From NCBI GenBank assembly GCA_038087875.1, contig CM075992.1, positions 10,046,001 to 10,110,000 on the forward strand: DNA of 64,000 nt, written 5' to 3'. The position numbers and the translations under genes were made by a program. Below the pieces are notes generated by a model, which searched no databases, was not told where the DNA came from, and saw only the letters and a program-made list of their open reading frames with translations. This document shows positions 1 to 64,000 of the stretch, piece by piece; the stretch's first letter is position 1, and each line of letters opens with the position of its first letter. The DNA is from Malacoraja senta (lineage: Eukaryota).

Positions 1-959
1 TGATGCACCTTATGTCTAAAACTGCCACATGCAATGACATTGCAGGTAGCTGATTGGAGTGGGACCCATGCATGATTCATTTGTGATGGCCATTTTAAGC
101 TACTGATTCACAGGGGCTGTTAGACGATGTCTTCAAAGTTTAGTAGTTGCATTTCATAAATGGTAGGGAGCAGAATTAGGCCATTAAGCCCTTCAAGTCT
201 ATTCAGTCATTCAATCACTGCTGATCTGTCTCTCCCCCCTAACCCCATTATCCTGCCTTCTCCCCATAACCTCTGACACCCGTACTAATCAAGAATCTAT
301 CTATCTCTGCCTTAAAAATATCCATTGACTCAGCCTTCACAGCCTTCTGTGGCAATGAATTCCACATGCATTCCTGCAGTGAGCATTCATAAGAGCCATT
401 TGTAAAACTAAACACTGCGAAAAAGAAATCTTAGACATTAATGTTGGTTTAACTTCAGGACCTCTATGCGTCTGCAAAGATCAGCATTTATTTCCCATCT
501 CTACTTGCACATGACGTTAGGATTAAGCTACCTTCTTGAGCTGCTGCAGTCCTTTTGGTGAAGGTGCTTCCACAGTGCTATTGGGAATGGAGTTCCAGGA
601 TTTAGACTCAACCATGATGAAAGACTGGTGTGCAAGGAGGAACGGCAAATGATGATTTAAACCAAAGACAGACACGAAAAGCTGGAGTAACGCAGCAGGT
701 GAGGCACCCATCTCTGGAGAAAAGGAATAGCTGCCGTTTCGGGTTGAGACCGTTATTCAGACTGAAGCCAGTGGAAAGGGAAATAGATATAGACGATAAA
801 TAGGATAAATGATTGGCAAAAAGCAACGGTAATCAAGGAAAGGTAGAGGCAACAAGAGTCCTTGTTGGATGTGGGATAGGTGATAATGAGTTATGCAAAC
901 AGATTCGACAGGGTGACAGTAAAACTAGTACAACGAATAGGGTGAGGGGGGGATGGAGA

Positions 960-1310
960 GCAGATACAAGGGTTACTCGAAGTTAGAGAAATAATAATCA
1001 TACCGCTGGGTTGTAAGCTGCCCAAGCGAAGTATGAGGTGATCTTCCTCCAATTTGTATTTGGCCTCACTCTGACTATGGAGAAGGGCCAGGACAGAAAG
1101 GTCAGTGTGGGATTGGGAAGGGGAGTTAAACTGTTTGGCAACTGGGACATCACATAGGCCTAGGCAGACTGAGTGAAAGTGTTAAGCGAAACGATCGCAT
1201 AGTCTGCACTTGGTCTCGCCAATATATAAGAATCCACACATTGAACAACGGAAACAGAAGATGACGTTACAAGGAGGAGATGCAAGTGAACTTCCGCCTC
1301 ACCTGAAAGA
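960..1310 (-). mobile_element. Penelope-like element, GIY-YIG fragment
   Basis: Minus-strand FTCIS..VIFCFRCSMCGFLYIGETKCRLCDRFA*HF remnant; pseudo-LTR sequence extends to ~655. Confidence 0.75.
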
Positions 1311-1315
1311 AACAT

Positions 1316-1945
1316 GGAAACATAGGTGCAGGAGTAGGCCATTCGGATCATTGAGCCAGCACAGCCATTCAATATAATCATGGCTGATCATCTAAAATCA
1401 GTACTGCTTTTTCCCCATATCCCTTTATTCCTTTAGCACAAAGAGCTAAATCTAACTAACTATTGGACACATCCAGTGATTGGCTCCCAATGCCTTCTGT
1501 GTTAGAGAATTCCACAGATGCACAACTCTGGGTGAAGAGGTTTTTCCTCATCTCAGTCCTAAATGGCCTTTTTCTTAAACTGATCCCTGGTTCTGGACTT
1601 CCCCCAACACCAGGTACATTTTTCCTGCATCTAGTCTGTCGAATCCTTTAGGAATTGTATGATCCCCTCTCATCCTTCTAAATTCCAGTGAATACAAGCT
1701 CAATTGACCCATTCTTTCATCATATGTCATTCCCGCCATCCCGGGAATTCAACCTACGCTGCACTCCCTCAATAGCAAGAAACCCTTCCTCAATTTAGGA
1801 GACCAAAATTGAACACAATACTCCAGGTGCGGTCTCACAAAGGCTCTGTACAACTGCTGTAGGATTTTGCTCCTAAACTTAAATCCTCTCGCAATGAAGG
1901 CTAACATGCCATTAGCTTTCTTCACTGCCTGCTGTACCTGCATGC
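1316..1945 (-). mobile_element. CR1 LINE 3' fragment
   Basis: AVKKANGMLAFIARG..LYRAFVRPHLEYCVQFWSP and the CR1 3' tail. Confidence 0.85.
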
Positions 1946-3489
1946 TTAAAGGACCTGGATGGAGTCGAGGGAGGAGATATCGGGACAGGTGTTGCATCTC
2001 CTGTGGTTGCAGGGGGAGGGAGTGACGAAAGACAGGTGCCATTACCAGCTCAGAATGTGCGGAGAATGGAGGGTACCTGCGAGTGGTAATGTTCCCATAC
2101 ACCTGTCGACATTGTTCCTGCAGGTAGTCAAGGTAATTGTTTGGGAGAGGCTAATGAAAGTTTGGTGAGTTCTTGCTGTGCACCTAGTAATCAGTACTCG
2201 ATTGTTAGCTGCAGTTTAACATTTTCTTCTATACCTGTTTTCACAGATGTAACCTTTCTGTTGCTGAGGCCACTGACTGACAGGATATTGATCCTCAGCA
2301 CTGGCTCTCTTTAGAAGGTGTGAGCCAGATTTCATTGGCAGTTTTGAACTCTCTCTACGGTGAGAATCTGGTGCTGGACAAACTCAGCAAGCCTGTGTAG
2401 GGAAAAGGACAGTCATTTTAGGCTTGGGTCCCTTGAGACTGATTGAGTACAGGGAGAAAGCTGGTTAAGAGGTGAAGAGAATGGGTCAGCAAGAATTAGC
2501 AAGTGATACGTGGAGTAAAACAAAGTGCTAGAGTAACCGACAGCATCGGAGGAGGACATGGATAGACACTTTTTCAGGTCGGGACCCGTCATCAGAATGT
2601 AGAACGGAGCCGACCCGAAATTCATCTCCCCAAGTCCCCCAGGGATGCTGCTGCCTGACCCACTAAGTTGCTCCAGCACTTTGTGTTTATTTCAAGATTC
2701 CAGCTTCTGTAGTTCATCGTGTCTCCAAGTGATAAATGTATAATAATGCGGAGGGAGTGATTGGCAGATGGGTGGAGATAGTAAGAAAGGTTAGAGGTGG
2801 AGATTGTACAATTGACGCCAGTTCTTGGCCACACGTTCCCAACTCTGCCAGCATTCTCCCCTCTACTCCCATCAGTCGGAAGCAGGTTCTTGATCCAAGC
2901 AATCTGTCTATTACACTCCATAAATGCTACTGGGCCTGCTGAGTTAATTTGACATTTTGTTTTTTGGCTCAAGGGGGAGACGGCAGGAGAATGGGGTTAG
3001 GAGGGTGAGATAAATCAGCCATGATTGAATGGCGGAGTCGATTTGATGGGGCGAATGGCCCAATTCTACTCCTATCCCTTGTGACTTAAGATGATAGCAT
3101 CCACAGTGCCTCATGTCTCCAGAATTGGGTGCTGTAATATTTGGTATCTGCAGCTCCCTGTCACTTGTCATTGATTCAACATTTTCCAAAGAAATATATT
3201 TTTAATAAAGGCATAACAAATTATTCTGGCTTTCTGGTGTCTGGCATCATGTTCTGGAGGGCAACAAGGCAATGACATTAAAAGGTCCATATACTGTAAC
3301 TCTTGTGCTGGCTTTCATTGAAAAGAACATTGCTGTGAGACGAGTGTGGTTGCTGTTATGCTGCATTGCTGGTATTTGCGAATATAAGTGGTACGAAACG
3401 AAAGGCAATGGTGTGGTGGTGATGTGGATCGAAAGGAAGTGTAATTTGGTATAGTCTTGGCGGGGGTGGGGGGAGGGTGGAGGGCAGAT

Positions 3490-4120
3490 GACATTTGTGC
3501 CTTCATAAGTGAGGGCGTAGAATAGAGAAGTTGAAATGTTATGTTTGCAACTTTATAAAATGGTGATAAGGCCATACTTGGAGCATTGTGTGCAGCTCTG
3601 GTGGCCATGCTTGCGGAAGGATACAATTGCACTGGAGAGTGTGCAGAAGACATTCTCCAGGATGTTGCCTAGATTGGGCGAATTTAGTTTTGGGACAGAT
3701 TGGTACATTGGGCTTGGTGTCCATGGAGTGAAATAGACTGAGAGCTGATAGAAGTGTGTATAATGATAGGAGGAGTGGATAGGGTAGATAGTTGGAATCT
3801 TTGTCCTATGTTGTAGTAGCAAACACAACAAAGCATAAGTTTAAGGTGAGACCAAGGAGTTTTAATGTGATTTGAGGGAACTTGTTTTTTTTACACAGTG
3901 GTTGACATCTGGAATGTGCTGCCAGAGAAAAGGTGGAATCAGATACAGTCACTATGTATAAGAGACATTTACAGTACACTAATACTTAAATAGGCAAGGT
4001 TTAGACTGACATAATTATACTGATGTAGTGCTGGAAAGTGGAATGAGTACAGATAGGTCAAAAGGTTGCATGGATTTTGTGGGTCAAAGGGCCTGTTTCT
4101 ATGTTGTGTGACTGACTCAA
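3490..4120 (+). mobile_element. CR1 LINE 3' fragment
   Basis: LYKMVIRPYLEHCVQLWWP..LESVQKTFSRMLP. Confidence 0.8.
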
Positions 4121-4231
4121 TGACTCACCACTTCAAATCTGACCGCCATTTGATAAGATCATGGCTGATCTGACAGGAACCTGAACTCGCCTGTCCCTGT
4201 ATCTTCTCCCTTGACTCTGTCCAGCGACCCA

Positions 4232-4900
4232 GACAGTCCTCTCAGGTTAGGCAGAGGTTCACTTGCACCTCCTCCAACCTCATCTACTGTATCCATTGTT
4301 AAAGGGGTAGACTATTATGCATCGGTGAGACCAATGGGAGCCCGGGCGATTGTTTCGCTGAACTTCGCTCAGTCTGCCTGGGTCTACCTGATCTCCCGGT
4401 TGCCAAACACTTTAATTCCTCTTCCCATTCCCACTGACCTTTCTGTCCTGAGCCTCCTCCATTGTCAGAGTGAGGCCGAATGCAAATTGTTGGAACAGCA
4501 CCTCATATTTTGCTTGGACAGCTTACAACCCCAGTGGTATGAATATTGATTTCTCGAACTTCAAGTAACCCTTGCTCTCCGTCCCTCCCCCACCCAAGTT
4601 GTTGTATTGGCGTCAACGCCATCTTGCTGAGTCTCAGGTGGCTCTGAGGTGGCTCATTGTCTGTAACTCATTTTCACCTAGGCAACAGGAAACAATGGAT
4701 TGCTTCCTTTATATTGTTACTTTTCTGCATATCTTTCATTAATTTGTTCTATATCTCTCTATAGCGCAATCTATATCTCTTGTTTCCCTTTCCCCTGACA
4801 TTCAGTCTGAAGAAGGGTCTCGATCCGACACGTCACCTATTCCTTTTCTCCAGAGATGGTGCCTGTCCTGCTGAGTTTCTCCAGCTTTTTGTGTCCACAT
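4232..4900 (+). mobile_element. Penelope-like element 3' part (GIY-YIG + pseudo-LTR with hammerhead-like motif)
   Basis: QVRQRFTCTSSNLIYCI..CIGET..; KLLEQHLIFCLDSLQP; CTGAAGAAGGG motif at ~4807. Confidence 0.75.
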
Positions 4901-4936
4901 CCTCACACTCTGAGATTGTGACCTTTGGACACTTAT

Positions 4937-7900
4937 AATAGTAAGATTAAACGAGAACTTACCTAAGTTTGAAGTTTGATCTTTATTTTATGAGGAGTCA
5001 CGTGAGTGACTACGTGAAGATTTTAAAGCTTTGTGATTTCATGCCGCAGACAAATCCCGGCTTCTCACTGCATTGATTGACTCGGAACGAGAATATTCAA
5101 TAATGCATTAATAATAACATTTGTACCACAAATGCAGTAATTCATTTATTTGAATAAAATAATTAATAGTATCCCCTTTAACCCAGGGAAAATTAAGCAG
5201 AACTTAATATAGTATCTGCAAACAGTCCCGTATTGGCAATAGCCCGATGGTAAAAGTGTTGAAACACCAACTTATTAGATCACCCGGCAGCTGTGAGAAT
5301 ATGATCGACGGGACTTCCTTCGCCCTGGTCGTCAATGTTGCTGCTAAACTGAATGGAATGTAAAACCATCAATGTTCACACGTGCAGCAACTAAAACTTG
5401 TTTTTAACCATCTTAAAATAGTCTAAACTGACACTATCTTGTATGGTTTTTCGTGAATGATAAACAACCTTGTTTTCATATTTCATAAGATCTTTGTAGC
5501 CTCAATTTTTTGCAATAAATATGTCTTAACATATAGACATGGATCCATAGAATATGTTAATAAAATAATCTTGAATCCTGTCACACCTGATCCTACTTCA
5601 TTTGAGTAGTTCATAAAATGTAAAACATAACATAATCCTGAGGTACTTCTGTGTATCTGTAACTTTGTAATGTTACAAGTGCCATAAACATGACTACCTT
5701 CATGCTGAACTTGGCCAAATCAGAATCGTACCAAGACTCATTTGATGAAGTAGCTTAAAACAATTCTACATTCCAGATTCCCTCCTCGGTTTAGAAGGTC
5801 TGGAATTAAAATTCCTTTCATTAATCTGGAAATAAAAGAACGAGACTCAACAGGATGTCTTTCCAACCTCATCAAATAAAAACGAGGAATAATATACTTC
5901 TGTGTGAATAAATCGCACTATACCTCAACCCATTAAATAGAGGTCAATCCAAGATATTTGAGACGTGCCGTACAACATTCCATATTCTTTTATACACAGA
6001 ATTTTTTTCCCCTCATTCTATACATAATGGGAAAGCAGTATTTACAGAGTCACAACTCAGATTCACAAATGTACTGCTTTTGAGTACTCTTCCGCCAGAC
6101 TGCTGTAAGCATGTCCCCAGCATGCCCAGACAATCCTCTTTTTTAAAACCTGCATCCATACAGGCATATGACGGATGTTACTCTCCAATTATCGAATACA
6201 CCAGTAACTTCCTTCTTTTGGGAACATTTATCAGAAACTGTCATAAATTCCAATTCCCATCTGGTACCACGAATACCCCAGAGGCAGCATACTGCTTCCT
6301 TTTAAGCAGACACCGATTTATGAGACAGGATGAAGTAAAATGCATATAACAACATACCATCCTAATATAGCGAGAAACATCCATCGCTACTGTCTCCCGA
6401 TGTAGTCCCATAACACATATCTCTGTAACTGGTGATTGAGTCTGGATGGAAACAAGTCATATCTGGCTTCCCAAATCTGACTATTATATCATTAAAAAAT
6501 CTTAAGGTTAAACATCCATTCTTTGTTATCATGGAAATTCCACCTATACAATTAATACATGCCATTGCTGTAGTGTTGTTAATTTGAAACTGAACATGCA
6601 GATTAGTTGTATTTAACAACAAGCTTGTAGCTCATAAGCCTTCCAATAGACTTTAAAACGTCGATTCTCCATGTCTGTAAAATAATACTTCTTCCATATT
6701 CCATCTGTCCACAGATGGATACCTTTTTGAGTGGCACCAATCCTAGTACACTGATATCAGTCTGTTAAGACCATGGAAGGTTGTTCAATCCGTATCTTGC
6801 TTGAACTACTGAAGACATGTTAAATCCACTACTGCAATCAGAAGCAGCATTTGTTGTTTAATTGCATGGCCTGTCAAAAAATGGCCATCATGCATCTCAG
6901 TGTTTTTTCTTTTTGCAGTCTGCAGCTGCTGGCAGTCCAATGGCCCATATTGTATTGCTGGAAATAACACTAATTCTCCTAACAAGCTGGCCACCTGTCT
7001 TAATTGAAGATTGTTGCTTTTCCAACTGCTTAATACAACCATCAATTAGCTTTACCCTTTACCCTGGGTAAATTACTACCTTTTCAATTGAATCAAATAA
7101 TCAATTGTTGTAAGTATCGTTAACTTAATTTCTCTCTGGATGAATTAAACCCAACTTTCAAAAGTGGTTTGAATAATTTGAGAGAGATACCTCACGAATT
7201 CTCTTGTTCGTCCTAATTAGGACATCATCCAGTCAAGCCATCCACATCTGTCCTTGGACTCTAACTAGCCGCAAAATTGGTTTTACCAATTTAGTGAATT
7301 TCTAGGGACTGAAGTTAACCCGTTAGACAGAACTTTGAATTGCCATAATTGTTCCTTTAGATAATTTTATCTTATAAATGAACAAATACTAAGTAATATA
7401 CATCTTTCAGATCTATAAGTGCCATAAAACATATTTTTTGAAATAAATTGTTTGGCAGTCTCAGTCCCTATTTTGAAGTGTCTATACTTCACAAAATGTT
7501 AAAGACTTGTCAGATCTAAAATACTCCTCACCTTTTTAGGTTGAGAAATTTTAAACACAATTTGGTGGTTTTGATAAACCGACCTTTCAATTACTTGTTT
7601 ATAAACAAGTTTTCAATTCAGCTTGAACCTCCATCAATTATTTTTGTGAAATTGGAGTGTTCTGCTTGGAACATGCTGGATGGCAAATCAGTATTTGAAT
7701 CGAATCAATTAGAAACCTTTCTATAATACTCAGAATAATAACTGAAGTAATTTGCTTCCAATATTTGGCTGTTTTTGCCTTAATATGTTCCCATAAGAAC
7801 CAGGTCCACCTACCTCCTTTGTCATCTGAGTGACCTGTGGTCCCTGGCTCCTGGCAGGCAAAACCCACGCTTTTTCGTTTTCCTGCTGCAGGACATCAAC

Positions 7901-9396
7901 TGCGTACCTGCTTCAATGGTCGATTTGATCCTGATGTCGGTCCAGGATTTTGTATGATGTCTGAAAGGATATGTCATCTTTGCAGACTTGACGACCATTG
8001 ATGTTGTGATCAACTTTGCTGTTTTTGCCTCATTATCCAACTCTTTCCCACGATTCATGAGGTTTTTTCTCTGAAGAATAAGTTGAATGACTGCACATTG
8101 CTGAGCTTTACAGAGTTGCTGCAACTTTGGGTTGATGGTGGACCGAATGGCATACTTCCTGAAACAATTCATCTTGAAGTGGGCGCTACATAGCAACCTT
8201 AGTGCCACTTGATGCATCTCCATCCATGGCCTCCATCCATCGTTTTGCAAATTGCAGTTGTTCATCAACCCAGCAGCTTTAATAGTCTCTGCAGTTTACT
8301 TTCCTTAGGCTTACATGCCTTCGCCCATCTGACCCCTTATCTTGGTTCACTGCTAGTACTTTCAGCAATACGCAGTTCCTTGGGATCTCGTACTTTTTTG
8401 GCATTTTCATCCATCGTAAGCTACTAGAGCTGATGGCAGACACAATAGTCGATCACAGAGACCACGTCCTTTCCAGTGGCTCTCCTGACTCTGACGGGGC
8501 AGCGAATCGTACTACCAGGAGTAAAACATCTGGCAGCTGCCATCTTTGCTTGTATCGGCCTCACTGTCAGACTCAGGGTCAGAACTCTCACAGAGCAGCA
8601 AATCATACTGCCAGGTATAGCCCATCTGGCAGCTGCCGTCTTCGCTTGTTTTGGAAACTCTGCTGACCCTGTGCACGCGCCTCATTAATGAGGGTGCTAT
8701 CAAGCAGCCCTTTATTAGGTGCTGCTGACCTGGCTTCTGGAGCCTGGTTCTGACATCACTCCTCCTGGAGTATGTTTTGTTGGAGCAACCTGTGTACAGG
8801 TTATCCATTTGGAATATCCACTCAGAAAGTGGTATCCTGCCTTGGAGGTGAATCCCAAACTGACTCTTGCTCCATGGCCCTGACTTGTATGTTGCCTAGC
8901 ACCCAACTGACGCTGGCTCCGTTCTTTTCTTTAAAGCACACGTCCACAGTTCGCCCCGCTCCCAGCCGGCGACTGTTGTAGGGTATGAGGCAGTCCTTTA
9001 CCGACCGACCGACCAGCTTTTTATCGGCTTTGCTGACTAAATTCACTTCAGCCCCAATATCCCCAGTCGCTATGCTGTCTGCTGGCGACTGTACCGTGGT
9101 CAGAGGCGGCTGGTCGCCGACCGCAATCTCGCGCCATTCTACCGGCTGAGTCGCTCGCCTCCTCCCCTTGCCCGTTTTTTCCATGGCGCCTGTGGAAAAA
9201 ATCCCCACAGACCCACAGCAAACGGACACGGAAATACTTCCAAAAAAGTTTATACTTACCTTGTAGTTTAAAAACTACAATTCCACTAGAGGAGCTCTGC
9301 TCCTCGCGTCCATTTGCGCCAATGCGTCTGACGTAATGACGCGCAGGCGCACTGGCGGGGTTCTTCACGTAGTCACTCACGTGACTCCGAAGTAAA
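4937..9396 (-). mobile_element. DIRS-type (tyrosine-recombinase) retrotransposon, degenerate
   Basis: 27-bp exact inverted repeat GGAGTCACGTGAGTGACTACGTGAAGA at 4994-5020 and 9362-9388. Minus-strand remnants: gag-like ORF1 (~7800-9200), RT (ILDLT..; ..LDDVLI at ~7000-7560), RNaseH-like (~6600-6780), YR C-terminus (LFIIHEKPYK..FTFHS..EVPVDHILTAAG*S..FQHFYH at ~5220-5470). Many stops and frameshifts. Confidence 0.88.
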
Positions 9397-9567
9397 TTCA
9401 TTGTTTACACTGCTATGCCAGAGGTGTGGAGAGACCTGATAGAAGTATATAAAATGATGTGAGGTATAGATAGGTTAGACTGATTTTCCCTGGGCTGCTG
9501 CTGCAGTACCATGAGTGATGGGTGCAAATGTGACTGGCATTTAATAGGCTTTTTAATAGCAACATGG

Positions 9568-9568
<1 letters not shown>

Positions 9569-9622
<54 letters not shown>
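9569..9622. repeat. (TAA)n microsatellite, probably a retroposon tail
   Basis: About 17 TAA units followed by TTTATT. Confidence 0.9.
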
Positions 9623-9624
<2 letters not shown>

Positions 9625-9899
9625 CTTTATTAATCCCCTTTTCAGGGGAAATTCAGATGTCCTTGCAGCACACTAATAAAAATACAACATAACATTAAAG
9701 AAGAATTTTAACATTAAAACATAAAAACATCCCCCCACAATGGTTCCCACTGTAGGGGAAGGCACAAAGTATTTGCAGAAAATGCTGGGATATGAATCAT
9801 ATCCGGGCAGAGCAGATTAATTTAACTCGGCATTATGTTCAGCATGGGCATTGTGGGTTGAGGTGCATATATTTGTATCGTTCTATGTTTTATACTATA

Positions 9900-10440
9900 A
9901 TGCATGATAAAAAAATTGAGTTAGCTCAGTTAAAAATTGTCAGGTACAATATTGTGGGCTTCACAGAGTCGTAGCTGAAAAAGAATTGGAGCTGGTAGCT
10001 GATCATCCAAGGGTGCACATCCTATTAAAAAGATAGATAGGTGGGCAAAGGGGGTGGGGTGGCTCTGTTGGAAAGGAGTGAAATCTAATCCTTAGCAAGA
10101 AACGACATAGAATCAGATGCAGAATCCTTGTGGGTAGAGTTAAGGAAGTGCAAGGGTAAAAAGACCTTGAGGGGAGTTATATACAGGCCTCTGATTTGTT
10201 CGGATGTAGTGTAGAAACTTCACCAGGAGATGGAAAAGGCATGTAAGAAAGGCAATGTTACAGTGGTCATGGGGGCTTTCAGTGTGCAGGTAGTCTTGGA
10301 AAATCAGGTTGGTACTGGATCCCAAGATAATTAATTTGTAGAAAGCCCATGAGAATGCTTCTTAGAACAGCTCACGGCTGAGCCCACTAACGAATCAGAT
10401 TTGATTAGGGAACATAAGGTGAAGGAACCCCTTGGAGAAG
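9900..10440 (+). mobile_element. CR1 LINE ORF2 endonuclease fragment
   Basis: IVGFTES.L, GKGGGVALL, ESLWVELR, GVIYRP, VVMGAF remnants. Confidence 0.7.
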
Positions 10441-11166
10441 TTGTGTTGTAGTGAAATGCACCAATCTGTATAGTAAATTTCAGGTCACAGGCTTCCCATC
10501 CGAAACGCAAGCCTCCACTACCAACATCTGACTGCTTCCACCAAACAGTCATATCCATTTGACTCTTTTGCCCTGAATCCCATTTGTTCTAACCTTGAGG
10601 AGCATTTCTATCAAGTGCGACCTTGTGGAAAGCCTTGCTAAATGTAAACCTTGCTGATGTTGGGTCTTCACCTGAAATATCAAATATCCCTCTGCCTCCA
10701 CAGAGGCCGCCACTGAATGTTTCTAGACGTTTGCATTTTACTCCAGATTCTAGCAACTGCTATGTCTTGTGTCCACCATCAAACATGGTCATTATGATCA
10801 ATTGCGAACCTAACACGCCCAGGGGTTACAGAGTGGGCAGTTTTCTGCAGAGGTGTTGCCTCTTACACTGGTATAAAAGGTCAGTGAGATCACTGGAGAT
10901 GGATGAATATATCGAATGATATTGTCCTGCATTGCCACAAATGAAACTTGGTGAGCAGGTAATGGGCAGGTCACTGAAAGAAATGACCAGTGGTCAGTGA
11001 AGTGCCTAAATCAATGACAATATCTAGTGTCAATCATATTCCTGCACAAGGAACAACAGTCTATGTCATTGCAGTCACAATTAAGACCAACTAGACAGTG
11101 ACATTAACAGTGCCACAGCTAGTAGAGCAAAAAGTTAGCTAGTTTGATCCTGACCCAGGGTGATGT

Positions 11167-11475
11167 TTAGTTTTAGTTTAGAGATACAGCGCGGAAACAG
11201 GCTCTTCGGCCTACTGACTCCACGCCGACCAGTGATCCCCGCACATTAACACTATCCCACACACACTAGGGACAATTTACACTTATGCCAAGCCAATTAA
11301 CCTATAAACCTGTACGTCTTTGGCGTGTTGGAGCAAATCGAAGATTTCGGAGAAAACCCATGCCGGTCACAGGGAGAAAGTACAAACTCCATACAGACAG
11401 CACCCGCAGTCAGGATCGAACCCGGGTTTCTGGTGCTGTGAGGCAGTAGCTCTCCCACTGCGCCACCGTGCAGCA
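11167..11475 (-). mobile_element. tRNA-derived SINE inserted into an opposite-strand copy of the same family (11106-11166, 11476-11714)
   Basis: Pol III A box (GGTGGCGCAGTGG) and B box (GGTTCGATCC) on the minus strand; (CTAAA)n tail; GATGT on both flanks. Confidence 0.8.
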
Positions 11476-11719
11476 GATGTCTCTGTGGTGTTTGCCTGTT
11501 CTTGTTACCACGTGGGTATCCTCCAGGTGCTCTGATTTTCTCCCACATCCCGAAGACATGCCGGCCTGTAAGTTAATTGGCCTCTGGTAAATTGTCCCTA
11601 ATGTATAAGGAATGGGTGAGAAAGTGGGATGACATAGAACTATTGCAAAAGGATGATCGATGGCCAGTGCGGACTCAGTTACCTGAAGGGCCTGTTTCCA
11701 CACTGTATCTCTAAGCATC

Positions 11720-12900
11720 CTTCCTATAATCAAAAGTAATCAAAACGGAACACAGTTCTCCAAGTTTTGTCTCACCAACGTCCTGTACAACTGTAAAATA
11801 CCATCCTAACTTCTATACTCAATACTACAAGTGATAATTGCCAATGTACCATGAAGCTTGACCAACGTATCTACCTTTGACATCACTTTCATTGCATTGT
11901 GTACCTGTACTTCTAGATTTATCTGCTCTACAATGCTCCCCAGGGCTCTTCCATTCACTCTGAATGTCCTGTCCTGGTTTGACTTCACAAAATGCAACAC
12001 CTCGCACTTATCTGCATTAAACTCCATTAGCCATTCCTCAGCCCACTTGCCCAGCTGATCAAGAGCCAGCTGTATTTTTTCATAACCAACTTTATTATCG
12101 ATGATACCACCCACTTTAGTGACATATATGTAATCTTACTAAGCATATTCTCATCCAAAACATTGATCAAAACTACAAATAGCAATGAGCCAAGCACCAA
12201 TCCCCGAGGCATACCACTAGTCACAGGCCTGCAGACTGAAATACACCCTTCCACCATCACCTTCTGCTTCCTTTCACAAAGCTAATTCTGTATCCAGTTT
12301 TCTATGTCCCCCTTGATCCCATGCAATCTAACCTTCCAGGGCAGCCTTACATGCAGAATCCTACCAAAGGCCTTGCTGAAATCCTTATAGACATTGCCAA
12401 TGGCCTTGCCCTCGTCAACCTTCAAAAAACGAATTTAAATTTGTAGAACACAATCTCCCACGTACAAAACCATGTTGACTATCCCTAATCAGTCCCTGTC
12501 TAACTGCATAAGATGTGTAAGAAAGAACTGCTGATGCTGGTTTAAATCGAAGATAGACATAAATGCTGGAGTAACTCAGTGGGACAGGCAGCATCTCTGG
12601 ATCTTAGTCTGAAGAAGGGTCCCAACCCAAAACGTCGCCCATTTCTTCTCTCCAGAGATGCTGTGTGTCCCTCTGAGTTACTCCAGCATTTTGTGTCTAC
12701 CTGTCTAACTGCATGTACTGTATATCTTATCCCTCGGAATACTCTTCAGTAAGTTGCCTTCTACAGATGTTAGGCTCACTGGTTAATGGTTCCCAGGCTT
12801 TTCCTTGCAGCCCTCATTCAATAGATGTGCAACATTAGCCACCCTCCAGTTTTCCGGCATATCTAACAATGAATCATATATCTCATCAGGGCCCCCATTA
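11720..12900 (-). mobile_element. CR1 LINE RT fragment
   Basis: VTSGMPRGLVLGSLLF..IN; LDQLGKWAEEWLMEFNADKCEVLHF. Confidence 0.85.
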
Positions 12901-13144
12901 GGTTCCGATGATTTTTTTTTCTCATCTTATACTTTCTCTCATCTTAAACATGTCCTCTGGTTCATGATTCCTCTGCATAAAAGACTGTGCATTCACCCTT
13001 TCAATTCCCTTGGTGACCTTATAAACCTTTATATCCTCACCTGTCAGCCTCCCATATACAGTATATAGCTGTAGGAAGAGATTGGTGGCCTAGGATTTTA
13101 TTCCTGGGAACACGTCATAAGGAGAATTGATAGGGTGCACATCA

Positions 13145-13385
13145 GTAAGAGATAGATAGATGGAGAGAGAGAGACGATGTGAGACATGGATGTGTGTGAG
13201 TGAAAGAGAGAGAAATGGAGTGTGCCTGAGAGAGAGATTGGGAGTGACAGTGCGGGAGACATGGTGTGTTCGTGAGGGAAGGAGAAAGATATGGGGTGGA
13301 GAGAGTTACAGAGAGAGTTATGGAGTGTCAGTGACAGAGAGTGAAATGGAGTGTGTCAGTGTGAGGGAAGGATGAAGTGTGTTAG
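13145..13385. repeat. GA/GT-rich low-complexity tract
   Basis: Degenerate GAGA/GTGT repeats; ATGGAGTGT recurs. Confidence 0.7.
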
Positions 13386-16300
13386 AACACTGACGCACAT
13401 CTGTGTCTGAATATACTATTCAGAATTTCTCCTGGAAGCAAAACCAAATCTGACCCGTCTGAACCTTTTGCACCAAGCATGTCCCAGTTAATATTGGGCA
13501 AGTTAAAGTTGAGGAGCTTTAGTATTTGTCATTTCATTGCGAGTGATCGATAATCTGACATTGTGTGGCAGATGGAGACCATTAGGCCCTTTGATTTATT
13601 CCTTACTTTGTGAAACAATATGATGGTGGTGTTAGATTGGGGGGAGGGGTGTTAGCTGTGCTGGCGGTGAGGGGAGTGGGAGGATGGTTGTGGCTCCAGC
13701 AACTCGCAGAGTTTCAGTCAGGTTGAAGAAGGGATCTGTGCCACAGAATCCTCCCCGGGTATGAGTCAAGCTGATTGACATGAGGACTGCTTAGATCCCT
13801 GGGGTGGGAGAAGGAAGGAACTGGGTAGATGATTGATTCCAATGATAATTCCTAGTGCCACTTTGCAACACGTTATAGCATGCAAGCCTTCCCACAATTG
13901 ACGACTGCCCATGCAGTTGCCTTGGGACTCCAGCTTGATCCAGAATTTCTTCTTTGGATTCTTGGTGGATCTGTGAAGTAATTAAATAGATATTTGCACT
14001 GCTCAGGGTCGTTTGATTTCAGAATATAGAACATACAATAGTACAGCTCAGCAACAAGCCCTTCAGACCACAATATCTATGCTGAGCATGATGTCAAGAC
14101 CAACTCTTATCAGCCTGCATGTACTACATATCCCTCCATTCCCTGCACATCCATGTCTAAAAGTCTATTAAATGCCACTATCATATCTGCTCAACCACCA
14201 TCCGGGGATGGTGTACTTTCCAGGCACTCACCACCCTCTCTGTGAAAAAACTTGCCCTACACTTTCTGATTCAAGATGGAGTTGGGGGACCTTGTGGAGG
14301 AACAGGAGAAGCAGTGGGAGAGTGTATCCGCCCTGCAGATATCCGCCAAGTATGTTTGTGTTTCCCCAGTCGCAGAGGGGAAGGGCACATTATCCAATCT
14401 GCTCATGGCGGGACACACTATTGTTTCATTCAGGCATAGCACATGCATGTACCTGTAACACTATAACAATAAGCAAATACATTAATGGACATGATGCGAC
14501 CAATTCCATAGATTCACATTTAAAAAAAACAGTATCTCGTTGAGGATTCATTGATGTGGGTCCAATGTTATTTTTGGTCGTTTGATAATAAATTATAGCA
14601 GAGATGAGAGGGAGAAGAAGGGTGGTGAGCATATGTTTACAGTTAACTCCCATGTTGAAAAATAGTTTTAGCACACATTTCAAATGTAAAGGAAAAGAAA
14701 GGACCGGGCTTTTCCCAAACTCGCATGTCCTCACCACCTTTTCAACAGACACCGCATTGTAAAACACAGTTCTATTAATTTATTTTGCACAGAATAGCAG
14801 AATCTTTCATTCAATCACATGTTGCTTCCTCTGGAGCTTGTGATCAATTCAAATATTGGCCCCCCACAAATACAAAGGTCAGCCTTTCACTCACTCATTC
14901 ACTCACCTCACGCATCCTCAAAATAAATGCACAAGTTCCCACATGTTATGCAAAGTTTTAAATCTCTCAAATCATTTGCACTTTAAAATTAAAGTAAATG
15001 GCATTCGTGAATACTTCAACAGTTAAAATAACATCTTAATTTACAAGCACGCGAAACTTAAGGAAATATTGAAACTATAATAGTTAATACAATGTAATGC
15101 TGTAGGATCAAACCATTGTTTTTCCATTCCTTCCAGAAATGCTGCCTGTCCGGCTGAGCTCCTCCAGCACTTTGTATTTTTCTCAATATTACAACATTTG
15201 CAGTTCCTTGTGTCCCCAGAATCCTGACATTAATTAATCATGCCAAACAAATAAGTAAACGTCCTTACGTCAACCAAAATCCCCGCAATCTCCAAGATTT
15301 CTCACAGTCCAATCTCTGATCTATGATATGACTTGGATTATATGAGTTGTTTGTTACACTCTGTCCCATTACAATTTGTTCGGGCAATCTGTCCCATTTC
15401 ACAACATCTTCCAGGACTTTATTTCAGAACTTTATTTCCACTAATGTTTAAGGTAAGTGTGTTGAAGTTTATATACCACATCTGACTGACTTGGCAAATG
15501 AAATTCCTCGTATGTTGCTTTGCAAAATATACTTGGCTAATAAATTATTATTGTGATTGTGATTGTGCTTGTGATTTCTTTCTAGCTTGGTCTATTACTG
15601 ATGGCTACTTCTGTGCTCCCACTTTTAGTCCTCTCTTCTGGTCCATCTTCCTGGCCCAGATATTAGAGGAGGTGGACCTCTCACCTATTCCCATTAAGAT
15701 GCCCTGCGTCTGCCACACCAATCCTGTGTGCATCGCTCTTATACGAGTTCCACCTACCCCAGAATAGAGCTCTATGATCCATATATCTGAAACCCTTCCT
15801 CCTGCGCCAGGTACATAGCCACATATTCAACTACAATATCCTACTGTTCTTTGCCTCCCTAAATATTGGTGCAGTTAGTAATCAGGAGATCACAACCCTG
15901 CAGGTCCTGTTTCTAGCTTATTAGACTCCACTAAACTTTCATTGCAGGATCTCATCTTCCTTTTCTACCAATGTCACAGGTATTAGTATGAACCACATAG
16001 ACTCCTTTCAAAATGTCCTGCGCGCACGTATAGTCATCCTTGACCCTGGCATCTTTACTTTTTTGTTGTGTTACCATGGTAGTAGTATAGAGCTGTCTCA
16101 GATATGTTTTCACGATTGTATTGACCTGGTGTATATCCTGGGAATACACCAAAATGTGTTTCATTCTTCTGTCGTTTCCAGCCAGTGTGGTCTGCCAAAT
16201 TAATCTGACATGAGGGGATGTTCCAAAACAGGCTTTAGTAACAAGCGTATCACTGGATATCTTGTTTTTATTGACCAGAAATTTGCAATTTTCGGCAGTA

Positions 16301-17972
16301 TCCACTTGAGTCTTGCTCCAGAAGATTCTATCATTTCTGTTGTGCCATTCACCTTGCCACTTCAAAACAGTGCGATATGAGTTTTCTGTTACTTATAACC
16401 ATGTTACAATTCTGGAAAACTGTTTATATTGCTCTGCCTCCCACTATACTGTAGTGTACACATTTGTCCAGATTCCATATTCCTTTGAGTGCCCTTCACC
16501 AGATATTTAGAGGGAAATGAAAAGCGGAGACTTCGTAGGTTTGCTTCAAGAGACTTTATTGCATGATATCATGGAGAGATGGCGGCAGTTAACTGCTCAC
16601 CAGTTCTCTGATTACATAGCAGAATTAGCCGACAGTTATACTTTGCAGTAAACAACTTTTGTTTTTTATTAGATACAACTATTCAAAAATATACTATCTA
16701 CTACATGGGTACCAATTATTTCATTAGTCATAACATACTTTTTGTTTATGTCAATCTTATTCAACAACATGTTTAATACAAGACAAACACAATACAAGGG
16801 CATCTTGACATTATAAGCGAGTTCGGTATTCCGACTACGCATGCCCAGCTCATAGGTCACGAGCTATAAATAGTGCTCAAAGATCCTAGAGGAGGAGAAC
16901 AAAAGCCTTATCTCCCGATGTTGAGAAGATCATGTTGGTTCTTTTGGGTAATTAGATCCTGTTTATATTGTTGAATTTGTGGAATTCCCTGCCACAGAGG
17001 GCAGTGGAGGCCAAATCTTGGATTTAAGAGAGAGTTAGATAGAGCTCTAGGGGCTAGTGGAATCAAGGGATATGGGGAGAAGGCAGGCACGGGTTATTGA
17101 TAGAGGAAGATCACAATGAATGGCGTTGCTGGCTCGAAGGGCTGAATGGCCTTCTCCTGCACCTATTTTCTATGTTTCTATGTTTCTATGTTTCTAAAAG
17201 AGACACTCTGATCCAAAGGTCAGCGAGTCTAAAAAAGGAAATATAAGGTTTTATGTCTGAATTCATAACATTCAAAAGTTAGGAATAAACTCTAAAAGAA
17301 TCAAGTAACAGAACATAAAAGATTACAGCGAGACAAGCGACATCTCTGGAGAGAAGGAATGTGTTTCGGGTCAAGATCCTTCTTCAGACTGATGTCAGGG
17401 GAGTGCGCAGTACAGAGTTTAAATGTAGTTGCAGACAATAGGACTGGTCAGAGAACTGGGAAGGGGATGGGGATGTGTCTATCTTTGATTTAAACCAGCG
17501 TCTGCAGGTCTTTCCTACACAGAAAACATTACAGCACAGGAAGACGCCATCATGCCGGTGCTGATAATGTTAAATGTACGCCTCCCCTAGAGTCATATTG
17601 CCCCATTCCCCAATTCCCTGCCTGTTCATGTGCCTCTCTTAAACACCACCATCATTCTACTTCCACCACCACCACTGGCAGCACTTGCAACAAAATCTTT
17701 TCACTGAACCTCAGTACACGTGACAATAAACTAAACTAACCAACTAACAAGCACCCACAATTTTCTGTGTAAATGGAGAGAGAGGGCTAATGATTGAAAC
17801 ACAAAAGGATCTAGTGTTCTGTGAAAACTAAATGTTTGCTGACAAGTCTTTAGTTTAGTTTATTATTTTCCCGTGTGCCGAGGTACAGTGAAAGGCTTTT
17901 GTTTACGCGCAACCCAGTCAAAGAAAAGACTATACGTGATCACAATCAAGCTGTCCCACATGTTGTTAAGAA

Positions 17973-18067
17973 GTCTGAAGAAGGGTTTTGACCCGAAACG
18001 TTGCCTATTTCCTTCGCTCCATAGATGCAGCCTCAATCGCTGAGTTTCTCCAACATTTCTGTCTACC
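17973..18067 (+). mobile_element. 95-bp hammerhead-motif mini-insertion with TSD
   Basis: TSD TTGTTAAGAA (17963-17972, 18068-18077); insert starts GT-CTGAAGA-AGGGT-TTTG-ACCC-GAAA-CGTT. Confidence 0.8.
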
Positions 18068-19329
18068 TTGTTAAGAAGGCAAGTGGTATTTTGTTATTTA
18101 TTGCAAAAGTGGTTGGGTTTAAGAATGGGGATATTTGTTATAATTATGCAGGTTGTCGTGGACGCTAATACTGACATGGTGCACAGTTCTGGTTCGCCTA
18201 TCCAGAAAGGAATTGGACACAGTCCAATGGAGAACCTTCAGACTAGCTCTTGGGAAGGAGGAATTGTCCTGGGCAATTTTGCTTCTTCATTGCTTAAGGT
18301 TTAAAAGTACAAACATGTGATCATATTCAAACATGTAAATTCCTGAAGGGGCTTGACAGGGTAGATGGATGTTAAATTGTTTTCATAAGTGAGTTAGGTC
18401 CGAGAGGGGAGAGCTTCAAAATGACGGGATCATCATTTAAAACTGAAGGTCCCTGAACTTTTTACTTCGAGGGTAGTAAATCATTGAAGGACCTGGCCCT
18501 GATGGATTCGGCAACTGGTGAAAATCACACGGGGCTTCTTTGCATCTTCCTCATACGTCATAACCCATTAAAAGCGTGTACTCTGCAATTGTGGAATTTT
18601 ACGTTCCCCATTCAAATTATTGACCCTTGTTATGAAACACCCAGGCACAGATTCTCAGTAGTTTTTCCTTTCACCCATTTATCCCTTCCTTATTTCCAGC
18701 TGTCAACCAATTCCCAATATTTGGAAGATTTTGGCCAGGCCCTCTTCAATTTTCGCCCTTTCGTTGCTCTGCATTCCAACAGTCCGACCTGGAACAGATG
18801 AACCATTAAGTCCAAGTTGAGTTGTTTTTTACCAGTGTCTTCTCTTTATCAGTCCACAAAATGAATACGATCATCATTAGTTGATTTGCTGAGATTCCAG
18901 ACATATGTTTTCCCTTGGACAGATTGATGTAAAAAACATCAGCTTTTGGCCTCTCCCTCCATTAGTTTATATCAGACTGCCCCCATCTTGCTTTAAATCA
19001 TTGATGTGCAACTCTTTCAGACTGATTTTACTGATTATGTACTTAGAAAATCATTTTGGTGTTCTTCTTGGTTAGAGTTACCAACTTATCCCTTTACCTC
19101 TCTTCCCTCGCTCTTTGCCTTCACTCATACATTTGTGAAATTAGCCATTCATATATTTCTGTTAAGGCCCATACATTTGCTTTAATCTACTCCAATTTAG
19201 TGTCCATTTTGGTCGAGAACAAACTGATGCTCAATTTCGCAAGCCTTCACCCTCCTGTGACGAACCATTGAAATCACAGCTATGTTAAATGTCAGTTCTG
19301 CAGAGCAGGATTGGATGCTGGTTTAATGG

Positions 19330-22300
19330 GATCAGAATGAATAAGTTTATTGGCCAAGTATTCACATACAAGGAATTTGCTTTGGTGCTCCGCCCGCAAG
19401 TGGCAACATGACTTACAGTGACAGTTAGGAATGACACATAAAACATTAAACATTAATATTAAAACATTATCGATTAAACATGTGAATTAAATAAAATACC
19501 AGAGCTAAAGGAGGCTACAGATTTTTGGTTATTGAGTAGAGCTACTACTCGTGAAAAAAAAGCTTTTTATGACTGGCTGTGGCAGTTTGACAGTCCGGAG
19601 TTGCCTTCCAGAGGGAAGATATTCAAAGAGTATGTGGCCAGGGTGAGAGGGGTCAGAGATTATCTTACCCACTCGCTTCCTGGCCCTTGCAGTGCACAGT
19701 TCGTCAATGGAGGGAAGGTCGCATCCAATGACCTTCTCTCTGATCGGACGATTCGCTGCATCCTTCGGATGTTGTGCTTGGTGGCTGAGTCAAACCAGAC
19801 CATGATGGAGAAGGTGAGAACAGACTCTACGATGGCCTTATAGAATTGGACCATCATTGCCTGTGGCAGATTGTGCTTCCTCAGCTGCCACAGGAAGTAC
19901 ATCCTCTGTTGTGCCTTTTGACTGTGGAGTCGATGGTGACCCCCCTTTTAAGGTCCTTGGAAATGATGGTTCCCAGGAACTTAAAATACTCCACAGATGT
20001 GACTGTGGTCTTGTTGATGGTGAGTGGGTTGAGGGGAGGGGGAGCTCTCCTAAAGTCTACAAGCAATTCCACTTTCTTAAGAGCATTGAGCTCCAGTTTG
20101 TTGCAATGGCACCAGGATGCCATCTGTGTCACTTCCTGTCTGTAGGCAGATTCCTCCCCATCCTGGATCAGTCCAATCAGGCTTGTGTTGTCCGCAAACG
20201 TGAGAAGCTTGACAGAGGAGTCAGTGGAGGGGCAGTCATTGGTGTAGAGAGAGTAGAGGAGAGGGGAGAGCACGCAGCCTTGCGGTGCTCCTATGCTGAG
20301 GGTTTGTGGGTCCGAGATGTGCTTTCCCAGCCTCACATGCTCCTTCCTCTATCAGGAAGCTGGTGATCCACCAACAGATGGGTTCAGGAACAGTCAACTG
20401 GAAAGTTTAGAGTGTAGTGGCTCTGGCACAAGGGTGTTGAATGCAGAGCTAAAATCAACAAACAAAATCCTCGCATATGTCCCCTGGCGGTCTAGGTGCT
20501 GGAGGATGAAGTGCAGGCCCAGGTTGACTGCGTCATCCACACATCTATTGGCCCGGTATGCAAACTGCAGAGGGTCCAGCAGGGGGTTCTGTGTAGACCG
20601 GTGCCTGTTGTTCAGCACAAAGCTTGAGAGCGGGAAACATTGTCCGGTCCTTCAGAAAAGCCTCCTACCTCCTCTATTTTTGTTGTTGATGATGGAGGAG
20701 AGATGTTGTGCAGCAAGGAGGAGGTGGGTAATTGGGTGTTAAGTGGTGATTGGAGAGGGGTGGGTGGAAAAGGGTCTTTTCAGACTGTAGTTCTGCTTTA
20801 AATAGGTGTGGTGGTGATTGGGGAGGAGTGGGTGTAGAAGGGTCCAGTCTTTGCATACTGGGGTCTGGCTGTGTTGGTTGGGGAGGGGGGCGGGTGTACC
20901 AGGGTTACGTTTCTTCTTGTCATACCTGTAGTAGGACTCATTCAGGTCGTTGCTTAGCTGACGATTGTCAAAAGAGCTGGGGGGTTTCCTCTTGTAGCTG
21001 GTGATTTCATGCAAGCCCCTTCCAAACTGAAGAAGAGTCGCTGGCTGAGAACTTGCTCCTCAACTTCTCAGAATTCCTTTCCTTGGCAGCTCTGATTCTT
21101 CTCAGCTTGTACTTTACCTATCTGCAGAGGTCTGCATCCCTGCTCCTGTAGGCTTCCTCTTTAGACTGTCGGAGCTGTTGAGTTACATAGAAACATAGAA
21201 ACCTTGAAAATAGGTGCAGGAGGAGGCAATTCAGCCCTTCGAGCCAGCACCGCCATTCATTGTAATCATGGCTGATGGTCCCCTATCAATAACCCGTGCC
21301 TGCCTTCTCCCCATATCCCTTGACTCCACAAGCCCCTAGAGCTCTATCTAACTCTCTCTTAAACCCATCCAGTGATTTGGCCTCCACTGCCCTCTGTGGC
21401 AGGGAATTCCATAAATTCACAACTCTCCGGGTGAAAACGTTTTTCTCACCTCAGTCTTAAATGACCTCCCCTTTATTCTAAGACTGTGGCCCCTGGTTCT
21501 GGACTCGCCCAACATTGAGAACATTTTCCTGCATCTAGCTTGTCCAGTCCTTTTTATAAGTTTCTATAAGAACCCCCCCCCCCTCATCCTTCTAAACTCC
21601 AGTGAATACAAGCCTAGTCTTTTCAATCTTTCCTCATATGACAGTCCCACCATCCCAGGGATCAATCTCGTGAACCTACGCTGCACTGCCTCAATCACAA
21701 GGATGTCCTTCCTCAAATTAGGAGACCAAAACTGTATACAGTTCTGCAGTAAACCAGGGCTTGTCGTTGTTGAACCAGGTCTGGGTCCTAGTTGGAATGC
21801 AACTGCCCTCACAGAAGCTGACATATGATGATACAGTGTCCGTATACTCATCGAGGCTTGTGGTTGCTTCCCTGAACACATTCCAATCTGTGCAGTCAAA
21901 GCAGGATTGTAGGTTCTCAATGACCTTGCTTGTCCACCTTTTCGTTGTTCTGACCGCAGGCTTTGCAGATTTTAGTTTCTGCCTGTAGGTTGGAATAAGG
22001 TGAACTAGACCATGATCAGAGAGACCCAGACCTGCCCGGGGAACAGAGTGATATGCGTTCTTGATTGACGTGTAACAGTGGTCAAGTGTTCTCTCCCCTC
22101 TGGTGGGGCAGGTAACCTGAAGTCTGTACTTTGGAAGGTCACGGCTGAGGGGGCTTTGTTAAAGTCCCCCAAAACAATGACCATGGAGTCTGACACTCTA
22201 CCCTCATTACCTGATCAGCGAGTTGCAATTGCGCCTAATGTACGCAGGCATGGGGGGGGGGGGGGGGGGGTGTAAACTCCAGTGAGAATATAGGAGTTAA

Positions 22301-22670
22301 ATTCCCTCGGAGAGTAGAAGGGTTTGCAATTTATAAAGAATGATTCTAGGTTGGGAGAGCACACGTTTGACATTACCATGATGTCGCTGCACCAGTCCTG
22401 GTTGGAATAGAAGCATATTCCACCGCCTCTTGATTTCCCCGCTGCCTTCACTTCGTGGTCCGCTTTGTGAAGTTGGAAGCCAGCCAATTGCAGCGCGCTG
22501 TCCGAGGTCGACTCACACAGCCAGATCTCGTTGAAGCACAGTACAGCGGCTGGTGAGAAGTCCTTGTTTGTCCAGCGCAGGAGTTGCGGTTCGTCCACTT
22601 TGTTAATGAGAGAATAGTATATTTCCATCACTATCAGGTCTAGGGAAATTAAAAACAAATGAGACTTTAC
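19330..22670 (-). mobile_element. Rex1/Babar-like LINE (APE + RT), degenerate, interrupted by a CR1 tail
   Basis: APE remnants (VLCFNEIWL, GGGICFY, VLGDFN); RT (LDPLQFAYR, LFVDFSSAFNT, GAPQGCVLSPLLYSLYTNDC, FADN). Confidence 0.85.
21185..21739 (-). mobile_element. CR1 LINE 3' end nested in the Rex1-like LINE
   Basis: [33 protein letters not shown]; (ACATAGAA)n tail; AGTT on both sides. Confidence 0.85.
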
Positions 22671-22766
22671 TCCAATGTCGTCCTTTACAGTCATACAGTT
22701 TGGAAACAGCCCCTTGTCCCATTTGCCGGCATCTTGCGGGATCTAAGCAAGTCCTATTTGCACGAA

Positions 22767-22861
22767 GGTACACAAAAATGCTGGAGAAACTCAGCGGGTG
22801 CAGCAGCATCTATGGAGCGAAGGAAATAGGTAACGTTTCGGGCCGAAACCCTTCTTCAGAC
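22767..22861 (-). mobile_element. 95-bp hammerhead-motif mini-insertion with TSD
   Basis: 14-bp TSD CCTATTTGCACGAA (22753-22766, 22862-22875); same ends as the 17973 copy; minus strand GT-CTGAAGA-AGGGT-TTCG-GCCC-GAAA-CGTT-ACC. Confidence 0.82.
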
Positions 22862-22879
22862 CCTATTTGCACGAATTTG

Positions 22880-25200
22880 GCACAAATCCCTCTAAACCTC
22901 TCCTCTCCATATAGCTGTCCATGTATCGTTCAAATGTTGTTACAGTACCAGCCTCTACCTCCTCTACCATCCATCCACCCATTGTATGGATGAAAAGGTT
23001 GTATCTCAATTTTTTTAATTAAATCTTGCCCATCTAATCTTAAACTTGTGTCCTCTGGTTCTTGATTCCCCAACCCTGAGTAAAGACTCTGTGCATTTAC
23101 CTATCTGGTCTCCTCATGATTTTAAACTAGAACAATCTATAAAATCACTGCTCAGGCTCCCGCTCTTAGGAATACAGTCGTAGCCTGCCCAAACTCATCC
23201 TATAGCTCAGGCTTTGATTTCAGGCAACATGCTTGTAAATATTCCATGCAGTCTTTCCAGCTTCATGACATCTTTCCTCGAGCCAGCTGATCAAAATTGA
23301 ACACAATACTCCAAATGTAGCCTTGCCAATGTTTAGTGCAACAGCAACATTACATCGCAACTTATGTATTCAATAGTCCACTGATGAAGGACGTTGTACC
23401 AAGAGCCCTCTTTACCACCCTATCTACATGTGACACAACTTTCGGGGAACTAGATACCTATACTCATAAATCCCTCTGCTGTACAACACCTCCCTGGGCC
23501 GTACCATTCACTGTGAAGGTCCTGCTCTGGTTTGACTTCCTGAAAAGCAACACATCGCTCGTATCTGTATTAAATTCCAACAGTCATTCCTCAGCGCACA
23601 TGGCCAACTGAACAAGATTCTGCTGCAATTTTTGATAATCATCCTTACTGTCAATGATACGTTGCTTAAGTGTCATCTGCAAGCTGATCAAGCCTTGTAC
23701 ATTCTCATTCATTGATGACAACCACAAACTGTGATGGACCCGGTATCAATCGCTGAAGTACACCAATATTCACAGGCTTCTTGTCCGATATACAATCTTC
23801 CACCACCACACTCTGCTTCCTTCTGTGAGACCAATTCTGTATCCATTTCGCTAGGTCTCCCTAAATCCCATGTGATCTATCCTTCGAGAGCAGCGTACCA
23901 CGAAGACCCTTATCAAAGACCTTGTAGAGGTCCATATTGACAATGTCTACTGCCTTGCCTGCGTTAACCATCTTGGTTAGTTCTTCAGAAAACTCAATCA
24001 AATTTGGAACACAGGACCTCTTAAGTGCAAAACCTTGCTGTTTATCTCTAGTCATCCCCTGTCCATCCAAATGCAGATATATATTTTTCCTCACAATCCT
24101 CTCCAGTAACGTAGCTACCATAAATGTTAATTTCACTCGTCTGTTGTTTCGAGGCATTTTCTTGCAGCCCATATTAAACAGAGGCACAGCATTAGCCACC
24201 CTCCAGTCTTCCAGCAACTCACCCATATCTAATGATGATTTATATATCTCAGCTGGGCTCCCGCAATGTATTCTCAAGCTTCCCACAGTGTCCTGAGATA
24301 TATTGGATGATGACCAGGAGATGTATCTATCTTCATATGCCCTCGTACGCCCAGTGTCTCATGAGTCTGTACAGATTGTCCTCAAGCCACCTCCATTAAC
24401 TGTTCCGAGTTCTCTTGTGTTCACATTTTACCGTGTGGTAAAACAGGTGAGAAATAGTCATTGACGACCTTGCCTATCTCCTGTGACTCCACACATCGAT
24501 AGCTCATTTGGTTTCCGAGAGCCCCTATTCTCTCTCTAGTTTCCCTCAATTTGGATTCTCCTTAATATTATCTTCCAGAGCCATTTCCTGGCTTTGTTTT
24601 GCCCTGCCGACTTCCTTCTTAAGTGTGTTCCGCAGACCCCTGAACACCTCCGGAGGTACCCTTGATCCAAGTTGCATATTCGTGCTCCATGCCTACATTT
24701 TCCTTACCAGAGCCTCCATTTCTCTCATTATGCATGGTTCCTTACTCCCTGCTCTCTTGGCTTTCACACTAACGGGAATATGCATACCTTGAACTCTAAC
24801 CACCATTCTTTTAAATGCATCCCACTCTCCTAATGCCTCTTTGCTGCAAACATCCTAATCAACTTTAGCAAATTCCTGCCTAGTATCATCAAAGTTGGCC
24901 TTGCCCCATATTCACAACTAACTTCTGGACCCACCCTGTTGTTATTTAAAACTGTCCTTATTTAAAACTCCTAATTTTAGAGCTAATATAACTAAGAACC
25001 CCAAAGACTCGCCCATTGGCACTTCAGTCGCACTTCCCATTTTTGTAGAAATAGATCGAGCTTTCGCTTTTCCCTTGCAGGACCCTCTACATATTTCAGG
25101 AGGAAACTTTCCTGAACACATTTGACAAATTACACCCCATCCCAACCTTTGGCACCGTGACAGATCCTGTGTATATTTGAAAAATTAAAATCCCAAACTA
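22880..25200 (-). mobile_element. CR1 LINE ORF2, long degenerate fragment
   Basis: DWRVANAVPLF..QQGF..RSCVPNLIEF..AVDIVNMD..KVFDK; continues to the 3' tail near 22700. Confidence 0.8.
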
Positions 25201-25214
25201 TGACAACCCAGTCA

Positions 25215-26100
25215 TTTTGCAGACAATGCCACCGTAGTGGGCTGGATATCAAATATTGATGAGACAGCGTACAGGAAGGAGATTGAGAACTTTGTAACCT
25301 TGTGCCAAGAGAACATAATTTCCCTCAGTATCAGCAAGACAAATGAGTTTGTTGTTGACACCAAGAAACGAGGAAGCACACATACCCCTGTAAACCTTGA
25401 TTCCGCTGAAGTAGAGATGGTTGAAAGCTTCCAGTTCTTAAGGTTAAATATCACCAGCAATTTATCCTGGACCCGCCATATCGTAGCAATTTCCAGGAAA
25501 GCACAACGCCTTTGCTTACTTAGAGAGCTTATGATGTTTAGCATGTCCCCAACAACCAGTACTAATTCTATAGATGTACCGTAGAAAGCCTTTTATCAGG
25601 CTGCATCACAGTTTGGTTTAGAAACAGCTCCATCCAAGAACACAAGAAATAGCAGAGTTGTGGTCGTAGCCCAGACCGTCACATAAAACAACTCCCATTG
25701 ATTCCATCTGCACATTGCCTCGGCATGATCAAAGGCGAGTCTCACCCTGGTCACTCCTTTTTCTCCCCTCTCCCATCAGGCAAGATGTACAGAAGTGTGA
25801 AAACACACACCTTCAGATTCAGGGACAGTTTCTTCCCAGCTGTTAGCAGGCAACTGAATCATCCTATCACCAACTAGAGAGTGGTCCTGACCTCCCATCT
25901 ACCTCATTGGAAAGCCTTTGACGATCTTTAATCAGAGTTTTCTGGAATTTTATATTCCAATACACATTATTCCCTTTATCCTGCATCTGTGCACTGTGCA
26001 CTGTGGACGATTGATTTTAATCAAGTATACTCTCTCCGCTGACTAGATAACATGTAAGAAAAAGCTTTTCACTACCTCGTGACAATAATAATAATAAAGT
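25215..26100 (+). mobile_element. Rex1/Babar-like LINE 3' fragment
   Basis: FADNATVVGWIS..AYRKEIENFV..KTNEFVVD..FQFLRLNITSNLSW; later LPSGK..RFRDSFFP-like sequence. Confidence 0.8.
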
Positions 26101-26269
26101 ATTCTAAACTAAACCATGACTTACAGTTTCCTGCAATTTCCTAGTGTCTTTGTTCTTCTGATTTCCATTGACGCTTTGGGGGGGGGGGGGGGCAATAGTC
26201 CACTCCCAATAAGATGATCATCCCCTTATTGTCTCTGAGCGTGACCCACATAGCTTCACTGGACGAGCC

Positions 26270-27013
26270 ACTACAGGAAGAAGAAAACGGACATTACACC
26301 ACTAATCATCGATGGGGACTGTGTGGAAAGGGTGGCGGATTTCCGCTTCCTGGGAATCCACATTGAGGAGGACCTGACTTGGAGCGTGAACACCTCTGCG
26401 CTGCTGAAAAAGGTCCAGCAGAGACTGTACTTCCTGAGGGTGCTCAGGAAGAACAACATCACCCAGAGACTGCTGCTATCCTTTTATCGATGCTCAATTG
26501 AGAGCATCTTAACATACCGTGTATGCGTGTGGTACACCAGCTGCACAGCGGCTAAGAGGAAAGCGCTCCAGAGGGCTATTGACAACGCCCAGAAGATTAT
26601 CGGCTGCCCTCTCCTCACCTTGGAGGACCTACACAGTTCCCACTGTCTCAAAAAATCGCAGAAGATCATAAAGGACATTTTCCACCCCGGTCACTCCCTG
26701 TTTGAACTGCTGCCGTCAGGCAGACGGTACAGATCAATGAGCACAAGGACAAACAGACTCAAAAACAGTTTTTATCCCACAGCAATAAATACACTTAATG
26801 TAGCCACCAAATGAGTACAGGTGTGCTACACACCAAAGGGACTGTGAATTCGACAGAATATTTTTTTTTTTCATGTTATTTATTTTAGTTGTTTATCTTA
26901 GACTTTTGCTCTAAGAAAATGTGTAAATGGTGCACTGACTGGTTGGCATTTCTAATTTCGTTGTACATGTATACATGTTATAATGACAATAAAGTATTCA
27001 TTCATTCATTCAT
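26270..27013 (+). mobile_element. Rex1/Babar-like LINE 3' fragment, well preserved
   Basis: Open 163-aa frame FRFLGIHIEEDLTW..QQRLYFLR..LLPSGRRYRS..RLKNSFYP; AATAAA and (ATTC)n tail. Confidence 0.85.
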
Positions 27014-27704
27014 CAGTAATGTAATCGAGGACAACTACCATGACGTTCTTCTTAACCAATAACACAACTCCCCTCATCTTTTACTCCCACCGTTATCACA
27101 CCTATAGGACTTTTATCCCAGAACATTAAAGTGCCAGCCCTATCCCGCCTTAGCCTGTTTTGTAAAACGGCTATAATATCCCAGTCGGATGTTCCTATCC
27201 ACATCCTGAATTCACCCGCATTAACCGTCAAGCATCTCGCATTGAAATAAATAAAATTTTATCCAACAGTCCTTCCTCCCTCCATCCCATGTCGCTGCCT
27301 ATCCTACCAACGGAACTAGCTTCCATCTCATTCCCTATTTAATTGCAGCCTCTTACCTGCTTGCCCTTGATAGGACAAAGGTGGCAACACGGGAATTTAC
27401 ATAGGGAGTCCCTCATGGACAACCTGCACAACTATTATGTCCTCGGGAAAATGAAGCAAAACCATGCACAACATTGCAGGTGTGTCCTATCATCAGACTG
27501 TGGAATTGGAACCTATCTTCCCCATTTCACAGCGCCACGCCCTTTACCAGCTGCAATTTGCTGGTCCAGCCCTTTAACTTGTTGTGAATCAGACCCAAGA
27601 CCAATTAGACCCCTCTGTACATCAGTAATTTGTGTTGTTTTTTCATTCAGAGAATAGATGTCTTTGCCTTTCTGTTCCGTTCCAATGAAGTGCAGAACCA
27701 AGGG

Positions 27705-28570
27705 ACCAGAGTCATAGAGTCATACAGCGTGGAAACAGGTCCTTCGGCCCAACTTGCCCACACTGGCCAATATGTCCCAGCTACACTAGTCCCACCTGCC
27801 CGCGTTTGGTCCATATCCCTCGAAATCTGTCCAGTCCATGCACCTGTCTAACTGTTTCTTAAACGTTGGGATAGTCCCTGCCTCAACTACCACCTCTGGC
27901 AGCTTGTTTCATACACCCACCATCTGTGTGAAAACGTTACCGCTCAGATTCCTATTATATCTTTTCCCCTTAAACCTACGTCATCTGGTCCTCGATTCAT
28001 CTATATTGTTGGCAAGAGACTCTGTGCATTTCCCGATCTATTCCTCTCGTGGAATAGATAGGGTAAATCTATTTACACACCTTTACATACCTCCATAAGA
28101 TCACCCCTCACGCTCCTGTGCTCCAAGTAATAGAGTCCCAGCCTATTCAACCTCTCCATATAGCTCAGACCCTCTAGTCCTGGCAACATCCTCGTAAATC
28201 TTATCTGTACCCTTTCCAGCTTCACAACATCTTGCCTGTTATATGGTGCCCAGAACTGAACACAATACACTAAATGTGTCCTCGCCAACGTATTTTACAG
28301 CTGTAACATGGCCTCCCAATTTCTATACTCTGATTGATGAAGGCCGATATGCCAAACGCCTTTTTGACCACCCTATCTACCTGTGACTCCATCTTCACGG
28401 AACCATGCACCTGCACTCCTAGATCCCTCTGCTCCACAATGGTACCCAAAGCCATACCATCACTGTCCTGCCCATGTTAGACTTCCCAAAATGCAACACC
28501 TCACATTTCCCTGTATTAAATTCCATCAACCATTCCTTAGCCCACTTGGGCAGTCGATCAAGATCCGCAC
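27705..28570 (-). mobile_element. CR1 LINE 3' fragment
   Basis: EQRDLGVQVH..VDRVVKKAFG; HLVYCVQFWAP..RFTRMLPGL; (AGTCATAG)n tail. Confidence 0.85.
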
Positions 28571-30382
28571 GACCACATTCTACAGCTGGTATTCACATCC
28601 AATGTTCCAATTTGGCCCTCTTCTTTGTGTCCCACATGCATTCAAACTCATTTTCCCTTCTCCCCTCCTCGCTTCCAATTCTCCGCTCCCTATCGACCTA
28701 AATTCCTTCATTAGGCTTCACAATTCTCACCTGTCCTTATCTCATACCTTTTGTCTCTTCATCTCTGCCCCCACTGCTCTTCCACCCTTTCACCCCCATT
28801 ATAATGCCTTTCGGCCCACCATAGCATGCCGTCTATTAGTACATATATTTACTAATCCAATAGCCGCCATGCCTGGCCGATTCAAATCCACATTCAATTT
28901 TGCCTTGGGGGGATCTTTCTCTTCCTCATCGATGCATTTAATAACTTAGTGGCATCCGTCGGGTCACCTAGATTTCATCGACTCGAAGGAAAACCAATCC
29001 ATGCTCACAACGGAAACAAAACGTCCAGGCAAAATTATCGAATCTCTTCAAGGCTTTTCAGTGCAGTCACGCAATTCCTAAAGCACCGCAAGGACTGCAT
29101 ATAGCATTCCAGCTGTGTGCAAGGCAATGTCTTCGAAATTTGGCCCAAATCTTCATTTTTAATACATTCTCTGCCTAGGCTAATAAAATATGTTACAAAC
29201 GAGTTATTTGGGGAGTTTCATTGCGGGGAGAGATGAGATAGGCTGAGTTTGTTTTGACTGGAGAGACGGAGACTATAGTGGTGTGTACTATGACGAGAGG
29301 CATGGATACAGAGGATCTTTTGTCCAGGGTATGGGTATTAAATCCAAGAACATGATTAACGTATGAGGACTGCGTTTTAAAGGGGATCTGATGAGTTTAC
29401 TTTACACAGAGCATGGGTGGAGATCTGGAACCCGCTGTTTCGGTTCACGATGGAATGACATACGGTGAGGCAACTAGTAAGTTATTTAGTGTGTAGGAAG
29501 GAATTGCAGATGCTGGCTTACACCGAAGAGAGACACGCATAATACTGGAGTAACTCAGCGGGACAGGCAGCATCACTGGGGAGAACGAATGGGTGACGTT
29601 TCGGGTCGAGACCCTTCTTCCGACTTCTTTGAAAGTTCTGAAGAAGGGTCTGGAGCCGGAACGTCATCCATTAATTCTCTCTAGTAAGGTATTTGAATAG
29701 GATGAGCTCCTCCTATTGTAGTAGGATAAAGCGGGAATATGTGATTATTGGCATGGGCACGGAGAGCCGTAGGGCCGGGTTTGTTGCCGCCTGACCTCTG
29801 GCTCTCTGAACCCATCTACCAATGCTGCCACTTTGACGTGTTCTCTGGATTTGTGCACCGATGCACGTGTGTTCAACAATATATCCATTGTTGGTATATA
29901 CCCTGTTTGTATCGGACACTCAAAATACATTGCTTCACATGTGCAGGGACAAAATGACATCAGTCATTGTACCGCATTTGATGTCTTCTATCCACAGCTC
30001 CCAAGAAAGGACATCTACCAGATTCCGTAACGCCGTTTTGATGTCAATAGATGCTGCCGGACTGCTGTGGCTTTTCAACATTTCCTGTTTTTATTCCTTA
30101 CTCGGAAGATACACACTGAAGAGCGGGACATTTGTTAGATGGTGCGATTCACAGTCGCGGGGACATGCGGACGATTGTTGTACGGTTCCATGCAATGAGA
30201 AAGATTGTCATTTGAACGATAGGCTTTCTGCACATTATGAGTGCAGAAACAAATCCTGATAAAGACACACATATTGTACCCCTGCGGAAAACGACAGAGC
30301 CTCACTGGGCACATGGTCACTCCGAGCTGAAATCGCTTTTAAAACATGGTGGGAGGGACTCAATAAGGCAGAACATCTAGGA

Positions 30383-30425
30383 CAGGGGTCGGCAAACAAC
30401 GGCCCACGTGCCGGATCCGGCCCGC
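30383..30425 (+). mobile_element. hAT (Charlie-like) transposon left end
   Basis: CAGGGGTCGGCAAAC..GGCCC..GCCGGATCCGGCCC, preceded by a TCTAG-containing target-like 8-mer. No matching right end found. Confidence 0.55.
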
Positions 30426-30739
30426 ATTTTCCCATGTAGATGAAGTGTAGAATCGGAGTAAAAAGGGGTATAGGCGTTGATGCCAAACTAGAGAGAACGA
30501 AGTGCATCCGCGTAGATATCGAATAGATGACATGATCGATTCGAGATCACTGACGGCCCATTTCCGCAAGGTATCTCTTTAGTACGGGTTAGTTTGATTA
30601 GAACGGACGTCAGGGATTATGGGGAGAAGACACGAGAATCGGGTTGAGGGACAGATAGATCAGACAGCATTGAATTGCGGAGTTGACGATGGGCCGAGTG
30701 TCCTAATTCTGCTCCTCTCACTTATGAACTATTCTTTTT

Positions 30740-31015
30740 AAAGAGATACAAGGCCTTTGGGCCACCGGTCCATCGGTTACCCGTTCACACTAGTCTATTC
30801 GATCCCATCCTGTACACTAGGGGCAATTTACAGAAACCAATAAATCTACACACCTGCAAGTGTTTGGGATGTGGGAGGAAACCAGAAGGACCCGGAGAAA
30901 TGCCACGAGGTCATGTCGAGAACGTATAAATTCCGCAGAGGTCGCTCAGGGGGTTGCAATCGAACCCCGGTCTCTGGTGCGAGGCAGCTGCTCTAACGCT
31001 GCACCACTGTGCCGC
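30740..31015 (-). mobile_element. tRNA-derived SINE
   Basis: Same family as 11167-11475; A and B boxes at ~30955-31010. Confidence 0.75.
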
Positions 31016-31109
31016 ACACAATTCTAATCGTCCTTTTTTTCTCCTCACTGTTGCTTTTTCGAATAACTTGCCAATCCCAGGAAGACAATGATTCCTCTCT
31101 AGGCGGCGC

Positions 31110-32020
31110 TCATTTGTTTAGTCTATTAATTAAATTAATAATTGACGTGAATGGATATTTTGCTGCATTCATGAATTGTTCTCTAAACTTGGACTGCGTC
31201 ACTCCATAAATAAAGGTATTTGTGCAGCAACTTAATGTCCGTAACATGTATCCTGACTGTGAAAATATGTGTTCCGAATCGCTGTAATTATTGGGATCCG
31301 CCCTGGCAATTGTGTAGTAAAAGAATTCGACAACGTGCAGCAGCCACAAGAGGATGAAGCTGCCGGATATGGTGAAGAGCAAGATCATGGATCTCCTCCT
31401 GCTCTGCATTTCCGGGTCTCTGCTGTTCTCCCCGTTGTTTGGAACCTTCAGTCCCTTGCGGACGCGATTTGCCGCTAAAATGTATCTGACTGTCAGAGCG
31501 TTGAGCAACAGTATGACCGCGAACGGGATCAAAGGTGTCAGGATAGTATCCATCCAATCAAATGCCACCCACCAGCGATTCGTAAAGTAGCTCGGCTTCT
31601 CGAAACAGTCCCAGGGTACGTTGTCGACCACCCTCGACGGCTCTTGAGCAAAGTAGAAGGGAATGTTTTTCAGACAGAACAGAAGACCAGTAGTTGCCAG
31701 AACCGCGGCCGCTGTTTTCGCGGTGCAATATTTTGTTTTCAACTTCTGGCAGCAAATGGCAACAAAGCGATCAAAGGTGAAAGCAACGGTGAACCAGACA
31801 GAGCATTGTACTGCTGCGTTAAGCAGTGCGGCGATTACACTACAAACAGGCGTGATGTCCAGGAACGTCCCCCGAAAATAATAGTAACTGATTCGCCATA
31901 GTATAACTTCAGTTATGATAGTCATCAGATCGGCCGCTGCCATGGCCACCAGGTAGCGAGTGGTGCAGGTGGAGAGGCCGCACTTTCCCCGGGACAGGAT
32001 CGCTATCGCCACTAAATTCA
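31110..32020 (-). CDS. gpr139-like: Class A orphan GPCR, GPR139/GPR142-like, coding exon 2 (end of TM1 to stop)
   Basis: Uninterrupted 303-codon ORF with seven-TM pattern: NLVAIAILSRGKCGLS, TM2 YLVAMAAADL, TM3 FTFDRFVAICC (DRY variant), ECL2 Cys (PWDC), TM5 PLIPF..LLLNALT, TM7 SCCTNTFIY (NPxxY variant). Splice acceptor tttgtttttccag|TGAAT on the minus strand (AG at 32022-32021), so the ORF-track GTG start is an artefact. Confidence 0.9.
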
Positions 32021-32174
32021 CTGGAAAAACAAATTAAACAATTACTGAAATTATTCTCATGTCAGTCACCGGGTCTCCGGCCAGACGGTTGTGGCTGACT
32101 TTGCCTAGTCAAACTTTGATTCAAGGTCAGCGAGGCGTGGACATTTAGAATGACGACAAGGAAGAAGAGACGTA

Positions 32175-33420
32175 GAAGCACCGCCATTCAATATGATCAA
32201 GGCTGATTATCCAAAATTAGTACCCCGTTCTGGCTTTTCCCACATATCCCTTGATTCCCTTAGCCATAAGAGCTTAAACTAACTCTCTCTTAAAAACATC
32301 CAGTGAATTTCCACTGCCTTCTGTGGCAGAGAATTCCACAGATTCACAACTCTCTGAAAAAGTTTGTGAAAAGGTTTTTCCTCATCTCAGTCCTAAATGG
32401 CCGACCCCTTATTCTTAAACTGTGACCCCTGGTTCTGGATTCCCCCAACATCGCGAACATTTTCCCCTCAGCTACCCTGTCCAATCCTCTAAGAATGTTT
32501 TATGTTTCTGTAAGATCCTCTCTCGTCCTAAATTCCAGCGAATACCAGCCCATTCGACCCATTCTTTCATCATATGCCAGTCCCGCCGTCTCGGGAATTA
32601 ACCTGGTGAACATACGCTGCACTCCCTCAAAAGCAATAATGTTCTTCCTCAAATTAGGAGACCATAATTGCACACAATACTCCAGGTGCGGTCTCACCAG
32701 GGCCCTGTACAACTTCAGTAGGACCTCCTTGCTCCTAAACGCAAATCAACTCAACTCAAATCCTCTCGCAATGAAGGCCAACATGCCATTAGCTTTCTTC
32801 ACTGCCTGCTGCAACTGCATGCTTACTTTCAGTGACTGATGTACAAGGGCACCCAGGTTTCGTTGCACCTTCCCTTCTCCTTATCTGCCACCATTCAGAC
32901 AATAATCTGCCTTCCAGTTCTTGCCACCAAGGTGGAAAACCTCACATGTATCCACATTATACTGCATCTGCCATGCTTATTCCCACTCACCCATGCTCTC
33001 CAAATCACCCTGCAGCCTCATAGCATCCTCCTCGCAGCTCACACTGCCACCCAGCTTTGTGTCATCTGCAAACTTAGAGATGTTACATTTAATCCCCTCG
33101 TTTAAACCATTAATATATATTGTAGACAACTGGGGTCCCAGCGCCGGCATCCCACTAGTCAATGCCTGCCATTCTGAAAAGGACCCGTTAATTCCTACTC
33201 TTTGTTTCCTGTCTGCCAACCAGTTCTCTATCCATGTCAATACCCTACGTTGTGCTATAAATTTGCACACTAATCTCCTGTGTGGGACCTTGTTAAAGGC
33301 TTTTGAAAGTCCAGATACATCACATCCACTAGCTCTCCCTTATGCAATCTACTTGTTACATCCTCAAAAAATTCCCCAAAATTAGTCAAGCATGATTTCC
33401 CCTTCATAAATCCATGCTGA
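32175..33420 (-). mobile_element. CR1 LINE RT-3' fragment in the GPCR intron
   Basis: [54 protein letters not shown]. Confidence 0.88.
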
Positions 33421-33429
33421 CTCAGACCA

Positions 33430-34715
33430 AGAGTTCGACGTAGGTACGAGTCAGGGTGGGTCATTAGGTAGTGGGGGGGGGGGGGGGGGGTTGTAGGCTA
33501 GTTACCTAAAATTGATAGTTCAATTTATACGGTTGGGTTGTAGGCTGCTCCAGCAGAATATGCGGCGCTATTTCACCCAATTTCGTGTGCAAATGAGGTT
33601 TCGGGACAGAAAGGTCGGTATGGTGAAGGAAAAGGGGATTGATATGAATAGCAACCGGGAGATCCAGTACGCCTATGCGGACCGAGTTCGGTAAAACTGT
33701 TGCCTTGTTCTATGAATCTATGCTTAGTCTGGACAACGTGAAGGAGGCCATGCTGGGAACACTGGATGCAGTAGATGAGGTTAGAGGAGTTATTCATGAA
33801 CCTCTGTCTTATCTGGACGAACTTCTGAGGTCCCTGGATGGAGTAGAGGGAGGAGGTATAAGGACATGTGACGCATCTCCTACTGTGGTTGGGGAAAGTA
33901 CCCGGGGAGGGGCTGGGGAGAATGGTTTGAATGGGAGGGATGCGTAAACCAAGGAGTTGCAGAGGGAGCGGTCACTGTGAAAAGTGGAATTGGGTGAGGG
34001 TGGGAGATGTGACTAGTGGCGGGATCACGTTGGAGGTGTTGAAAATGTCGGAGAATGCTGTGTTGTATGCGGAGGCCGGTACGGTGAAAGGTATGGACCA
34101 GTGGAATTTTATCATTGCTCCTTCTGGGGGGAGAGGGGGGTCTAAACTCCTTGATTCATTCACCCCCCTCCCCAAACCACGCTCTCCACAGGTACTTTAC
34201 CATGTTGAAGCAGGAAATGTAACACCCCTTCCATTGACAGTATGAGGCCACATGCAAACGGGATGAACAGCATCTCATGTTCCGTTTGGTTAGCTTACAG
34301 CCTAATGGTATGAACATTGAATTGTCCAATTTAGGTACTAACCTCTAATCCCTCTACTCCCTTCTACCCTCTTCCCCTCTTTCCTGTTACCGACCTGGAC
34401 TAGCACCAGTTTCTGCCAACCCCTCCCCTACCACATACATTCCTTCCTCTGGCTTCACTATTGCTACCTCTTCTATCCTTACCGCACACCTTTTGCCTGT
34501 TTACCGCTGAACTTTGTGCAACCATGTACCAGTCAATGTCCACAACCCCCTACCCGTTTCCAGCTAACACTCGCTGAGCTTTCTGTTGCTCCTCATCTCT
34601 TGCAGCATCCCCCCTCCTGCACAATCAGTCTGAAGTAGGGACCCGACCTGAAAGGTCAGCTGTCTATGCTCTACAGAAATGCTGCCTGACCGCCTGCGTT
34701 ATTCCAGCCATTTGG
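33430..34715. mobile_element. Penelope-like element with inverted segment
   Basis: Minus-strand SSNLIYCIQCSQHGLLHVVQTKHR (GIY-YIG) at 33570-33800; plus-strand copy of the same family from ~34150 ending in the hammerhead-like pLTR at ~34630. Confidence 0.7.
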
Positions 34716-35599
34716 CGGAGGCTCTGTGTGTGCTGTTCCAGGAAAGGATCTATTGTAACCATTATAGTATGATTGGACGGAATAACACGCAGAACAACAA
34801 TTTTTGCACATTTGACAATCAACAAACCAAACTAAACAGAATCTGTATCTCCCGCCCACTTTATCCTTACCGAGTGAACAGGGAAACGCGCTTTTCTATT
34901 GCGGAATAATTTTTGAGTAATAAGCCAAGTAAAAGCATGCCTGAAGCTGAGTATAATCCTCCGAGCGAACTTGAAATAAACTAGTAGTTTCACTCTCCAA
35001 ATGTCCGAAGCATGCCGGTTTAACGGAAATTCAGTGAAACTGAAATTCAGTTTAACCGAAATCTCTGACATCGCACACGTGGCTGAGAATAAAAGGCAAC
35101 AAATACCTGTTGCACATCACATGAGTGAAATGGAATACTGCACATTGTTTTGTAGTTAACATTAGTAATCCCTGTATTTCTCAGCCGTCGTTTCACTATA
35201 TTAGCACCATCAAGTATTGTGTAACTGCACAGTCGATTGTAATCCGACTGGATACGGATCACTATCCGTGAGAATTATACTGCCGAAACGCCAATCTAAA
35301 GACTGATAAACTAAATAGTGGTTCACGGAACTGCAGTTCATTGTATTTAATGCCTGGATAACGGGCTAAACCTTTGGACGAGGGTCTTGTGGTCAACGCG
35401 GATGAAGGATCGCGGACCACTTTCACTTTCTCATTTTCTCCTTGCGCAGATACTACGTGACCCGTTCAGTATTTCCAGTATTTTCTGTTTCAATTGCATC
35501 TACTTATTTTTTATTACATCATTACCTTTGCGATGTCTGAACTTTAACAGACTCCTGAGCCGAAACCCTTAAACCTGTTCACTTTACGGCTAATAATTG

Positions 35600-35897
35600 T
35601 TTAGATTAGTTTAGAGATACAGATATTGCACGGAAACAGGCCCTTCCGCCCACCGTCCGCGCCGACCAGCGATCCCCGCAAACTAATACTATCCTGGGTA
35701 CAATTTACAATTATACCAAGCCAATTAGCCGCCAAACATGTAAGTCTTTGCAATGTAGGAGGAAACCGCAACTCCCAGAGAAAACCCACGCGGGTCACGG
35801 GGAGAACGTACAAACTCCGTGCTGACAGCACCCGTAGTCAGGATCGAACCCGGGTCTCTGCGGCTACAAGGCAGTAGCTCTACCGCTGGGCCACCCG
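35600..35897 (-). mobile_element. tRNA-derived SINE (GPCR intron)
   Basis: Same family; GGTGGCCCAGCGG and GGTTCGATCC boxes; (CTAA)n tail. Confidence 0.8.
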
Positions 35898-36575
35898 GTG
35901 TGCAAACAAAGTCGGCTCTAATAAAATTATCTGTTATCTGCCGATTTGGAAATCCCAACGGTTCGTCATCTGATTTATAGATAATCTATCCCTATTGACA
36001 GGTCTGAAAAAGGGCCTCGACTCGAAACGTCATCAATTCCATTTCTCCAGAGATGTTGCCTGTCTCGCGGAGTTACTCCAGCTTTTTGCCTACAGGTAAT
36101 CTATCCTTTGCTCCCATGAAATTCGCGTGCGCTCTATATCCTCGGCTATTTTCAAACTTCCTGAAATCTCTGGAACACATCTTATAATACTTTATTTGAT
36201 ATTTAGCTAATAAATTAAAGTATATTGTGGTACTAACAACGAATAAACGCCACCTCCGCGTCCCTTAAAGTCCGGATGGTACCGAATTACTGGAGTTTAA
36301 ATCGTAATCATAACTCCTCTGGCGCATGCCATTAGTTTGCAAAACCAAACCTTCTCCCACCACTTCCTCCGTGCGGCTGTTTCAACTGTTTTTCAGCCGA
36401 TACAACAGAATAAATCACAGACGGCGCTTCCTGACTTGCAATGATTTTTTTACAGACATCCACGCATTGTTTACAGATTTATCTCTAATACAATATTGTC
36501 CAGGACAGGACGAGTCCGTAGAATGTTACACTCGTACAAACAAAATTACAAAATGTATGTTGCTTATGTTCTTAC

Positions 36576-36642
36576 CAGGAACTCCAATAACGGCAAAGAT
36601 CAGATAACATATTTTTCTCACGCTGTAAAATGAGGCACGCAT
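36576..36642 (-). CDS. gpr139-like: Coding exon 1 of the same GPCR (MRASFYSVRKICYLIFAVIGVP + 1 nt)
   Basis: ATG at 36642; 67 nt = 22 codons + G; then donor GTAAGA. Phase 1 joins exon 2 (G|TG AAT TTA = V-N-L) and completes TM1 as ..IGVPVNLVAI. Total CDS 978 nt, 325 aa. Confidence 0.85.
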
Positions 36643-36725
36643 GTTGTGCGAGAAGCAATCTGTTTCCGAGTCTACTCGGTCGCTCTAAGGTGACCTCTGA
36701 GCAAGTGCCGTTCCATGATGATTCA

Positions 36726-36811
36726 TTTATACCCTCCAGTTATTGCCCGCTCAACCTTGCAAGCAATCTGCATCGTTCGACGTTTGCTGTTGTTTTGACG
36801 ACGTTACGTCA
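36726..36811 (-). promoter_or_regulatory. Candidate core promoter of the GPCR: TATAAA box and CRE-like TGACGTAA
   Basis: Minus-strand TATAAA at 36726-36731, about 85 nt upstream of the ATG; TGACGTAA at 36804-36811; both in non-repeat sequence. Confidence 0.45.
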
Positions 36812-37499
36812 TTCATGTTAGCTGGCAAATGTAATGAGGTATGTTTTGCTACACACTGGGATTGCATAATGTGAGCCAGGAGGCAATAATGACCCGAATG
36901 TTGGGTTCTTGTCGGAAAACAGACCTGATACTCATGTGCACCTAACACATTGTCTCTTTTGACGTTTTTTTGGTCGCGCTGCTACATTCTGTCACATTTC
37001 TAATTTCACTGTTACCACATAATTTAATGTGGAAAATGTTGGTTAAAACTCATTCGATCATCAAGAAAACTACGTGTTTACTATGTTTACGTATTTTCTT
37101 TATCGAAGTCATGATGGTAACAGAGATTTTATATTGAAGTATCTCTGTTAGAAACATAGGACATAGAACCCTTTGGCCCACATTGTCTATGGCGACTGTA
37201 AAAAGCCAAGATAAACTACTCTCTGAAAATAAACATAAAAAGCTGAAGTAACTCAGCGGCAACATCTCTGGAGAGCAGGAATAGGTGACATTTCGGGTGA
37301 GACCCTTCTTCAGATTAGTTAGGGATAAATGAAACGAAAGATATTGAGATAAAACAATGAATGAAAGATATGCAAAAAAGTAACGATGATAAAGGACAAT
37401 AGACAATAGACAATAGGTGCAGGAGTAGGCCGTTCGGCCCTTCGAGCCAGCACCGCCATTCAATATGATCATGGCTGATCAAGGAAACATGCCAATGTT

Positions 37500-38158
37500 A
37501 GTTGTTTGTTGGGTGAAAACGAGAAGCTGGTGCGACTTGGGTGGGGGGAGGGGTGGAGAGAGAGAGAGGGAATGTCGGGTTACTTGAAAGTAGAGAAATT
37601 AATATTCATACCACTGGGCTTGAAGCTGCCCAAGCAAAATGTGAGATGCTGTTCCTCCAATTTGCACTTACCCTCACTCTGACATGGAAGGAGAGCTACG
37701 ACAGAAAGGACAGCGTGGGAATGGGAAGGATAATTAAAGTGTTTAACAACAGGGAGATCAGGTAGGTCCAGGCTGACTGAGCGAAGGCCTTCAACGAAAC
37801 GATCACCCAGTCCACGCTTGGTGTCACAGGTGTAAAAGAGTCTACATCTTGAACAACAAATGCAATAGAGGAGGTTGGAGGAGGTGCAAGTGAACCACTA
37901 CCTAGGTGTCGGGGTCCCTGGACAGAGTCGAGGGAGGCGGTAAAGGGACAGGTTGCAACTTCTGCGGTTGCAGGGGAAGATACCTGGGAGGGGGTGGTTT
38001 GAATGGGAAGGGATGAGTTAACCAGGGAGTTACAGAGGGAACAGCCTCTGCGGAAGGTGGAAATGGGTGGAGCTGAGAAAATGTGACTAGTGTTGGGATC
38101 CCGTTGGATGTGGCGAGAATTTCGGAGGATTATGTGATGTATGCGATGGCTGGTGGGG
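37500..38158 (-). mobile_element. Penelope-like element fragment
   Basis: FTCTSSNLLYCICCSRCRLFYTCDTKRGLGDRFVE.L and CKLEEQHLTFCLGSFKP remnants. Confidence 0.75.
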
Positions 38159-38362
38159 TGTAGATTGGTTACTTCACACTAACCAATTGTAGTGTTTATT
38201 AGTAGAAGCTCCGTCTACCATGCGGTTTATATTATCAGAATTCAGTTCATGCTGTTCGTCGAATAGCTGCTACGCTTGCCTTAACAACATGCTGAAGTGT
38301 ACTGTGAGTAATCTTTAATAAATATGTTGTACCATGTTATGCGAGTGACTGGCTCTTTTACA
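38159..38362 (+). mobile_element. Gypsy-type LTR followed by a tRNA-Leu PBS
   Basis: TG...CA-bounded 204-bp segment containing AATAAA, immediately followed by TGGTGTCAGAAGTG (complement of the tRNA-Leu(CAA) 3' end including CCA). Confidence 0.75.
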
Positions 38363-38376
38363 TGGTGTCAGAAGTG

Positions 38377-38890
38377 CAGAAGAGCCTGCTGATGGGCTGC
38401 ATCACAATCTGTAACGGGAAGTGTTCTGCCCCACAGCCGCAAATCACTACAGAGGGTGGTGAAGGCGGCACAGCACATCACTGGCAACTGTCTCCCGGCC
38501 ATTCAGGACATTTTTCATCAGCGGTGCCTGCAGAAGGCACACAGTATCATCAAGGACCACAGCCACCCAGCACATAGAGTGTTCTCCTTGTTACCGTCAG
38601 GCAGACGATACAGGAGCATGGCTGCACGTACCACCAGACTTAAGAACAGTTTTTACCATCAGGCCGTCAGGCTTCTGAACTCATGAGCACATTTCACATC
38701 ATATATGTTGATTATTTTATTCTTGCCTTTATACTTTACCAATGTCATTTTTAACTTATTTTATCCTTGTAATATTATTGCTGAGGTGACCCGTTGTCTT
38801 GTCAAACACATTTCATTGTACCGTTGACCCTGTGTAACCTTCATATGACAAATACAACTGAATTGAATTGAATTGAATTGAAATTGAATT
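38377..38890 (+). mobile_element. Rex1/Babar-like LINE 3' fragment inserted in the PBS
   Basis: ORF end ..HPAHRVFSLLPSGRRYRSMAARTTRLKNSFYHQAVRLLNS*; (AATTG)n tail; 6-bp TSD GAAGTG (38371-38376 and 38891-38896). Confidence 0.8.
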
Positions 38891-38924
38891 GAAGTGGGAT
38901 TCAAACCCACGCCTCCAATTGGAG

Positions 38925-39700
38925 GAACAGGCCTGAAGTCGCAATCGGTGGAGCTCTGCAGGGAAGCAGCGCCAAGTCCATACTGGGAAGCATCACATGT
39001 GAGTGTCACTCGCAATTTTAAAGCAATGTAGGCCAGGGTTGGAGCACTGGCCAGTTGCAACTTGAGGATTTCAAAAGCTCTTTGGTGCTATGGGGACCAG
39101 GACCAGGACCAGGCAGTGTCTTTGTGGGTCAATTCTCGAAAAGGGGCAGATATATCGCTGAGGTTGGGAATGAATTTCCCAGGTAGTTGACCATTCCTGG
39201 GAATCTCTGTAAACTCGTAACATCAGTGGGAACTGGCATCTCGTTGATGGCAGTGGTCTTGAATGGGTCCAGTCGTTTCCGTTGGTGTGGTCTGTTGCAG
39301 ATAGCGCAGACTTTGACTTTTTCGCGTATATATTTGGTCATACCAGGCCAGTAAAACATGCTCTGCGCTTGTTGTAAGGTTGCTTCCACACCGGGGTGGC
39401 CCCTGAGGATGGTATCGAAGTACTTGTGCCGAAGAACAGCTGGTATAACTGCTTTGTGACCCTTGATTATAATCCCGTCCTGTAGTACTAGTTCGTCGCA
39501 AACTATGTAGTATGGGCGAATCGTAAGTGGGGTACTGTGTTGTTTATATGGCCAGCCACGCCGGATGACTGAGGACAGTAATATTAGAGTCTCATCAGCA
39601 GCCGTGTGCTCTGCCAGGCTGCTTCGGCATTCAGTGGGAACATACTTTCATTACTGAGAACTGGTCCTGGGCTGATGTTCGCAGGTTTTGCGTTAGACCT
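38925..39700 (-). mobile_element. Gypsy pol fragments (integrase Zn-finger; RT/RNaseH junction)
   Basis: GHPGVEATLQQAQSMFYWPGM..CAICN; PTDVTSLQRFPGMVNYLG; VTLTCDASQYGLGA. Confidence 0.85.
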
Positions 39701-41671
39701 TCAGTCCAGAGACATTAGGTTATATGAACTAGGTACCAATGTCTGACTATGGGAGTGTGTAGGGGGTCACCTGAAATGAACGGATTTGGGAGTCTGCTGG
39801 GTACCATCCGCTGCGTGTAGACCTGGGGGAACCCCAAGGGACCAAAAAATGGGTGCTAAATAGATGTGAGGTACGACTTAAATCCACTACCACGATGTAC
39901 TCACTGCCACGCCTATATCAATAACAAAAACGGCAGGCATTTTTCCCACGTCCTCCTCAATGCAATTCAGCATTCCTACAGCATGGCGAGCAAGACCGTG
40001 CACTTCAGCCCATCGGTGGTGCATTCAATCTTTGACAAAGTGACCACAAGTATTCCATGTGGCGGTTTTCAGCAGTTTCTCCACCTTCGCCCATATCTGA
40101 CTCCATACCCTTTGTAATCAGCCCCACTGCAATGGGGAAACCTGTCCCCTATTAACTCCCTGAAACAGGTTTTGTCTTGACATCTATCAGCCTCCACCAT
40201 TGAAAAAAATATTTTGATATCATCTGCAAATTCACCAGCAAATGCTGCACAATCCATTGGAAAACTTTCTTCTTCACGGGGAGTGTTGTATTAGTGACCT
40301 GAAGATATGTCTTCTTGTCAGTGGTATAAGACAAGGATTAGTGTCGGAGCCTTCGCACGTCTTTAAATGCATAGGAAATTTGGATTTAGATATAGATAAT
40401 GGGAGCTGTGGTTTACGGATTGCACGATTATTACGGATTGCACTTTATCTGTTTTATTTATTCATGTGTGTATATATTTATATAATGGTATATGGACACA
40501 CTGATCTGTTCTGTATTCATGCCTACTATGTCCTGGTGTGCTGAATCAAAGCAAGAATTTAATTGTCCTATCTGGGACACATGACAATAAACTCTCTTGA
40601 ATCTTAAATCTTGAATGTTGTTTGCAATGGTAATGGTGAAAAGTACACTCAGGCTAGCGAACTAGAGATTTCAGATGGTAGGGTGACTGGAGCAATGGCC
40701 CGTGGGACTTGCTTTTGATAAATTGAAGTGGCTTTTTTGTTATGGCTTTCCTGGAGCAGCTCGTGATCATGCACAATAAGGAAAAGGCAATTCTGGATTT
40801 ATAGTTCAGGTGAACGAACCACCAAGGTGAAGGAACCACCAAGAGGCAGTAATCGGGGATTGATAGATGTCAACCTGCAGGTTGAAATGGAGACGTTAAA
40901 ATAGGATGTGTCGGTGTTACCGTTGAGGAAAGGTAACTATGGAACCATAAGCGATGATATGGTTAAAATTGATTGAAATAAACCCTCGCAGGGATGACGG
41001 TGGATCAGCAATTACAGGGGTTTCTGAAGAAATTTGGAAGATGCAGCATATATTCATCCCAAAGAGGAAGAAACATATTAAAGGGAGAATGAAGCGATGA
41101 AGAATGAAGGAAGTCAAAGAAAACACAAATGCAAAGGAGAAGGCATATAATATGGCAAAGATGAGTGGGTAGCTAGAAGATTGGGAAGCGTGCTGGATTG
41201 AAGGTAAGCTAGCTAAATATATGCAAAGTAGATAACAAAAGTTGCCATAAATATCTATATTACTGAAACTGTCATCTTGTTTGTTTGTTTGTTAAATTGT
41301 TTTTTACCTCAATTTGCTCAAAAACGGAAGAGGATAGGACTACCATTTTGGCCCACCTTACTCAGCATTGTACTGTGATGTAAACTAAACGAGTCACGTT
41401 CAAATTGATGGTATATTTTGTAAGATATTGACGTTTAAAAGTTAAAAAAAACATAAAACAGTGCCCCACTTGCTTCCCCCCCATCCCCTCCCACCCCCTT
41501 CCCCCATCCCCCCTCCCCTCGTTCGGCTCCAGCATGCTCACTGCCCCGATAGCTCCACTTCAAGCCCCCCCCCCGACAGCCTCTGCTTCAAGCCCACCCC
41601 CCCTCACAACAGTCCCCGCTTATCGCCCCCCCCCCCTGCTGGGAAAAACGGAACCGATGGTGGTTTATTCT

Positions 41672-42487
41672 AATTCAAGTTAAAGTTCAATTTTATTTGT
41701 CATATGCACCAATTGGTACAGAGAAATTATTTTACGATGCAGTCAAGACCGTAAAAAGCAATAAAACACATAATTAGCACAATTTAACACAAACATCTAT
41801 CAGAGTGAATCTCCAGGCAGCTCCTCACTCTGATGGAAGGCAAAAAGTCTTATCACTTTCCTGCTTCTTCTCAGTCAGTCAAACTGGTGCATTGAGCTGA
41901 TCGAGGCTCTCGATGTTGAAGCCCCCGGTCGGGCCGTGGAAGATGCCACAGCCGATTTCAAGCCACGCCGGGCGATGAAAGACCCCGCGAACGAGCCAAT
42001 TCAAACCGCACAATTTGGGGCGGACGAAGTTGCTCTTGCGGGAGCTCCCGAAAATCGGCCACCAACGAGGGACCTGCGAGCCACCAATATTACATTCCAC
42101 AGGGCCCGCGGCTGAAGCCTCCGAAGCTCCGAAGTCGGGTCGCAGCCACAGCACCACCACAACCTCTGAAGTCAGCCACCTCCATGATGGTAAGTCCACA
42201 GGTTCGACGACCGGAGCCCTCAAGGCAATTCCAGTTGGAGGCCGCCAGCTCCACGATGTTGGGCCTCAGTGCAAAGACAAGGAAAAGGTCGCGTCCCCGT
42301 TGAAGGAAGAGATTTAAAAAAAATTTCCCCACACCCCCCCACCCCACATTTACACAACTAAAAATAAACTAAAACATACATCTAACAAGAAAATAATAAG
42401 ACAAAAAAAGGTAAAAATAAGATAAAAGAAGACAAAAAGAAGCAATACAGGGGGACTGCAGGCTAGCCGCACCTGCTTGGGCAGCGC
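41672..42487 (-). mobile_element. Non-autonomous retroposon with LINE-type 3' tail, nested in the Helitron
   Basis: Begins (on +) with AAGTT repeats and TTTTATT, i.e. a minus-strand polyA signal and short-repeat tail; GC-rich body; possible 7-bp TSD TTATTCT/TTACTCT; related copy at ~53949-54460. Confidence 0.55.
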
Positions 42488-42525
42488 TTACTCTGGAATT
42501 GTGTATAGACTACATTTTCAACATA

Positions 42526-45500
42526 ATGCCAAGAAGAGGGAGATAAAGAGCTGCAGGATGGTCAAGGAACAACGCAAAGGGACGTCGAGAAGCAGCAAAG
42601 AACAGAAGGGAACAAGAAACGCAACTAGAGACAACTCAATGTCTCGCAGATCAACGAGAAAGAACGCAAAGCAGTAGGGGTGAAGAGTCGCAACAAAAAA
42701 GATGTGAGTGTCTCGAGGATCAACGAGAAAGAACACAAAAAAGGGAACAAGAGTCGCAACGAGAAAAAACTGAGCATCTGAAGGATGATCGAGAGAGTAC
42801 GCCAAAAAGGAGGGATAAATTGATGCAACAAGAAACAACTGAATGTCTTGAGGATCAACAAGAAAGAATGCAAAGAAGAAGGGATAAATAGATGGGAGTT
42901 GAAAGATCTAGAAGACTGGCTGAACAGTGGGCCACAGCTACAACAAGATGAAATGTACAACTCGCAAGGAGAAATCTTTCTGCTGATGTTGGCGAAATGA
43001 GCAATCTTTGCCCTCGGTGTCGAGCATACCGTTTCTCTGGAGAAAACACCAACTTTTGCTGCATGAAGGGTCAGGTGAACATTGCTCCTCTGCGGGCACT
43101 GCCCGATGAACTCATGAGACTGTATACATTTGACACGCCAGAAGCAAACAAGTTCAGAAAGAATAATAGACAATACAACTGTCTCTTTCAACAGACGTCA
43201 TTTGTTGCCAAGGAAGTGGTGCCACCTGGATGGAATCCTTCAGTGATAATTCAAGGACAGATTCATCATTACCTTGGCCTGTTGGTGCCTGAACTACACT
43301 AGCATAGTCGATTCTTGCAGATCTATTTTATGGACCCCAAGATAGCATTGAATTGCGAATGGGTATACTGCAAAATGATGGTATTCAAAGGGAAATTGTT
43401 GCAATATTTGAAACCTTGCTAAGACATAACAATTACATTGACATACTTAAAATGGCGAAGGAAAGAATTCGAGGTTTACGAGAGGCATTAATCGTCATTC
43501 TTCCAAATCGTCGACCAGCTTTGCAACACAAAAGACGGTTTATTGCACAAATTTCCAATGAAGTTGCAGTTGTAATACCAAACGATAATGACCCTCAGGC
43601 AATATCATGGCACATTGTCTTGAAAGAAAGAGGAGGATGCCTGAAAACCATTTCAGAGTGTAATAGGTCGTATGATAGTTTTCAATGCATCCTTTTATTT
43701 CCACATGGAGATGATGGATGGCATCACCAACTCCAAATGAGTAAGCACAAGATATTGACAGCAATGCGATATTATGCCCACAGGATCATGAATCATGATA
43801 ATGAATTAAACGACCTTTTGAGAGTAGGACGACACTTTCAACAACATGTCGTTGATATGGCAGCTGAGAATTAGCCTGATGAGCTCAATTATATTCGCAT
43901 GAATCATGCATCGTCGAGATCAACAAATTACAGAGGCCTCATGGATGTAATAAACGATAATGATGATTTGGAAAACATCGGAAAGCTCATCATGCTCTCC
44001 TCAACATTTGTTGATGGACTGAGATACATGATGGAACGATGGCAGGACGCCATGATGTATGTTCGGAAGTATGGCAATGCTTCATTCTTCATTACGATGA
44101 CTTGCAATCTGAAGTGGAGCAAAATGCGACAGTGCCTCTTTCACAATCAGCAGCCATGTGATAGACCAGACATTATTGCAAGAATATTCGATCTGAAAAG
44201 GAAGGTATTCATTAAGTACCTTACTGGACCACATGGCCTCTTTGGCAACTGTATAGCTTTCGTCTCCACTGTGGAATATCAGAAGAGCGGTCTGCCTCAT
44301 TTGCACGGTCTGCTGTGGCTTGACAAAGCGAGTAAGCCAAGACCAAGACATTTTGACAGATTTATGCAAGCTGAAATACCAGACCCGTAAGTAGATCCAG
44401 AGCTGAATGAATTGGTACTCAAGCACATGATTCGTGGACCATTCTGCAACCACACCTCTCCATGTTGGAAGGATGGAAGATGCAGTAAAATATTCTCAAA
44501 GCCATTTTTCGAGAGCACAAGGTGTCGACATGATTCATATGCGCTGTACAGGAGAAGATCTCCAGACAGGAGAGGATTTCAGGGACATCAAGACAGACAT
44601 CGGTATCAACGTACTAATTCTGATTGGGTGGTGCCCTATAATGTTCAACTATTAAAGATATTCACATCTCACATCAACGTTGAGATATGCTCCTCTGTTA
44701 AGTCAGTCAAATACGTGATTAAGTACACCTTGAAAGGGAGTGATCTAGCAACTTTTCGAGTTAACAGCGATGACGAAATTATACAGTACTTGACTGACAG
44801 ATACATTGGTCCATCAGAAGCAGTATCATCAATCCTTGGATTTCTGATCACGAGAGGCACCCCGCTGTCTTTTAACTCCAGGTACTAAGCGAACAACGAG
44901 TCATTATCAGAATCGATGCTCCTCAACGAGTGAGGAATGGTTATATGGCGAGAACGACTTTAATTGAATTCATGGGATTGTGTTCTCGAGAGCCATTTAT
45001 AAGAACACTCCACTACACTGATGTTCCCCGATTTTACACGTGGAACAATAGGAGATCGCAAAGAAGGAACGTTGGCAAGAGAGTGGAAGGTCATCCAGGT
45101 ATTTTTCAAGCCAATGTTCTGGGACGAGTGTATACGTGTCTCTCAGGTGTGGTGACCTCTACTACATGAGTGCTTTTCCATCACGTAAAAGGGCCAGTAT
45201 CCAATTCATTGAAGACACATGATGGAGAAATTCCCTTTTCCTTCAAAGATATCTGCAGACAAAGAGCTTTGTTACACGCTGACGACCATTGGCAATAAAG
45301 AATGGAAGACACCAACAAGACAAGATTCACCAGTGCATTGAGAGATTTGTTTGTTGTTTTGCTGATGAATAATGACATCAACAATTCTCGACAATTATGG
45401 GATCGCTTCAAGAATTCAATGTCTGAAGATTACCTTGAAAGAGACGGAGAACAATGCGTGATTCCAATATGATGATTGATGAGAAGCATCATGCTTTCAT

Positions 45501-47845
45501 TTGCCACGACCAAGAAATAGAAGTATGCACCTTGATGATTACAACCCAGAATTGTTGCAGGAATTGCAATACAATACAACTGAATAACAGCAATTTGTTC
45601 AGGACAGTAAGCCACTCCTGAATGCTTAGCATAGAGCAGTGTATGACCAGGTGTGAGACTGCTTGAAAATGAAGCTTCCTTCAATGTTTTTCATTGATTC
45701 ACCAGGAGGAACAAGGAATACATTTATCACCAATTTGATCCTCTCAAAAGCTAGTGGTCATGGCGATGTTGCTATTGCTGTAGCATCCTCTGGGATAGCA
45801 GCTACATTATTGTCTGGTGGAAGAACTGCACATTCTCGATTCAAGTTACTGTAGCGGCCTGGACGAGGTCAGGAATAGGCCACATGTCAGGCAGGTTCAG
45901 AAGTAGTTTAATGCAGCGGCGAGAACACACACACACACCAGCGAGCAGGACCTGGGAAACCCCATGGCAGACCAACGTCCCTGTCGTTCAAGAGCCGAGG
46001 GGGATGATCCACGGGGTGGCCTAACCCCCAGGGACCGCCACAGGACCACCTCCCTCCAAGAACCCGAGGCACGAAACGGACAGGAGGGCACACACGGCGG
46101 CCAGCCAGCCCGGGAATGCACCATGCCCAGCACAGGAACGAGCAACTGACCAACAGGTGCAGAGGATGGAGTAACCACTGGAGGAGGTACCCTAGACGGA
46201 GGGCGCCCCCGCTTACGGGGCCACACTACCAGCACCGACCAATCAATGTCAATATGCGCCGGCTTCAGCCGCGCAACCGAAGCTGTCTCATGCCGACCCC
46301 CCATGTCCAGGACGAATGTAGATGAGCCATGCTCTCTGACTCAGAAGGGACCCTTGTACGGCCGCTGGAGAGGTGTCCGATGAGTAGGCCTACGAAGGAA
46401 GACGAACTGGCAGTCCTCCAGAGCAGAGGGAAGGTGCGGACGGAAGGACCGATGACGAGACGTGGGCACCGGCGCCAGCTTGCCCACAGTCTGCCGAAGA
46501 CATTGCAGAGCGTCCGAAGGCTGCTCCACCTGGCCCTGTGTCGGCGGAATGAACTCTCTGCGCACCGTCAATGGGGACCCATACACCAACTCGGCGGAGG
46601 AGGAGGCCAAGTGGTCCTTAAGGCCCCTAATATTTGTTAGTTAACGGGGGGTTGCTGAGGTAAGGCTTAACCCGCCTCGCCGTCGCCTGGTCAAGTGCGC
46701 TGACCACGTAAAAGTATTTTGTTTCGTCAACGGGTACCCATCGCAGAGCAAATTGTGCCTCTGCCTGCTGGAACCAGATATCAGGCTCTTCCGCCCAAAG
46801 AGTAGGGAGTTTAACTGCAACGGCGCTGTTATCCATCACGATGTGTGATGAACGTCGGAGTCACCGGGTGTAGCGGCCAGGACGAGGTCAGGAAAAGGCC
46901 AGAGGTCAGGCTGGTTCAGAAGTAGTTTAATGCAGCAGCGAGAACACACACACACCAGCGAGCAGGACCCGGGAAACCCCGTGGCAGATCACGCCACTGT
47001 CCCTCAAGAGCCAAGGGGGATGACCCAAGGAGTGCCCTAACCCCCAGGGACCGCCACAATACCCATCCAAGTGACTGAGGATACATTCTGAAACATTGAC
47101 AAGAACTCTAACAGGGCATGTTTGATGAGGTAAGTGAAACTCATTGTTTGGGATGAGTGCAGGGGGAGCTTCGAAGCGGTGGACAGAACACTTCGAGATG
47201 TATGCACCAACACTGAGCCTTTTGGCGGCATTCTTACCATTTGCTGTGGCGATTTTCGACAACTCCTTCCTGTAGTGAAAAGGGGCTCCCCACGATGATA
47301 ACATGACAAGCATCAATTCTACATGTATCAGATGCATCCCTGGGATCAATAAGGAGTACTAAGGGAACTAATGCTACTCACTTCCCAACAGAATTCCTCG
47401 ATTCATTCGACATCTTTGGATTATCACCACACAAATTGGAGTTGAAAAAAGGATCTCCACACATGTAAATGAGAATTTTGGAATACCCCAAGGCTATGCA
47501 ATGGAACAAGCAAGCATGGTTGTGGAAGAACTACACAATAATCTGATCATTTCAAGAATTAACATGGGAGCCTTCAAATATGACATTGTTCTCATTCCTA
47601 GGATAACGCTCAATTTGCCAGAAGGGGAAGACATTCTCCTTCAGCGGAGCCAATTCCCGATTCAGTCAAGTTTTGCAATGGCGATCCATAAAGCGCAAGG
47701 ACAAAGCATGGAGAATGTGTTGATATACCTCGAGAAACCGGTATTTCAGCATGGACAACTATAGGTGGCTCCTAGCCAAGGAAAGGTGAAGGAAAATGTT
47801 AAAGTTTTCCTGAAGGATGGAAGATCAACCAAGAATGTTGGTTGA
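42526..47845 (+). pseudogene. Helitron Rep-Helicase (HUH Rep + PIF1-like helicase), disrupted
   Basis: Zn-finger CPRC..FCC..GQV; Rep motifs FFITMTCN, VEYQKSGLPHLHGLLW, KYVIKY; helicase motifs [68 protein letters not shown]. Multiple stops and frameshifts; split by an LTR element. Confidence 0.92.
45850..47058 (-). mobile_element. Internally deleted Ty3/Gypsy LTR element nested in the Helitron helicase
   Basis: LTRs 45850-46042 and 46869-47058 (TGTAGCGG...CCGCCACA); TSD TTAC/ATAC; tRNA-Trp-like PBS (CGGTGACTCCGACG vs TGGTGACCCCGACG) at ~46853-46866; gag N-terminus (VKLPTLW..DIWFQQAEAQF) fused to integrase C-terminus (AELVYG..LQRPYKGPF); purine tract next to 46043. Confidence 0.9.
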
Positions 47846-50800
47846 ATGATGACTTCTGAGGTAAATGCTCAGATTTTCTTTGTTAAAATGTGACCACTCA
47901 ATAATGTCGCCATATTAAAATTGTGTGTCTCTTTTCTCCATCAACAGCAAAGAGCCGTCGAAAGGCAGTGAGGAGCAGAAGGGAACAAGAGACGCAACAA
48001 GAAACAACTGAACATGTCGAGGATTAACGACAAACAACGCAAAACAGAGGGGAACAAGAGACACAAGAAAAATGTGAACTGAATAAACCTGACCTTTAAC
48101 GATTGAATTGTTGATATATTTTAAGTTATTCAAAATTTAAGCTTTAATAAATACATTTTCCATTTGCCGTGCCCGTCTGACTCACCTGCACATTTATACC
48201 TGCATGTTCTACGTCACAAAGGGAACCCAATGACCGGGAATGGCTGCGCCGCCGGAGAGCCGCTGAGAGTAGAAGGGGGGGGGAGTTTGAGGGGGGGATC
48301 AAGGATACTGGGGGGTGGGGGGGGGGGGGGTGGGGTGGGTGAGTGCGGCGGAAGGGCATGGGGCGGAGTATGGGGGACGGGTTGGGGATCAGGGGTCACA
48401 ACGGAAACCCGTCAGCCGCGCCAGCGCAGTTGGGGGCCATGGCTGAGTGGTGGAATATTGCGTTGGGGGTTGCGTTGCGTTGGGGGACCAGGCCTCCCGT
48501 GTGACAGGGACCCAACGGGTCCCACTTGGTCTAGTAAAGGATAAAAGAGAGGCAAGAGTGGGCGTCGGACCACTAAAAAATGACGGTGGAGAAGTGGCAA
48601 TGGGGAACAAACAGTAGCGGATAAACTGAATTGTTTTTTGTATTAGTATACACTGTGGAACACCCCAGCAACCTGTCAGAAATTCAAGAGAGTCGGCGTG
48701 CGTAGAAACAGCATGTATAATGAGTGCAGTCATCGTTGCTGAGGAAGTTGATAGGTCTGAAGGTGGATACCAGGATGACACCACAGGGTTCTACCAGAGG
48801 TAACCATAGCGATTCCAGAGTCACTGGAGTCTGGAATCTAAACCGTCACTAGAGTCAGGAATCGTCCCAGAGGAGTGGTTAGTCTGGGCTGGTTAGTCTG
48901 ACTTCAGTACTTCATAACATGTTAGAGTCTATTATGAACGGTATGGTTTCAGGGAAGCACAAGACAGTAGGCCGAAGGGAAGGGGACATCTGACAAACCT
49001 GACGGCATTTCATGAGAAAATAACAAGACGTGGGGACAAATAAAGGCAGTGGAAGTTATTTCCTTGGATTTTCCGGCTTTTGATAAATTGCCGCACATTG
49101 TCTGTTAAACAAAATATATTACATGTTATTAGATGAAAAGTAGTAGCATGTATGGAAGATTGTCTAACTGACAAACGGCAAAGTGTGGGAATAAAGGGGA
49201 CCGACCCCCTTTCCGCTTGGCTAGCGGTGACTAATGGTGTTCAACAGGGGCCGAGTTGGGTCCGCTACTTTTAACGTTATATGTTCATGATCTGGACGAT
49301 AAAATGTTGACACCCACTTTTATATGATTAGAATGCTTACCTTCACTACAGGATAATGCAATAGATGCCCTTGCGGAAGATACAAACGTAGTTGGAGGAG
49401 CAAGTAGTGTCGAGGAAGCAGGAGTCTGCAGACGGATTTGAACAGTTTGGCGGAATGGATAAAATAGTAGCAGATCGAATGCAGAGTAGCATACTGTGCG
49501 GAAATTCACTTTACTAGCACGAATAAAGGCCTAGACTTTGCAAAATGGGAAGAGGATTCATAAATCGGAGGTGTAAAGTGACTTGTGGGAATGAAAAAGT
49601 TAAATTTCCGGGTTGAGTCGTTAGTAAGGAAGGCAAATGCAATATTCTTTTCGACCGGACTAGAACACGAAAGCAATAATGTCAATTATTAAAGAGTCAG
49701 GCCACTTTTGAAATATTATGAACAGTTTTGAGCAGCATGTCTAAGGAAGAATGTGATGGAGTCAGAGAGGGTCCAGAGCAGGTTTACGAGAATGATCCTA
49801 GGGATGATAGGGTGAACATATGAGGAGAGTTTGATGGCTCTGGGCTTATACTCGCTGGAGCTTAGAAGGATGAGGGGGATCTCATTAAAACCTACCGAAT
49901 AATGGAACGCCTTGATAGTGTGGATGTGATGAGTATGTTCCTACTAGTGGTAGATTCTAGGACCAGAGGACACAGAATCAATATACGTAAAATGACTTTA
50001 GAATGGAGATGATGAGGAAGTTCTTTCGCCAGAGGGTGGTGAATCTGTGGATATCATTGCAACAAACGGCTGTGAAGGCTAAGTCATTTGGTATTTTTAA
50101 AGCCTGGATCGATACTTTCTAGATGAGTAAATATGTCAAAGGTTACGGGGAGAAGGCAAGAGAATGGGGTTGACACGGAAAAGTAGATCAGCAATGATCG
50201 AAGCAGACCCGACGGGCCGAAGGGCCTAATTATGCTCCTATATCCTATTGGCTTATCTGGAGGAAAACTAATATTCATCATTTATTTCTGGGGCCTCTGC
50301 ATTTAGAGCACAGGGCTAAAGGGTATTTAGTCCCGGTCGCTCATCGTCCATTGAGAGCATCAACGTCGCCCATTTCCTTCGCTCCATAGGTGCTGCCTCA
50401 CCCGCTGAGTTTCTCCAGCATTTTTTGTACCTTCGATTTTCCAGCATCCGCAGTTCCTTCTTAAACATCAACGCACCTCATGTCATTTTCTTGCTAATAC
50501 TGATTTCACTTAGTCCTCCCTCTCACTACATCCTGTGTCCCGGAGCATTACCGGTATGTTTGCATCTCCTCATCCGTGAATGAAGAAACAACGAATTAAT
50601 GCCATCTTTCTGCAACGTATCAACACCAAGTGTGCGCCATCGGAAGCGTTATCCGCCTTCATGTGTGAATTTCCTCCGCAGTTTCTGTTTGAGTGATATT
50701 GTAACTGAAGGGAAAAATCTAAATCGCTACTTGCAATATTTCGCTGTTCAAGGGCAAATACCTAATGTAGATTAATGGGAAATTTGTGTAGCAGAGGATG

Positions 50801-51239
50801 TTCCATAAAGTGTACCTAATGTTTCCCGTTTCCGTTAATATAAATCGTGCTCTCCCTTTCGTCCGAAGTTGCCAAGTTTTTGTGTCCCAGAATGGGTAAA
50901 TGTTGCGGAGAACGCGTTAAATCTTAACTCTGCATGTGGTTAATGTCAAGTTATACCAATAACATAGACCATTAAAGAGGGCCGAAGGAGAACAGAAGAG
51001 TTTTTTATCATGTGTGTATCAGTGAGCAGCGGAATCACACCCCACGCGCTATGTGACTGTGTGCACGCCTACTACAAACCCACTCACACGCACCGTTACC
51101 TTAATTGCACCCCGTCTCTTGCAAGGACGCCATCCATTGCTCGTGTGTAGAGGGATCACTCCCACGTGTCTACTCTGGGTCCCGCAGTTCAAATCTCGTC
51201 CAACGCCTCCCCAACACACAATGAGTTTGCCCACTCCTT

Positions 51240-51850
51240 AACTTTCACTGCAACACTCAAACAGATAATTCTCTGACATGTCCACCAACTCCTACGTGAT
51301 CCCACCACCATTCACATCTTCCCATAACCATCACGTTCTCATTTTGCTGACACCAGTCCGTCCGTTGGTCCTTGGACCATTCATCCTTTCAAACCCAAAC
51401 TATTCCCTCCCCAGCTTAAAATTAAAAACTATTCCTTCCCCAGGTGTGTTACCCTTTAATTGCAGGAGATGTAACCTCGTATACCTCCTCCGTTGCCTTA
51501 ATCGAGCGACCACAGCAGGCCCACCCTGCGAGACAGAGGTGATCATGCACCTCCTCTAACCTTGCCTGCTTCATTTGGTCCTCCCGATGTGTCTTCCTTT
51601 ATATCCAGCAGACCAAACGTAGACGAGGGAATGGTTTTGCTGAAAGCTAATGCCTTGCCCTCCAAGGTCTCATGGATCTCTTGGCTGCTAATCCATTTAA
51701 CGCCCCTTCCGATTCCAAAATATAAACCTTTCTGTCCGTGACCTCTTCCATTGCTAGATTGAGGTTACCTGCAAACTGGATGAACGACACCTCATGTTCC
51801 GTTTGGATCGTTGATAGTACGGACATTGAACTTTCCAGCGAGAAGTAATG
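51240..51850 (+). mobile_element. Penelope-like element fragment, old
   Basis: PCNCRRCN.., MHLL/CFIWS..YIQQTKRR.., CKLDERHLMFRLDR remnants matching the other PLE copies. Confidence 0.6.
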
Positions 51851-53948
51851 ACCCCTAACTCTCTGTCTCTTCCTCCCGCACTATTGCACATGCATTTTCC
51901 CAATATTCCACCTCGTCGCACTGCACCTTCCCCTTATTTAGTACACACTTCTCACCCCGACCCTAATTCATATTTTATCGCTTCTCTTCTCTCTCTGCTG
52001 TTCCACCTCTATATTATCCTCTCACTTTACATTTCATTCATCTCCCCTCTTACCTGACATCATTCTGTGCCTTTTGTCACTTGCTCCATACACCTGCTAA
52101 TCTACCATTTAGATGTATCGACGTCACTATTTCGGGCTGGAAGACCAGTGGTGTGCCTCAAGGACCGGTGCTGGACCCATTGCTGTGGTCTATATCAATG
52201 ATTTGGATAAATATTTACAAGGCAAGATGGGGTGGATGAACATTTGTGTGCTCAAACGTCATAGTATGAGGTGTGCCGTGGACATTATCAGAGACATAGG
52301 AATCCCGGTTTCCTACAGTTGCTGAGATAATCGGTTGGTGCTGAGCACCAAGAACGAACCATGACATCTCAATCAGGAGGAAATTATGACTGCCCGCAAT
52401 CGCAGCTGATCAATGATAAATTAGGGGGAAAAAACGCTGATTCTAGGAAATGTGTTATTTTAAACCGGGGCAAAATTGGTTCAGTGTAGAAAATTAGAGG
52501 ATTCATTCTAAAGCAATAGTAGGAGGTCGAGGACAGAACCGAAGTGAAGAGGTTGGCAAACGTGCAAGTGACCAAATAAGCATAATATATTAAATCTGCG
52601 TATACAATGTATGTAACAGCATTGTATATATTTTCATTTCGAAGGACCGACGAACGAGCTACTCTACCTCTTCATCATTTTTGACAAAGACCATCAATTC
52701 ATCACGTCATCAGTCCCAGATCTGTCTGAACATATTTACTCCTTTGGTGAGATTGACATTTATGAGCCCAGTAGGAACTGAACTATTTTTTGAAACCTTC
52801 ATTGACCTGAAAAATAAAGGTCATTATCGATTGCTTTTCGTAATGACTCTCTGGCCTGTGTAGTAACTCCTGTGCCTCATGTTGTACTGCCCTTCCGAAA
52901 AGTACGCTGCGCTTCTCGTGTTCTTACAAAAAACAAATGTTTGACGTAATCCCACATTCTACCCTGTCCACTGATATTCTGCTCTGTATGTTCATCTCAC
53001 TGTTGCCCTGTGCATTTGAGCTCTCACGTTGATATCTAAAATACAGAATCAGCAGAGCTTTCCACGCATTACAGATGGATGATCCTCATCCAGTTCTATG
53101 TCTACGCGTTGGCGATTTTCCAACTGTTTATACATCTTTTATTTTGTGTCGTGCAGCACAGTGCAGACAGAAGAGAGGAAGATGTTGGAAGAATTGCCCC
53201 AAAAGCTATAAAAAAATCCGGAACTTGCCACGACAAGCTAAAATGTTGCAAATCAAGTTTTGTATATTTGTATTTTTCCTGAATAAATAAAAATGGTGTT
53301 ATCACAGCTACGCTTCTCTTTTGAAGTAACCTCCCACTCGACGTAAAATGTATTAGGAAAGAAGCGAGCATTTGGGAACAACGGTCAGTATAGGCTGCAA
53401 TACAGCAGCCATAGGCTGTTGACTGGGAGACGTATTTTGTGCTTTACTCTCTCGTGTCCATCTGCAAAACCTGTGATATGGGTGTCAGTGAGACAGACAT
53501 GTCATCGAGAGACCACATCCATTCAAAGAAAAAAACGTCAAAAATGGTTCACATCTTAACTGCCTGATATGTTAACCTACTGATCACATGGCTGCAGCCA
53601 GACGGCATCAATGACCTGTTCCAACACTCCCCACGCACCCACCCCAACCTGAGTGCTTCCGAGTATGTCATTATCACAAAAAAACTGTTAACTATTACCG
53701 GTGCTGTCAGATTATTCGTCGTCAGCATTGGTTAATAAAAAAAAACTGCCTCACGGTGCTGATTCAATAAGCAGAGGTAAAGGAGGCCTGTATTAAAACG
53801 TACCCCTCAAATATGCTTCCAATTTCTCCCTCTCCCCTTAGATCTATTAATTCTAGTTCCTGTTTCTGCTGCATCGAGGAAAAGCAAATTTCTAAGCAGC
53901 CTTAAAAAAAAGTCCTGCAGTTTACCGAGACATTAGCCCCTGTGTAGA

Positions 53949-54460
53949 AGTCAAAGTCAAAGTCAAAGTCAATTTTATTCGTCACATGCACCCGAAGGTG
54001 CAGTGAAATGAATTTGCCAGCAGCGATACACTTAAAAAGAACACGCAATACACAATAAAATTAAAAACAAACATCCACCACAACCTTCTTCATTGTGGTG
54101 GAAGGCAACCAAGATCAGCCATTCCTCCTCCTTTGTTCACCCGTGGTCGGGGCCATAAACCCTCCGTAGTCACCGCTCCAGACCGTTCTCGTTGAACAGG
54201 CTCACTCGTCGGGATGATCCAAACTCCGACGTCGAGAGAGTGAAACACACTCCGGGGCTTGGAGGTCCCGAATCGGCACTTTCCCACCGGAGTCCGTGGC
54301 TTCACGATGTTATAGGCTGCAGGCCGGCGATCGGAGCTCTTCTCCGGTGAGGGATCACAGGCTCTGGATGGTCTGTCCACGCCCCACCCACGGCCAGAAA
54401 CACCGCAGACCGTGGATTCAGGATGTGATAGGCCGCGGGCCGCCGGTGGGAGAAAACCAC
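53949..54460 (-). mobile_element. Non-autonomous retroposon related to 41672-42487
   Basis: (AAGTCA)n tail + TTTTATTCGTCACATGCACC and shared downstream segments with the 41.7-kb copy. Confidence 0.5.
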
Positions 54461-54669
54461 GTTGCATCCTCCTAAATATCCCAGACATTTACAATATAAA
54501 TACTGTCATACCAAATTCCATAAGCAACTCCCCTGCATTAATATTGCGCCGGTTGGTACTATCCATACTGACCGTTCAGAATAAGGGGATAAAACTAGAT
54601 ATCCTTCCTTACTCATCAGTCGTTGATAAAGATGGATTGACCTCTGTTACAAGCCCAGAATCTGGAACA

Positions 54670-54965
54670 AAGGTACAGCATAGAAAAAAGCCATTCAGCC
54701 AACCGAGTCCGTACTGACCATTGATCACCCGTTCAAACTAGTTTATGCTATCCCACATTCTCATCCATTCCCCACACATTAGGGACAATTTACAGAGGCC
54801 AATTAACCTACAAACTTACCCATTTTTAAAATGTGACCTGAAATTGGAGCACCCGGAGGAAGCCCACGCGTTCACAGGTAGAATGTGCAACCGGCACACA
54901 GATAGTAGCCGCGGTCACCATCGACCCACGTCTCAGGCGCTGAAGATGTCGCTCTACAACCTGTG
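54670..54965 (-). mobile_element. tRNA-derived SINE, diverged
   Basis: Body matches the SINE family (GGGACAATTTACAGAGGCCAATTAACCTACAAAC..). Confidence 0.7.
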
Positions 54966-55339
54966 CCAATGTTCAGCCAATTCTGCCCCTTCCACCCCCT
55001 GGCGACTGTGATAGATCCCGCCAGAATCTGGAGATTTATCCATCTGTGACCAAGTGATTTATTTTCCCTTCTGACGCCGGAATCTACAAAATATCAAACT
55101 GTTTCGTCACGTTTAAGACGCCGCTGACCACCTATCCGTTGAACTCTTGTTATCTTATTTTGAAATTCTTCACACTGTTTGATGTCGCTTTGCCACTCTA
55201 GCCACTGCCTCCAATCTATTCCCACTTCTCTTGCACTATTGAATCCGCCTCTCCACAGTTTAGGGCCGTGGATCGAGGAATAACCTTATATGTTTCCAAA
55301 GACTAAACAGAACGCATGGAACGTGATGCTGACAGAAGT

Positions 55340-56170
55340 ATTTATATTGTCATGAAACACGGCTTCCTGTTCCACCGATTACACGCCACAAGTCCTGGTA
55401 ACACGACGTCCCATGATTGCATTGAGCACCTGTTACGCCCCCACCAGTCGTCAAGAATCATGTCCATCACGCACACACAGTTGCTGGGAAATATTCAGGC
55501 TGCAGAGCAGGCAAAATCGGTAAAATGAGGCAGGCAAGAACCAAAACAAGGCAGCGTTCCATGGCAAGGTGAACCCCACCCAGTACGACGTAGGACAGCA
55601 GATCGTGCTCTACGTCATCCCATGCACAGCAGACCCATCCCCTAGATTCTCAGGATGTGATGACGTCGTTGTTGACCCTATAATCTCTACAGGGTATCAA
55701 CTGACGTTTCGATAAAAAATACTCTAATCTATGGTTTAGTACAACTTAATATGTATTAACGAGTAACTTAAACATGCATGCAAACAATTGACTTCTAATA
55801 ACTTCTCATTTACTTTACTATTTGAAATTATCACTTCTTACACTGAATCACAAAATTCATGTCTTGGAGTCAGATATTACCCGTATGAATGAATTGGCCA
55901 GATTCACTCTGTTGGTCGGGGTTTTGTCTTCTCTGAGCTTTGGACTCGGGTCCCACCTTCTTGCGATGGTTGTTCCCGAGTTGTCGCTGCCGATGTCTCG
56001 GGCCGCCCTTCTTTTATACGACTTTTCCTTCAAACTTCGAAAGGAAGCCTTCGTTCATACCCAAGGCTCTCATGGGTTTACAGTCAACCATTTCAAGCAG
56101 TCACACATCTTCATTCCTTATCTGGCAAGGAATTCTTAATTATGTTGCCTGTTCATATCTCTTTCTCATC
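55340..56170. mobile_element. Old Gypsy-like integrase C-terminal remnant (+) next to an LTR-like segment (-)
   Basis: NQNKAAFHGKVNPTQYDVGQQIVL..SPRFSG resembles the GPY/F region; minus-strand TATAAAA at ~56013-56019. Confidence 0.4.
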
Positions 56171-56527
56171 AGTGACACATTTTGCAATATGCCCGTTCCA
56201 GGCACCTTATCTTCTCATGGCCGCACTGCCTCGTCGTGAAGTTACCTTCATATCTGCTCCCACCAGATGTGAATGATGTGACCATTTTCACTACGCCCCT
56301 TTGCTCTCCTGGCTCCAGCATTTTGCTCCATCTGTCTCTAGCCAGCAGTATCCACCCAAAGCCTGTCGGGATACTTGACATCCAGTTCCAGGCTATATAT
56401 CGCCCCTTTGTTTAGCGTTTAGCGAATTGGAGCACACTGAACCTTGGCCACATATCATCTCATACATGTAAATATCTGAGTCTTTGCCATGTTACAATTT
56501 CCTACAAAGCATAGTCATGCAAATATA

Positions 56528-57221
56528 TCTCTATAATACTAAAATTCTTCGTCTTGTTTGTGGCGGTATGTGAATGTGTATTAATCTGGTTAATTCCTAT
56601 TTTCTTCCAAACACTAGGCGTCAGCGTTCCCATTTTCAAACACCCTTCTCACATTTTTCGCGTCGAGGCGATAAACATTTCCCGTCGCATTCCCACATAT
56701 ATTTTCGATTTTTTTAATCGTTTAAATTTTTAAAAACAGCCCGAAAACTCACCCATTTCGAAAAAACCCCAGTAACATCACAATGCACTCGCAAGGCAGG
56801 ACGGGACACTCCGGGAGGGAGGGGCAGTCCAGTGATCGCGGTGAGCGAGGAGTGGCGGCGGCTGCCGGCTCCCGACGGCCGGTGGGGAGGGTGGTGCTGG
56901 AGCTGGAGTTAGGACCAAGCCCATGACCGGGGCCGAGAAAGAATCCGCCGCTTGAACCAAGGACGAGCCTGGGTCCGGAGTCAGGGATGAGCCCGGAGAT
57001 GAAGTCGGGGCCTGCACTGGAGTCCAGGTGGCGTCCGAGCTGACGGCTGCAGTCTGCAGCGAAGGCGGGTTGATTACGAGAACCAAGCCGAGTTCCAGGC
57101 GCTGGCGCTGCTCTACGACCTTGGTAGGTCCTGGGGCAGTGAGGGAAGGGGGATAAGGGAAATGAGGAGGAGGGAGATGGGGTGTGGAATGGGGTGGTGG
57201 AGGGAGATTGGGGTGGGGGGA
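56528..57221 (+). mobile_element. Probable non-autonomous Helitron 5' portion
   Basis: A|TCTCTATAATACTAAAATTCTTCGTCTTGTTTG resembles the 41254 Helitron start (TCTATATTACTGAAACTGTCATCTTGTTTG). No 3' terminus found. Confidence 0.55.
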
Positions 57222-57990
57222 TCCTCTCCTTTGCCAGCACATCCTTCCTCAGATATGGTGCCCAAAATTGCTCACAATATTTCAAATGCATTCTTACCAG
57301 CGCTTGATAGAGCCTTAAAATTACATCCCTATTTTTGGATACAAGACCTCTGAAATAATTGAGTTTGCTTTCGTTACTACCGATTCGAATTGCAGTGTAA
57401 AGTGCGTCATTTGCGCGTAATTTACGCGACATCATTTACGCGTCACGATGCACGTCGTGCCGCGCACGTAATGCGTGCATGGTGCGTGGTGACCTAGGCA
57501 GTGATCCGCAGTCCCGCGCGGCGCCCCAGGATTTTAGGATGTGCAAAATGTTCACGCGCCATCTGCGTGAAGCGCAAATGACGCCCAAGTGGGACAGGCC
57601 CTTAAATTGGGAATCCTGCACCAGCACTCCCAAGGCCTTTGCACCTCCGATTTCTGGATTCTCACCCCATTTAGAAAATAGTTTACGCCTTTAATCGTAC
57701 AACCAAAATGCATCACTTCACAATTTGCGACACCATATTCATTTTGCCAATTCTTTCCCAACTCTCCCAAGCTGTTCATGTCCTTCTGCAGATTCCCTGC
57801 TTTCTCCACACTACGTACCCCACCAGCTATTTTCGTATGATCCGTAAACTTTGGCACAAAGCCTTCAAACCCCCCGTCCAAATCATTAGTATACAACGTG
57901 AAGAGTAGCGGCCCCATCACTGACCCTTGCGGAATTCCACTAGTCACTGTCAGCCAACCAGAATAAGCCCATTTTTGCCACTCTTTGCCT
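57222..57990 (-). mobile_element. CR1 LINE RT fragment, interrupted by a MITE
   Basis: TSGIPQGSVMGPLLFTLYTNDLD..KFTDHTK; LYQALVRMHLKYCEQFWAPYLRKD. Confidence 0.8.
57404..57602. mobile_element. PIF/Harbinger-like MITE, one terminus lost
   Basis: Inverted repeat GCGTCATTTGCGC (57404-57416) and GCGCAAATGACGC (57572-57584); terminal AAGTGGGACAGGCCCT followed by TAA; CpG-rich palindromic body. Confidence 0.65.
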
Positions 57991-58279
57991 TCTGCGTTCT
58001 CTGTGGTAACGACCTATTCGGAAATATGGACTCAGGACTGAGGTTGGGGTGGGTGCGTGGGGAGTGTTGGAATAAGGCATTGTTGCTGTGTGGCTGCAGC
58101 CATGTGGTCTGCATATAAATATATCAGGCATTTAAGATGTGAACCATTATTGTCGTATTTAAATTGAATTTATGTTCTCTCCGAAGTCATGTCTGGCTGA
58201 ATAGGACCCATATTACAGGTTTTGCAGATGGACACAAGAGAGTAGGGCACAAAACATTGATCTCAGTCATGTACGTCAA

Positions 58280-60845
58280 TAGAATAGACAATAGACAATA
58301 GGTGCAGGAGTAGGCCATACGGCCCTTCGAGCCAGCACCGCCATTCAATGTGATCATGGCTGATCATCCATAAAGTCCCTGTTCAACTCATCTGCCATTT
58401 CCTTGTTCCCCATAATAAATTCACACTTTTTCTGTCTTCAAGTGTCCAACTTTGGTCTTAACTATTTTTTTCCTCTTCACATACCTAAATAAGCTTCTAC
58501 TATCCTCCTTTATATTCTTGGCAAAGTCAAGGGCGAATGGATGCTGCACTGCAGCCTTTTCTGACTGCTGTTGCCGATTTTCGTTTCTTTCTTGATAAAC
58601 TTTATTTCCAGCAGGTTACTTCAAAAGATAAGCAAGGAAAAGCGAAGCTGTGATAATGCAACTATTATTTATTCATGCACACTTTATTACCGATGTCCAA
58701 AACATGCACTGCAACATTTCATCCTGTAGGTGCGAGTTCCGATTTCCTCAAATTTGTTGCGGCAACCCACCCTACACACTCCTTGAATTCTTCTGCAATG
58801 CGCTGTACGGCAGAAAATAAAAGCTGAATAAAAAGTAGGTAAACCATTTTATTTACATATGCAGCGAAATACTATGGAAGCGTTGAATAACATATTGTGT
58901 GCAATGCGGAAAACACAACTCCTGGTGACTAATAGCATCTTAATAACCTTTCTCCTTGTTCACGATTACAACGGAATGAACAGAATCTAGTAAATGGCTG
59001 ATCATCCCCAATCAGTACCGCGCTCCTGCCTTCTCCCCATATCCCCAGACTCCACTGTCTTTAAGAGCCCTATCAAGCTCTCTCTTGAAAGTATCCAGAG
59101 AACGGGCCTCCACAGACTCACAACTCTCTGTGAAAAAGTGTTTCCTCTTCTTTCTAAACGGCTTACCCCTTATTCTTAAAATGTGGCCCCTGGTTCTGGA
59201 CTCCCCCAACACCGGGAACGTGTTTCCTGCTTCTAGCGTGTCCAAACCCATAATAATCTTATATGTTTCAATAAGATCCACTCTTATCCTTCTAAATTCC
59301 AGATTATACAAGCCTAGCCACTCCATTCTCTCAGCATATGACAGTCCCGACATCCCGGGAATTATCCTTGTGAAGCTACCCTGCACACTCTCAATGGCAA
59401 TAACGTCGTTCCTCCAATTAGGCGACAAAAACTGCACACAACACTCCAGGTGTGGTCTCACTAGCGCCCTAAACAACTGCAAAAGTACCTCTTTGCTCCT
59501 ATACTCAACTCATCTTGATAAGAAGGTCAACATGTCATTCACTTTCTTCACTGCCTGATGTACATGCATGTTTAAGAAGGAACTGCAGATGCTGGATGAT
59601 CGAAGGTGACAAAAATGCTGGAGAAACTCAGCGGGTGAGGCAGCATCTATGTAGCGAAGGAAATAGGCGACGTTTCGGGTCGAGACCCTTCCTGCTGTAC
59701 CTGCATGCTTACTTTCATTGACTGATGAACAAGGACCCCCCCCCAGATCCCGTTGTACTTCCCCTTTCCCCAACTTGACAACATTTAGATAATAATCTGC
59801 CTTCCTGTTTTTGCTACCGAAGTGGATAAACTCACATTTATCCACATTAAGCTACATCTGCCATGCATCTGCCCACTCACCAAACCTGTCCAAGTCACCC
59901 TGCATTCTCATAGCATTCTCCTCACAGTTCACACTCACACCCAATTTTGTGTTATCAGCAAAATTGCTAATGTTGCTTTGAATCTCTGCATCTAAATCAT
60001 TGATGTATATTGTAAATAGCTGCAGTCCCAGCACCGAGCCTTGCGGTACCCCACTCATCACTGCCTGCCATTCTGAAAGGGACCCGTTAATCCCTACTCT
60101 TTCTTTCCTTACTGTGCACAACGTTTCACATTAATCTCCTATGTGGGACTTTATGCAATGCTTTCTGAAAGTCTAGGTACATTAGATCCCCTTTGTCCAT
60201 TTTCCTAGTCACATCGTCAAAACATTCCAGAAGATTAGTCAAGCATGATTTCCCCTTCGTAAATCCATGCAAACTCAGACCGATCCTGTTACTGTAATCC
60301 AATGTGCCGCTATTTCATCTTTTATGATTGACTCCAGCATCTTCCCTTCCACCGATGTCAGGCGAACTGATCTATATTTCCCCGTTTCCTCTCTCACACC
60401 TTTCTTAAAAAGTGGGATAACATTAACTACCCACCAATCCACATTAACTGATCCTGAATCTGCAGAACATTGGAAAATGAGCAATGCATTCACGATTTCT
60501 AGAGCCACTCCTTAGGTACCCTGCGATGCAGACCACCAGGCCCTGGGGATTTATCAGTCTTCAGTCCCATCAGTCTACACAACACCATTTCCTGCCTAAT
60601 GTGGATTTTCCTCGGTTCCTCCGCCACCCCAGATCCTCTGGCCAATAGTATATCAGGAAGATTGTTTGTGTCCTCCTTGGTGAAGACGGATCCAAAGTCC
60701 CTGTTCAACTCATCTGCCATTTCCTTTTCCCCCATAATACATTTACCCTTTTACAGTCTTCAAAGGTCCAACTTTGGTCTTAACTATTTTTTTCCTCTTC
60801 ACATACTGATATAAGCTTTTACTATCCTCCTTTATTTTCTTGGCA
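58280..60845 (-). mobile_element. CR1 LINE, 5'-truncated, with insertions
   Basis: DKSPGPGGLH..; DWWVVNVIPLFKKG; SGVPQGSVLG..FADNTKLG; RPHLECCVQF; (CAATAGA)n tail at ~58280. Confidence 0.85.
58372..58993 (+). repeat. Direct duplicate of 60694-61304
   Basis: Collinear alignment over ~620 bp; 9 mismatches in one 117-bp stretch counted by hand. Confidence 0.92.
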
Positions 60846-61682
60846 AAGTCAAGTGCGAATGGATGCTACACTGCAGCCTTTTCTGACTGCTGTTGCCGAT
60901 TTCCGCTTCTTTCCTGATAAACCCTATTTCCAGCAGGTTACATCAAAAGAGAAGCAAGGTGTGATAATGCAACTATTTTTTATTCATGCACATTTTATTA
61001 CCGATGTCAAGAACGTGCACTGCAACATTTTATCTTGTGGGTACAAGTTCCGATTTCCTTAAAGTCGCCGCCACAATTAACCATACACACTCCTTTCTTT
61101 CGTCTGCAATCCGCTGTACGGAAGAAAATAAAAGCTGAATAAACAGTAGGTAAATCATTTTATTTACATATGCAGCGAAATACAATGGAATTGTTGAATA
61201 ACATATTGTGTGCAATGCGGAAAACACAACTCCTGGTGAATAATATCATCTTAATAACCCTTCTCCTGGTTCAACATTACAACGGAATTAATAGAATCTA
61301 GTAAATGTAGTATGTTTGCATTTCTTGAAGGTCCAAATGAAAGGACGGCTTTGGCAAAAAATATCAGCGAATGTCTCAGCTAAGGAGGAATTATGTTGAT
61401 ACAGTACAGGGAACATTCACTGGAATGATACATTCTCTGTATTAAGTCAGATGGATGCGTTCCTTTGCACCCTATCATCCAGTCGTCCTTTGAAATGACA
61501 ATATAAACAATTATCTTTCTTAAATTGTATGGACATTTTAATATATTTTGCTTACGTGGGCACGTGCACGTTTGCCTACCTCTTCTATTCGGTTCGGTCC
61601 ACTTTTGAGTGATCTGAATCCAATAAATCCTTTCACGTTCCACACTGAACCAATTAGGACTCCATGTATGTGTTTATTCGTT

Positions 61683-61684
<2 letters not shown>

Positions 61685-61728
<44 letters not shown>
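61685..61728. repeat. (TG)n microsatellite
   Basis: Perfect dinucleotide run of about 22 units. Confidence 0.95.
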
Positions 61729-61729
<1 letters not shown>

Positions 61730-62348
61730 TAGAGCATTGAACGCTCTTTTCATGGATTGCACACAATATTAAAGAGCACAGCTTTACATCAACACTCTCC
61801 AAACGCCATCGATATGTGGTCTCGAACTATGTGTGCACAAATGTTCATCCTCCCATACCTGTGCCATATCCCTCTGCGAACCGATGAGTCAGGAGCAACA
61901 TTGCATAGATGAAAAGAAGCACGGTTCTCATCTTCGCTTCCCGATCAGGATCAAATAATGCGAGGAGATATTGTGTCTGATGGTAGACTTTGCTTTATAT
62001 ATATTGTGAGGCAGTGCCTTGAGTTGGCGAGCATGGTGGTGCACGCGGGTGGGCAGTGTGGTTGCTTTGTTCCAGAAAGCGCCCGCCGGTCTGACTATTC
62101 CTCGTTGGCTCAGGAACACTGAGCAGATGCCAGCATGGTTTACCTAGCTGATATGAGCTGGTCATCAATAAATATGTGTCCTTGTTCCCCATTCCAAGAT
62201 TGGCCCGTCACACCGACTCCAGTCGCTAAAAGAGCCTACATGTCAAACTTCCAGACACGACTCCTTCCACACGGCATTCATGTCCACGTGATTCTTGCAA
62301 CGTGTCCAGGTGCAATGAATTAGATCTTCCACAAGAATATTAGAACTG

Positions 62349-63807
62349 ATCCTCCTCTCTCCAATGAAACTGAATAACATAAATTATAATAAGAACCCAA
62401 TTATTCATAGTACAATCCGTATTTGGAAACAAATAAAACAAAATTTAAAATTAAGAAATTTATCACTTTTATTACCTATAGTCAATAACCCTTCGTTTAG
62501 TCCTTCTATTATAGATAAAGCTTATACACAATGGGATAGACTAGGAATTAAAACGCTTGGTGACTTGTATGAAACTGGAAAATTACTTTCATTTCAACAA
62601 TTACAAATAAAATATTAACTCGGAAATAATCAATATTTTAAATATTTTCAAATATGCGACTATTTGAAAAAATATACAAAAGATCATTATAATAACCCAG
62701 TAGATGTATTGGACGAGGCAATGCAGATACAAGCGGAATCAGCAAACTTAATATCATATTTGTATAATATTATTTTAAATGTACAAATACCACCTACGGA
62801 GGGTATCAGAAGAGACTGGGAACAAGAGTTAGCTATTAAAATTTCAAAGGAAAGTTGGAATGAATACTTATTAATCGTGCATAAATGCTCGATTAATGTA
62901 AGACACACTTTAATACAATTTAAAATTTTACATAGATTATATTATTCGAAAACTAAAATTCATAAAATTTTCCCAAACGTATCATCTATTTGTGATAAAT
63001 GTCAATCCCAAGAAGCTACTATAGCGCACTCATTCGTCTTCTGTACAAAAATTCAAAAATTATGGAATGAAATTTTTGAAATCTTTACAAAGTTATTTAA
63101 AACAAGACTGATACCCAAAGCAGAATGGATTATCTTCGGAATAACGGAAGATGATCCAGAACTAAATGTGTTTCAAAATAAATTAATGGACTATGGGTTA
63201 ATAACTGGAAAAAAGCTAATTCTAAAATTTTGGAAGAAGGCTCCAATACCAACTATAAATAGGTGGATTTCAAATATGTTTGAAACACTACACCTAGAAG
63301 AGATAAGACTCCTCCTAGCAGGTAAACCAGATCACTTCCACCTGACGTGGTCTGCATTTATAGAATTATTACAAACATAGGGTGCAAAAGTACTTTAAAA
63401 AAAATAAAAAATTGAGGTCGGGTAAGGGGGGATGATAGTTGAAGAGTTGGTATGTCCTATTTACGTAATGCTCAAAAAAATATTTGTTTTTCTTTTTTTT
63501 TTCCTCTCTCTTTTTCTCTTTTTTTTCCTAGGGCCTATTTCTTAACTCTTTTTCTTTTGTTTTTAATTTCGCTCTTATAGGGTCTTCGTCCTTTTTTGTT
63601 GTTACATTTTCTACACTTTTCTACACTTTCACTTTTTCCTTCACTTTCTTCTCTCTTTCAATCTTTTCCTTTTCTAGTGTAAAAATAAGTAAATAAAGGG
63701 AGTACATTAATTGTAAGAAGATACAAATGACGAGTATTAATGTGTGTGGTTGTAATGTAATGTACTTCTAATAAATAAAAATAAATAAAAAATAAAAATA
63801 AAAAAAA
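62349..63807 (+). mobile_element. 5'-truncated L1-clade LINE (ORF2 C-terminus, 3' UTR, polyA)
   Basis: 16-bp perfect TSD AAGAATATTAGAACTG (62333-62348, 63808-63823). Reading frame runs from 62349 to the stop at 63380 with one internal stop (62616-62618). CCHC knuckle CDKC..H..C; AATAAA and A-rich tail. Confidence 0.92.
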
Positions 63808-64000
63808 AAGAATATTAGAACTGTTCTCAATTCATACAGCAGTACATAAAACGTAGCTTACTTCCCATTGCATTGTATTTGCAAAGGACTTTAGGTCAAA
63901 GATGTGCATTCTTTAGCAGTGCTTCTCCGCTTGTGCTTATCGTACATGTGTTTCCAATCGTAAGATGTATTGCCAGTGTGTTTCAAACTACATAACAGAC

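Follow-up and report, generated by a model that had tools for sequence, protein, structure and literature searches.

The 64-kb window (the whole stretch of DNA that was analysed) contains many short pieces of a single Penelope-like element (PLE) family. With a profile built from 12 copies one recovers 19 pieces at E<1e-3, in keeping with the original prediction, in which more than ten degenerate copies of a hammerhead motif were counted. The insertions at the centre of this study, their target-site duplications (TSDs) and the hammerhead of the first of them are as follows:

17973-18067, plus strand: insertion A, a 95-bp stub of the pseudo-LTR (pLTR), running from the hammerhead edge (+1) to the tail-less 3' end
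17963-17972 (left) and 18068-18077 (right), plus strand: TSD of A, 10 bp exact, or 11 bp with the common G counted
17973-18004, plus strand: minimal type I hammerhead of A, with CUGAAGA at 17975-17981, stem II at 17983-17994, GAAA and the ACGU palindrome; predicted cut after 18002
22767-22861, minus strand: insertion B, a 95-bp pLTR stub with ends as in A; core intact, predicted cut after 22832
22862-22875 (left) and 22753-22766 (right), minus strand: TSD of B, 14 bp exact
35992-36096, plus strand: insertion C, 105 bp, with a 10-bp TSD (35982-35991 and 36097-36106); it starts at -10 and its core is decayed (CUGAAAA)

A and B are 88% identical, and both open with GTCTGAAGA and close with GT(C/G)TACC. 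The two inserts of 95 bp, their common ends and their TSDs of 10 and 14 bp are all borne out as they had been described. An exact flanking repeat of a 10-mer (with up to 10 nt of jitter) is found at 53 of 20,000 random 95-bp segments. The first 4 nt of the TSD of B equal the start of the tail sequence (microhomology at the 3' side), and microhomology blurs the junctions by 2-4 nt at the 3' end and by 0-2 nt at the 5' end. The third insert, which had been presented as similar, is real and has its 10-bp TSD, but its start lies 10 nt upstream of that of A and B, and it belongs to a different subfamily (68-70% identity to A and B).

On their sequence, A and B are predicted minimal type I hammerheads, with the CUGANGA/GAAA/UH core, an extra base before stem II and a palindromic helix III. 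Both consist of a 2-bp stem I, CUGAAGA, an extra A, a 4-bp stem II, GAAA, the ACGU palindrome and H17 at unit position +30. The anatomy given in the original prediction stands for the core, stem II and the palindrome, but not for stem I, which has only 2 bp within the unit; the third G of the "GGU" stem I in B belongs to the TSD, outside the unit. A strict descriptor of core and stem II is passed at only three places of the window (A, B and 37313, the last one without palindrome). In the family majority, taken from contigs over the long copy 4145-5044, GAAA is restored at 97-99% of depth and stem II is restored as well. Stem II is paired in 91% across 11 window copies, with a covariation that is not above that of shuffles (197/500). 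Scoring against the Rfam hammerhead, which had been proposed as a check, gave no match at E<=1 over the 64-kb window and none at E<=10 on B. Two-strand folding of the A and B motifs, which ignores core contacts, does not return the hammerhead dimer as the minimum-energy fold. Neither end of the unit coincides with the predicted cut site of the hammerhead (+30/+31).

The motif resembles the minimal type I hammerheads of metazoan PLEs (PMC4209133) in the core, the extra base before stem II, the G10.1-C11.1 pair, the palindromic helix III and the occurrence mostly as dispersed single motifs. It differs from them in its stems: stem II has 4 bp here and 7-8 in Schistosoma, and stem I has 2 bp here. 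The searched supplement file of that source holds no shark or skate entry; from the look of its repeats, the host of the present family would be a cartilaginous fish.

The origin of the unit is revealed by three longer copies in the same window:

4170-4897, plus strand: long 5'-truncated Penelope-like copy, with a frameshifted GIY-YIG coding end (to ~4568), 3' UTR, hammerhead at 4805 and a tail-less end
37228-37952, minus strand: second long copy, with a GIY-YIG frame at 37583-37897, a 3' UTR interrupted by another repeat and a hammerhead at 37315
624-1309, minus strand: third long copy, with a GIY-YIG end, 3' UTR, decayed hammerhead at 762 and the tail present

The sequence of the unit recurs exactly, as a part of the pLTR, in GIY-YIG-coding elements of the window. 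Six of the 19 pieces extend upstream of the hammerhead, and at least three of these come after the GIY-YIG coding end of a decayed ORF. What the unit represents is thus that end of a PLE pLTR which carries the hammerhead, with two alternative 3' ends: longer copies follow a GIY-YIG remnant upstream or run ~36 nt further. The features of EN+ PLEs are found here: a C-terminal GIY-YIG domain with cysteines inside the core, an optional tail and a hammerhead in the pLTR. No full-length PLE copy was identified in the 64-kb window, Pfam returned no family for the three decayed endonuclease frames, and a homologue search with 33573-33968 found none among longer proteins. Decayed CxxC remnants can be seen by eye at 33.9 kb and 38.0 kb. 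The Neptune linker is CX2-5CxxC before the GIY-YIG motif, and these apparent linker remnants may point to a Neptune-like element rather than Poseidon.

Truncated insertions of EN+ PLEs (PMC8557442, PMC3846280) are like those of the window in having a pLTR after the C-terminal GIY-YIG, TSDs (8-17 bp here), a tail on one fold-back arm and a hammerhead in the pLTR. The claim that the inserts come from the local Penelope family can be upheld: A and B are TSD-flanked products of a local Penelope-like family. The difference lies at the 5' end, which is sharply fixed here at the hammerhead edge, whereas truncation is described without such a site in the accounts given by those two sources.

Fold-back insertions, for which no strand is given, and two more stubs of the subfamily of A and B are listed below:

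12495-12714, no strand: fold-back insertion with a 15-bp TSD; direct arm 12606/7-12701 with the ends of A and B, tail on the inverted arm
29474-29688, no strand: fold-back insertion with an 8-bp TSD; both arms from the hammerhead edge (29625/4 on the minus strand, 29637 on the plus strand), tail on one arm
17322-17535, no strand: fold-back insertion with an exact 8-bp TSD; direct arm from ~85 nt upstream of the hammerhead, inverted arm made of tail only
2500-2734, no strand: decayed fold-back insertion with a 9-bp TSD; arms join near the hammerhead edge, tail on one arm
59554-59707, minus strand: stub of the A/B subfamily that starts at +8/9 and reaches the end of the tail (~+128), with a 17-bp TSD (2 mismatches)
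50358-50473, plus strand: stub of the A/B subfamily that starts at about +25 to +29 and likewise reaches the end of the tail, with an 8-bp TSD

The centre of the second fold-back (29605-29650) is a small palindrome with 4-bp arms and a 1-nt loop, between arms that halt at the hammerhead edge; it is possibly a snap-back or end-joining scar.

At the 3' side there are two ends about 36 nt apart, a tail-less one at +95 and a tailed one at about +128 to +133. A, B and the arm at 12607 end within TACC(T), at the same 1-2 nt and with 2-4 nt of target microhomology, whilst the tail of ~36 nt is carried by the stubs at 59691 and 50362, the arm at 29624, the inverted arm at 12601 and the copy at 762. 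All four fold-backs have TSDs and carry the tail on one arm only. The tail of PLEs is known to be optional, 30-40 bp long and often present on one arm of an inverted pair (PMC8557442, PMC3846280). In Anolis Poseidon (PAc) it lies between two internal start sites of RT, and the template requires RNA beyond them (PMC11167929). Thus, the common 3' end of A and B is the known tail-less end of PLEs (PMC8557442, PMC11167929). The likeness to PAc of Anolis carolinensis is close, since in both cases two 3' ends bracket the tail at about 85-120 nt after stem II and there is no sign of ends at the cut site; on the other hand, the ORF of PAc begins in stem II and the present family has no ATG there (PMC11167929). 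The main text of that work makes no mention of a preferred 5' end. As regards folding, the tailed form of ~130 nt folds better than shuffles (z -2.1 and -2.9; 3 and 0 of 200 as good), and the 95-nt form has no significant fold (z 0.7 and 0.1; 156 and 102 of 200 shuffles as good).

The 5' end was analysed by a junction census, in which contigs of four of the 24 listed public runs (X1, X3, X15 and X17), possibly from related species (best share of words 0.46), were aligned at 80% likeness to the long copy 4145-5044. Of these runs, X15 is probably one of DNA. The reference is an older-subfamily copy, 72-79% identical to the A/B subfamily, and the peak holds for the family; the junctions come from contigs, which do not mark RNA starts. 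Among the loose-end rows listed (24 of 2850, selected not purely by count), the ends before 4804/4805, that is unit -1/+1, number 618/638 in X1, 861/848 in X3 and 103/87 in X15, the counts being saturated in X1 and X3 and, as contig counts, favouring unique junctions. This peak exceeds the mean per place and side by a factor of about 56-66 and comprises ~6.5% of the partly aligned contigs; in X17, 4804/4805 is not among the six rows listed. The flanks at the peak are long (median 199-248 nt), unrelated (agreement 0.31-0.34) and AT-rich. Long copies clip separately at 4802, with flanks that are shorter and C-rich, because at 4800-4801 the reference does not carry the majority sequence. The final letter of the flank consensus is G, taken as the plurality letter, in 6/6 rows at 4804/4805 and in 0/6 at 4802/4803. 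The ribozyme cuts ~30 nt downstream of the peak, and a pile-up at the cut site itself (4834/4835) is absent among the 24 of 2850 loose-end rows listed, a selection not made purely by count.

A discrete unit whose 5' end is not due to random truncation had been claimed, and the stacking of junctions on two adjacent bases in three of the four runs agrees with it. Ordinary random 5' truncation, with a common start by chance, would be in line with the heavy 5' truncation of PLE copies (PMC8557442) and with part of the window pieces: judged by eye, five of the 19 start inside the unit and six upstream of it, the others being five at -1 to +2, two decayed ones within a few nt and one at -10. Nevertheless, it is contradicted by the pile-up of about 60-fold on two bases in 3/4 runs, and it is extremely improbable. 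No published account was found of a fixed 5' end at the hammerhead edge of a PLE, nor of this shark-like Penelope family, in a search that left Repbase, Dfam and some supplements outside. Element class, hammerhead and tail are all known already; what is unusual is a 5' edge that is fixed and yet lies off the cut site.

The edge sequence, TCAGTC, is found in every intact long copy (five of six). At 4802-4808 (plus strand), where the junction peak 4804/4805 lies, the site is initiator-like and also splice-acceptor-like: we take it to fit the initiator consensus with A as +1, and presumably the splice-acceptor consensus as well. The 5' edge could be set by processing or by a barrier, namely by splicing to an acceptor at helix I, by a hammerhead that halts RT with protein bound to it, or by an endonuclease cut in pLTR DNA. 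This agrees with the pyrimidine tract and CAG found directly before the core in long copies, with the intron of D. virilis that ends at helix I (PMC4209133) and with the PAc endonuclease, which cuts near its own ORF-pLTR junction (PMC11167929). However, splicing would be expected to leave a common exon 1, and none is present in A, B, 12607 and 29624, the agreement of flanks being that of the census given above; besides, the joints listed (15 of 632) include none of splice type that ends at 4806. A stall caused by structure ought to fall on the 3' side of stem II, as with the stub at 50362, and not past stem II. We regard an edge made in any of these ways as decidedly unlikely. As a separate observation, the stop of the GIY-YIG frame (4560-4570) overlaps a sequence resembling a splice donor, which lies about 240 nt ahead of the acceptor-like edge; a pLTR intron from there to the hammerhead edge is possible, and no such joint is seen among the 15 of 632 listed.

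The fold-backs raise the question of the direction of copying. If antisense RNA were the template, the hammerhead edge would be the start of RT and not its end; head-to-head palindromic junctions have been interpreted as self-priming on antisense RNA (PMC3846280), and four fold-backs are present in the window. Against this, the start sites of PAc RT in vitro match the tail boundaries, on the 3' side (PMC11167929), the target microhomology of 2-4 nt is found here at the 3' junctions, and the variable side among the 19 pieces is that of the 5' ends. An antisense template is therefore very unlikely.

A retrozyme-like unit was also put forward in the original prediction. Non-LTR retrozymes consist of tandemly repeated units with canonical type I hammerheads and are expressed as circles (PMC7229834), and they have been found in one chondrichthyan (bioRxiv 2026.07.22.740005). 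With the present units they have in common a small size, the lack of coding sequence, a type I hammerhead, the relation to pLTRs and the larger TSDs, and monomers have also been reported (PMC7229834; bioRxiv 2026.07.22.740005). According to this explanation, tandem units would self-cleave, circularise and reinsert from RNA circles. The hammerhead core is indeed intact in A, B and the family majority, retrozymes derive from pLTRs (bioRxiv 2026.07.22.740005), and a few head-to-tail joints (4895->4802) are present. These joints were seen in at least 5, 6, 1 and 0 contigs of the four runs, compared with 877, 1195, 183 and 113 loose ends at 4895, on the basis of 15 of 632 joints listed and with the proviso that tailed arrays may exist. 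They stand at single-copy depth and make up less than 1% of the 3' loose ends. The 64-kb window holds no tandem array of the unit, and neither unit end is at the cut site. Retrozymes are defined by tandem repeats and circular RNA, whereas the units found here are solo or fold-back; they are also defined with canonical type I hammerheads having a helix I of ~6 bp and loop-loop contacts (PMC7229834), whereas the hammerhead here is minimal with a 2-bp stem I. The retrozyme reading finds no support, since the unit is a pLTR sub-stretch with the known tail-less 3' end, ends off the cut site, rare head-to-tail joints and no significant fold in its 95 nt; we consider it highly improbable. Exact-pattern scans gave no match in viral contigs, metagenome contigs (two scans) and prokaryote genomes; in a scan of prokaryote genomes with a 21-nt pattern there were three matches, taken as chance.

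The explanation that we favour, and to which we give about an even chance, is that the 95-bp inserts are copies of the segment from the hammerhead to the start of the tail, made when internally primed RT runs off a capped RNA start placed before the hammerhead core. The segment belongs to the pLTR of GIY-YIG-coding elements and comes with two alternative 3' ends. By analogy, RT of the PLE would have two internal priming sites, one on either side of the tail, the pLTR would provide the promoter and cleavage would be dispensable for insertion (PMC11167929, PMC2377424): PLE promoters reside in the pLTR (PMC2377424, PMC6765202), and in PAc hammerhead mutants still insert and no reads started at the cut site (PMC11167929). 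The stacking of 5' junctions on two bases at the hammerhead edge, and not at the cut site, would mark that edge as the transcription start. Priming on the 5' repeat copy would then give a fixed-length, "strong-stop"-like cDNA and hence a stub of 95 or ~130 bp, and two such cDNAs from both target strands would give head-to-head fold-backs with the tail on one arm. The stubs themselves are probably dead ends, because half of the initiator, the upstream one, and the RNA that follows the priming site are missing from them; the requirement for this RNA has been demonstrated only for Anolis Poseidon (PMC11167929).

Some observations bear on the run-off model in both directions. In L1, copies of capped RNA that are full-length are marked by an additional G (PMC11702581), and the G at the end of the flanks might be of this kind; alternatively, it could stem from microhomology with the target or from a variant of the element with a longer stem I, and the extra G of B sits in its TSD. 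The edge may also be read as a pyrimidine tract followed by a CAG acceptor, which counts against a start site. In D. virilis a 75-nt intron, which begins 46 nt after the TSS, ends at helix I (PMC4209133, PMC2377424), so the TSS of that element is not at the hammerhead edge. It also counts against the model that all four A/B members of the window are short and form one clade, as a short-only source element would give.

Related to this, the A/B subfamily may be a non-autonomous, SINE-like derivative of Penelope, in which short master loci (~130 nt or slightly more) with the same start would be copied in trans into daughters of 95 and ~130 bp. In the window the subfamily comprises A, B, 59691 and 50362, which form a clade (support 99/98) without any long member, and both ends of the unit are discrete. 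It is also known that pLTR sequences alone mobilise DNA in trans (PMC3846280) and that non-autonomous Chlamys elements exist (PMC8557442). On the other side, four copies are a small sample, and the short arms at 12607 and 29624 have the same ends as A and B and belong to the older subfamily, which has long copies; fixed ends consequently need no separate master. Moreover, the template of Anolis Poseidon needs RNA beyond the start of RT (PMC11167929), and this part is missing from the inserted stubs. We judge a SINE-like origin unlikely, although it deserves to be kept in view. Run-off from a capped start and a short source could also be combined: PLEs would mass-produce "strong-stop" insertions from a capped start 1-2 nt before the hammerhead, the ribozyme would cut off a capped leader of ~31 nt, and one subfamily would have become a self-propagating SINE of ~95-130 bp made of the hammerhead and the RT priming hairpin. 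This combination as a whole is doubtful.

If run-off from a capped start is correct, the template RNA has left a fossil trace in a 5' boundary that is base-exact, very common and away from the ribozyme cut site. The fixed edge argues for the copying of uncleaved RNA, as occurs in vitro with Anolis Poseidon. It also yields a prediction of the transcription start, and it bears on the role of the PLE hammerhead and on the later steps of PLE integration. The formation of stubs would also account for the mostly dispersed single minimal hammerheads of animal genomes.

Besides the Penelope-like pieces, the window contains several features of another nature:

31110-32033, minus strand: intact frame of 307 aa, in which Pfam recognises a 7TM receptor domain of the rhodopsin family (E 4e-24), apparently single-exon
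43308-47764, plus strand: broken frames that presumably resemble Helitron Rep and PIF1 helicase pieces; Pfam gave no family for 43308-43871
62619-63380, plus strand: frame with a weak zf-RVT match, below the cut-off, likely the end of a LINE of the L1/Tx1 type
58283-58944 and 60694-61255: direct repeats of about 570 bp, 88-91% identical and 2.3 kb apart, which may be a local duplication or a partial tandem of a LINE end
4925-5044: start of another high-copy repeat right after the long copy, with a rise in depth and a common upstream loose end at 4966
42601-42894: degenerate array of tandem repeats, period 66-69 bp; a related piece lies at 47979-48113
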